A stretch of DNA of 64,000 nucleotides from Anthoceros angustus. Taxonomy: Eukaryota; Plantae; Anthocerotophyta. A program made the translations under genes and the position numbers. Below the pieces are notes generated by a model. It worked only from the letters and a program-made list of their open reading frames with translations, did no database searches and was not told the origin of the DNA. Every line of letters begins with the position of its first letter. The stretch's first letter is position 1. Shown piece by piece: positions 1 to 64,000 of this stretch. The stretch covers positions 575,252 to 639,251 of the forward strand of contig MU008158.1 of assembly GCA_010909165.1 (NCBI GenBank), in the 5' to 3' direction.

Positions 1-65
1 GCTCACAGAAAGGGGCCTGCCTAGCAACAGGTGAGCATCAACCTCTTACAGGTAAGGGAGAAAAC

Positions 66-285
66 CTGAATGGAGCCAATTATCGTCGAATTCCGAGAGG
101 GGCACGAACGCCGTCCGGTCGCGCTTCCCCGTGCAGGAAGTGCGTCTCTTGTGAGAACTCACGCACTCCAGCCCGCAGGACCGCAACCCGCATCCTGGAC
201 ACCGGTACTTGGCCGCATTACGCCTGCACTCCCCACAGACTGCGTCGCCACGCGGCGACGCAGAAGCCTCCTCGTCCGCCGCCAT
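66..285 (-). CDS. BCD1: Exon 1 of zinc-finger HIT protein, box C/D snoRNA assembly factor (BCD1/ZNHIT6-like); gene continues off the left end of the window
   Basis: MAADEE...CGECRRNAAKYRCPGCGLRSCGLECVSSHKRRTSCTGKRDRTAFVPLSEFDD is a zf-HIT motif followed by the C-T-G-K-R-x-R-T-x-F-V-P-L tail typical of BCD1; donor CAG|GT at 66/65. Confidence 0.8.
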
Positions 286-703
286 CCGGAGCAACACAGA
301 CGGCGGGTAAATACATTGCCTGTGGGTGCGACGGTGCGACTTAACACGTATATGTAGATCGCCTGTCTATATATATTCTGGATGCCTAACGTAGGACTTC
401 TCTAATAGGCAATCGCTCTCCCAAATTGTAAAAGTCCGCGAAAGTGATAATTTGGTAGGAAAGTATCGTGACTTGAGCCCATCGCCCATCGAGCAAAAGG
501 ACATCACACGAGACCCCTAGGGTGGTAGTAGTAAGAGGGAGCATCTAAAGTTTCCCATGGTTTTTATTAGGAAGAATGAAAGGCCTACATATTATAGAGG
601 TTGGAGAGGAAGCATCACTTCTATGGTGGCCGTCCTATCTTTAAATGCACCTTGGAGGGCAATGGACATCCGCTGCCAAAAAGAATGTCGCGACTCATGA
701 GAG

Positions 704-767
704 AGGTAGCCCTGCATCATGTCAACAACCCTAATAGGTAGCCCTGCATCATGTCAACAACCCTAAT
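704..767. repeat. Perfect 32-bp tandem duplication
   Basis: aggtagccctgcatcatgtcaacaaccctaat occurs twice, head to tail. Confidence 0.9.
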
Positions 768-1027
768 AGGCTTTAACGAAGGACTTGATAAGTTTAGCAA
801 AGTCCTAAGTCAATACCCCGTACGTTTCCAAGGCAAGCGAGATGAATTGGTGGCCTACTTGCATCCTCTTTCCTTCTTAGTCTTGGCTGTCATCCAACCT
901 GGATGATTAGTAATGACATGTGTACAAGTGGCGTCTCGTGTAGGGTCAGTGACCACCATGTCTGCCACTGTGACTTGGTCACCTTGAACAAGGTACAAGT
1001 CAGCCCTAACCGTCTAACCTGTGCAAA

Positions 1028-2424
1028 GAGTGTACCAAATTATGCTCCCTTCATGTCGTATAATCACTTTCGCGGGCCATTGCAAACATGACGTCCAGAA
1101 ATTAATGTTATCATGGGTGGCAATGCAATGACCCCCATTGGAACAACGAGCAAGATATATCCCACGTGCATCAAGGCAGAGCTGCATTCACAAGAAGGAA
1201 AGGGGGAAGCCATTGGTTGCACCAAGCCCATACACAATCACATCTCAGTTGTGGAAGTTGTTAGTGCAATGTGGAACCCTTAGGTACATGGACGAGCCAG
1301 TAGCCAAGAACCCACACCCTTCCCATGACATGAGCGAAGACGGGCTCTTGTGGACCTTGAGATGGAGATGTCTAGAAGGATGGACTTCAAAATTCCTTGC
1401 CATCAATCCACCGGTTTCAAGTCATGTTGCTGTTCCGCCCTATCTCGGATCATTTGACGTTGAGATAATCAGCGAGCTAATCAGCCAACACATTGCCCTG
1501 GCTTTCATGCTTTTGGCTACTTTGCGAAATATTGTAGCGGACACTCCAAACATTGCTGCCAAAGTTATAAATGCCATAGTCACACAATGCTTCACTTCCT
1601 ATATGAAATTCCAGAATACGTCCTGATTTACCATTTGTGCAATTTTTTCTTGTGGTGAATGTTGAATAAATTCTAATGGGAGACTAAGATGCGTGAGCTT
1701 TGGCCTCTGCTTGATAGGGAATCTGGGGCGTTCATGTTTACTCATCCAGATCCAGATCCTAGAGCATCGTGGCCAAGCCATCACTATCATGTGTGCAAGT
1801 AATTAATTAATTATAGTAATTAGGAAATAAGTGATAATTAGGTATTTTCGGGAATTAAGAAATGGATAACTCCATGGAATGTATGAGAGCCCAACCTGAA
1901 ATAGGTTGACTGCGAAGATGGTGGGAGAAAGCAGTGAACATGATCTGGTGGCCGCAAGTAGGCGCAAGATGGTGATTGCGAGAACGGCGAGATACCGGCA
2001 GCCAAGTCTAGGAACAAAACCATACTCATTGCAAGATTGAGTAGCTGTAAGCTTGTATCTTCTGATAAAAAATCTAATGTGTGTGTGTTTGCGAGATAAT
2101 ACAATCGTGTGCAGATTGAAGAGTTTGGCTATAGCTCGAAGTGGGTTGAGGTTGAAGTGTGGAAATGACTGTACTTTGTGGTGTGTGTGAATGCGTGGGA
2201 GGGGGCGAAAATCTTATTGTACATGCAGCCTGCGTAGAACGCATTGTTGTGCATGTATGTATGTGCATATATACAAGCCACAATGACTTGCCAATTGCCT
2301 CGCTGGAATCACGAAGAGAGCATAATTTGGTACACTCCCAATTGCCAATTGCCTCGCTGGAATCAGCTCAAACTTTTTATGGTGCCCGAGATTCAGGGGT
2401 AAGGGAGCATAATTTGGTACACTC
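1028..2424. mobile_element. Candidate degenerate TIR DNA element, about 1.4 kb
   Basis: gagtgtaccaaattatgctccctt (1028-1051) is the exact reverse complement of 2401-2424; no target-site duplication found. Confidence 0.4.
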
Positions 2425-2489
2425 CCAATTGCCAATTGCCTCGCTGGAATCAGCTCAAACTTTTTATGGTGCCCGAGATTCAGGGGTAA
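2288..2489. repeat. 87-bp tandem repeat (2 copies plus a 23-bp partial) overlapping the right inverted repeat
   Basis: gagcataatttggtacactcccaattgccaattgcctcgctggaatc... starts at 2318 and 2405; ttgccaattgcctcgctggaatc also at 2288. Confidence 0.9.
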
Positions 2490-3029
2490 TTAACTGCAAC
2501 TGATCGTGGATGGGCAAATGAAATACATTGCATGTGAAATCAACAGGAGTTCAGAACAAAGACCAGCAAGTAGCTAGCCAAGATGTGGCGACCACCATCT
2601 TTGGAAGTCACCAAAAAAGCCTGTAAAAGAACACACTGTATGTATAGAGCATGAGTTCATCCATGTTAGTCAGAACATTATACCATAAATACCATCATCC
2701 AAAGCAAGTGTGGAGTGTGCACAATCATGCTGTTTAAGAAACATGAAACACACACCATGACCTACAAACCTCATGACTGTGATGAGACAAAAACTCAGCA
2801 GCAAGGAAACTCCAGGAACTATCATGAGGATGCAGATCCCAAGAACTAGATGTTGCAAAGAGAAAGCATCACAGACACGAGGCTTTTTATTGGCTGCAAT
2901 ATGGCGGGAAGGTAAGTTAATAGCCGCCCAATATCTAAGAACCCGTCAGTATCATCAAAAATTGAAAACAAAAAATTGAAGCCACGCAATGGCTAGCTAC
3001 TGGTTGGCAGGCAACAAAGTGTAAGTGAT

Positions 3030-3039
3030 GCTATGTATG

Positions 3040-3073
<34 letters not shown>

Positions 3074-3180
3074 TGTATGTATGTATGTATGTATGTATGT
3101 ATGTATGTATGTATGTATGTATGCATGTATGTATGTATGTATGTATGTATGTATGTATGTATGTATGTATGTATGTATAT
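3030..3180. repeat. (TATG)n microsatellite
   Basis: About 150 bp of near-pure gtat/tatg repeats. Confidence 0.97.
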
Positions 3181-3380
3181 CATGGTGTGAAAAAACCTGA
3201 TGAATTAATTAAGCGTGTATGCACGACACACCTCCGCACAGTACGACAGGCGGATCTTGAAGACTACGAGTTTGATTTGGTTTCTTGCTTCTTTCGATGT
3301 TAAAAAGGGTGTTCTTAAGGTAGTTTAACCTTATGTTAATCATGTCATTCTTCTTGTCGTGTCGTATCTAGTGTTGTGAA

Positions 3381-4227
3381 CACTGTTGCTACTGTAGTTT
3401 CGGGAAATGTTGTAATAAATGTGGTTATTCCTGTTGTTCTGGAAGTGTTCTAAAGATATCATAGTTTATCATGAAGCTCTTTCCATTATTAGTATGATAA
3501 TTAGTTAACCCTATAGTAAAAAAATTTTAACCCTATATTTTTATCTGGTCGCACACTGTTGCTACTGTAGTTTCGGGAAATGTTGTAATGAATGTGGTTA
3601 TTCCTGTTGTTCTAGAAGTGTTCTAAAGATATCATAGTTTATCATGAAGCTCTTTCCATTATTAGTATGATAATTAGTTAACCCTATAATAAAGAAATTT
3701 TAACCCTATATTTTTATCTGGTCGCACACTGTTGCTACTGTAGTTTCGGGAAATGTTGTAATGAATGTGGTTATTCCTGTTGTTCTGGAAGTGTTCTAAA
3801 GATATCATAGTTTATCATGAAGCTCTTTCCATTATTAGTATGATAATTAGTTAACCCTATAGTAAAGAAATTTTAATCCTGTATTTTTATCTGTCGCACA
3901 CTGTTGCTATCGGGAAATGTTGTAATGAATGTGGTTATTCCTGTTGTTCTGGAAGTGTTCTAAAGATATCATAGTTTATCATGAAGCTCTTTCCATTATT
4001 AGTATGATAATTAGTTAACCCTATAGTAAAGAAATTTTAATCCTGTATTTTTATCTGTCGCACACTGTTGCTATCGGGAAATGTTATAATGAATGTGGTT
4101 ATTCCTGTTGTTCTGGAAGTGTTCTAAAGATATCATAGTTTATCATGAAGCTCTTTCCATTATTAGTATGATAATTAGTTAACCCTATAGTAAAGAATTT
4201 TAACCCTGTATTTTTATCTGGTCGCAA
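3381..4227. repeat. AT-rich ~173-bp tandem repeat, 5 units
   Basis: cactgttgcta... unit starts at 3381, 3554, 3727, 3899 and 4063. Confidence 0.95.
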
Positions 4228-4792
4228 CCAGTTACCTGCTAATGTGACATCCTCCGTAGAAGAGAGAAACTTTTACAACGTTAAAATATTTGATAATGAT
4301 AACTCGCACAATTGACACATTGAAATTGGACTTTTTTTTACTAGAAAAACTCAAATAAAAACTGACATTTGCTCGTTGCAGGGATCTACGAGTGAGGCGC
4401 ATCTTTTTGACACTTTCAGCAGTCGCTTTTCAAGCAACAATTGGATATATCCAAGCGGAGATGGAATGAGAGTATAAGCTCAGGGGCACCCCAGCAAACC
4501 AGCAACAATGGGATAGTTGCAGGCTATACCCATGGAATTTGACAACACTCAATTTGTTCCAGGAACGATGTTTCAAGTGCGGGGAAATTGGCCATAGGGA
4601 CATTCAACGTTGAGGAGGACAAGAAGGAAGACCAGCTAATGTAGCCCCTTGGATATATTGTGTTTAGATTGAGGAGTCTACAGCAAGTGAGTTAGAAAAG
4701 GACTAGGTCTGATACAAATTAGGGATTTAAACATCAAAGCCTTTTTGTTCCTCAAAGTAGAAGTGTCCGAGCTCTAAAAATTTCCTGCAGGT

Positions 4793-5110
4793 TTGAGGGG
4801 ACACGAACGTACAGTTCTACTAGACTTTGACACCAATGCCAACTTTTTATCGAAAACGTTTACCGAGAGTAAAAACATGTTTACAGAAGTTGAGTGTGGC
4901 CCAATCGTTTTTGCAAACGGTAGCTCAGCGGCTAGCTCATTAGTACAGAGCATGCCGGCGAGGCTTCAAATGGGATCTTATGGCGAGCAGTAGGAGTTTA
5001 TTATAACAGATCTTGATGTGGGCTGCGAGGTCTTGCTAGAAATGCTCTGGCTCAAAAAACACTTGCCTACAATTGATTGGAGCATAAAAAGGATTCAATT
5101 TATGCATAAT
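4793..5110 (+). pseudogene. Ty3/Gypsy retrotransposon aspartic protease relic
   Basis: VLLDFDTNANFLS...VFANGS...LQMGSYGEQ*EFIITDLDVGCEVLLEMLWLKKHLPTIDW matches the retropepsin pattern LLDSGA.NFIS...ANG...D.ILGM.WL..H.P.IDW; in-frame stop and mutated DSG. Confidence 0.75.
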
Positions 5111-8100
5111 GACGAGAAGCTCCCGTTACAGGGAATGACCAAGGCAAAGCATGCCACCTTCATTACCCATTACATTTCTTGGGCAGCCATATTCCATGAG
5201 ATGCAAAAAGAAAAAAAACTATGTTGTTATACCTTGTGCAAGAGTAGAAAAAGTAATTGTTCTTAAATGCACATCCGAGCTTATTGTCATTGTGGATGCC
5301 TCTTGGAACACAGAGTAAGAGGCATGATGTACTGATGGGAACTACCTCCATGGTTTGCAGGCCGTTTATTCTTCCTGCATATGACATTGTGGGTGCAGTA
5401 TGTGACTTTAGGTGGGGAGCTCAGTTGCTCCTCTTCACCTCGACCCCCTGGTCCCCTTTGGTTGTCCCCTCGTGGATGGGCTTTTCCCATCGTTTTTTCA
5501 CCTCAATAAAATCCTCTTCCTTCAAGAATTAAATGGTGTTTACTCAATGTGTGTATATGAAACTACACAACAATAGCCATCCTAGCAAATAAAATACCAC
5601 TCCTAAAAATCCATTCTATCACCGCTAGCAGCCATCTCATGTACATATGTGAAATATGAAGCCACATAACTGAATACAAAAATCAAGCTTTTTAATAGCA
5701 TTGCTTTTGGCGAGATAGAGAGCCCATCTTCTGTTTCAAGCCGTCTCTCAAATACAATTCCATGCCACAGACCCTAACTCGGCCGCGGCTGTAACTTAGG
5801 GTTGTGAGGAATCAAGGTTTGCGCATGCAAGCCTTCAAGCCCGTGATTCTGGATGATCAACAAAGGTAGACATGCGAAGTGGATCTGCTGATGCAAGCAG
5901 CAAGTGAGGGTTGTGCATGTACCACTACAGGATAGGGGCTTCATCGTGTCGAGGCGGTGGTACCGCTGCGAGCCATGCGGAGCCTATGGAAATCACGGTT
6001 GCTCTGGTCAGTGGGGAGCAATACACAAACAAGGAACCCTTGTACATGTGGCACATGGACTATGAGGGTGCCCAACTGGGACCGTATTGTGAATAATGAG
6101 TTCAAAAGTTGAGGCATTACGCATACATGGGATGCTAACGAGTGCAAATCCTTTGCTGCAGCGTATGACAAGATGTGTATGTTCCACTTCAGGGTGCACG
6201 CGGCTGTAGATGAAGCAACGCACTATATAAAGTCTATAACGCATTTTATATAATATGTTATCTCATATTTCTCCACCTACAAGGTAAGGTGGAGATAAGT
6301 GGGAAGGGTATTATTTGCAATTGGGTGTTTGTAGATAGCTGGGAGGCAGTTGGCGTGTGCGATAGCCAGGTGCAGCAAATGACGACGTGGTGGGTGGGTT
6401 GGTGGGTGGCAGTGGATCGAACACTTCTAGAGGGCGCTTAACCTCAGAATGATGAGAGGCTTTTTTGCAAATTTTATGCAAATATTCATTATATTTTTTC
6501 GGAGGGCATGTTAATTTTTTTATTTTTCTACCAACTGCATAATTGTGAACGTGCTATTCTGTTCAAAATGATGTAGCCCACTCACGATTTTGATGTGTGT
6601 ACATTCTTGCACCAAAATCCATGTAATTTTTCGAGAGCCTCATTTCTTGGTTTTCGCGTGGAATCTTTTGCTGTTTATGATGCTACAGTCCACGCTTCCT
6701 TGAGCAAAAATTTTCATGAACAGCCAGCACTGTCTTCTAGGCGTGTGCAAAGAAATGGAGTTAAAAAGTCACGTTTGATTTTCAAAGAATTTTCACAAAC
6801 GCCAAGAACCTTGCAAGGGTCCCAACCATGGTTAGATGAAAAAGTGCGTTCGACATATGCACCCATGTGAACGCACACAAAATTGCAGACTGGGTGCTGG
6901 AGCGAGGCAAGGGTTCAAAGCATCAATTAGAATCTTTGAGGTAGAGGTCGAATTTTCAGGTATTTTTTTATTTTTTTAAAGACCTGATATTGAAGAACTA
7001 GACCATCAAAATATATGCTCAAGGTTAGTTAGTTCCAAATATGGGTAAAATAAAATGCATGTAGTGATACGTATCGTCGAAGACTCATTTTGAGTAGATT
7101 CGTAATTCTAGAATTAAGGAGAAGTGGGGCTTCGTGTACAAAAGGTACATGACGGAGATGTAGGACAGCCATAAATTGGATTCGACCAACCCTTGCTACA
7201 TACACTCCTTACACACAGCATTCATGCCGACCATGAGGAAAGAGCCGACGACTTTTGTTCGGGTGTGGAGTTTGCACAGGGTTAGAAAAATGAGTTTGGG
7301 GGACAATGATATACCAAGGCACTTCCCCGCGGAGGCCTTTCAGGAGGAGGAGCAGCTGGTAGGTCTTGTAGGACCGCTTGCGTATGGGGTAGACGACGAG
7401 GACGACAATGACTACTATGTCCCTGGACTAAAGTTCGCGTGTTGCACCAGAGGTGTCTGCGTTTCCTCTCATTCCATTGCTGACAGGGTTAAGTTGAGTC
7501 CAGTACAGACCGCATTGGTCAGGGTTTGCTTAGCTTAACCCAACTTGGTCATACCCCCTGGTATCTTGTACCGAAGAGGTACAACTCTTCAAACACAGGC
7601 TAAAAAAGCTCACCGATTATAATCAATTAGTAAAGCACTAAACTTTGATCAAACACTTCCGTAAAGCACCTCAAACTTGGTATCAGAGTTATCTCTCGAT
7701 TACTAGGTCCACAATGCATTATGATGTGAATCTAGATGTTCTTCTTATACTATAGAATATCGTACTAATACCTTTGGTGTTTGCTTTATGAAACTACTTT
7801 ATATTCATACTTATTCTTAGTTTCATCTATGTTCAACTAAACATATTTTCCTAATAAAATAGTTTAACTTTTCTATAATTAATATTTATATTCCTTAAAG
7901 TTTCACCCTCAATTCGGTTCGCTACCAAAGCGGACACAAGCAAGCATGAAGGTAAACGTATCGTATAAAGAAAAATTTGGTGTGGAAAAAACAAAGTGCT
8001 CCGTCCAGTTTGGTAAGCCGTACTCCAGCAGCAAAGAAAACTTTAAACTCACCGGGTGGGAGGAAGTTCGGTGCGAAAACAAAGCAGGTTGAGTTTGTGT

Positions 8101-8789
8101 GCGTGACGGCTTTGGTTGGGTCACCCTCAATTCACTCCGCACCTCAGTTCGCTCCGTGCTGTGTGAAGAAAAGTTTGGTGTCCCGTCCCCTCTGTCCTGT
8201 TTGTTATGCAATACATGGGTCCGCTCGTTGAGTCTGGAAACCTTGGAAAACTGACAAAGCAAGGACGAGAAACTACCTTCCGGAGTGTCCGTAGGTCAAC
8301 GCGCACGTTGTCTGAAGAGCGGGAGTCGCGGACTCGGGAACACAGAATGTGCTCGACCTCCCCACGCTCCACCCTCCGATGGAACCGAGCTCACATATAT
8401 CCACCGAATTTATTAGCTGCGAGGATCCCGAGGACACATTCCGCCCTCTCCTCTTGTCTAGGAATCCTGATTGATGGAATACATTTCTCATGCTTGATTT
8501 TTCATCCTCAAAGCTAGCAGCTGCACTCTCTACAGATGTAGATGTTGGTTCTCTTTTCTCTTGTTGGACGCAGCATTCTCCCCCCGGAGATGGCTGTTGA
8601 GAGATTAAAGCAGCGAGGGTGGGACCGCCTATGAAAAGCGGACCTCCAATCATGCATCCAGATGTCGCACCAACCCGCACCAGCTCACGGCGGGGCGATG
8701 TCGATGCGGGTTCTTGCTTCTTAGTCTTTCGCTTCTCTGCCAACTACGCTGCAATGGCTTCATGAGAGATCCGTTTTCTGCGGAAGGAA

Positions 8790-10315
8790 ATGACGCAGAA
8801 TGCGACGGTGCGGCGGCCCCCGGAAGGCTGCATCCGGATGGTAATGGCGGGGGTGCTCACCGGGGGAGGCCTTCTGGCGCTGCTGGCGCTGCTTTGGCCC
8901 CTGCTGCTCCCGGAAGCCAGGCCCCTGCCATCGCAGGACTCCCCGAGGGCCGACTCGGGGGGGCAGGGCAGCATGGGAGGCCACGGCCGGCTGCGGCAGT
9001 TCGCGGAGCACGGGCGGGTGTCCGCCCTCTTCGTGCAGATGGGCGCGTATCGGGGCGGGGAGAACACGTTCGCGGTCGTGGGGCTCTCCTCCCGCCGGCT
9101 GCACGACGTGGGCACTCCCTGGTTCCATTGCGCGTGGGAGGAGCCCGGGGAGCTCGAGGTGCGTGGGAAGGTCGAGGTGCTCAAGCCGGACTGGGGGCTG
9201 GGCCAGATCTACACCGTCCTGGTGCTGAATTGCTCCTTCCCGAGCCCGGTCGGGACGCTCGGGCGGGGAGGCTCCCTGCTGGTGGAGGCCGGGTACGGGA
9301 AGTCCGATAGCTTCTCTCCGCCGGAGATGTTCACTGCGCTGGAGGAGGCCGCGGGGGAGTACAATTCCCGGCTCTATTCCGGCGAGGAGCCCCCGGCGTA
9401 CGAGTTCCTCTTCTGCGGCTCGCCCTTGTTCGGAAGCCCGAGCCCGCAGCGGATTCGGGAGTGGGTGGCGTACCACGCGCGCCTCTTCGGCTCGAGATCC
9501 CTCTTCGTCTTCCACGACGCCGGGGGAATTCACGGCGGAGTCCGGGAGGTGCTGGAGCCCTGGGAGCGGCTGGGGCGAGTCGCCGTGGAGAACGTGCGGA
9601 ACCAGGCCCGGTACGACGGGTACTACTACAACCAGTTCCTGGTGCTCAACGACTGCCTCCACCGCGCGCGGTTCCTGGCCCGCTGGGTCTTCTTCTTCGA
9701 CGTCGACGAGTTCCTTGCGGTGGCGCCAGGGGCGACGCTGCTGGAAGTGATGGAGGGGTTCGGTAACTTCACCCAGGTGCTGATCCCACAGCAGCGCATG
9801 TCCGACGGGCTTTGTGCTTACGATCGGCGGGACGCTGCTTCCGAGTAAGGCCCTGGCCGAGGCCGGGCTGTGTCTGCGGGCAATATGGGATAATTGCGTT
9901 AGGGTTTGCTGCTGATGTGGGCGGGTGTTGTTGCTCGTGTGGCAGCGACCAGGAGCTCTGGGCGGTGGAGAAGCTGGTATACAGGGTGGTGGTCTCGGCG
10001 GGAAAGGGGCTGGAAACGAAGTACGCGGTGCAGCCCGGGAATGTGTTCGCCACCGGCGTGCATCGCACAGAGCAGTTCCAGGGACTGAGCACGATTGCTG
10101 AGGCCGGCAGGTTGCGGTATTACCATTTTCATGGCAGCATTGGCAACAGGGGCCAGGTGTGTCGGGAATTCCCTAGCCGGGATCTCAGCAACTCCTCTCT
10201 TTTCAGGAGCTCGAAGGGGGATGCTTTCGAGTTCGATGACGGCTTGGCGCGCTTCATTCCCTCGGTTCGAGAGTTTGAGCTTGGAACAATAGGACGGCAA
10301 CCATTCGTTCCATGA
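8790..10315 (+). CDS. GALS: GT92 galactan beta-1,4-galactosyltransferase (GALS-like), copy 1; exons 8790-9844 and 9946-10315, about 474 aa
   Basis: N-terminal TM anchor; LFCGSPLFG..SPQRIREWVAYH, YDGYYYNQFLVLNDCLHR, FFFDVDEF (DxD), YYHFHGS; 101-bp GTAAG..GCAG intron joins the exons in frame. Confidence 0.92.
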
Positions 10316-12640
10316 GTCATGACTTGACAGAGCTTGCGTCCTTCAAGTTAGGCACCATATCAGGAAGATGCGGCCGAGGATGGGTCTCCTGCGTGTGCGT
10401 GGTCCGTTGCTGCATGTGATTCCACATTTGGGGCACATGATTCAGCATGTGTCTTGGTAGGGTTGGAATGTGGAGTGCTTGATAATGCCATGGAGTCAGC
10501 TTGCAACAACCCCTCACAGCCACAGGTGCAGGTTGGTCCAAGGCTACTACGTATACCGTAACAGACCAGTGTGAAAACAATCAGGTCATGGGCGAGACAG
10601 CCTTACCTGCAACGTACAATGGAAGCATTTCAGCTGGCTCATGTTTGGTGATCTTCAACTGCGAGCTCGTAAGCAGGTTGGTGACAGAGCCAGGGGAGTA
10701 GCGTTTTTAGTCTTCGATGAATCATAAGTATGAGGCAGAGATGCAGCGAAGGGGACAGAGGGGCATGTTCATTGCGCTGCTGCCATTCCTCACAGCTTCT
10801 CCGTCTGTCTGGAAATGTCCACTACAACGTTCTGTTGCAGAAGGAGAGACTGTGTTATTTGCGCACCCACAAGATTCATCACTTAAGAACCAGGAACCTG
10901 CACTCTCTTCTTTCCCGATGTGCACGCAATATAGTCCAGGCAGTTGGATTCTGATTATGAGCTCCTCCACCTCCAACGGGGCATTTGAAGCAGGTTCACC
11001 GAGAGGTTGTTTCCTGTCAAGCCGGACTCTCTTCGCGTCATAAGGGGCTAAATGAACATTGTCCCATATCAGCAGAGCCTACCTCCTTGTCCTAAACAAC
11101 CCAGCCAGGAGGAACATCCTTGAATAAGTATCTACCTTGTCACCATGTCCGCTCCTGGTTTTGCACTTCATAACACAAGCGATCCAGAACAAGCAATCCA
11201 GAACTCCCTGTGATCCCTTGTCATCAGATGAAAGCCGGCCAAGGTCCTGATGATTGTGCCAAAGTAACTCTCCGTAAAGAAGAAAGGTTGACGAACCGCG
11301 TACAGTAAGGCACAGCTATGGAAGTTGTAGCAAGGATAGATGTGGAGCAGCTCCTCACTGCATCTCCATCTCTAGCTCAAGGGCACCATACATACCTCTA
11401 CGTATGATTCACATTTGCAGTTGAGTTGAGCACGCTCTTCTTGCTCATATCGAAGCCCTTGTGGAGAGCAACGGATCTCGTCGGTTTAGGGTTCCCAAGG
11501 TTGATGCTTGTCAAGAACAGAGCTCGATCTTTCAAGTTCCAAGTACCCTGAGAGGCAGTGGCAGGTCGGCGTGGGTAAGACTGGTCCCCCACTCCGTCAG
11601 GTCAGCTGTGTCAGACACCCGCAAGCTCTTCGAAGATAGTCGGGAACTGGAACTGCTGCAGGCAATGCGTCCGCCTTCACCCTGCTGTGCACCAGGCCAG
11701 AGGAGGAATGAAAAGCGCGAGGCGACAGACGTGGCATTTCCGTGGCTTGGGTCATCCTTCTTCTTCCTGGCCGGTGCCATCAGTCTGTCTTATTGCAAGT
11801 GTACAGAATCCGTAGGGCTCTACAAGTAGAAGTGCGTCGGCTAGTCTTCTGGGTCCGAGCAAAATGCAGGCCCGTCAGTGGACAGCGGCTGCTTCGGAGA
11901 CACGTCTCTGCACCTGCCTCGGGCTCGGGTGACGAGCAGGCAGTCCTTGGCACTGCATGGAAGGAGGCAAGGAATGAATATAGTTGGGCAATATCTGATG
12001 CGTGGATTCTCCGCTGCCTTCCTCACGGAATGCATCGGTTTGTGCTAGCGGGCAACTTGTCTGTGACCATGTCTCCTAGAAGCTGAACTGGAGCTTGAGT
12101 CTTGACAGGAAATGACTGTTCACAGCTGCGGAGGCCGATGGGGCCGACTGGACAGTGGACGTACACAGTGTGCAATGGTGTACAGCTCTTTCACATCTCC
12201 ACCAAGTGGACACATTTCTAGAAGCAGCGACGATTCCATGTACCTACACATTCCCACATGATTCACCTCTTGTCCAGAAATTCTGACTCACAACGTAGGA
12301 GGTTAATTTAGCAAACACACATAATACGTATGTCGAGTTTCTCCTCCCCAAGCTTGATGGCAGCAGCGATTGGCCCCGGGAGATGGCGTGACGGTGGGTC
12401 CGCCTCTAAAGTTAGATCTCCAATCCCAGGATCCAGAGATCCCAGGTACTTCCTGGCTGGCTGCACGGCAGCGTGTCAGTCTGTTCTGTGGGCGGTGAGT
12501 CAAGCATCCCCCACATTGCCTATGTGGACCCATTGCGGCTCTGATCCGCCTTAGCTTCTCTTGCAATTTCTCTGCACTGAAGGCCACATGAGAGCCATTC
12601 GATCTGTTGTTGTTGCACGAGGTGTGTGTGTGCGAGGAGG

Positions 12641-14164
12641 ATGAAGCACAATGCGAAGGTGCGGCAACCGCCGGAAGGCTGCCTCCAGCTGGCCATGGCG
12701 GGGCTGCTCACAGGGGGCGGCCTCCTGGCACTGCTCACCCTGATCTGGCCCTCGCTGCTCCTCGGGGCGAGGCCCCTGCGATTGCAGGCCCCCGGGGCCG
12801 ACTCCGGAGAGCAGGGCAGCCTGGGAGGCCACGGCCGGCTGCGGCAGTTCGCGGAGCACGGCCGGGTGGCCGCTCTCTTCGTGCAGATGGGCGCGTACCG
12901 AGGCGGGGAGAACACATTCGCGGTCGTGGGCCTCTCGTCCCGCCGGCTGCACGACTTGGGCAACCCCTGGTTCCATTGCGACTGGGCGGAGCCCGGGAAG
13001 CGCGCGGTGCGCGGCTGGGTGCAGGTGCACAAGCCGGACTGGGGGCTGGGCCGGATCTACACCGTCCTGGTCCTGAATTGCTCCTTCCCCAGGCCGGTGG
13101 GAACGCGGGGGCGGGGAGGCTCCCTCCTGCTCACCGCCGGGTACGGGAACTCCGACAACTTCTCTCGCCCGGAGACGTTCGCGGCGCTGGAGGAGGCCGC
13201 GGGGGAGTACAACCCTCGGCTGTATTCCGGGCAGGACCCCCCAGCGTATGAGTTCATCTTCTGCGGCTCCCCGTTGTACGGTGACCTGAGCCCGCAGCGG
13301 ATTCGGGAGTGGGTGGCGTACCACGCGCGCCTCTTCGGCCCGAGATCCCTCTTCGTCTTCCACGACGCCGGGGGAGTTCAGGGCGGAGTCCGGGAAGTGC
13401 TGGAGCCGTGGGAGAAGCTGGGCCGGGTCGCCGTGGAGAACGTGCGGAACCAGGCCCGGTACGACGGGTACTACTACAACCAGTTCCTGGTGCTCAACGA
13501 CTGCCTGCACCGCGCCAGGTTCCTGGGCCGCTGGATCTTCTTCTTCGACGTGGACGAGTTCGTGGCGGTGCCGCCGGGGGAGACGCTGCAAGAAGTCATG
13601 GAGGAGCTCGGTAACTACACCCAGGTCATGATCCCGCAGCAGTTCATGTCCGCCCGGTTCTGCGCGGACAAATGGCGGGACTCCGATTCTGTGTAAGACT
13701 CTGGCTGAGGCCGCGCTGCCTCTGCCTGCAATATGGGTTAAATGCGTTAGGGTTTGATGGTTGATGTGGGTGGGTGGTGTTGCTTGTGTGGCAGCGACGA
13801 GGAGCACTGGGCAGTGGAGAAGCTGGCTTACAAGGCGGTGGATCCGGCGGGCAGGCAGCTGGACCCCAAGTACGCGGTGCAGCCCAGGAATGTGTTCGCC
13901 ACCGGCGTGCATCGCACAGAGAATTTTCAGGGATGGACCAAGTTTGCTGAGCCGGACAGGTTGCGGTATTACCATTTCCATGGCAGCCTCAACAACAGGG
14001 GCCCCGCGTGCCTGGAATTCCCTCCTCCGGATCCCAGCAACTCCTCTCTTTTCCGGAGCTCGGATGGCGCCGCGTTTGAGGTTGATTACGGGTTGGCGCG
14101 CTCCATTCCCTCGGTGAAAGAGTTTGAGCTGGAAACCATAGGACGGCAACCCTTCGTTCCATGA
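12641..14164 (+). CDS. GALS: GT92 GALS-like, copy 2; exons 12641-13692 and 13795-14164, about 473 aa
   Basis: Same motifs and same intron position (102 bp) as copy 1. Confidence 0.92.
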
Positions 14165-15889
14165 GTCTTGACGTGACAGAGCTTGCGTCCTTCAAGTTCG
14201 TCATCTCAGGAAGATGCGGCCGGGAATGGTCTCTCCTGCGTGTTCTGAGTCGTTGCTGCATGTGGTTCCACACTGGACCACATGGTTCCGCATGTGTCGT
14301 GCTAGGGTTGGAATGTGGAGTTCATGGTAACAGGTGGCCGGGTGTCACGCCAGCTTGCGACAACCCCTCACGGCCACAGGTGCAGGTTTGTCCAAGGATA
14401 TCAGATTATCTTACAGTAACTGCCCAGTGTGAAGACAATGAGGTCACGGGCGAGTCTGCCTTACCTGCAAGGTGCAATGGAAGCCTCTCCCAGCTAATGC
14501 TTTCTGATCTTCAAGTGCTAGCCGGTAAGCGAGTTGTGACAGAACCAGGGACTTCGCGTCTCAGTCTTTGACAAGCCGTAAGCAAGATGCAGACAGATGG
14601 CCATGTTCATGGCGCTGCTGTCATTCCTCGCAGCACCTCTGTCTGCCTGGAAATGTCCGCTGCAGCCTTCTGTTGCTGAAGCAAAGCCAGTGTCACACAT
14701 CAGCACAGCCTACTTCCTTGCCCTACACAACTCATCCATGAAAGAACACCTTGTACCTCGGATAAGTATCTGCCTCTGTCACCACATCCGCTCCTGGTCT
14801 CGCACATGACAAAGTACATCCCTTGCTCTCTATAAGAAGAAGCAAAGGTTGACGAACAGCGCTCAGTACAGCACAGCCATGGAAGCCGAATCAAGTTCAG
14901 CATGTCTCGAGGACGGACGAGGGCCAGCTCCATGGATACATAACTCGCACTTGCAGGCGAGTTGAACCTGCCGCGATCAAATGCGCATTAGAGCCGTTGG
15001 CGCAGTTAAGCAACCGGACTAGACGTTCATTGAAGCCGTGTTAATCGGAGTCCGCTGGCCAGTGCACGTATAGAGTGGCGGCAGCTCGACACGATCGCCT
15101 GAGAAGCAGGCCGCGTCTTCTGCCTTGGACCCTGCGCTGCGGGGTCCTGCGCCTGCCATCGTCTTTCCTCCTCGCGTCGCCCCTCCGATCTCTCACCCAG
15201 GCACCGGAGGCCGGAGAGGCGGACGACCGGTCCGACACCTCCCTTCTGCGTCATCTCCAATTCCACATTTTTCTCGGCCCGGCTCGGGCTGGGCGTCCCA
15301 GGCTCGCCTGGCATCCGGCGCGGATCTCGTGGCGCCTTTGCATGTCCCGCTCGCCGGCCTGGGTTATCGCATCGCATTGCACCTGCGGGGAAGGTGCCCG
15401 CGCTCTGAATCTCATCTCACGCCTGGAGCAGACGGGAGAACAGGAATTGAGTTCTCGCACTGGCTGCCATCACGCGAGCTTCGGGGGAGGAGGCGACGCC
15501 GGCAGGGCCTCGGGAGGAGGCCGGGGAGGAGGGTATGCGGGGTGCGGAGCAGGGTTGCATGTGGGCATGTATGTGGGTGTAGGGTTGGATCTGGCAGGGT
15601 AGAGTAGGCGCATTGGGTGGGCCAGGGAGTGGGGAATGCAGTACGCGGGCGATGCTGTGGCAGCAGGGAAGGAAGGGGTTGCATGCGCACAGCTGGGCAG
15701 GGGAATTTGAATTTGTTGGGTGACACACGGCAGGTCGGGAGAAGGTAGAGTAGGGAGGACGTATGACGAGGGAGCGTGTGGTTGTTGTTTCCAGGTGGTG
15801 GAGGAAGGGGTGCGGGGAGGAGGGGCGGGCGCAGGGGAGCTTGATATGGTAGGATGAGTGGGCATGACACGGTGCTGGTAGGCAGCTTC

Positions 15890-18397
15890 ATGCGCCGCTC
15901 GGCTAGTGCTGCCTCCGGTTCTGGATTGGCGTCGGCCGCGGTGCAGCCCATTTCTCCGCCCCCGCGCAGGATGGAGCCTGTGTCCAAGCTGCAGGCCCGG
16001 GGCATATCGCCCTTCCCGGCTGCCCATAAGTCGCAGCTGCCGCCTCGGGCGGTTTATCCGGGGCATCAGGCTGCTGGGTGGCGGGGATCGTGCCATGGAA
16101 ATGTATGGCTTGTGTTTGCAGTCCTGGCATTCTTTTCTGTCTCGCTCTATGCCTTCTCTATGACAAGAGGTGTGCAGTATTCCGCCCATTTTCGGCGCTT
16201 TAGTAACCGGGGTTATGGGATAGTAATCGATGCAGGTAGCAGTGGATCAAGATTGCATGTCTTCCAGTACGTTGAAGAGGGCCAGCTCCCTCGTGTAGAT
16301 CCCCGGTATTCGATCTCCAAGAAGGTGACTCCTGGGTTGTCCTCGTTTAGAGATAAGCCCGAGGCTGCTGGCCAGTCGCTCATTGACCTTATGGAGTTTT
16401 CTAAGGGAAACGTACCTGCAAAGGAAAGGCCTGCAACTAGAATATATCTTATGGCCACTGCTGGGTTGAGACTGTTAGACAAGGAGACGCAGGACAAGAT
16501 TTTGGAGTCCTGTAGAGCCGTTCTTAGGAGGTCAGGATTTCTGTTCAGGGATGAATGGGCCACTGTCATTTCAGGTCATATAGCCTGCCTCTTCTTTTTG
16601 CAACTCTTGTGCTCGACTATGTTGTGGCATGAATTGCTCCTGGCTTGGAGTTGTTTGAGGATGGTATGGTTGGGGTGTGCAGTCATGGAACACTGATGTA
16701 ATTACCTCTGCATTCTCGAAACAGGCACCGATGAAGGAATTTATGCTTGGGTTTCTGCCAATTATGTGCTGGGCACCTTGGGACGTGACCCGCATGAGAC
16801 TGTCGGTATTGTTGAATTGGGAGGAGCGTCAGCTCAGGTATATAGCAGCCTTTTGCTTGATTTTGTTTCTTGACCCATCAAAGTTCATCTTGACTCATTT
16901 CACTTTGGCTTTGCTTTGCAGGTAACATTTGTCCCTGACACACCCCCTCCACCACAGTATTTACAGATCCTGGACCTTGGTGGGGTTACCTACACTCTAT
17001 ATACTTACAGCTTCCTTGGCTTGGGGCAGGTGACGTTAACCTTAGTTCTTGACCATCCCAATTCATACGGATTTGCTTTTTTCTAGACAATGTCTCTGAG
17101 GTGTATCCTCGCGTTGTGGCATTTCAGGAGGCAGCATGGACGGCTCTCTTCAAACTGCTGTATTCTGGTGCTGTCAGGGCAGGCGAGTGCTTGTTTTGCA
17201 TAGCAGGTGCCTTGTTGGTGTGTCGCATGCAATGACCTCTTCCATTGCTCAGCCTGTTGTCTGTGTTCGACCTGCAGGGTTGCCTACTACAGAGGAAAAC
17301 GTGGTTGTAGATCCTTGTACTCCGAAGGGCTATGTTAGGAGTCTAGATGATGTGATATTAGCCTCTGTGCTACCTGGCTCTGGTGACGATAAGCGGCCAG
17401 TTTCAAGCATCCTTTCAGCTGGGAACTTCACAGAATGCCGTAAAGCCGCTCTCTCTCTACTTCAGAGAGGCAGAGGTATGTGAGTATTTCATAGCACAGG
17501 CAACAATCTGTTTCAATCGGGACTGTTGTTGCTGTTGTGGATGAAATATCCTTCTCTCATGAATGCCTAATTGGCAGGGGACTGTCTGTACCATCGTTGT
17601 GCCATTGGAACGGAATTCATTCCCAACCTCCGAGGAAAATTTTTTGGTACCGAGAATTTCTTCTACACGTCCCAAGTATGTGTCTTCACCCCATTCACAC
17701 ATTGCTTTCTATGATGGAGGCAGGTAGCTCTCAGAGACACTTGTCTGTGCGTCTGCGGTTGGCAGATGGTTTTTGCCTCTGAGTACTGAGACTCCTCTTG
17801 TCCGACTCTTGGAATCAGTTTTTCGGGTTGCCATCTAATGCAACTCTGACGGAAATCGAGGCAGCCGGAGTGCACTACTGTGAGAAGGACTGGAGTGCCC
17901 TACAGCTGCAGCACAACCAGATCCTAAAAGAAGACCTGCTGAAGTACTGCTTCTCCACATCTTACATTGTGGCGCTATTGCATGATGGCCTTGGTATTGC
18001 TATGCAAGATGAAAGGTCTGCCCCTGTCCCCACCCATGGTTATGCAGGAATGCGCACGTTGTGTTACCATTTTACTCACTTGCTGCCTCGGATACCTAGC
18101 TCTTAACCTTTGCTGTTGCCCATCACCAGAATGAAGTTCACAAACCAGGTCGGCAAGGTTGCTCTGGACTGGGCACTCGGTGCCTTCATTGTGCGAATGG
18201 GGGAAGACGGCCTCCAGCTACCGCCGGTTGGCCTGTTTGGAGACGAGGTGGTTACCGTACTTTCATTGATGGGCTCTGTTTGCATACTTGCATTTGTGCT
18301 ATGGTTTGTCATGCGCTGGCGAAGGCCACACTTGAAAACCATTTATGATTTGGAAAAGGGGCGGTACATTACTACAGCAACTCGGTTACATAGATGA
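15890..18397 (+). CDS. APY6: GDA1/CD39 apyrase (APY6-like), multi-exon; start could be 15854
   Basis: ACR1 VIDAGSSGSRLHVF, ACR2 LMATAGLRLL, ACR3 SG|TDEGIYAWVSANY, ACR4 VELGGASAQ, ACR5 DWALGA; N- and C-terminal TM segments and C-terminal KTIYDLEKGRYI; GT-AG introns. Confidence 0.9.
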
Positions 18398-18976
18398 TGG
18401 ACGTTTTGCTTAGGTCACAATTCAATGGGCAGCTTCACATTTTTGGGTTATCTCTGATGACTTTGGGACTCATCCCAGTCCCTTCCACGTTTGCCTACTA
18501 TTCCTCTATCACTTTCTGATGGTATAACTTGAGCCATGGTTTCATGCAGCTGCGGGCGCCAGGTTTCTGCCCAATTGGACGTACTCACCTTTCCCCCGTG
18601 TTCTTAATCGCCTGCTCTGGAACGACCTGTGACTCGTTTGATGGGGAGTAAAATCCAACGTCCGTCCGGAGGTTCCTTGTTCCATGCTTGCAGCTACTGT
18701 ACTGTATTGAAGACCTAATGTTCCAGATTGCCTAGGTCGTAATCTTGTATTATGCCGTGAGAATTAATAGTTTAAACGAATGGCCAACTAAAAGTTTACC
18801 GTAATCGATGTCGGCACTACCAGTCTGCAGACAGGAAAGAGTTGTTTGAGCGGAAAATATGTTCCACAATCTATTTCGCCATCAGCAGTTTCGCCGGGAA
18901 CCCTTTTCAGGGCTCTGCAACAAAGTCCTGGTTGTGCGAACAAGCTCGGAATGCTTCTGCGGAGATCCGTGTGGCT

Positions 18977-19846
18977 ATGGCGTCGTCTGCAGCGAGGCAC
19001 ACTGGGCTCAGGCTTCTGAAGTACCAGGCGGAGCTTCCAGCCTCCTTTCTGGCCATCCTGTCGTCCGCATCCGCGAGATCTGCAGCTGCTGGAGCTGGAG
19101 CTGCGGGGCCTGCCATCCACTCTGCTGCCGGCTCGGGGGTCGGCGCCGGAGCTTCCAGCTTCACACCGCTCTTGCAGCAGCGGCAACATGCATCCACATA
19201 CTCGGCTTCCTCGAGGTTTCCATACCATGTAGAGTGGGACTACCGGGGGCAGAGGCAAATTCTTCCCATTCAGGACTGGGTGCCGGATGTGGCTGTGAAT
19301 GCGTTCGTGGCTCCCAGCGCCGTGCTGGCGGGCTTGGTGGAGATACAGGACAGGGCGTCGGTCTGGTACGGGTCTGTGCTGCGAGGCGATTTGAACAAGA
19401 TTTTTCTTGGCTTCCTGTCGAATGTGGGGGACAGGTGCGTGATCCACGCCGCGGAGTCCTCTCCCACGGGTTTCTCGGCTGCCACGAGCATAGGGAGGAT
19501 GTGCACAGTAGGCGGCTTCAGCACCATCAGGTCCAGCACCATCGAGAACGAGGCTGTGGTCGGGCAGAGATGCGTGTTGATGGAAGGCTCCCTGGTCGAG
19601 AAGCATGCCTACCTGGGTGACGGATCAGTCCTCCCTCCTGGCAGGCGGATCCCTTCTGGAGAGCTATGGGCCGGCAACCCTGCCCGATATGTGCGGGACC
19701 TGACGAACGATGAGATTCTGGCCATCCCTAAACTGGCAGAGGCAATCCACGATGTGGCCGAGGATCATGCTGCCCAGTTCTTACCCTACAGTACAGCGTA
19801 TATTGAAGCTGAAGAACTCAGACACTATTCGGAACGCCTGCAGTGA
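18977..19846 (+). CDS. GAMMACAL: Gamma carbonic anhydrase-like protein (mitochondrial complex I CA domain), single exon
   Basis: WDYRGQRQI, VLRGDLNKI, MEGSLVE, VLPPGRRIPSGELWAGNPAR, FLPYSTAY; Ala/Ser/Arg-rich presequence. Confidence 0.93.
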   Translation: MASSAARHTGLRLLKYQAELPASFLAILSSASARSAAAGAGAAGPAIHSAAGSGVGAGASSFTPLLQQRQHASTYSASSRFPYHVEWDYRGQRQILPIQDWVPDVAVNAFVAPSAVLAGLVEIQDRASVWYGSVLRGDLNKIFLGFLSNVGDRCVIHAAESSPTGFSAATSIGRMCTVGGFSTIRSSTIENEAVVGQRCVLMEGSLVEKHAYLGDGSVLPPGRRIPSGELWAGNPARYVRDLTNDEILAIPKLAEAIHDVAEDHAAQFLPYSTAYIEAEELRHYSERLQ

Positions 19847-20291
19847 GTGAGGCATTTGATTTGGCAGTATAACTCTGAACGCAGGTGGGCCGCCAGGGAT
19901 TAGCAGCACTACTAGCATTTGCATCCTCTGATCTTTCAAGACAAGCCGGAATTGTATGCATCATTTTAGGTTATTTGGAACACTCTAAATGTCTCCTGTC
20001 GGGATGTTGCTGCCAGGCGTTTTGTGCTGCTGAAATGCTTCACATTCAGTGTTGTTGCTTGTCTTCCAGCTGCAATTGTCGCGATGGGCTGTTTAACTAC
20101 ACTCCCGCAACCTGAAAAAATCGTGCCTTCTCTAAATTCTTCCATTGGGTCTGTTGGACGCATGGAAATCCAGAGACATCTCCATATATATAACAAGTCC
20201 AGCCCGGATGCACACTCATCTACTGCCGGCAATGACCTTGCTTTGACGTAGGCTGTTAACAAGCGACCTCCTAGACTGCACTCATTCCTTC

Positions 20292-21060
20292 CTAACGCTT
20301 CGAGTACTGGGGACGCTTGCGTGCCTTGTGCAAACCGTACTTCTTCCTTTCCACAACTCGAGAATCTCGAGTGAGGAGGCCTTGTTTCTTGAGTGGATCC
20401 CTGTTTGCCTGGTTAGCAACCAGCAAAGCTCGTGCAACTCCTAGGAGAATAGCTTGGGCCTGAGCGGAGACTCCTCCTCCGTGAGCCTTGACGATAACGT
20501 CATACTTGGATTCAAACCCCAGGCTTACGAGGGGGAACTTCACAGCTTGCAGCCACACTGGATTTCCTTGAAGATAGTCCTGCCAGAGCGAAGGAGATCC
20601 CGCATTGAGAAAAAGCAAGCAGCCTCAGGCCACACATTTTTTCGCTCACCCTGACCAGCAATACATCACAGGAAACACGCACCTGCGCAGTGCGATTGTT
20701 GATGATGATCTGCCCGGTTCCCTCTACCAGGCACACTCGGGCTACCGCGCATTTGCGCCGGCCAGTACCGAGCAGGCGCTGCGCAGCGAATCCCCCCGGC
20801 AGCGACTGCTTCACGAAAGCCTCCAAATCTTGTCTCTCGGTCGGCGTAGCTACGGCGGCAGTCGCTGCCACCTCTAGAGCAGAAGCAGGATACCTTCTGG
20901 CTCTAGACTGCAGAGGCGCGATCCTCACAGCAGGCCTCAGGCTCAGCCCGCACAGGGAGGAGGACTTGCTGAAAGAGGTGGAACATTTTTCCGTAGAGCC
21001 GAGGGCAAGGGAGGCGAATGCCAGAGTCTGAGCCGCTACAGCGGCAGCTGCCATCGCCAT
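20292..21060 (-). CDS. RPS9: Plastid 30S ribosomal protein S9; exons 21060-20683 and 20579-20292
   Basis: Transit peptide, [54 protein letters not shown]; 103-bp GT-AG intron. Confidence 0.95.
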
Positions 21061-21262
21061 GGCAGCGTGGAGAAGAGAAAATGCACCCGATAGAACAGAT
21101 TGGATGGGGTTGTGGGTTTAGTGGTTAACCCCCCTCCCGGTGAAAAGCTCGACCCAGGCTAGGGCTTTCCGTCTCATTAAAAGACTTTGGTTTTAAATGA
21201 AGTAACTCATCAGAAGCCTTGCACTCGAAGTCGAAGCTAGGTCGAACGGACACATCGCAGGT

Positions 21263-22801
21263 ATGGACACCATGGCGAGCGACTGGATGAACTCTGCCCA
21301 CAGCATGGGGACAACGATTATGGCAGTGCAGTACAAGAATGGCGTCGTCTTGGGAGCTGATTCCCGAACCACCACTGGTAAGCTAATTTTGCTTGGTCTG
21401 CGCAGGATTTTCAATGTCCCCTCATTTCTAGGGGTGGCTTCAATCTGTTTTTCGCAGGAGTATATGTTGCGAACCGAGCTTCGGACAAAATTACCCAGCT
21501 TACGGACAACGTCTACCTTTGCAGATCCGGATCAGTATGTGCCTCATTCAATTGCGCACCACATGTCTAGGACCTTAACCATCTGGGAATTTTGTGAATT
21601 TGGATGTGATGCTCTTTGTGTCTCAGCTAGCTGCAGTGCTTAGCTTGGCTATCTAATTGTATGTCATGCAGGCGGCAGATACCCAGGTTGTTTCAGATTA
21701 TGTGCGGTACTTTCTGAATCAGCATACGTACGTGGTACTTCTAAGTGCAAGTCATGTTTTGTTGAAGATGACCCTGTTGGTATGAGGTTGCTTTATGGAA
21801 ATTAGTCCCTGATGGAGCTCCCGTTGTGTCCGTTTCAGAATTCAGCTTGGCCGTCCAGCGACTGTGAAGACCGCAGCTACCCTAATCCGGCAGTTATCGT
21901 ATCAGAATAAGGTAGAGTTGTAAGTCAGCGAGGACATTTTCCTTTCTTCTCCATGAGGAACAGCCAGTGCAACATTTCTGCATGTCTCTTGATGGGAATT
22001 GTGCTCCCTGACAGTCCATTTTACAAGCTGGCATGATTGTTGGTGGGTGGGACAAGTATGAAGGACCAGCGGTGTATGGCATACCTCTTGGCGGCACCTT
22101 GTTGCGCCTCCCGTTTGCTACTGGCGGTATGTGAAAACACAAGTCACATTCATAGATAGCCGAATGCCCTGCAAGGCACTCTTACAGGCTTCACAATATT
22201 GTGGCCGCACCCTGAATATTGCAAGGCTGACTAACATCTTCATGTGCCTTTGTTTGCTGCAGGATCTGGGTCTAGTTACCTGTATGGGTTCCTGGATCAT
22301 GCGTGGAGAGAAAACCTGAGTGAGGCAGAAGCAGAGGTTTTGTAACTTCTCGACAGCCCTCGTCTTTGGCAGAAGAAACTGCTGGCATGTTACAAGCTGT
22401 TCTATTTCCTGGCATTTGCTGTATGGTCTGCATGACAAAATGTCTTTGGTTGTTCAGGATTTGGTTGTGAAGGCAGTTTCCCTTGCGATGGCCAGGGACG
22501 GTGGGAGCGGTGGTGTTGTTCGGACTGTCACTGTAAGTTTTTTTTGGGGCTCTGTATGATCTACAGCTATTCGTGCTGTTACTTGGTTATGCTCCCTCAA
22601 CATCGTGTAAGAACCTACATGTCCCGATGGACAAACAAGAACGTCAGACTTCGCCTCTTCTGACCTGCTTAGTTTCGCTTTGTGTAGGTCAATGAAAAAG
22701 GAGTCAAACGTAGCTTCCATAGTGGGGACAAGCTTCCCCTCTGGCATGAGGAAATAGCACCGAGAGAAACACCCGTTGAGGTTGATGCTATGCACAGTTG
22801 A
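21263..22801 (+). CDS. PBA1: 20S proteasome subunit beta-1 (beta type-6), 8 exons
   Basis: Propeptide then G|TTIMAV...[59 protein letters not shown]; exons traced through GT-AG junctions. Confidence 0.95.
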
Positions 22802-23225
22802 TTGTCGTTTTGTCGTCCAGCAGGTAGAAAACCCAAACCAATATAAGGTAACTGTTCTAGGGACTGCTTGACCACAGTAGATGCAGAATGCACATTAAGC
22901 GCTGTTGTCCTGTGGTATTTCTGAAACAGAAGTTTAAAGGCAAGGGCAAATTGTACGATGTAGACGAGTTGCCGAGGGAGCATAGTATGGAGTTTGAGCC
23001 AATTCGTGTGTGATAGCCGAATGGCACTCTTAGGCAAATGTAGGTACGGCGTGCAGGAGCGTCCTGTCGGAAACAGTGTCTACTTTTCATCCTGGACGAT
23101 GCCCAGGCCCATTTGTTGTGGCCTTTTGTCTCCCAATTCATGGATTGTGTGGGAACGTTCTCATACTAAAAATCGTACTCTTAATACGCCCCGTGAAGGC
23201 ACTGCTCGTTAGGACTCCCCGATTA

Positions 23226-23253
23226 CTAGATTCTCTACCGACTGATAGTCGGT
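23226..23253 (-). mobile_element. Possible Helitron 3' terminus (hairpin plus CTAG|T)
   Basis: Minus strand reads ACCGACT-ATC-AGTCGGT (7-bp stem), 7 nt, CTAG, then T; no 5' end identified. Confidence 0.35.
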
Positions 23254-23648
23254 GACACAAAAAAACAGGTTTACCGCTTGTTCATGGGTATCGAAGTTCC
23301 TCATACGACGCTCCTGTACAATACACTTACGAGTTCAGGAATCGCCTATTTTCAACTATCAACTAAGACGTTACTAAACCAACCTGCTGGTACCCAAAGA
23401 ATTCATCGTTTCACGGTTTGTCCAATCATTGATTATACATAGCTGGGCAAAATAGCAGCTGTCTAAAAACTCAGTCCTCTCCTTTCTACTGGCAGAGTGT
23501 ATAACCTTGAACCAAGCGTGTAAAACCTGTTCTCGCATTGCCTCAAGGTGACACACACTCGATGAATGTTCATGATGGGCGAACGCTTCCATACAGATCC
23601 TTCCACACATAGAGGCCAAGCGGTTGGTCGCCCAGAAGGACCATGAGC

Positions 23649-25143
23649 TCAGGGCTCAAGCCGGGTATAATCTGGCTCGGAGACGTTCAATTTTGAGAGG
23701 CTGAACGATCTGGAGTAAGCTGGCCCAGAATCGTAAAACTCAAACCTCGTATACGCAGGCTTGGAGCCGGCAGAATTGTCCAAACCCTGCTGCACCTGCT
23801 GATGAGATGAATGGTCCCGGGAACTCCTACTCCAAGTACTGGATGACTTGGGGGTGTCCGAAGGGGTTTCACCGTCCTTGACTTCCATGGCCAAAGCTTC
23901 CGTGAGCTGTTTGACAACATCGCTCATCGTAGGCCGATGAATAGACCGAGGCTCCACACTAAACATGGCAACTTCTGCCACCTTGAGCAACGAGTCAATA
24001 CCATAGTCAGACCCCAGCAAAGGATCAACAATGGCTTCCGCATGGCCATCCTGCATCAGTTTCCTTGCCCACTCGCTAATCCGCCACCTCGACTTGGACT
24101 CCTCCTCTATCACAGGCTCCCGCCCAGAAATGATCTCCAGCAGCACAATCCCAAAGCTATAAACATCGCTCTTCTGGGTGAGCCGCAGCGACTGGAAGTA
24201 CTCCGGGTCCAAATACCCCGACGTCCCCTTCACGATCGTGGTCACATGGCTGGCATCCGAGTCCGCAGGAGTGAGCTTGGACAGCCCGAAGTCGGCCACC
24301 TTGGCCATCATATTCTCCGCCAGGAGTATGTTGCTGCTCTTGATATCCCTGTGAATAATTGCAGGGCTGCACTTGTGCAGATACTCCAACCCCGTTGCGG
24401 CATCCAGAGCAATGGTGAGCCTAGTCCCCCAGTCCAGCCCCTGGCTGTTAATCGGCTCATGCAGCTGCTCCTGCAACGTCCCCCCCGAGCAGTACTCGTA
24501 CACCAGCATCCGTTCATTGTCCTCGTTACAGTACCCCACCAGCGACACCAGGTTCTCGTGGTGCACTCTGGACAGCACGTGCACCTCGTTGTAGAACTCC
24601 TGCTCCCCTTGCTGCGAGTCCCCCGCCTGCACCTTCACCGCCACCTTCTGCCCCGACGGCAGCTTCCCGTAATACACCGGCCCAAACCCTCCCTCCCCGA
24701 TCTTGTGCATAAAATTACGGGTGGCCTTCTTCACCTGCGCCAACTGGAAAAGCTGCGTCTCGTAATGCCGCTCCTGGGACGGCGTCCGAGAGTGCGCCCG
24801 CGACCGCGGCTGCGACTGTGACTGCGACTGCGACGGCGTCCGAGGCCGCAACCTCGGGGGAACCGCCGCCCCCGCTGCGGGACCTCTCCCCTGCCCTGCC
24901 ACCGCAATCCTGAGCGCGGCCGGAGGCGGAGTGAAGGCCGCGGCCGGATTGTTGTGCACAGTCACCTTCTCCGGCGCTCTGCCTTTGCTCTTGAAGCACA
25001 CAACGTAGAGCGCCACGGCCAGAGCCACCACAATGAGCACCAAACCTCCCGCCACTCCCCAATCACCAGGCCATAGGTGCTGCTGCTAGTAGTGCTCTCC
25101 TCGTTGTTGACATTGGCCTTGAGGTTCCCAGGCTCCTCAACCA
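23649..25143 (-). CDS. Receptor-like Ser/Thr kinase with LRR-I-type kinase domain, one TM and little or no ectodomain; intronless from TM to stop; apparent frameshift at 25057-25060
   Basis: IGEGGFGPVYYG, VAVK, HRDIKSSNILL, DFGLSK, HVTTIVKGTSGYLDPEY, KSDVYSFG; adding one C to the CCCC run joins MVEEPGN...TYGLVIG to GVAGGLVLIVVALAVALYVVC. Confidence 0.85.
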
Positions 25144-25952
25144 TGAGCCATATGCCTAAGATCGGATCCCGCTGCCTCACATTGCCGCCCCCGCCAGTCC
25201 AATTCTGCAATCACGACTCAAATCAGATGGCTCGCGTCTCAAACACCTCCAGCGCCATCAAAGCTTCTTTTGCTTCTGCTTCTGGAGAAGCTGCATTGCC
25301 AGATTCTTGCGAAGCGAGTGTGGAAGGAGCCGAATAAACAGAAGGAGGAAGGCGGGGATTGGCAATGGCAGCCGAGGCGGCTGACACCTGGAGAGAGCGT
25401 GCTCCACGCCTCCTCTCCCGCGCTGGGGCGCCTTCTCTTACTACTTACCCGCCGGCAACTCGATTCAGATTCGGCCACCCAAGTCCGTGCAGTCGGCCGA
25501 AACGGGTCGCGACAAGACAGCCCCGCCAACTCCGGTCGCAAATACTGGGACGGTTACCAGGACATGGACTGCACCTCGTGATAACAGTAGTGTCCATTGC
25601 AATGTGCTATCTTAGGGCTACAGCACAGGGAGTTTCAGCGGGCTGTAGCTGCAAGATGGGGATATATATAGGAAAAGCGCAAGGTAACAATATTCCTTCC
25701 CCACGAGCATAAAGACTACCACCTAGTCAGGTAACCAATTTCCTGGACCAACCCCTGCATTCCTTTAATTCCTTGAAGCCAGCCAACTATCGTCACCACC
25801 TGTAGAGAACCTTTCGGAGAGGGAGGAAGCCAAAATTCCCAAGATCTTGAGAGGGTTGGCCTGGTGCCGGGGAGTTTGAGGCGCGCAAAACTGCAGCTTT
25901 GACCCTGCTGGCTTTTGCGATGGTGATATCAGCGAGCATCAGCTGTAGTGGC

Positions 25953-28900
25953 TCACGCCTCCGACTTGCTGGCGCTTGCGGTGAGAGATGAGAACAAGTT
26001 TGGCATCGATATCTCCCCAAAAGTGTCCTTCAACCTGCCCACTTGCCCATCGGTCAATATAGAGCCCAGCTTCAAGGTGCTGCTTCCGACCTGCATCTCA
26101 CGTATGACTCGTTAGGTGAAATGACTTCGAACCTTTTCCAACAGACGGAGGGTCTTTCAGCCAGCAACGAACGGAGGAAGCTTGGGGGACGCGGAAGTGA
26201 AGGCACACACGCTACACACCTGGGTCATGAAATTCTGGAAATTTTTAGCATTGGACGCTGAAGCGGGACTGTCCTCAAACTGAAATGCAGAGGCATCACC
26301 AGCACTGCCATAAGGTCTTAACCTGCTGGTGTCCTCCTCCTTTCTCCTTGGCCGAGAAGGTGTTGATGATCCATTTGTTGATAGATTTGGACCACTGCAT
26401 GAAGCAAGGTTGGTGGCCGTTACCACTGCGAACGACACAGCTGTTGAGCACAAGTGACAATGGTCGGGGACCAGAAAGAGATGCACCTGACTGGGAGGTA
26501 TGTGAATCGAGGGACTGTTGCCGACATGTTCAAAACGTTGGCATCAGAAGAAGATGGTGGTCGTTGCACATTGTCTTTGTACAGGCGATTGAGCTGCATA
26601 AGCAACCCAAACAACACAGCTGATCTCTGATAGAAGCGTCGCTCGTTTTCCCAGAGATGAGGTTCGTAACTGCAGCCCAAATCAGTATTGAAATTAGCAC
26701 GGCATCGTAGATGCAGGTCTCTGAAACAAAGCACATTGGCACAGGTGCAGCTAAAAGAGAATCATCCGAGCAGTGATGGGAGATATACTCACGTGGCCCA
26801 GTCAATTGGATCCAGCCTGCTATGCAATTTAGACGCCAGCTTTACTGCCCACTTTTTACGGGTTGATGCTAAAGCATCAGACGAACTGTGCGCTTGACTT
26901 CTCCTTATATTGGAACCTGTACCAAGAGGCTCAGAACCTCTGTCCCCTTCAGGTGCGTCCATATCTTCAGCTTTGATACTTTGGCCACCCGAAAGAACGT
27001 CTCCCAAAAAACGTACATCAAACAGGAGCTGTAGCAATCCTTTTTCTGAGATTTGAATGCGACTTGATGAAGAATCGTCAACAATACTTTCATATAAAGA
27101 AAACACCTGCACTACAAAGAAGCAGGTAAGGAAATCAGTGGTCGGAAAAATATATATACGCACATCTGTACCATACACATCTACTTCAGCACAAAACACA
27201 GTCATCGAGGCCCTACGGTTGAAAGAAATAAATTGGCACTCTGAGCCAGCCATAGAAACTTGCGCACTTACATGTTCACACAGTCTCCAGGCAAACATGC
27301 GGAGAATCACTCTGTCAAGCATGTGCCCACCAATCCTTCGTATTTCTTGGCAGGCGGCAAAGAGAGAAGCAACTGCATAAGCAGAAGGCATAGCTGGCAG
27401 TGCCATTTGCATCTCAACAAAACCACCCCCTTCTTCTTTTTGCTTCAGCACCGTCTCCTCCCAACCCTTAACAGAAAGAAGTGTCAGGACACGACAGCAC
27501 AAGAGGCATACAACAACTACACTAAATTTCACAAGCCCACTTTCTTACCTTCAATGGATGTGTTGTTGCTAGACATTCGTCTTTAAACAAGTCTCTCATT
27601 AGGCAGGTAACGAGTTCCTCGGTGCTCCATGAAATCCAGATTTCATGAGCAGCAATGCTCTGACGCCTTAAACTCCGCTGTAGATGTGCAAGCTTCAACG
27701 AGCCTTCATCCTCACCACCTGCGCCAGCCCGCCGTGTGTGCAACCGCCTTCCAGTTCCCTGTGGTTCAGAATCCAGCCACGAATGCTGCCTCCATGACAA
27801 CAAAGTTCCCCTAGAATTTGAGCTGGTGGTCTCTCTTGAGATCCAAAGGGCTGGAGGCCCAAGAATCACACAAAGTGCAGACGAGTTGCGGGCCAAAGCA
27901 GCTGCTAGCCTTCCCAAAAATAAAGATCTCTCGACAATAAGTGACACATCTCCAACCTCTGGAACAGCCATCTCTGAATCCTTGAGGGAGACCGGAGGCT
28001 GCTTTGTCACATTTTTGGAGGACCTGCCCTCTGTATTTACATTCACATCGGACAGAACCCTATTTGAGCTTTCGGATGCACGCTTCTTGCTCTCAGCCAG
28101 AGATGTAAGTCTGGTAGAAATCTCTGAAACCACGCTTGCCACGCACTTATGGCACTGCTCCTGGAGAAAAGGAGCAAGCTCTGTCATCCTTGCAGAGGTC
28201 TCAGGACCCTGCAGAAAGGTCACAGCGTCTTCAAGAATCTTGTGCAGTCCTCCATCAATGGTGTCCTTAACCCCTGCAACATCCTGACCGTACCAGGAGT
28301 TCAGGCTGTCCGAGAGGTCTTTCACATCCTTAGATGACTTCCAAAGAGGATCCCCACCGGTCAGATTGCCCTGACCAACAGAAGCCTCAAGCCCTTTCAT
28401 CGTGTGGCTATCTTGGAAGGAAGAGAACGCGCCACCATGCAGAGCATACGGACTGTCCAAGCTCAGGTACTGGACCAACGACGACGATGACTTGACAGCA
28501 GCAAGACATTCGTCTAGCTTTGTCCCTACACTGATTTCACCGAACTTCAAGGTGATGATTCCCTTAGCCCTCCTCACAAAAACCTTCTCAAATACGGCAG
28601 CCCATATGTTAACCGGCTGGTTGAGCAACAGATCACACACACGGTCCCACGGGGAATCAATGTCCTTGCCGAAGGCACTTTTCAGCCAATCTAAACTGGC
28701 GTCCATTGCAGCATGTGTCTCCAAAGCCTCTCTTATCGATTTCTCTATGTCCGCAAGCTCACTAACGCTCTTGATCTCTTCAAGCAGGAGCTTGCCCTCT
28801 ACAGATATTTCCTCCGCACACGCACTCAGCCATGAAACACAGGCCTGCGATATCTGCTTGCTACTCAACGGAACCATGCAGCTCTCCACCTTGTCTCTGT

Positions 28901-29894
28901 GAGCCTTCCAAAGCCGGACTTCCTTTTCCGGATTCGGAATACCACCAAAGAGCTGCGATGCCGGAGGGGACGTCAGCACCGTGCTGAACAAAAGTGGTGC
29001 CTTCCCATTCGACACCTCCAGAAACAGTTCCCCGACATGACACAGGGAAGACTGGATCATGAACACCAGTCTGTGAAGCAGTGCAGAAACGGCCGCCACC
29101 TCCAACAAAGGGGCTAAATCCGCTCCTCCAGCTCCCTTATCCCTCACCAGCCTATCCCTACCAGCAAAAGCTGCCCTGAGCTGACTCCGGATCCACGATC
29201 TGCGAGTCTCCAGGAAAAGAGAGAACACCTGCCCAGACGTGAGCTCATCCGTAGTCGCCACAGCCGCAAGAGCGACGGCGTACTCAGCAACCTGCAACCC
29301 GGGCTCCTGCAATCGCTCCCTGCTCCTCTTGGAAATCTGGTCTCGAAGACTCTCCACCAGCGGCCCCCGCTGCTTGAGCAGCGGGCAATTGGCCAGCAAC
29401 TCCGTCTTCTCCTCCGACAGCAGCGCGTGCACCTCCCTGGCCCTCCAATACCTCTCCGACCCCTCCAAATACATATGCTTGTCCAAACACCCCCAGATCT
29501 TCTCCGGCGTGTCCACCAGAAACTTGAGCCGGCTGGCGGTTCCGTACAGCTGCTCCCTCCTGCTCCTCTCCTGGTCCGCCTCCGCAGACGTCCGCTGCAC
29601 TACAATAGTCCGCTTCAAGCTCTCAAACCCGTGCTCCATTTTCCGGATATTGTCCGCCACAGCCTCGCACGATTTCTTCATCAACACGATAGAATCCGCG
29701 CTCTCGATCAGGTCCCTATAGCTGGCCCCGACCAGCTGCCGTAGCTCCTCCTTCTTCTCCTCGATCTCCCTGCGCGTCCTGCTCTCCACCTCCCGGATCT
29801 CCGCAACCGTGCGCGTCTCGAACAGCGCCTCGGCATTCCGAATGTTGGCATCGTCCGCCGCTCCGATCGCGGGGAATCTGCCCCCCATCCTCAT
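25953..29894 (-). CDS. COG1: Conserved oligomeric Golgi complex subunit 1; exons 29894-27549, 27466-27272, 27106-26793, 26669-~26400 region, ~26400-26220, 26090-25953
   Basis: AEALF..RTVAEIREVE.RTRREIEEKKEELRQLVGASYRDLIESADSI; GWEETV, LLFDVRFL, RLDPIDWATYEPHLWENE, STLKLGSILTDGQVG; GT-AG junctions. Confidence 0.92.
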
Positions 29895-30085
29895 CCTGCT
29901 GCATCTGCTGCTCCACCTCCTGCTCCCGCTTTCCTGCACTGCGCTGCTCTCCCGAGCAACCAACAACGCCTTTCCCTCCCCCGAGTCGGGCCTTTTTCGT
30001 TTTATACCAATTCCAAGCTCCACTCTGCATATGCCAGTCTGCAACAACTTTTTTTCATCTCCACCATAAGGGTGGAAACGATATT

Positions 30086-30093
30086 TAGGGTTT
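30086..30093. promoter_or_regulatory. Telo-box (TAGGGTTT) in the ~330-bp divergent COG1/PRP16 intergenic region
   Basis: Exact telo-box motif between two head-to-head start codons. Confidence 0.4.
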
Positions 30094-30222
30094 TCCCTTT
30101 CCCATTAAATGGTAGTCTCGTCGCCTCATTCTGTTTCCAGCACGCCTGGAGACCGCGCTTTGCCGAGGCCTTGCTATGGCGTGAGAGTAGAAGGTGCTCG
30201 CGGCCTTCAGATCAAAGCGTAA

Positions 30223-33200
30223 ATGGCCGGCTTCAAGGTGGCCGGATTCGCTCAGGTTCTGGAGCGGCTGGAGGCGGAAGCGCCGGCATCAGGAGGTCTC
30301 CAGCAGCCTACTGGCGCTGAGCGAGTGGTGTTCAAAGTGCCGGCTGAACGGAAGTCTGTTCTAGGGCTTGATGCCCTGGCTCGAGCCAAGAGAGCAGCCG
30401 AGGGAGAGCTGCCCGGCGCCGGGGCCAAGCGGACGCATGTGGAATCGGAAGCAGCATCAGCAGCAGCTCAAGACCGGGATATCGATGATCAGCGGGAGCA
30501 GCAGGAACAGGAGCAAGGTCACGATGAGGAGCAGGAGAAATTGCAGGAGAGGAAGGCGCCTGGAAATGGAGCTCACCCGGGGCCGAGCAGCAGGATCGTG
30601 GCGGGGAGGAATTACCGTAGCCTGCGCCCGCCGGACACGCCGTCTCATCCAGGAGGAGTGAACGAGGATGTGGCCGCCGCCATTGCCAAGCGGGCCAAGG
30701 ACAGGCGACCGCCGCTGGATCCCGCTCGGAACCGCGGGAGGGACGACCGGTGGAACCCGGGCGGTGACCGGCACAGGCCGCCACGGAGCGAGGATCGGAG
30801 CAGGGAACGGGACAGGGATTGGAGGGACGGGAGGGAGCTGGGTTCGCGGAGCAGCGGGAGCGGGAGCGGGAGCGGGAGCGGGAGCAGCAGGGGGTCGAAC
30901 CAGCACCAGCGGAGGAGCTCGAGCTCGGCGTGGGACGATGGGAGGTGGGAGTGGGAGGACACTCCTCGGCGGTCAGGATCGTCGAGGGAGCACTCCCGGG
31001 GGCCTCCGTCGCCTGCGCCGTTTATCCCGCCGTCGCCGGCGGAGTCGCTCCTGGTGTCGCCTTGGGGCGGGGACACTCCCTACGACCGGGGCGTCGGCGT
31101 GGGACATGGCGTCGCCTGCCCCGGAGAGGATACGGGCCGGGAGCGCGGCGTCGAGGGAGAGTTCCGGGAGTGGTGGGCGGAGGGAAAGGCATCACATGAC
31201 GTTCAGGCAACAGGGGAGCTCAGCGTCTGGGGATGGGCAGGAGATTGTGTTCCGGAGCAGGAGGCAGCTGACTGAGGAGGAGATGCGGGCGGAGATGGAG
31301 GCTGCGGAGATGGTGTCCGACAGGTCGTGGTACGACCGGGATGAGGGGGGTTCCACTGCGTTCGAGGCGGAGGGGAGCGAGCCGTTTTTGGGCGACGAGG
31401 CTACGTTCAAGAAGAGGGAGGCTGAAATGGCGAAGCGACTGACGCGGAGGGATGGGTCGCAGATGAGTCTGGCTCAGAGCAAGAAGCTCTCGCAGCTGAG
31501 TGCGGATAATGCGCAGTGGGAGGATCGGCAGCTTCTCAGGTCGGGGGCGGTGCGGAGCACGGAGCAGCAGACGGAGTTTGATGACGAGGAGGAGAGCAGG
31601 GTGATTTTGCTGGTGCATGATACCAAGCCACCGTTTCTGGACGGGAGGGTGGTGTTTACCAAGCAGTCTGAGCCCGTGATGCCGGTTAAGGATCCCACGT
31701 CTGACATGGCTATTATTGCGAGAAAGGGTTCTGTGCTTGTTCGGGAGATTCGGGAGAAGCAGAGCCAGAACAAGTCCCGGCAGCGGTTCTGGGAGCTTGC
31801 TGGGTCGAAGTTGGGGAACATTCTGGGGGTTGAGAAGACGGAGGATCAGATTGATGCTGACAATGTTGAGGTGGGTGATGAGGGTGAAGTTGACTTCAGG
31901 AAGAACAACAAGTTTGCGACTCACATGAAGGACAATAAAAGTCAGGCTTCCAGTAACTTTGCGAGGGAGAAGACTTTGATGGAGCAGAGGCAGTATCTGC
32001 CGATATTTTCTATAAGGGATGACCTTCTCCAGGTGATTAGGGACAACCAGGTGATAGTGGTTGTTGGAGAGACGGGATCTGGAAAGACTACTCAGATGAC
32101 TCAGTATCTGCATGAGGATGGATATACTAGGAACGGCATGATTGGTTGTACTCAGCCCAGGCGTGTGGCAGCGATGAGTGTTGCTAAGCGTGTCAGTGAC
32201 GAGATGGATTGTGAGCTAGGTGAGAAGGTTGGATATGCTATCCGATTCGAAGATGTCACTAGCGACAAGACTGTCATCAAATACATGACAGATGGTGTGC
32301 TTCTTCGAGAGACGTTGCGAGAGTCTGACCTTGACGGTTACAGTGTGGTGATTATGGACGAGGCCCATGAACGATCTCTGAACACGGATGTGCTGTTTGG
32401 CATTCTGAAGCAGGTTGTGGCACGCCGACGAGATTTTAAGCTCATTGTGACTTCAGCGACTCTGAATGCTCAGAAGTTCTCCAATTTCTTTGGGAGTGTT
32501 CCTGTATTCCATATCCCAGGGCGAACGTTTCCTGTGAACATTCTTTACAGCAAGACTCCTTGTGAAGATTATGTGGATGCAGCAGTCAAGCAAGCCATGG
32601 CAATACACATCACCTCTCCGCCAGGTGATATTCTCGTTTTTATGACTGGCCAAGACGAAATTGAGTGTTGCTGTTTTGCACTAGCAGAACGAATCCAGCA
32701 ATTGGAGGACAGCTCAGACAAGGCAGTGGCTCCTCTGTCAATTCTTCCCATATACTCTCAATTGCCAGCTGACCTGCAGGCCAAGATATTTCAGAAGGCA
32801 GATGATGGTGCTCGCAAGTGTATAGTGGCCACCAACATTGCAGAGACATCCTTAACTGTGGATGGTATTTACTACGTCATTGACTCGGGGTATGGAAAGA
32901 TCAAAGTCTACAACCCGAGAATGGGTATGGACGCGCTACAAGTTTTTCCGGTGAGTCGTGCAGCAGCAGATCAACGCTCTGGCCGAGCAGGCCGTACGGG
33001 TCCAGGAACTTGCTATCGCCTCTACACGGAAACAGCTTATCAAAACGAAATGTTGCCGAATCCGGTGCCAGAGATTCAACGCACCAATTTGGGCAACGTG
33101 GTTTTGTTGCTGAAGTCTCTCAAAATTGAAAACCTGCTGGACTTCGATTTCATGGACCCACCACCACAGGAGAATATTCTGAACTCCATGTACCAACTGT

Positions 33201-34096
33201 GGGTTCTGGGTGCTCTGGACAATGTAGGTGGGCTCACGTCTTTGGGACGGAAGATGGTGGAATTCCCTCTCGATCCATCTCTAGCAAAAATGCTCCTGAT
33301 GGGGGATGAATTAGGCTGTGTGAGTGAGGTTCTGACCATTGTGTCCATGCTGTCAGTTCCTTCAGTCTTCTTCAGGCCAAAAGACCGTGCTGAAGAGAGT
33401 GATTCTGCAAGGGAGAAGTTCTTTGTGCCAGAAAGTGACCACCTTACTCTCCTAAATGTGTACCAGCAATGGGAAGCTAACCAGTGTCGGGGTGATTGGT
33501 GCAACGATCATTATCTGCATGTGAAGGGCCTTCGTAAAGCTCGAGAGGTGCGTTCTCAGCTTCTTGACATTCTGAAGATGCAAAAGATAGCACTGTCTAC
33601 ATCACCTTCTGATTGGGATATGGTGCGGAAGGCAATTTGTTCATCTTATTTCCACAACTCTGCCCGTCTCAAAGGTGTTGGTGAGTACGTGAACTGCAGG
33701 ACGGGCATGCCCTGTCATCTCCATCCAAGCAGTGCCCTGTATGGGCTCGGATATACACCGGACTATATTGTCTATCACGAACTTGTCCTGACCTCAAAGG
33801 AGTACATGCAATGTGTCACAGCTGTTGAGCCGCAGTGGCTTGCAGAGCTGGGTCCAATGTTCTTCTCAGTGAAGGACTCCAATACGTCGAGACTTCAACA
33901 GATTCGGAAGCAGCGAGAGGAAAAGACAGCTATGGAGCAGGAAATGGATGAGCTACGGAAGAGGCAAGCTGTGGAAGAGGAGATGAAGAAGGAGAAAGAA
34001 CAGGCAGCACGACAGAAGGAGAAGCAGACATTGTCCACTTTTAGCCGGAGAGAACCTGGAACGCCAGCTCGTACTCCCAGGCGGCTGGGCCTGTAG
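30223..34096 (+). CDS. PRP16: Pre-mRNA-splicing DEAH-box RNA helicase PRP16 (DHX38), intronless, with an apparent 1-bp frameshift at about 31088-31091
   Basis: ORFs 30223-31275 and 30668-34096 join if one G is removed from GGGG, giving 3873 nt; motifs [46 protein letters not shown]. Confidence 0.93.
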
Positions 34097-34715
34097 AGAT
34101 GGGATCATCTCCAGATTAACTGCAGACTTGCAGTCGGGCACTTGATCTTTTTTTCACGACCTCAGTATATGCTCCTGGGTGTATTGTATGTCAAAAGTTT
34201 TTCCACAGTTTCGGTCCGATCTGTGATTTTTTTCGTTTGTAGGATCACTTCCTGTCATCAATTGCTTGGAACATTCCTTCCAATCGTGGTTGATTGTGGA
34301 GGTTCACTGTGTGGTTTCTCAGGCTTTACACATATTTGTCGAAGAGAAAAGGCTGTCAACGGCTGAACCAAGGGTGTTTATGTGACAGCTATTTGAGCTT
34401 AGGATTTTCTAACGGTGAGATGGGTAACAACCTTGAATGGTTACTTAAGTTATCACTACTATGTTTGAGGTGTGCTTCGGTGGTGGTCTGATGAGGCTGC
34501 CTATCTCCTGTCACAGTTTTGCAGCCGCTGGAAGAGGACGGACATCTAGGTGGTGCTGTATGGCAGGCTGGATTGTAGTGACGAGGGTAACTGAACGAAA
34601 GCGTACCGTCCAAAGCTTGTATATACATAGTGAAAGCCTGTAGCTAGTATGAGTGTGATTTTGTTAACTCGAGCGGCGTCTTGCATACACCGCAGCTCTT
34701 ATTAGGCAGTGAGCC

Positions 34716-36839
34716 ATGTCAGTGTGGAGTGTGGTTGCACTCGAACCATCCAAATTGCAAGAGAAGCCGTTGTGCATCCGATTGAGTGTTGTAGGAACAG
34801 CTCCCTCCCGTCTAACCTCCTCCAGGAACCAAGGCTCGGGACGCAGGCATTTTGGGAGGTGGACCATATCTGCAATCAGCCTAGTCCCAGCCCGTCAAGC
34901 TGCTCTGGATGGTCGCTCTATCTCCTACAAGAGCTTGCCGGAGGAGCGGCCGGAGTACGGCAGGCGCGTGTCGGGCAGAACTGTGAGCAAGCTATGCCAA
35001 GACGGCCATCTCACTGAGGCCGTTGAGGCTTTGGAGTTTCTGGTGCACACCGGCCGTTCTGTCTCCAAAGCTTTCCTCTACGCAGTCCTGAAGAAATGTG
35101 CAATCAAGAAGGAACTTGGTCTGGGAAGCCGCGTCCATGCTTTGACTGTGAGAAAGGGGTACCAGGCAGACCCGTTCCTGTGCAACCACATACTGCGGAT
35201 GTATGCTTCTCATGGCAGGTTGCAAGACGCGATGGATGTGTTTCAAGGTGTTGCCTCACCGGATGCCTTCATGTGGTCATCCATAATCTCTGCGCATGTT
35301 AAGCATCGACGAGATGGGCAGGCCGTAGAACTGTACCATCGGATGCGCAGGTCCAGCGTGAAGCCAGACGGGCATGTGTTTGTGGCAGCCCTCCAGGCTT
35401 GTGCCAGGAGCGGAGACTTGAAGTCCGGCCAGCGGGTGCATGCTGATGTTTTGGCCAGTGGCCTTGAGCCTGATCTATTCGTCTGTAGTGGCTTGGTGGA
35501 CATGTATGCAAAGTGTGGCAGCTTGGAGGATGCGAGGGGTGTGTTTGACGGACTTGGAGCGAAAAATGTGGTAATATGGAATGCTATGATCGCTGGCTAT
35601 TCCCAGCATAACATGGGCCAGGAAGCCCTGCGTCTTTACAGTGCTATGCAAGAAGAAGGCAAGGCACCCAATGGCGTTACATTTTTGGCTGTGCTGCAGG
35701 CATGTGCAAGTGTTGGCACCCCGGCCTTGGAGAAGGGGAAGCAGCTTCATTTAAAGATCAGGGAACTAGGGCATGAAGCTGATGTATTTGTAGCCAGCAG
35801 TTTGGTCAACATGTATGCAAAGTGTGGGAGCGTAGAAGACGCGCAGACGGTGTTTGACAGGCTTGGTCACAAAAATGTGGTCACATGGACTGCCATGATA
35901 GCAGGATATTCCCAGCAGGGGATGGGCCAGGAAGCCCTTCGTCTTTACAGTGCTATGCAACGAGAAGGATTGGCGGTACCCAATTCTGTGACATATATGT
36001 GCCTCCTCCAGGCATGTGCAGATGTCGCAGCTCTGAATTTAGGAAGGCAGCTTCATGCACAGATTGTAGATCAAGGGCTTCAGGCTGATGTGTGTGTAAC
36101 CGGCAGTCTGATTAACATGTATGGGAAGTGTGGGAGTATGGTTGATGCACAGCAGGTGTTCGACGCGTTGCGTGAAAGAGACCTTGTCGCCTGGAGTGCA
36201 CTGATTGCAGGCTACACCTATCAGGGTGAAAGTGAAGTGGTCTTTGGCTTAGTACAAAGAATGAGAGAGGATGGACGGCAGCCAGACAGCATCACATTCC
36301 TCAGTCTACTAACAGTATGCAGCCATGCGGGTCTGGTGGAGAAGGGCTGGGAGTACTTTCATGCCATGGCCAGCCAGCACGGCATCACTCCTACAGTGGA
36401 GCACTACGCTTGCATGGTGGATATCCTGGGCCGTGCAGGACGGTTGGACGAGGCACTGGCGTTGGTGAACTCAATGCCTGTATTGCCTACTACTGCAGTT
36501 TGGCACACACTGCTGGGTAGTTGTCGAAAGTGGAGGAACGTGGATGTGGGACGTCATGCTTTCAATGAAGCAGTGAAGATAGACAAGAAAGATGCCGCAG
36601 CACATGTGTTGATGTCAAATGTCTACGTTGGTGCGCATATGTGGGAGCTTGCACGGAAGATACAGGCGAGGAGGAAAAAAATCAGGGCGTGGAAGCAGCC
36701 AGCGCAAAGCTGGTGGACAGACAAGGACGGACTTGTGCACAGTTTCTTGGTTGGGGATGAAAAGCTTCCGGAGAATCGGACAAGTGTGACTCTTGAACTT
36801 TCGAAGGTGAAGGGTACATTCGGTATCGTATGTATCTGA
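34716..36839 (+). CDS. PLS-class pentatricopeptide repeat protein with E domain and SWWTD-type PG box, no DYW; organellar RNA-editing-factor type
   Basis: Repeated P/L/S motifs (LVDMYAKCGS, WNAMIAGY, TFLAVLQAC), HYACMVDILGRAG, KQPAQSWWTDKDGLVHSFLVGD; stop about 25 aa later; no HSEK or CxxC found downstream. Confidence 0.92.
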   Translation: MSVWSVVALEPSKLQEKPLCIRLSVVGTAPSRLTSSRNQGSGRRHFGRWTISAISLVPARQAALDGRSISYKSLPEERPEYGRRVSGRTVSKLCQDGHLTEAVEALEFLVHTGRSVSKAFLYAVLKKCAIKKELGLGSRVHALTVRKGYQADPFLCNHILRMYASHGRLQDAMDVFQGVASPDAFMWSSIISAHVKHRRDGQAVELYHRMRRSSVKPDGHVFVAALQACARSGDLKSGQRVHADVLASGLEPDLFVCSGLVDMYAKCGSLEDARGVFDGLGAKNVVIWNAMIAGYSQHNMGQEALRLYSAMQEEGKAPNGVTFLAVLQACASVGTPALEKGKQLHLKIRELGHEADVFVASSLVNMYAKCGSVEDAQTVFDRLGHKNVVTWTAMIAGYSQQGMGQEALRLYSAMQREGLAVPNSVTYMCLLQACADVAALNLGRQLHAQIVDQGLQADVCVTGSLINMYGKCGSMVDAQQVFDALRERDLVAWSALIAGYTYQGESEVVFGLVQRMREDGRQPDSITFLSLLTVCSHAGLVEKGWEYFHAMASQHGITPTVEHYACMVDILGRAGRLDEALALVNSMPVLPTTAVWHTLLGSCRKWRNVDVGRHAFNEAVKIDKKDAAAHVLMSNVYVGAHMWELARKIQARRKKIRAWKQPAQSWWTDKDGLVHSFLVGDEKLPENRTSVTLELSKVKGTFGIVCI

Positions 36840-36982
36840 TAATTGGTGCAGGCACAGGGCGAAGCTGTCGACCTTGTACGCCCTAAGCAACACTTCCGAG
36901 ATGACCATAATAAATGTGAACTTCTCCTCACTGTTACATCATGATGAATTGAGTCCATGTCGAGAGCTTGTGGTTAACAGTC

Positions 36983-37115
36983 GAACACTCCGTGCGTCAT
37001 ACCACAAAATGAGACACTCCGTGAGTCATACCACAAAATGGAACACTCCGCGTGAGTCATACCACAAAATGGAGTTCGAACAGTCTGTGAGTCATATCAC
37101 AAAATGGAGTTCGAA
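36983..37115. repeat. 29-35-bp tandem repeat x4 at the left border of the large array
   Basis: (gaa/aga)cactccgtgagtcataccacaaaatg with variants. Confidence 0.9.
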
Positions 37116-37388
37116 TGAAATGATGGTAAACATCTTGTACTGATTCTATGCATCAAACAATTCAAATGTATCCTTTCTAACCACTCTGACGCACGCAACC
37201 GTGGCATCCTCGGACTATCATGTACATGATGGGAGTGGGTCGTCCCGGGACTCATGGCGCGATTCTCTCGTCCCGAGAATGTCATGTATGAGTCGCGGTG
37301 GTCCGTCGTAGGACTCCTGACGCGCACGAGTGGAACGATAACTTTGAAGAAGGTTTTAACATAACGTATAAAAATATGGATTATCTAG

Positions 37389-38072
37389 CTAAATCCGGTT
37401 GGTTACATAGGACTTTGAGGCTCCTTGGCTTCCGTGAATAGAGTATTTCAACTGAGTTTTATAGCTAGTGACCACGAAGCAGGTTAATGCAATTGTAATG
37501 ACTTCCTCCGTCGTACCATATGGTGATGGTACGTGAATCATTCTTGCGCGCTTTGGTGGGCTCATACGTCTGCGGGGCATGACACCGCCTCGCCTCCACA
37601 TAAATGCGGATGGGTCGGTGTAGAACCTGCTAGCATCGATCTCGAGTTCGCCGCCCCACTCCGTGCTCCTCTTCATCCTTTTGACATAGTCGGTGAAGTC
37701 CCCTTCGACTACATCCTCGTAAGTCCGCTTTGTCTTTCCAACTCGGCAACGGCCGGAGGACGCCCGCCACACGCCTGCCTCGTCATCCAACGGTGGTTTC
37801 AACCATGGAAGTTTGAGGCTGCCACGGAGCGGAATAGGCACTTGCCGTCCCAACGCGCCCAACTTCGTACTCATCTTGTTTGAGTATCCGAGTTCCTTTA
37901 GGTGCTACAAAGGGACCAAAAATAGTTGTCGGCGCCGTCTTTTCACGCTTGTTCACTACTTTTGATGGTGTACATGTGTCGCGTGTCTTTGTTCTCTTGC
38001 ACGTTTTGCCGCCTCCACCTTGGGCGATGCATCCAAGTCCCATAGTTTGCGTTTAACCCCAACGCGCCTCAT
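37389..38072 (-). CDS. OTU-family cysteine protease/deubiquitinase-like ORF, copy 1 of 10; other ATGs at about 40268, 42455, 44630, 46955, 49129, 51284, 53460, 55634 and 57825
   Basis: Pieces assembled across frames and copies: DGKCLFRSVA, ETQGRVAGVLR.RAVAELERQRRTYEDVVEGDFTDYVKRMKRSTEWGGELEITMLA.VLHRPIRIY, GGVMPLQTY, TITIWYDGGSHYNCI. No single copy is open as assembled. Confidence 0.75.
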
Positions 38073-38172
38073 CGATTCTCTTGAGTCGCAAGACTAGCTG
38101 CAATTTGTCTCTCAAGCTTTCAATGTTGCCAAGTCAAGAAAAACTTTGTGCCTAGTTTTAGAACCGGGGCCC

Positions 38173-38180
38173 TACTTATA
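38173..38180 (-). promoter_or_regulatory. TATA-like element (TATAAGTA) about 100 bp upstream of the OTU ATG, present in every unit
   Basis: Plus strand tacttata in ggggccctacttatacctttg; position fits a core promoter. Confidence 0.35.
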
Positions 38181-38734
38181 CCTTTGAGCTATAACGAACG
38201 CACCATGCTCCAAGGAGAAACATGTCCTTGACCTTCGACACATGTAGTTTTATTTAGAGAATGTCGACACATGTGATTTGGGGCATGAGAGGAAAAATCC
38301 GGGATCGGAAAATTAATGCACCAAATTCTCTAGAAAAGCGACAAAGCTTGCAGCAGTGACGCTCAATAGTAGTGACCGTTGAGACTTCTTGCGGGGCTTG
38401 TTGGGTCAGATTGACAAAACTCTATTGCAAGTGTTTTGTGTCCGGCGATTTAGATCGATCTTGCTCCACACGCATGTTACTCCGCCTCCTTTGATCATGA
38501 CCTCATCCCGGGGTGGCATGTCGGGATTGTTTTGTCCTGTGAGTCATGACGCGTGAGTGTCGCATCCCGGAGTGGTGCGTCCGTGCGTCGGTTGTTCCGT
38601 TCACAATGTGGACTTAGTGGATGGGTGGACTTGCCTTTAGGCATTAATTACGAGGCCTACAAAGATTTAACACTGGTCATCTTAGCTCTAGATGACGCTA
38701 CGAGTTTGGTTTCGCATAATATTTAGTCCTAAGT

Positions 38735-39559
38735 ATGGACATCATGCCCGCTCCTCTCACCCATCCACTCTTCCCAACCTTCCTCATCTCCATTGACACA
38801 CGTGAAACCTTTGGTGCGCTTGCTTGGGAAGTCTTCAAAATCCGCAACCTCTTGACTACGGCGATGCATATGACTCCACGGAAGTTCCATCGTAGCTGCG
38901 GTCAGCATGCGAAAGATTGGTATCAAAACCACGCGAGGCGTACTCGTGCACGCGCGCATGCATGATTACCACGACTCGTGTTTGCATGTGATCATCATTG
39001 TGATCTCTATGCTCGTGCCTCGTAAGCGGCGGTGGCCGTTTGGAACATGGGGAACAATGGTCTCCCTTGCGGACATCCGGTGATCGCACAATTGTAGATT
39101 CGTGTGAATTCCTAACTCATTGCGGTTGGATGTGCAACGATCGCAAATGATGCGCTTTACAATGCAATGCTTTTACTCTATCGTCACTGCCTACCTATGT
39201 ACTACAAAGTGAGACCAAGGTCCAAGGAAGAAAAAAATGAACCAATCAACGGTATAACTTACGATATTTCAAGGCCCAAGAAGATATCCTCCACGATTGC
39301 TTGCGGCTTAATTGTTTGAATCACTTTGTGTTGCTGAAGTTTGCAATTGCCCGTCGATGCCACTCGGGTGAGTTTAGGTGTACACCATCCCGGAGTGCCG
39401 ATGTGCGCAAGTGTCCCGTCCGGAGGAGTTGTGTATCGCGAGTGTTCCGTCAAGGAATCTTGGCGCACGCAACCGTGCCATCCCGGGACTCTCGTGTACA
39501 TGATCCCTAGGACTCGACGCACGAGTGGAACGATAACTTTGAAGAAGGTTTTGACATAA
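38735..39559 (+). pseudogene. Second, convergent ORF-like region of the repeat unit, unknown family, with three in-frame stops; one per unit
   Basis: MDIMPAPLTHPLFPTFLISIDTRETFGALAWEVFKIRNLL...KDWYQNHARNVLVHAHA*LPRLVFACDHHCDLYARAS*AAVAVWNMGNNGLPCGHPVIAQL*IREFLTHCGWMCNVANDALYNAMLLLYRH...; ends about 24 bp from the OTU stop. Confidence 0.4.
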
Positions 39560-42500
39560 CGTATAAAAATATGGATTATCTAGCTAAATCCGGTTGGTTA
39601 CATAGGACTTTGAGGCTCCTTGGCTTCCGTGAATAGAGTATTTCAACCGAGTTTTATAGCTAGTGACCATGAAGCGAGTTAATGCAATTGTAATGACTTC
39701 CTCCGTCGTACCATATGGTGATGGTACGTGAATCATTCTTCGCGCTTTGGTGGGCTCATACGTCTGCGGGGCATGACACCGCCTCGCACTCCACATAAAT
39801 GCGGATGGGTCGGTGTAGAACCTGCTAGCATCGATCTCGAGTTCGCCGCCCCACTCCGTGCTCCTCTTCATCCTTTTGACATAGTCGGTGAAGTCCCCTT
39901 CGACTACATCCTCGTAAGTCCGCCTTTGTCTTTCCAACTCGGCAGCCCGGCCGGAGGACGCCCGCCACACGCCCTTGCGTCTCGTCATCCAACGGTGGTT
40001 TCAACCATGGAAGTTTGAGGCTGCCACGAGCGGAATAGGCACTTGCCGTCCCCAACGCGCCCAACCGTACTCATCTTGTTTGAGTATCCGAGTTCCTTTA
40101 GGTGCTACAAAGGGACCAAAAATAGTTGTCGGCGTCTTTTCACGCTTGTTCACTACTTTTGATGGTGTACATGTGTCGCGTGTCTTTGTTCTCTTGCACG
40201 TTTTTGCCGCCTCCACCTTGGGCGATGCATCCAAGTCCCATAGTTTGCGTTTAACCCCAACGCCTCATCGATTCTCTTGAGTCGCAAGACTAGCTGCAAT
40301 TTGTCTCTCAAGCTTTCAATGTTGCCAAGTCAAGAAAAACTTTGTGCCTAGTTTTAGAACCGGGGCCCTACTTATACCTTTGAGCTATAACGAACGCACC
40401 ATGCTCCAAGGAGAAACATGTCCTTGACCTTGACACATGTAGTTTTATTTAGAGAATGTCGACACATGTGATTTGGGGCATGAGAGGAAAAATCCGGATC
40501 GGAAAATTAATGCACCAAATTCTCTAGAAAGCGACAAAGCTTGCAGCGGTGACGCTCAATAGTAGTGAGCGTTGAGACTTCTTGGGCTTGTTGGGTCGAT
40601 TGACAAAACTCTATTGCAAGTGTTTTGTGTCCGCGATTTAGATCGATCTTGCTCCACACGCATGTTACTCCGCCTCCTTTGATCATGACCTCATCCGGGG
40701 TGGCATGTCGGGATTGTTTTGTCCTGTGAGTCATGACGCGTGAGTGTCGATCCCGGAGTGGTGCGTCTGCGTGCGGTTGTTCCGTTCACAATGTGGACTT
40801 AGTGGATGGGTGGACTTGCCTTTAGGCATTAATTACGTAGGCCTACAAAGATTTAACATCGGTCATCTTAGCTCTAGATGACGCTACGAGTTTGGTTTCG
40901 CATAATATTTAGTCCTGTTAAGTATGGACATCATGCCCGCCTCCTCTCGCCCATCCACTCTTCCCAACCTTCCTCATCTCCATTGACACACGTGAAACCT
41001 TTGGTGCGCTTGCTTGGGAAGTCTTCAAAATCCGCAACCTCTTGACTACGGCGATGCATATGACTCCACGGAAGTTCCATCGTAGCATGCGATCAGCTCG
41101 AAGATTGGTATCAAAACCACGCGAGGAACGTACTCGCGCGCATGCATGATTACCACGACTCGTGTTTGCATGTGATCATCATTGTGATCTCTATGCTCGT
41201 GCCTCGTGGCGGTGGCCGTTTGGAACATGGGGAACAATGGTCTCCCTTGCGGACATCCGGTGATCGCACAATTGTAGATTCGTGTGAATTCCTAACTCAT
41301 TGCGGTTGGATGTGCAACGTCGCAAATGATGCGCTTTACAATGCAATGCTTTTACTCTATCGTCACTGCCTACCTATGTACTACAAAGTGAGACCAAGGT
41401 CCAAGGAAGAAAAAAATGAACCAATCATCGGTATAACTTACGATATTTCAAGGCCCAAGAAGATATCCTCCACGATTGCTTGCGGCTTAATTGTTTGAAT
41501 CACTTTGTGTTGCTGAAGTTTGCAATTGCCGTCGATGCCACTCGGGTGAGTTTAGGTGTACACCATCCGGAGTCTTGATGTGCGCAAGTGTCCCGTCCAG
41601 AGGAGTTGTGTATCGCGAGTGTTCCGCCCAAGGAATCTTGGCGCGCAACGTGCCATCCCGGGACTCTCGTGTACATGATCCCTAGGACTCGACGCGCACG
41701 AGTGGAACGATAACTTTGAAGAAGGTTTTGACATAACGTATAAAAATATGGATTATCTAGCTAAACCGGTTGGTTACATAGGACTTTGAGGCTCCTTGGC
41801 TTCCGTGAATAGAGTATTTCAACCGAGTTTTATAGCTAGTGACCATGAAGCGAGTTAATGCAATTGTAATGACTTCCTCCGTCGTACCATATGGTGATGG
41901 TACGTGAATCATTCTTGCGCGCTTTGGTGGGCTCATATGTCTGCAGGGGCATGACACCGCCTCGCACTCCACATAAATGCGGATGGGTCGGTGTAGAACT
42001 GTGCAGCATCGTGATCTCGAGTTCGCCGCCCCACTCCGTGCTCCTCTTCATCCTTTTGACATAGTCGGTGAAGTCCCCTTGACTACATCCTCGTAAGTCC
42101 GCCTTTGTCTTTCCAACTCGGCAACAGCCCGGCCGGAGGACGCCCGCCACACGCCTTGCGTCTCGTCATCCAACGGTGGTTTCAACCATGGAAGTTTGAG
42201 GCTGCCACGGAGCGGAATAGGCACTTGCCGTCCCCCAACGCCCAACTTCGTACTCATCTTGTTTGAGTATCCGAGTTCCTTTAGGTGCTACAAAGGGACC
42301 AAAAATAGTTGTCGGCGCCGTCTTTTCACGCTTGTTCACTACTTTTGATGGTGTACATGTGTCGCGTGTCTTTGTTCTCTTGCACGTTTTGCCGCCTCCA
42401 CCTTGGGCGATGCATCCAAGTCCCATAGTTTGCGTTTAACCCCAACGCGCCTCATCGATTCTCTTGAGTCGCAAGACTAGCTGCAATTTGTCTCTCAAGC

Positions 42501-45500
42501 TTTCAATGTTGCCAAGTCAAGAAAAACTTTGTGCCTAGTTTTAGAACCGGGGCCCTACTTATACCTTTGAGCTATAACGAACGCACCATGCTCCAAGGAG
42601 AAACATGTCCTTGACCTTCGACACATGTAGTTTTATTTAGAGAATGTCGACACATGTGATTTGGGGCATGAGAGGAAAAATCCGGGATCGGAAAATTAAT
42701 GCACCAAATTCTCTAGAAAAGCGACAAAGCTTGCGTGATGACGCTCAATAGTAGTGAGCGTTGAGACTTCTTGGGCTTGTTGTCGATTGACAAAACTCTA
42801 TTGCAAGTGTTTTGTGTCCGGCGATTTAGATCGATCTTGCTCCACACGCATGTTACTCCGCCTCCTTTGATCATGACCTCATCCCGGTGTGGCATGTCGG
42901 GATTGTTTTGTCCGAGTCATGACGCGTGAGTGTCGCATCCCGGAGTGGTGCGTCGTGCGTCGTTGTTCCGTTCACAATGTGGACTTAGTGGATGGGTGGA
43001 CTTGCCTTTAGGCATTAATTACGAGGCCTACAAAGATTTAACACTGGTCATCTTAGCTCTAGATGACGCTACGAGTTTGGTTTCGCATAATATTTAGTCC
43101 TGTTAAGTATGGACATCATGCCCGCTCCTCTCACCCATCCACTCTTCCCAACCTTCCTCATCTCCATTGACACACGTGAAACCTTTGTGCGATTGCTTGG
43201 GAAGTCTTCAAAATCCGCAACCTCTTGACTACGGCGATGCATATGACTCCACGGAAGTTCCATCGTCGGTCAATCGCTCGAAGATTGGTATCAAAACCAC
43301 GCGAGGCGTACTCCGTGCAGCGCATGCATGATTACCACGACTCGTGTTTGCATGTGATCATCATTGTGATCTCTATGCTCGTGCCTCGTAAGCGGCGGTG
43401 GCCGTTTGGAACATGGGGAACAATGGTCTCCCTTGCGGACATCCGGTGATCGCACAATTGTAGATTCGTGTGAATTCTAACTCATTGCGGTTGGATGTGC
43501 AACGTCGCAAATGATGCGCTTTACAATGCAATGCTTTTACTCTATCGTCACCTGCCTACCTATGTACTACAAAGTGAGACCAAGGTCCAAGGAAGAAAAA
43601 AATGAACCAATCGTATAACTTACGATATTTCAAGGCCCAAGAAGATATCCTCCACGATTGCTTGCGGCTTAATTGTTTGAATCACTTTGTGTTGCTGAAG
43701 TTTGCAATTGCCCGTCGATGCCACTCGGGTGAGTTTAGGGTGTACACCATCCCGGAGTCTTGATGTGCGCAAGTGTCCCGCCCAGAGGAGTTGTGTATCG
43801 CGAGTGTTCCGTCAAGGAATCTTGGCGACGCAACTGCCATCCGGGACTCGTGTACATGATCCCTAGGACTCGACGCCGCAGTGGAACGATAACTTTGAAG
43901 AAGGTTTTGACATAACGTATAAAAATATGGATTATCTAGCTAAATCCGGTTGGTTACATAGGACTTTGAGGCTCCTTGGCTTCCGTGAATAGAGTATTTC
44001 AACCGAGTTTTATAGCTAGTGACCATGAAGCGTGTTAATGCAATTGTAATGACTTCCTCCGTCGTACCATATGGTGATGGTACGTGAATCATTCTTGCGC
44101 GCTTTGGTGGGCTCATACGTCTAGGGCATGACACCGCCTCGCACTCCACATAAATGCGGATGGGTCGGTGTAGAACTGTGGCAGCATCGTGATCTCGAGT
44201 TCGCCGCCCCACTCCGTGCTCCTCTTCATCCTTTTGACATAGTCGGTGAAGTCCCTTCGACTACATCCTCGTAAGTCCGCTTTGTCTTTCCAACTCGGCA
44301 ACAGCCCGGCCGGAGGACGCCCGCCACACGCCTTGCGTCGTCATCCAACGGTGGTTTGAACCATGGAAGTTTGAGGCTGCCACGAGCGGAATAGGCACTT
44401 GCCTCGCAACGCGCCCAACTTCGTACTCATCTTGTTTGAGTATCCGAGTTCCTTTAGGTGCTACAAAGGGACCAAAAATAGTTGTCGGCGCCGTCTTTTC
44501 ACGCTTGTTCACTACTTTTGATGGTGTACATGTGTCGCGTGTCTTTGTTCTCTTGCACGCTTTTTGCCGCCTCCACCTTGGGCGATGCATCCAAGTCCCA
44601 TAGTTTGCGTTTAACCCCAACGCGCCTCATCGATTCTCTTGAGTCGCAAGACTAGCTGCAATTTGTCTCTCAAGCTTTCAATGTTGCCAAGTCAAGAAAA
44701 ACTTTGTGCCTAGTTTTAGAACCGGGGCCCTACTTATACCTTTGAGCTATAACGCACCATGCTCCAAGGAGAAACATGTCCTTGACCTTCGACACATGTA
44801 GTTTTATTTAGAGAATGTCGACACATGTGATTTGGGGCATGAGAGGAAAAATCCGGATCGGAAAATTAATGCACCAAATTCTCTAGAAAGCGACAAAGCT
44901 TGCAGTTGACGCTCAATAGTAGTGAGCGTTGAGACTTCTTGCGGCTTGTTGGGTCGATTGACAAAACTCTATTGCAAGTGTTTTGTGTCCGCGATTTAGA
45001 TCGATCTTGCTCCACACGCATGTTACTCCGCCTCCTTTGATCATGACCTCATCCCGGAGTGGCATGTCGGGATTGTTTTGTCCTGTGAGTCATGACGCGT
45101 GAGTGTCGATCCCGGAGTGGTGCGTCCGTGCGTCTTGTTGTTCCGTTCACAATGTGGACTTAGTGGATGGGTGGACTTGCCTTTAGGCATTAATTACGTA
45201 GGCCTACAAAGATTTAACATCGGTCATCTTAGCTCTAGATGACGCCAGCGTGAGTGTCGCATCCCGGAGTGGTGCGTCCGTGCGTCTTGTTGTTCCGTTC
45301 ACAATGTGGACTTAGTGGATGGGTGGACTTGCCTTTAGGCATTAATTACGTAGGCCTACAAAGATTTAACATCGGTCATCTTAGCTCTAGATGACGCTAC
45401 GAGTTTGGTTTCGCATAATATTTAGTCCTGTTAAGTATGGACATCATGCCCGCTCCTCTCATCCACTCTTCCCAACCTTCCTCATCTCCATTGACACACG

Positions 45501-48500
45501 TGAAACCTTTGGTGCGCTTGCTTGGGAAGTCTTCAAAATCCGCAACCTCTTGACTACGGCGATGCATATGACTCACGGAAGTTCCATCGTAGCAGCAGCA
45601 ACGCTCGAAAGATTGGTATCAAAACCACGCGAGGAACGACCGCGCACGCGCATGCATGATTACCACGACTCGTGTTTGCATGTGATCATCATTGTGATCT
45701 CTATGCTCGTGCCTCGTAAGCGGCGGTGGCCGTTTGGAACATGGGGAACAATGGTCTCCCTTGCGACATCCGTGATATCGCACAATTGTAGATTCGTGAA
45801 TTCCTAACTCATTGCGGTTGGATGTGCAACGTCGCAAATGATGCGCTTTACAATGCAATGCTTTTACTCTATCGTCACCGCCTACCTATGTACTACAAAG
45901 TGAGACCAAGGTCCAAGGAAGAAAAAAATGAACCAATCATCGGTATAACTTACGATATTTCAAGGCCCAAGAAGATATCCTCCACGATTGCTTGCGGCTT
46001 AATTGTTTGAATCACTTTGTGTTGCTGAAGTTTGCAATTGCCCGCCGATGCCACTCGGTGAGTTTAGGTGTACACCATCCCGGAGGCCGATGTGCGCAAG
46101 TGTCCCGCCCAGGAGGAGTTGTGTATCGCGAGTGTTCCGCCCAAGGAATCTTGGCGCACGCAACCGTGCCATCCCGGACTCTCGTGTACATGATCCCTAG
46201 GACTCGACGCGCACGAGTGGAACGATAACTTTGAAGAAGGTTTTGACATAACGATAAAAATATGGATTATCTAGCTAAATCCGGTTGGTTACATAGGACT
46301 TTGAGGCTCCTTGGCTTCCGTGAATAGAGTATTTCAACCGAGTTTTATAGCTAGTGACCATGAAGCGAGTTAATGCAATTGTAATGACTTCCTCCGTACC
46401 ATATGGTGATGGTACGTGAATCATTCTTCGCGCTTTGGTGGGCTCATCGTCTAGGGCATGACACCGCCTCGCACTCCACATAAATGCGGATGGGTCGGTG
46501 TAGAACTGCTAGCATCGATCTCGAGTTCGCCGCCCACTCCGTGCTCCTCTTCATCCTTTTGACATAGTCGGTGAAGTCCCCTTCGACTACATCCTCGTAA
46601 GTCCGCTTTGTCTTTCCAACTCGAACAGCCCGGCCGAGGACGCCCCGCCACACGCCTTGCCTCGTCATCCAACGGTGGTTTCAACCATGGAAGTTTGAGG
46701 CTGCCACGAGCGGAATAGGCACTTGCCGTCCTCGCAACGCGCCCAACTGTACTCATCTTGTTTGAGTATCCGAGTTCCTTTAGGTGCTACAAAGGGACCA
46801 AAAATAGTTGTCGGCGCCGTCTTTTCACGCTTGTTCACTACTTTTGATGGTGTACATGTGTCGCGTGTCTTTGTTCTCTTGCACGCTTTTGCCGCCTCCA
46901 CCTTGGGCGATGCATCCAAGTCCCATAGTTTGCGTTTAACCCCAACGCGCCTCATCGATTCTCTTGAGTCGCAAGACTAGCTGCAATTTGTCTCTCAAGC
47001 TTTCAATGTTGCCAAGTCAAGAAAAACTTTGTGCCTAGTTTTAGAACCGGGGCCCTACTTATACCTTTGAGCTATAACGAACGCACCATGCTCCAAGGAG
47101 AAACATGTCCTTGACCTTCGACACATGTAGTTTTATTTAGAGAATGTCGACACATGTGATTTGGGGCATGAGAGGAAAAATCCGGATCGGAAAATTAATG
47201 CACCAAATTCTAGAAAGCGACAAAGCTTGCAGTTGACGCTCAATAGTAGTGAGCGTTGAGACTTCTATGGGCTTGTTGGTCGATTGACAAAACTCTATTG
47301 CAAGTGTTTTGTGTCCGCGATTTAGATCGATCTTGCTCCACACGCATGTTACTCCGCCTCCTTTGATCATGACCTCATCCTGTGGTGGCATGTCGGGATT
47401 GTTTTGTCCGAGTCATGACGCGTGAGTGTCGATCCCGGAGTGGTGCGTCCGTGCGTCTTGTTGTTCCGTTCACAATGTGGACTTAGTGGATGGGTGGACT
47501 TGCCTTTAGGCATTAATTACGTAGGCCTACAAAGATTTAACATCGGTCATCTTAGCTCTAGATGACGCTACGAGTTTGGTTTCGCATAATATTTAGTCCT
47601 GCTAAGTATGGACATCATGCCCGCTCCTCTCACCATCCACTCTTCCCAACCTTCCTCATCTCCATTGACACACGTGAAACCTTTGGTGCGCTTGCTTGGG
47701 AAGTCTTCAAAATCAACCTCTTGACTACGGCGATGCATATGACTCCACGGAAGTTCCATCGTAGCAACGCGTCATTTGTCGAAAGATTGGTATCAAAACC
47801 ACGCGAGGCGTACTCGTGCACGCGCATGCATGATTACCACGACTCGTGTTTGCATGTGATCATCATTGTGATCTCTATGCTCGTGCCTCGTAAGCGGCGG
47901 TGGCCGTTTGGAACATGGGGAACAATGGTCTCCCTTGCGGACATCCGGTGATCGCACAATTGTAGATTCGTGTGAATTCCTAACTCATTGCGGTTGGATG
48001 TGCAACGATCGCAAATGATGCGCTTTACAATGCAATGCTTTTACTCTATCGTCACCGCCTACCTATGTACTACAAAGTGAGACCAAGGTCCAAGGAAGAA
48101 AAAAATGAACCAATCAACGGTATAACTTACGATATTTCAAGGCCCAAGAAGATATCCTCCACGATTGCTTGCGGCTTAATTGTTTGAATCACTTTGTGTT
48201 GCTGAAGTTTGCAATTGCCGTCGATGCCACTCGGGTGAGTTTAGGTGTACACCATCCCGGAGTCTTGATGTGCGCAAGTGTCCCGGAGGAGTTGTGTATC
48301 GCGAGTGTTCCGCCCAAGGAATCTTGGCGCACGCAACCGTGCCATCCCGGACTCTCGTGTACATGATCCCTAGGACTCGGCGCCGCAGTGGAACGATAAC
48401 TTTGAAGAAGGTTTTGACATAACGATAAAAATATGGATTATCTAGCTAAATCCGGTTGGTTACATAGGACTTTGAGGCTCCTTGGCTTCCGTGAATAGAG

Positions 48501-51500
48501 TATTTCAACCGAGTTTTATAGCTAGTGACCATGAAGCAGTTAATGCAATTGTAATGACTTCCTCCGTCGTACCATATGGTGATGGTACGTGAATCATTCT
48601 TCTGCGCGCTTTGGTGGGCTCATACGTCTGCGGGGCATGACACCGCCTCGCACTCCACATAAATGCGGATGGGTCGGTGTAGAACTGCTAGCATCGATCT
48701 CGAGTTCGCCGCCCACTCCGTGCTCCTCTTCATCCTTTTGACATAGTCGGTGAAGTCCCCTCGACTACATCCTCGTAAGTCCGCTTTGTCTTTCCAACTC
48801 GGCCCGGCCGGAGGACGCCCGCCACACGCCCTGCGCCTCGTCATCCAACGGTGGTTTCAACCATGGAAGTTTGAGGCTGCCACGAGCGGAATAGGCACTT
48901 GCCGCCCCCGCAACGCGCCCAACCGTACTCATCTTGTTTGAGTATCCGAGTTCCTTTAGGTGCTACAAAGGGACCAAAAATAGTTGTCGGCGCCGTCTTT
49001 TCACGCTTGTTCACTACTTTTGATGGTGTACATGTGTCGCGTGTCTTTGTTCTCTTGCACGCTTTTGCCGCCTCCACCTTGGGCGATGCATCCAAGTCCC
49101 ATAGTTTGCGTTTAACCCCAACGCCTCATCGATTCTCTTGAGTCGCAAGACTAGCTGCAATTTGTCTCTCAAGCTTTCAATGTTGCCAAGTCAAGAAAAA
49201 CTTTGTGCCTAGTTTTAGAACCGGGGCCCTACTTATACCTTTGAGCTATAACGCACCATGCTCCAAGGAGAAACATGTCCTTGACCTTCGACATGTAGTT
49301 TTATTTAGAGAATGTCGACACATGTGATTTGGGGCATGAGAGGAAAAATCCGGATCGGAAAATTAATGCACCAAATTCTCTAGAAAAGCGACAAAGCTTG
49401 CAGCAGTTGACGCCAATAGTAGTGAGCGTTGAGACTTCTTGGGCTTGTTGGTCGATTGACAAAACTCTATTGCAAGTGTTTTGTGTCCGCGATTTAGATC
49501 GATCTTGCTCCACACGCATGTTACTCCGCCTCCTTTGATCATGACCTCATCCGGGGGTCATGTCGGGATTGTTTTGTCCGAGTCATGACGCGTGAGTGTC
49601 GCATCCCGGAGTGGTGCGTCCGTGCGTGCGGTTGTTCCGTTCACAATGTGGACTTAGTGGATGGGTGGACTTGCCTTTAGGCATTAATTACGAGGCCTAC
49701 AAAGATTTAACATCGGTCATCTTAGCTCTAGATGACGCTACGAGTTTGGTTTCGCATAATATTTAGTCCTAAGTATGGACATCATGCCCGCTCCTCTCAT
49801 CCACTCTTCCCAACCTTCCTCATCTCCATTGACACGTGAAACCTTTGGTGCGCTTGCTTGGGAAGTCTTCAAAATCCGCAACCTCTTGACTACGGCGATG
49901 CATATGACTCCACGGAAGTTCCATCGTGTAGCCGTCAACGTCAAGATTGGTATCAAAACCACGCGAGGAACGTACTCGTGCACGCCGCATGCATGATTAC
50001 CACGACTCGTGTTTGCATGTGATCATCATTGTGATCTCTATGCTCGCGTAAGCGGCGGTGGCCGCTTGGAACATGGGGAACAATGGTCTCCCTTGCACAT
50101 CCGTGATATCGCACAATTGTAGATTCGTGAATTCCTAACTCATTGCGTTGGATGTGCAACGATCGCAAATGATGCGCTTTACAATGCAATGCTTTTACTC
50201 TATCGTCACTGCCTACCTATGTACTACAAAGTGAGACCAAGGTCCAAGGAAGAAAAAAATGAACCAATCATCGGTATAACTTACGATATTTCAAGGCCCA
50301 AGAAGATATCCTCCACGATTGCTTGCGGCTTAATTGTTTGAATCACTTTGTGTTGCTGAAGTTTGCAATTGCCCGCCGATGCCACTCGGGTGAGTTTAGG
50401 TGTACACCATCCCGGAGTCGATGTGCGCAAGTGTCCCGTCCGAGGAGTTGTGTATCGCGAGTGTTCCGTCAAGGAATCTTGGCGCACGCAACCGTGCCAT
50501 CCCGGGACTCTCGTGTACATGATCCCTAGGACTCGACGCCACGAGTGGAACGATAACTTTGAAGAAGGTTTTGACATAACGATAAAAATATGGATTATCT
50601 AGCTAAATCCGGTTGGTTACATAGGACTTTGAGGCTCCTTGGCTTCCGTGAATAGAGTATTTCAACGAGTTTTATAGCTAGTGACCATGAAGCGTTAATG
50701 CAATTGTAATGACTTCCTCCGTCGTACCATATGGTGATGGTACGTGAATCATTCTTGCGCGCTTTGGTGGGCTCATACGTCTGCGGGGCATGACACCGCC
50801 TCGCACTCCACATAAATGCGGATGGGTGTGTAGAACTGCTAGCATCGGATCTCGAGTTCGCCGCCCCACTCCGTGCTCCTCTTCATCCTTTTGACATAGT
50901 CGGTGAAGTCCCCTTCGACTACATCCTCGTAAGTCCGCCTTTGTCTTTCCAACTCGGCAACAGCCCGGCCGGAGGACGCCCGCCACACGCCTGCGCCTCG
51001 TCATCCAACGGTGGTTTCAACCATGGAAGTTTGAGGCTGCCACGAGCGGAATAGGCACTTGCCGTCCCAACGCGCCCAACTTACTCATCTTGTTTGAGTA
51101 TCCGAGTTCCTTTAGGTGCTACAAAGGGACCAAAAATAGTTGTCGGCGCCGTCTTTTCACGCTTGTTCACTACTTTTGATGGTGTACATGTGTCGCGTGT
51201 CTTTGTTCTCTTGCACGTTTTGCCGCCTCCACCTTGGGCGATGCATCCAAGTCCCATAGTTTGCGTTTAACCCCAACGCCTCATCGATTCTCTTGAGTCG
51301 CAAGACTAGCTGCAATTTGTCTCTCAAGCTTTCAATGTTGCCAAGTCAAGAAAAACTTTGTGCCTAGTTTTAGAACCGGGGCCCTACTTATACCTTTGAG
51401 CTATAACGAACGCACCATGCTCCAAGGAGAAACATGTCCTTGACCTTCGACATGTAGTTTTATTTAGAGAATGTCGACACATGTGATTTGGGGCATGAGA

Positions 51501-54500
51501 GGAAAAATCCGGATCGGAAAATTAATGCACCAAATTCTCTAGAAAAGCGACAAAGCTTGCAGTGACGCTCAATAGTAGTGAGCGTTGAGACTTCTTATGG
51601 GCTTGTTGGTCGATTGACAAAACTCTATTGCAAGTGTTTTGTGTCCGGCGATTTAGATCGATCTTGCTCCACACGCATGTTACTTCGCCCTCCTTTGATC
51701 ATGACCTCATCCCAGGACTGTGGCATGTCGGGATTGTTTTGTCCCAGGAGTCATGACGCACGTGAGTGTCGCATCCCGGGAGTGGTGCGTCCGTGCGTGC
51801 GGTTGTTCCGTTTCACAATGTGGACTTAGTGGATGGGTGGACTTGCCTTTAGGCATTAATTACGTAGGCCTACAAAGATTTAACATCGGTCATCTTAGCT
51901 CTAGATGACGCTACGAGTTTGGTTTCGCATAATATTTAGTCCTAAGTATGGACATCATGCCCGCTCCTCTCATCCACTCTTCCCAACCTTCCTCATCTCC
52001 ATTGACACACGTGAAACCTTTGGTGCGCTTGCTTGGGAAGTCTTCAAAATCCGCAACCTCTTGACTACGGCGATGCATATGACTCCACGGAAGTTCCATC
52101 GTGTAGCCGTCAACGTCAAGATTGGTATCAAAACCACGCGAGGAACGTACTCGTGCACGCCGCATGCATGATTACCACGACTCGTGTTTGCATGTGATCA
52201 TCATTGTGATCTCTATGCTCGCGTAAGCGGCGGTGGCCGTTTGGAACATGGGGAACAATGGTCTCCTTGCGGACATCCGGTGATCGCACAATTGTAGATT
52301 CGTGAATTCCTAACTCATTGCGGTTGGATGTGCAACGATCGCAAATGATGCGCTTTACAATGCAATGCTTTTACTCTATCGTCACTGCCTACCTATGTAC
52401 TACAAAGTGAGACCAAGGTCCAAGGAAGAAAAAAATGAACCAATCACCGTATAACTTACGATATTTCAAGGCCCAAGAAGATATCCTCCACGATTGCTTG
52501 CGGCTTAATTGTTTGAATCACTTTGTGTTGCTGAAGTTTGCAATTGCCCGTCGATGCCACTCGGGTGAGTTTAGGGTGTACACCATCCCGGAGTCTTGAT
52601 GTGCGCAAGTGTCCCGTCCAGAGGAGTTGTGTATCGCGAGTGTTCCGCCCAAGGAATCTTGGCGCACGCAACGTGCCATCCCGGACTCTCGTGTACATGA
52701 TCCCTAGGACTCGACGCGCAGTGGAACGATAACTTTGAAGAAGGTTTTGACATAACGTATAAAAATATGGATTATCTAGCTAAATCCGGTTGGTTACATA
52801 GGACTTTGAGGCTCCTTGGCTTCCGTGAATAGAGTATTTCAACCGAGTTTTATAGCTAGTGACCATGAAGCGTTAATGCAATTGTAATGACTTCCTCCGT
52901 CGTACCATATGGTGATGGTACGTGAATCATTCTTGCGCTTTGGTGGGCTCATACGTCTAGGGCATGACACCGCCTCGCACTCCACATAAATGCGGATGGG
53001 TCGGTGTAGAACTGCTAGCATCGATCTCGAGTTCGCCGCCCCACTCCGTGCTCCTCTTCATCCTTTTGACATAGTCGGTGAAGTCCCCTTCGACTACATC
53101 CTCGTAAGTCCGCTTTGTCTTTCCAACTCGGCAACAGCCCGGCCGGAGGACGCCCGCCACACGCCTCGTCATCCAACGGTGGTTTCAACCATGGAAGTTT
53201 GAGGCTGCCACGAGCGGAATAGGCACTTGCCGTCCCGCAACGCGCCCAACTTCGTACTCATCTTGTTTGAGTATCCGAGTTCCTTTAGGTGCTACAAAGG
53301 GACCAAAAATAGTTGTCGGCGCCGCCTTTTCACGCTTGTTCACTACTTTTGATGGTGTACATGTGTCGCGTGTCTTTGTTCTCTTGCACGCTTTTGCCGC
53401 CTCCACCTTGGGCGATGCATCCAAGTCCCATAGTTTGCGTTTAACCCCAACGCGCCTCATCGATTCTCTTGAGTCGCAAGACTAGCTGCAATTTGTCTCT
53501 CAAGCTTTCAATGTTGCCAAGTCAAGAAAAACTTTGTGCCTAGTTTTAGAACCGGGGCCCTACTTATACCTTTGAGCTATAACGAACGCACCATGCTCCA
53601 AGGAGAAACATGTCCTTGACCTTCGACACATGTAGTTTTATTTAGAGAATGTCGACACATGTGATTTGGGGCATGAGAGGAAAAATCCGGATCGGAAAAT
53701 TAATGCACCAAATTCTCTAGAAAAGCGACAAAGCTTGCAGTGACGCTCAATAGTAGTGAGCGTTGAGACTTCTTGCGGGCTTGTTGGTCGATTGACAAAA
53801 CTCTATTGCAAGTGTTTTGTGTCCGCGATTTAGATCGATCTTGCTCCACACGCATGTTACTCCGCCTCCTTTGATCATGACCTCATCCTGTGGCATGTCG
53901 GGATTGTTTTGTCCGAGTCATGACGCGTGAGTGTCGCATCCCGGAGTGGTGCGTCTGCGGCGGTTGTTCCGCTTCACAATGTGGACTTAGTGGATGGGTG
54001 GACTTGCCTTTAGGCATTAATTACGTAGGCCTACAAAGATTTAACATCGGTCATCTTAGCTCTAGATGACGCTACGAGTTTGGTTTCGCATAATATTTAG
54101 TCCTTAAGTATGGACATCATGCCCGCTCCTCTCACCCCATCCACTCTTCCCAACCTTCCTCATCTCCATTGACACACGTGAAACCTTTGGTGCGCTTGGG
54201 AAGTCTTCAAAATCCGCAACCTCTTGACTACGGCGATGCATATGACTCCACGGAAGTTCCATCGTAGCACCGCAATCAACGCCCGAAGATTGGTATCAAA
54301 ACCACGCGAGGAACGTGTCTGCACGCGCATGCATGATTACCACGACTCGTGTTTGCATGTGATCATCATTGTGATCTCTATGCTCGTGCTCGTAAGCGGC
54401 GGTGGCCGTTTGGAACATGGGGAACAATGGTCTCCCTTGCGGACATCCGTGATCGCACAATTGTAGATTCGTGAATTCCTAACTCATTGCGGTTGGATGT

Positions 54501-57500
54501 GCAACGTCGCAAATGATGCGCTTTACAATGCAATGCTTTTACTCTATCGTCACCGCCTACCTATGTACTACAAAGTGAGACCAAGGTCCAAGGAAGAAAA
54601 AAATGAACCAATCAACGTATAACTTACGATATTTCAAGGCCCAAGAAGATATCCTCCACGATTGCTTGCGGCTTAATTGTTTGAATCACTTTGTGTTGCT
54701 GAAGTTTGCAATTGCCCGCCGATGCCACTCGGGTGAGTTTAGGTGTACACCATCCCGGAGTGCCGATGTGCGCAAGTGTCCCGTCCAGAGGAGTTGTGTA
54801 TCGCGAGTGTTCCGTCCAAGGAATCTTGGCGCACGCAACCGTGCCATCCCGGACTCTCGTGTACATGATCCCTAGGACTCGACGCACGAGTGGAACGATA
54901 ACTTTGAAGAAGGTTTTGACATAACGTATAAAAATATGGATTATCTAGCTAAATCCGGTTGGTTACATAGGACTTTGAGGCTCCTTGGCTTCCGTGAATA
55001 GAGTATTTCAACCGAGTTTTATAGCTAGTGACCATGAAGCGAGTTAATGCAATTGTAATGACTTCTCCGTCGTACCATATGGTGATGGTACGTGAATCAT
55101 TCTTGCGCGCTTTGGTGGGCTCATACGTCTGCGGGGCATGACACCGCCTCGCACTCCACATAAATGCGGATGGGTGTGTAGAACTGCTAGCATCGATCTC
55201 GAGTTCGCCGCCCCACTCCGTGCTCCTCTTCATCCTTTTGACATAGTCGGTGAAGTCCCCTTCGACTACATCCTCGTAAGTCCGCCTTTGTCTTTCCAAC
55301 TCGGCAACCCGGCCGGAGGACGCCCGCCACACGCCTGCCTCGTCATCCAACGGTGGTTTCAACCATGGAAGTTTGAGGCTGCCACGAGCGGAATAGGCAC
55401 TTGCCGCCTCGCAACGCGCCCAACTTCGTACTCATCTTGTTTGAGTATCCGAGTTCCTTTAGGTGCTACAAAGGGACCAAAAATAGTTGTCGGCGCCGTC
55501 TTTTCACGCTTGTTCACTACTTTTGATGGTGTACATGTGTCGCGTGTCTTTGTTCTCTTGCACGCTTTTGCCGCCTCCACCTTGGGCGATGCATCCAAGT
55601 CCCATAGTTTGCGTTTAACCCCAACGCGCCTCATCGATTCTCTTGAGTCGCAAGACTAGCTGCAATTTGTCTCTCAAGCTTTCAATGTTGCCAAGTCAAG
55701 AAAAACTTTGTGCCTAGTTTTAGAACCGGGGCCCTACTTATACCTTTGAGCTATAACGAACGCACCATGCTCCAAGGAGAAACATGTCCTTGACCTTCGA
55801 CACATGTAGTTTTATTTAGAGAATGTCGACACATGTGATTTGGGGCATGAGAGGAAAAATCCGGGATCGGAAAATTAATGCACCAAATTCTCTAGAAAAG
55901 CGACAAAGCTTGCAGTTGACTCAATAGTAGTGAGCGTTGAGACTTCGGGGCTTGTTGGGTCGATTGACAAAACTCTATTGCAAGTGTTTTGTGTCCGCGA
56001 TTTAGATCGATCTTGCTCCACACGCATGTTACTCCGCCTCCTTTGATCATGACCTCATCCCGTGGCGTGGCATGTCGGGATTGTTTTGTCCTGAGTCATG
56101 ACGCGCGTGAGTGTCGCATCCCGGAGTGGTGCGTCTGCGTGCGGTTGTTCCGTTCACAATGTGGACTTAGTGGATGGGTGGACTTGCCTTTAGGCATTAA
56201 TTACGTAGGCCTACAAAGATTTAACACGGGTCATCTTAGCTCTAGATGACGCTACGAGTTTGGTTTCGCATAATATTTAGTCCTAAGTATGGACATCATG
56301 CCCGCTCCTCTCACCATCCACTCTTCCCAACCTTCCTCATCTCCATTGACACACGTGAAACCTTTGGTGCGATTGCTTGGGAAGTCTTCAAAATCCGCAA
56401 CCTCTTGACTACGGCGATGCATATGACTCCACGGAAGTTCCATCGTAGCAGCTGCAGTCAACGCTGTCTGAAAGATTGGTATCAAAACCACGCGAGGAAC
56501 GTACTCCGTGTACGCGCATGCATGATTACCACGACTCGTGTTTGCATGTGATCATCATTGTGATCTCTATGCTCGTGCCTCGTAAGCGGCGGTGGCCGTT
56601 TGGAACATGGGGGAACAATGGTCTCCCTTGCGGACATCCGGTGATCGCACAATTGTAGATTCGTGAATTCCTAACTCATTGCGGTTGGATGTGCAACGTC
56701 GCAAATGATGCGCTTTACAATGCAATGCTTTTACTCTATCGTCACCTGCCTACCTATGTACTACAAAGTGAGACCAAGGTCCAAGGAAGAAAAAAATGAA
56801 CCAATCATCGTATAACTTACGATATTTCAAGGCCCAAGAAGATATCCTCCACGATTGCTTGCGGCTTAATTGTTTGAATCACTTTGTGTTGCTGAAGTTT
56901 GCAATTGCCCGTCGATGCCACTCGGGTGAGTTTAGGTGTACACCATCCGGAGTCTTGATGTGCGCAAGTGTCCCGTCCGAGGAGTTGTGTATCGCGAGTG
57001 TTCCGTCAAGGAATCTTGGCGCACGCAACCGTGCCATCCCGGGACTCTCGTACATGATCCCTAGGACTCGACGCGCGAGTGGAACGATAACTTTGAAGAA
57101 GGTTTTGACATAACGTATAAAAATATGGATTATCTAGCTAAATCCGGTTGGTTACATAGGACTTTGAGGCTCCTTGGCTTCCGTGAATAGAGTATTTCAA
57201 CCGAGTTTTATAGCTAGTGACCATGAAGCGGTTAATGCAATTGTAATGACTTCCTCCGTCGTACCATATGGTGATGGTACGTGAATCATTCTTGCGCGCT
57301 TTGGTGGGCTCATACGTCTGCGGGGCATGACACCGCCTCGCACTCCACATAAATGCGGATGGGTCGGTGTAGAACTGTATAGCATCGGGATCTCGAGTTC
57401 GCCGCCCCTCCGTGCTCCTCTTCATCCTTTTGACATAGTCGGTGAAGTCCCCTTCGACTACATCCTCGTAAGTCCGCCTTTGTCTTTCCAACTCGGCAAC

Positions 57501-59498
57501 AGCCCGGCCGGAGGACGCCCGCCACACGCCTTGCGTCTCGTCATCCAACGGTGGTTTCAACCATGGAAGTTTGAGGCTGCCACGAGCGGAATAGGCACTT
57601 GCCGTCCCCTCGCAACGCGCCCAACCGTACTCATCTTGTTTGAGTATCCGAGTTCCTTTAGGTGCTACAAAGGGACCAAAAATAGTTGTCGGCCGTCTTT
57701 TCACGCTTGTTCACTACTTTTGATGGTGTACATGTGTCGCGTGTCTTTGTTCTCTTGCACGCTTTTGCCGCCTCCACCTTGGGCGATGCATCCAAGTCCC
57801 ATAGTTTGCGTTTAACGCGCCTCATCGATTCTCTTGAGTCGCAAGACTAGCTGCAATTTGTCTCTCAAGCTTTCAATGTTGCCAAGTCAAGAAAAACTTT
57901 GTGCCTAGTTTTAGAACCGGGGCCCTACTTATACCTTTGAGCTATAACGAACGCACCATGCTCCAAGGAGAAACATGTCCTTGACCTTCGACACATGTAG
58001 TTTTATTTAGAGAATGTCGACACATGTGATTTGGGGCATGAGAGGAAAAATCCGGATCGGAAAATTAATGCACCAAATTCTCTAGAAAAGCGACAAAGCT
58101 TGCGCGGCGCTCAATAGTAGTGAGCGTTGAGACTTCTTGGGCTTGTTGGGTCGATTGACAAAACTCTATTGCAAGTGTTTTGTGTCCGGCGATTTAGATC
58201 GATCTTGCTCCACACGCATGTTACTCCGCCTCCTTTGATCATGACCTCATCCCGGGGTGGCATGTCGGGATTGTTTTGTCCTGTGAGTCATGACGCGTGA
58301 GTGTCGATCCCGGAGTGGTGCGTCGTGCGTCTGCGGTTGTTCCGTTCACAATGTGGACTTAGTGGATGGGTGGACTTGCCTTTAGGCATTAATTACGTAG
58401 GCCTACAAAGATTTAACATCGTCATCTTAGCTCTAGATGACGCTACGAGTTTGGTTTCGCATAATATTTAGTCCTTAAGTATGGACATCATGCCCGCTCC
58501 TCTCACCCATCCACTCTTCCCAACCTTCCTCATCTCCATTGACACACGTGAAACCTTTGGTGCGCTTGCTTGGGAAGTCTTCAAAATCCGCAACCTCTTG
58601 ACTACGGCGATGCATATGACTCCACGGAAGTTCCATCGTAGCAGTACAGCAAGCGTCAAAGATTGGTATCAAAACCACGCGAGGAACGTACTCGTGCACG
58701 CATGCATGATTACCACGACTCGTGTTTGCATGTGATCATCATTGTGATCTCTATGCTCGTGCCTCGTGGCGGCGGTGGCCGTTTGGAACATGGGGAACAA
58801 TGGTCTCCCTTGCGACATCCGGTGATCGCACAATTGTAGATTCGTGTGAATTCCTAACTCATTGCGGTTGGATGTGCAACGTCGCAAATGATGCGCTTTA
58901 CAATGCAATGCTTTTACTCTATCGTCACCGCCTACCTATGTACTACAAAGTGAGACCAAGGTCCAAGGAAGAAAAAAATGAACCAATCAGGTATAACTTA
59001 CGATATTTCAAGGCCCAAGAAGATATCCTCCACGATTGCTTGCGGCTTAATTGTTTGAATCACTTTGTGTTGCTGAAGTTTGCAATTGCCCGTCGATGCC
59101 ACTCGGGTGAGTTTAGGTGTACACCATCCGGAGTCTTGATGTGCGCAAGTGTCCCGTCCAGAGGAGTTGTGTATCGCGAGTGTTCCGTCAAGGAATCTTG
59201 GCGCACGCAACCGTGCCATCCCGGACTCTCGTGTACATGATCCCTAGGACTCTGACGCACGAGTGGAACGATAACTTTGAAGAAGGTTTTGACATAACGT
59301 ATAAAAATATGGATTATCTAGCTAAATCCGGTTGGTTACATAGGACTTTGAGGCTCCTTGGCTTCCGTGAATAGAGTATTTCAACTGAGTTTTATAGCTA
59401 GTGACCATGAAGCGGTTAATGCAATTGTAATGACTTCTCCGTCGTACCATATGGTGATGGTACGTGAATCATTCTGCGCTTTGGTGGGCTCATAGTTA

Positions 59499-59672
59499 GG
59501 AACGGACGCGCGGAGGGGCGTCACGGCCGAGAACGGTCGAGGCCGTTAGGCCGAGACCGTTCTAGGCCGTGCGCCCCGACGCGCGTCCGTTCCCTGGCGT
59601 AAGGGAGCGGCCGAGTCTGGGGCCGAGACGCGGCTCCACTCGACTGCAGACCGAGGCGGGAGCCGAGGTCTG
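59499..59672. other. GC-rich triple-hairpin module abutting the right end of the array
   Basis: 95-nt hairpin 59499-59593, hairpin 59604-59637, hairpin 59647-59672; base pairing checked by hand. Confidence 0.85.
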
Positions 59673-60116
59673 TTCGAAATTAAAGAGTTGTTGCTTGCAG
59701 TAACCAGGTTATACTTCTTTTTTCTCTCACTACGATGTAAGCACTTTCACATTTCTACAGTCTTGGTTTTACCATTCTTAAAGTGTTTTCTCTGCGAGAT
59801 GTTGCTCGTTATTAATCAGAATCCAGCATTGGCTAGATGTTAGCACATACGCAGTGTAGGATATGCTCCTTCTACCTCATTGCAGCGGAACACGCCAGGG
59901 TTGGCAAAGAATGACATCTGCAAGCGCACAACATTTGCAAAGCTGTTAGTTGAATGAAGTGAGTATGGCCAAGTTGCTTAGCTATCTGCACGAACTTCAG
60001 TGAACTTGCCTGCTTGTCCGCGTCCTCAAAGTCATCAGCATTAAACGGAGGCTGCAGAACACTGCAGAAGCACACTTAATTGCCACAGCCGGGACATGTT
60101 GTCAGGGGAAACTCAC

Positions 60117-60400
60117 AATGTTGACAAGTTTGTCAATGCCCTCCAAGATTCGGGAATGCGTCCCGTCAACAGGTTGTCGTCCAGCTGCCTGCGTTGAGAA
60201 AGGAATGCTCACAAACTGTCCCTTGGTTCCAGTCCACATTATCATCTTCCTTCATTTCCAGCTTCCTGCCCTGGAAAATGCTACAAGGGCATGCCCTAGC
60301 AATTTCTTCAGCCACATAGCCAGCGCCGTCTGCTGTAATCCCAGCCTGCACAATCAAGAGCTCAGAAACGAGCTAATCCTGCCTTACAGAGTGATGATGT
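60117..60400 (-). pseudogene. LRR receptor-kinase ectodomain fragments, including an exact 72-bp LRR exon (60188-60117)
   Basis: cgcag|G CAG CTG GAC...ACA TT|gtgag encodes QLDDNLLTGRIPESWRALTNLSTL; a degenerate LRR exon at 60345-60285 (LGLQQTAL..GYVAEEIAR) precedes it. Confidence 0.75.
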
Positions 60401-61697
60401 AAGGTTATGCACAGCCTTCGGAACCCACCATTGTCTCGATGCTCATTCAGCTAAATTCCCTATCAAACATCGAAGGAACATGCAAAATTTTGCGTTGAGA
60501 CGGTTTCTCCTTTCAAGGTGTTCATGCTACGATTGCCTACCTGCCAGATTCCGAGGTTCAACCTGCCGCCCGTGATTGGAATGGTCAAAGATGAACCCAT
60601 CATGGAAGCCTTAATATGTGCTGTGTCATGAGGACATAATAAGGCAGCAAGTTTAGAGGACCCTCTAAAACAATCAGCAGGATACAGAAGAATCACAAGT
60701 GCCCGCACCCACATACCAGGCATATCGTCAAGTCCTTCATCAAGATGCCGATAGAATTGGCCCTGTAGAGTCATGTAGTGTAGTTGTTACTGTGAACTTC
60801 AAAGACAGCTGCAACACAAGGCCCAAAGTTACATAGAGAGGATTGCAAAGCGCCACTTACTTGAGGGACAATTCTGTTCAACGTGTCCTCCATGTCCAGC
60901 GGACTTCTGGACTTGCGTTCTCATTTATGGTTAAACTTGCAGATGTGTGCATTACTAGTCAAACAGGCAGACACGAACCTGTGAGTATAATTGGAAAAGA
61001 CAACCGGTTCCCTTCTTCAGCAAAACAGTTGTGGGACTCACCGAGATGTGGGCAAGGCCGACTTTGAACTGACTTATTTCAGGAACAGCTCTGTATGTGT
61101 TGGGTGATGATGGCAACCCCTGAGTTGAAAGCTTCGGTGAAGTCAGGATCGCTTGCAATCCCCTCTGGCAATGTGTGCTGTTTGAAGACCTACCTCTTCA
61201 GCTGCAGCTCTACTGTTCGTTGAACCCACTCGGTTCTGAGGTTGATACTGGTGAAAAGTGTAGGTTGAGTTAGAGATGTGTGATGGGAGTAGCTTTGCGA
61301 CAACACAGATGGAAATAGCTACAAACCCAACACCTCATCAGCAATAAAGGAAATCGGGAAGCTCAGCTGATGGACAAACACACTCACAATTTCCGGTGCT
61401 TGCCTCACACTTCAAACCGTCGCGGAAGACTAGTCCAGCTGCATTGTGTATGTAAGCCCTGAACAGGAGGCAGCATCAGACCGCATGTGCGGCAAGAGCA
61501 TTCACGCAGTTCCTCCAGAGAAAAGATTGTGGGCATTCATCTGTCCAACCGCCAACTTGTTCAAGACAAACCTGGTTGCGACAGCTCCAGCGATACCGGA
61601 GTGGCAGAGGGAAGGAGGAACTGATGGCGGGGCAGGTAGTACGGAGACCAGAAGGAGATAGGAGCACACCGGGCCAAGCGCCAACCGCAGCTGCCAT
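60400..61697 (-). pseudogene. UPF0047/YjbQ-family gene, multi-exon with an N-terminal extension; disrupted as assembled and truncated at the 3' end
   Basis: WVQRTVELQLKR|GCH, AVPEISQFKVGLAHI, MHTSASLTINEN, LNRIVPQ|GQFYRHLDEGLDDMP|AHIKASMMGSSLTIPITGGRLNLGIWQ|GI*LNEHRD; several small deletions and TGG>TAG at 60451-60453. Confidence 0.8.
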
Positions 61698-61703
61698 GGT
61701 TTG

Positions 61704-62174
61704 CTAACTTTGCCTTAATCGTAAAAAGGAAGTGCAACTGAAGCAGCTGTTCAACCGGACAAATATTTGTGCACGGTACACGTCTCTCGCCAGCACCACA
61801 TCCGCCAGGGTCACCTCATCCCCGAAGCCGAACCTCCCGGCGCTCTCCGCCACCGTGCGCTCCAGCGCGGTGAAGCCCTCCAGGACGTAGCGCCGAGCCC
61901 AGGCGAGCCTGACCTGCTCCCCATCCCGGACCGCGACCTCCAGCAGCAGCTTGCCGTTCTGGAAGGGCTGGATCCCCGACACCACACGGCGAGCGCCACT
62001 GAGCTATATGGATGAGGATGAGGGCATAAAACACATGTCCGTGCTGCAGCGAGCTGAGACACCATACCTAAGAAGTGCCCACACCCATCTGAGGAAGTTG
62101 GGCGAGAGAGGAAGCTGGAGCGTGACGGGGGTGCCGTCACCGTTGGAGCCGATGGAGCGTGACGGCGGTGCCAT
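61704..62174 (-). pseudogene. Glutathione S-transferase zeta (MAAI)-like C-terminal fragment; exons 62174-62085 and 62003-61704, 129 aa
   Basis: VVSGIQPFQN...AWARRYVLEGFTALE..VAESAGRFGFGDEVTLADVVL matches GST-zeta helices; thioredoxin-like domain missing; 81-bp GT-AG intron in phase 0. Confidence 0.65.
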
Positions 62175-64000
62175 CGCCGGTGGAGCCAAAAGCTGGGCGA
62201 CAGAGCTGGGCGGCAGCAGAAGTTGGGCGGGGACGCGCAAAGAGTCGCAATGAGGACGATATGCTTTGAATAACAACGGGTTAGGGTTCTGGAAGTTTCT
62301 TGCCGGATGACCTCGTGGCACTGTTTGATTGGTCGGCAGCTTCGTCTTACGCCCCGTCGTTCCGAGGTTCGGGGTTAGGTTTGGTGTGGTCAGGCTAGGT
62401 TTGGTAAGTGCAATTTAGGTTTGGTAGCTAGGGCGGCAGCGGCGAACCAATTGCAGATTTAGGTAGGTTTGGAATTTGGTTTGGAATTCTAGGTTCGGTA
62501 AATTCAAACAAGGTCTGGTAGAGAGAGAATGGCGGGAGAGAGTTAGAGTTAGTTATGCTATTTAAACCCTTTCTTGATGGTCTTGTCTTTCCTCGTAGCT
62601 CCAAGGGCCGAGGTCCTTCCTCTAGCTGCGTCTTTGTTTTGTAGTCCAAGGTTTCCGCATGTCCAAGTTCCGAGGTGCCTAGTTTGAAGTAGTTTGAATA
62701 ATTTGCTGTTTGTTGTGTTGTTACTTCGGAAGCCAAGGTTGTTCGCTCAAGGCCAGCCTGCCAAGGTATTTTAAAGGCCGATGTATCTGCTTGTTTTTGA
62801 GTGTTTGGTCTTTTGCGGCACTTTTCTCCGCTCTTTTTCATACTTTGCTCAGATGCGCTTCTTTCTTTGTCACGCTTTGTGTTAGTTTGTCTGTTGTGCT
62901 TTCATGGCGGTTGTTGAGTTGGTGTTCGTTTGTTTTGTGCATGCCTCTTTTTCCGCCTCCAGCCGTTGATGACCTTACGCGGTTGTTTATGTGTTCAGTC
63001 TATCATCGCCAATGAAGTGCAAAGCTCTCTGTGTGAAGTCGCTTTTCTGTCTTTTTTTGTGTTATGCATGTCCGTCTTTGTCTTTCTTATTACTTCCCTC
63101 GAAACCAATATAAAGGCAATCAAGGCTCCACCGGAGGCTAGTAGGTAGTTTTAGTTACCGGTTGGACATTGAAGTATGAGCGCTCGTGTTTCATTTACGC
63201 CACGCCCGCGACTTGCATTGTTTAGATGGATAATTGGTCTTTTATCTTTTACTGTTTGTTGGAGTTTGCCGTCGCCGTGTTCACGATGTTCATCTTCAGT
63301 CACCGCAAGTCTTCTTATTTTGTTGCTACCGCGTTTCTGGATACATTTGTTTCGTTTAACATTTGGCTTGATTGTCCTCGGAAGATGTTATGCATCTTCC
63401 TGTGAGTTTCCTTATCTTTCTTTCAGTTCCTCACGTCCGTATGTTTCGATGCAGGGGTTTGCCGGAAGCTTGAAAAAGATCCGGACTTAACTGAATGTAT
63501 ACTCTGGAAAGTAATAATCGTACGACTGCTTTTGTTTGGTTGTGTCTTCCGCTTAGGGCTTTCAAGCTCACCATTGATTTCCGTGTCATTCCATTGTATG
63601 TTTTTGCGCTCTTTTGTGGTTACTTTACCTTTGTGTTGGTTCTTTTCTCGCTCATAAGTTTGCTTATCTCCGCATTCATTGTCTTGTAGATTAGCAATAA
63701 TGTTTTGTCACTTTTGTAGCTTCCTTCGCTTAATTATTTCGATGTTTTGTCATGCAGAGTTTGGGCGGCTTGAAGAATATCCGATCGTAGAATCGGATAA
63801 TACCGCAGTAATTCGATTTCATTCTTTGTTTCAATGCTTGTTTGATCGTGTCATTTCGTGACTTCATTATATATAGTTTCTTTGTTTTGTGGCTTTGCTG
63901 CTTTGTTAGCTTTTGTTTGGTGCTTTTAGTTGCTTACAGTGTATGTCTTGGCGAAAGGTGAGAGTGTGGGGGCTTGAACAAGATCCTCAAGAAACCTGAA

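Follow-up and report, generated by a model that had tools for sequence, protein, structure and literature searches.

The closest described relatives of the gene considered here are the plant OTU4 proteins (Arabidopsis At3g57810; Pfam PF02338). Arabidopsis OTU4c cuts ubiquitin chains of the K48, K63 and linear types and depends on its catalytic Cys to do so (PMC3950621). A tandem deubiquitinase repeat is known from human RS447, in which a 4.7-kb unit carrying USP17 (DUB-3) is repeated in 20-103 copies; methylation has been reported for some copies, and expression is narrowly restricted (PMC2874809). OTU cysteine-protease domains also occur in Ginger1 transposases and in animal Helitrons (PMC2836005). 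With regard to sequencing errors, about 70% of consensus errors were traced to 5mC in the Dcm motif C5mC(A/T)GG, which the ONT basecallers of 2019 read wrongly, and methylation-linked nanopore errors recur so systematically that they prevail among the errors of the consensus (PMC6591954; cf. PMC10687267).

We compared a tandem array, located in a window of 64,000 nucleotides (the whole stretch of DNA analysed), with these systems. It shares the motifs GDG[RK]CLFRSVA, EGDF..Y......WGGE.E and ..Y.G..HY[DN] with plant OTU4, in equal order and spacing. In contrast to OTU4, its domain is about 36% identical as assembled, lacks introns and follows a basic tail of ~70 aa at the N-terminus that bears no relation to the corresponding part of OTU4, and the gene is tandemly amplified, broken in all assembled copies and without transcripts in one RNA run. 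As in RS447/USP17, kilobase units lie head to tail, are highly similar and hold one single-exon deubiquitinase reading frame each; however, USP17 belongs to the USP rather than the OTU family, has the longer unit and is found in an animal lineage, and its reading frames are intact and cytokine-induced, whereas the array is known from frame-broken assembled copies. The array resembles transposon-borne OTU genes in that an OTU domain lies inside repeated, selfish-looking DNA, but those domains are fused to or located beside an integrase or Rep-helicase within defined termini, while neither was found in the array, and its domain belongs with cellular OTU4. Like the nanopore Dcm errors, the presumed errors in the array are concentrated in CWG context. 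The Dcm case is bacterial, whereas plant CHG/CG repeat methylation is presumed for the array, whose assembly platform is not on record.

Architecture and surroundings of the array

Self-BLAST of one unit and a repeat search of the window revealed a head-to-tail array of a ~2.18-kb unit at 37309-59494. It consists of ten full units of 2157-2335 nt, starting at 37389, 39584, 41761, 43940, 46275, 48446, 50603, 52780, 54949 and 57138, and ends in a partial unit on either side (88 nt on the left, 173 nt on the right). Unit-to-unit identity is 95-97% with gaps counted. On the minus strand, each full unit has a stretch of 605-620 nt that runs from ATG to TAG without introns, confirming the ten intronless OTU-like copies given in the preliminary description. 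Unit 4 is the longest because it contains an internal duplication. The features are as follows.

37309..59494, no strand assigned: whole array of the ~2.18-kb unit, ten full and two partial units (self-BLAST and repeats, DNA-run depth)
37465..38072, minus strand: unit 1 OTU4-like gene body, 608 nt, seven frame switches as assembled (motifs, OTU4 profile)
39660..40268, minus strand: unit 2 OTU4-like gene body, 609 nt, six frame switches (motifs, OTU4 profile)
40369..40376, minus strand: TATA-like TATAAGTA, ~108 nt upstream of the unit-2 ATG, an example that recurs per unit (consensus match only)
41836..42455, minus strand: unit 3 OTU4-like gene body, 620 nt, four frame switches (OTU4 profile, PDB and protein matches)
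44016..44630, minus strand: unit 4 OTU4-like gene body, 615 nt, six frame switches (motifs, OTU4 profile)
45097..45397, no strand assigned: tandem duplication (152 nt) within unit 4, accounting for its length of 2335 nt
46351..46955, minus strand: unit 5 OTU4-like gene body, 605 nt, N-terminal tail and Cys loop in a shared frame (motifs)
48522..49129, minus strand: unit 6 OTU4-like gene body, 608 nt, five frame switches (motifs, OTU4 profile)
50678..51284, minus strand: unit 7 OTU4-like gene body, 607 nt, six frame switches, best single profile match (E 2e-8)
52856..53460, minus strand: unit 8 OTU4-like gene body, 605 nt, five frame switches (motifs, OTU4 profile)
55025..55634, minus strand: unit 9 OTU4-like gene body, 610 nt, five frame switches, WYDGGSHYN disrupted
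57214..57825, minus strand: unit 10 OTU4-like gene body, 612 nt, five frame switches, LKLPW-to-RSTE block in a single frame
59322..59494, minus strand: right-hand partial unit, OTU reading frame reduced to its 3' end, stop context included
59499..59593, no strand assigned: GC-rich near-perfect palindrome, 95 nt, abutting the right array end (folding dG -76.8 kcal/mol, z -10.2)

The array lies between genes, in the genome of a land plant of bryophyte grade. Its neighbours are ordinary plant genes with unbroken open reading frames of 468-1142 aa, a PPR gene adjoining, and its composition differs sharply from these surroundings. The arms of the palindrome occur nowhere else in the window.

The depth of the DNA run X1 was 130-300 on array unitigs versus ~8-10 on the unique flank. 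This excess of ~15-40x suggests that the real copy number exceeds the assembled one. The array thus has the kilobase-size unit, the long head-to-tail arrangement and the highly similar copies of a macrosatellite, but as assembled it lacks an intact, expressed reading frame per unit (no open copy; no RNA in a single run). Indeed, essentially no RNA was detected over the array in the single RNA data set (X2), in which the 3' end of the adjacent PPR gene was matched perfectly over 533 nt at a depth of 34. The idea of an active effector therefore found no support in this run, although conditional expression could have escaped a single data set.

OTU domain and its relation to OTU4

All 2754 six-frame pieces of the window were searched with a profile of 120 OTU4-like plant proteins at a cut-off of E<0.01. 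Every match fell on the minus strand of the array, and the rest of the window had none. Within each unit they are collinear with the profile (Cys loop 203-214, helix 243-296, His loop 314-334), and profile positions 1-196 had no significant match in the array. The preliminary description had placed all OTU hallmarks in every unit. This was true for CLFRS and for the basic-tail motifs KRKLW and CKRTK (10/10 each, minus strand), but not for DGKCLFRS (7/10), the helix-region motif EGDFTDYVKRMKRSTE (7/10) or WYDGGSHYN (8/10); WGGELEI was found in seven units and the shorter GGSHYN in nine. Similarly, CLFRSVAA can be read in units 1 and 3, whereas the other eight have one C fewer and read CLFRSW. 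The upstream TATA-like element was recovered, as a consensus match only.

Judged from the translated pieces, the agreement of motifs and profile with OTU4 is far above chance. GDGKCLFRSVA aligned to positions 204-214 of the profile, in the Cys loop, and shows the D-G-x-C-[LF]-F-R pattern of PF02338, and GGSHYNC, with the pattern H-Y-[DN], aligned to HYD of the profile and to HYN of yeast OTU2. The alignment with yeast OTU2 (PDB 7pl7) extends from the central helix to this HYN His loop, a region that unit 3 holds in a single frame (41839-42165). Among 1.84 billion representative proteins, the only true match was an OTU4 orthologue of Mesotaenium (E 2.3e-6, the sole one with E<0.001), a cellular streptophyte protein, and the proposed OTU domain with its resemblance to plant OTU4 was thereby upheld. 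The helix piece scored 28-31 bits with the OTU4 profile versus 15-18 bits with the generic Pfam OTU model. With PF02338, single-frame pieces reached 15-18 bits (E 0.005-0.04) against a gathering threshold of 23.3; due to the frame breaks, the domain is not covered by any single piece. A search of 5.8 billion proteins for annotated relatives of 105-332 aa yielded no close one. Full-length similarity including the N-terminal region and a common gene structure, as required for OTU4 orthology, were not found, and domain identity is low (~36%). We treat the array gene as a putative divergent OTU4 paralogue, not an orthologue.

Frame breaks and their sequence context

None of the ten copies is open as assembled, and each has 4-7 frame switches. 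Within the five homologous blocks, no copy contains an in-frame stop; all breaks are frame shifts. The ten-copy alignment has 380 gap columns compared to 81 substitution-only columns (~26 clean substitution columns), so that the earlier suspicion of non-biological, copy-specific gaps of 1-2 nt gains weight. The copies differ by indels and by same-length rewrites at CpG and CAG/CTG sites, and hardly by substitutions.

The gaps had been assigned to G/C runs. Instead, we found indels to be enriched at CpG (OR 3.7-4.3 in a single-reference test, 10.7 in an any-copy test) and at CAG/CTG (OR 6.6-10), with no enrichment at homopolymers in the array copies. Both contexts (CG and CHG) are subject to cytosine methylation in plants. 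The observed/expected ratio of CAG/CTG was 0.15-0.23 in the array versus 1.4-1.6 in the flanks, an ~8-fold depletion restricted to the array, while that of CpG was 1.04-1.11 versus 0.5-0.9. When CAG/CTG sites were grouped across the copies, these disagreed in 27 of 31 groups and all ten were identical in four; in many discordant groups, other copies show CG, CCG, CGW or WCG at this place. From this error context we infer methylation to be the cause of the errors.

A consensus of the ten copies would mislead rather than recover the coding state, because the majority state itself looks mis-called at many sites. With methylation imprinted in the consensus, the true coding state would therefore be unreadable from this assembly. 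The spacing between the Cys loop and the next block is 22 nt in eight copies and 23 nt in two, and is thus in frame in none, which lends no support to the proposal that the true unit is intact.

Part of the CAG/CTG depletion may be real. Contigs of X1 differ from the assembly by few substitutions; if X1 represents accurate short-read data, much of the depletion is real sequence and not error. The 38-codon block VAELERQ...WGGELEI is conserved, lacks CAG/CTG and has an unbroken frame, which argues for some real depletion. In addition, the ratio of the Gln codons CAA:CAG was 4:1 in the OTU pieces versus 28:115 in the flank genes. This bias fits genuine C-to-T pressure combined with selection on the protein; the gene would then have been functional until recently.

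State and origin of the array

We consider it slightly more likely than not that the array is a macrosatellite of a divergent OTU4 paralogue which is methylated and silent, its breaks being mostly methylation-derived consensus errors. A single 2.18-kb segment with an intronless, strongly diverged paralogue of the At3g57810 type would have been amplified head to tail, possibly by unequal exchange or replication slippage, and the same process would maintain uniformity. The paralogue of ~205 codons would carry its own ATG, TAG stop and TATA-like upstream element. The array would be densely methylated at CG and CHG sites and transcriptionally silent, and methylation may have left its imprint on the long-read consensus, with CAG/CTG and CpG sites mis-called as indels or as CG-containing strings. 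Such mis-calls could account for the copy-specific frameshifts and for the bulk of the apparent divergence. A copy that is intact and expressed is predicted to yield a cysteine deubiquitinase of the papain fold, with catalytic residues in GDGKC (Cys) and SHYN (His). We consider it somewhat less likely than not that the real genome holds an intact copy.

Another explanation is that every unit encodes an intact OTU deubiquitinase of ~205 aa, amplified for dosage and expressed conditionally in reproductive cells, under stress or upon infection, all breaks being assembly errors. A homologous path of ~205 codons without an in-frame stop and the retained catalytic motifs (GDGKCLFRSVA, EGDF..Y, WGGE.E, SHYN) are in line with this, as are a plausible ATG, stop and TATA-like element in the unit and the precedent of USP17. 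Two intervals vary most between the copies, and the longest variants there (unit 10, 120 nt; unit 3, 93 nt) are in frame and show the best homology; the major form in X1 has 3 additional nt at a hot spot before the unit-2 Cys loop (40052), which fits deletion-biased error; and the Gln codon shift is synonymous, matching purifying selection. We nevertheless consider such a family unlikely, given that no assembled copy is open, that the out-of-frame spacing behind the Cys loop is common to all ten and no well-supported insertion at this gap is among the X1 read differences listed, that RNA was absent over the array in X2, and that the search of 5.8 billion proteins yielded no close annotated relative. 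Rather speculative is a set of ~20-40 intact copies of a rapidly evolving OTU gene, gated by methylation and turned on only in a special state such as gametes, stress or infection, or a lineage-specific, self-amplifying OTU module with several arrays. If either were true, the strong loss of CAG/CTG but not of CpG, confined to the array, would be a genuine mark of CHG-directed mutation in a gene that selection still maintains at the protein level.

The sharp difference in composition, the OTU cargo of Ginger1 transposases and animal Helitrons, and array borders that fall anywhere within the unit and lack a target-site duplication, which would fit reintegration of a rolling-circle or circular-DNA product, could also point to a mobile element (an OTU-bearing LINE-type retroelement, Helitron, Ginger-like DNA transposon or endogenous virus) with the array as replication by-product. 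This is improbable, as was the selfish, virus-like or Helitron-borne cassette suggested before. Pfam searches of ten pieces on both strands gave no signal for reverse transcriptase, gag, transposase, Rep or helicase in the 1.5 kb outside the OTU region, Rfam had no match in this remainder, and the unit has only one poly(A)-like run (A7). The flanks share no inverted or direct terminal repeats, and no Helitron-like end was found; with neither partner domain nor element termini detected in these searches, a transposon-borne OTU gene (Ginger1, Helitron, LINE) was not supported. Relatives were absent from 2.9 million viral contigs and from JGI metagenome contigs, and the nearest protein is the cellular streptophyte OTU4. 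Nairovirus OTUs in the PDB search matched weakly (E ~0.3) and in the helix only, and with ordinary plant genes as neighbours an endogenous viral element was likewise not supported. Finally, we see hardly any chance that a gene with one or few copies was falsely expanded during assembly. The duplication of 152 nt within unit 4, being almost perfect, might have arisen as consensus stutter, but the X1 word depth was 179-307 on invariant array unitigs versus ~10 on the adjoining unique contig, and the genome should therefore contain more copies than assembled, not fewer.

If the units were intact and inducible, the array would be a rare plant protein-coding macrosatellite with a dosage-amplified deubiquitinase, possibly taking part in ubiquitin-based defence or chromatin control. 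For the silent, methylated macrosatellite that we favour, the more certain value is practical: CG/CHG methylation can apparently rewrite a long-read consensus, turning CAG/CTG into CG-containing strings and breaking frames. The assembly therefore does not reveal which of its repeat-borne genes are dead or alive, and taking the majority state of the copies is of no help. The array-limited CAG/CTG deficit is a cheap in-silico marker and could flag heavily CHG-methylated or mis-called regions in this genome.

The tandem array and its deubiquitinase-like gene

Self-BLAST of one unit against the window, together with a repeat search, confirmed the ten-copy tandem array proposed in the preliminary description. 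The head-to-tail array spans 37309-59494 and contains 10 full units (numbered 1 to 10 from left to right) of 2157-2335 nt each, with partial units of 88 nt at the left end and 173 nt at the right end. Pairwise identity between units is 95-97% when gaps are counted. The array escaped Tandem Repeats Finder simply because the program allows periods of at most 500. An internal 152-nt tandem duplication (45097-45397) accounts for the greater length of unit 4. The hot-spot state GCGTCTTGTTG is common to both 152-nt copies and to the same segment of unit 5, and is absent from the other units; the duplication is either a real local variant common to neighbouring copies or a consensus stutter.

In one DNA read set (the DNA run), word depth was about 10 on a contig of the unique left flank, and 179-307 on invariant array unitigs, with an average of about 200 over array bins, where word depth is not equal to copy number. 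Read depth shows the amplification to be real and points to roughly 15-40 copies, more than the 10 assembled; the additional ones would lie at this locus or in sister arrays.

The minus strand of every unit holds a 605-620-nt span from ATG to TAG that opens with MRRVGVKRKLW, and the OTU motifs quoted from the first reading of the sequence lie within these spans. A TATA-like element (TATAAGTA) is found about 108 nt upstream of the ATG. Single-frame pieces scored weakly against Pfam OTU (15-18 bits; cut-off 23.3 bits). A 109-aa piece of unit 3 aligned with yeast OTU2 (7pl7) from the central helix through the HYN His loop (E 0.006), and a HMMER search of 1.84 billion representative proteins returned a single real match for it, a 243-aa protein with 36% identity (E 2.3e-6). 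This protein, ME000311S05213 of Mesotaenium endlicherianum, belongs to the plant OTU4/At3g57810 family, and all of its 733 relatives at E<1e-10 contain PF02338. All 2754 six-frame pieces that the window yields were searched with a profile made from 120 OTU4 family proteins. Matches at E<0.01 were confined to the minus strand of the array and were collinear in each unit: Cys loop at profile positions 203-214, helix at 243-296 (E 1e-5 to 2e-8) and His loop at 314-334. The 7pl7 alignment, the Mesotaenium match and the profile matches settle the OTU domain call, and the likeness to OTU4 noted earlier was right. OTU4 of Arabidopsis is an active deubiquitinase that cuts K48, K63 and linear ubiquitin chains (PMC3950621).

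About 70 basic residues form the N-terminal stretch, for which the OTU4 profile and a protein atlas revealed no relatives; the atlas search with the N-terminal plus Cys-loop piece returned only compositional look-alikes (scores ≤0.54). A homologue search with the 188-aa ORF at 57141-57704 gave no match, and none of 10 array ORFs was present, by exact look-up, in a collection of 15 billion proteins. The remaining 1.5 kb of the unit showed no Pfam match (10 pieces) and no Rfam match. A plus-strand ORF at 38735-39584 and its equivalents, which vary in frame and length between copies, had no Pfam match either (4 copies); it looks like a chance ORF.

Reading frame and sequence composition

None of the assembled copies is open (0/10). 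Counted between 13 conserved anchors, the frame switches 4-7 times per unit; all breaks are frame shifts, and none of the five homologous blocks contains an in-frame stop. The modal anchor spacing is in frame for several intervals (54, 81, 48 and 51 nt). Two intervals vary most, and in each of them the longest variant is in frame (120 nt in unit 10, 93 nt in unit 3) and also yields the best homology. The spacing from CLFRS to the next block is never in frame, with 22 nt in 8/10 copies and 23 nt in 2/10, and the reading 'SVA(A)' that matches OTU4 occurs in units 1 and 3 only. The intact deubiquitinase proposed in the preliminary description is neither shown nor refuted.

A multiple alignment of the 10 units contained 380 gap columns, of which 239 were singletons, compared to 81 substitution-only columns. 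Once gap-adjacent columns were dropped, about 26 substitution columns were left, half of them local misalignments. In substitutions the copies are therefore near-identical, while their indel differences amount to about 3%, a ratio that is not a product of ordinary divergence. Gap columns lay within 1 nt of a CpG in 182/231 cases, compared to 26% of other columns (OR 10.7, p 4e-56). In a stricter single-reference test, indel sites were associated with CpG (OR 3.7-4.3) and with CAG/CTG (OR 6.6-10), and showed no excess at homopolymers.

The composition of the array was measured over 37389-59321 and compared to that of the flanks. Only in the array is CAG/CTG 8-fold depleted (observed/expected 0.15-0.23, 9-14 sites per 2 kb); the flanking genic DNA has a ratio of 1.4-1.6 and 95-105 sites per 2 kb. 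For CpG the observed/expected ratio is 1.04-1.11 within the array compared to 0.5-0.9 outside, and the shift in composition is sharp at the right array border. We consider this array-limited CAG/CTG deficit the most useful by-product of the analysis. Only 4/31 CAG/CTG site groups are uniform across the ten copies. Many of the others have CAG/CTG in some copies and CG, CCG, CGW or WCG at the same place in the rest, as in these examples:

AACTGAG in 1 copy, AACCGAG in 8
GTCAGAT in 1 copy, GTCGAT in 4, TCGAT in 5
CACTGGT in 2 copies, CATCGGT in 6

At many CAG/CTG sites the majority state of the ten copies looks wrong, and the true unit would therefore not be recovered by majority consensus.

Cytosine methylation in plants occurs in CG and CHG contexts, the latter mainly CWG. 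The array is probably heavily methylated, and the long-read consensus probably mis-called methylated sites; short-read polishing would have been unable to repair such errors in a repeat. With 2019 basecallers, 5mC in the CWG context of Dcm sites accounted for about 70% of nanopore consensus errors (PMC6591954), and novel modifications degrade nanopore assemblies more generally (PMC10687267). The array composition is either a methylation imprint of this sort, left in the consensus, or the signature of real CHG-directed mutation. Some of the CAG/CTG deficit may be real, because the 38-codon block VAELERQ...WGGELEI has neither a CAG/CTG nor a frame break, Gln codons are CAA 4 : CAG 1 in the OTU pieces compared to 28 : 115 in the flanking genes, the trimers enriched in the array include the deamination products CTA/TAG and CAA/TTG besides CpG-containing ones, and the DNA-run contigs show few substitutions relative to the assembly. 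If the DNA run consists of accurate short reads, the founder unit was already depleted in CAG/CTG, which would be in line with prolonged CHG-directed C-to-T pressure on a gene that selection maintained. Over 849 nt of the unique left flank (36400-37248), the DNA-run contig and the assembly disagree at 3 indels and at no substitution, indicating that indel disagreement between reads and assembly extends outside the repeat; these counts fit either sequencing platform.

Transcription and origin of the array

In one RNA read set (the RNA run), no transcription of the array was seen; depth was zero except for a few scraps of low similarity. The organism's RNA is present in this set, as contigs of the adjacent PPR gene match perfectly (533 nt at its 3' end, depth 34). 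An array of intact OTU genes expressed only under certain conditions would be in line with the stop-free blocks and the in-frame spacings; we consider it unlikely, given ten broken copies and an RNA run that shows no array transcripts. The best explanation, which we hold with moderate confidence, is that a divergent OTU4 paralogue forms a macrosatellite, either young or homogenised, that is methylated and silent. Its closest parallel in organisation is the human RS447/USP17 megasatellite (PMC2874809).

OTU domains borne by transposable elements are known in Ginger1 elements and animal Helitrons (PMC2836005). The array, however, has neither detectable terminal repeats nor a target-site duplication, a Pfam search of the remaining 1.5 kb of the unit found no reverse transcriptase or transposase, and scans of viral and metagenome sequences found no relatives. 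A Helitron was rejected, as no GC hairpin precedes a CTAG end and unit junctions lack a 5' TC. The suggested selfish or viral cassette thus finds no support, nor does the suggested effector, given an RNA run without array transcripts. The OTU gene may be a retrocopy, as its domain has no visible introns. However, the unit has no poly(A) tail, and neighbouring genes are also very long single ORFs; since genes here are intron-poor, the absence of introns is not strong evidence of retroposition.

Borders and flanking sequence

The array starts and ends at arbitrary positions within the unit. Abutting its right end is a 95-nt GC-rich near-perfect palindrome (59499-59593; dG -76.8 kcal/mol, z -10), the arms of which occur nowhere else in the window; two smaller hairpins follow, up to 59672. 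The palindrome could have promoted breakage or template switching during array formation. In the left flank, 37191-37230 weakly resembles (40 nt, 82%) the unit sequence that immediately precedes the array's starting point, a hint that the flank is the continuation of an older and diverged unit copy. The surrounding genes and gene pieces are as follows:

Left flank: GT92, GDA1/CD39, kinase, VPS51-like, DEAH7/PRP22 and E-type PPR genes, ordinary plant genes
60466-60774, minus strand: exon-size piece matching UPF0047/YjbQ (E 1e-8)
61707-61985, minus strand: exon-size piece matching the GST C-terminal domain (E 1e-4)

The two pieces to the right, on the same strand, may belong to normal genes as exons or may be captured fragments. 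ORFs in the flanking genes are unbroken (468-1142 aa). DEAH7 shares 79-80% identity with its orthologues from liverworts, ferns and seed plants alike, which places the host among deep-branching land plants, not crops. Very long single ORFs at 27525-34093 encode the VPS51-like protein (841 aa) and DEAH7/PRP22 (1142 aa). A 29-nt repeat (GAACACTCCGTGAGTCATACCACAAAATG) occurs three times at 36983-37073, about 240 nt before the array and just past the 3' end (~36932) of the RNA-run contig of the PPR gene. The AT-richer left part of the window contains a (TATG)37 microsatellite (3032-3178) and a 173-nt satellite in 5 copies with 96% matches (3380-4226).
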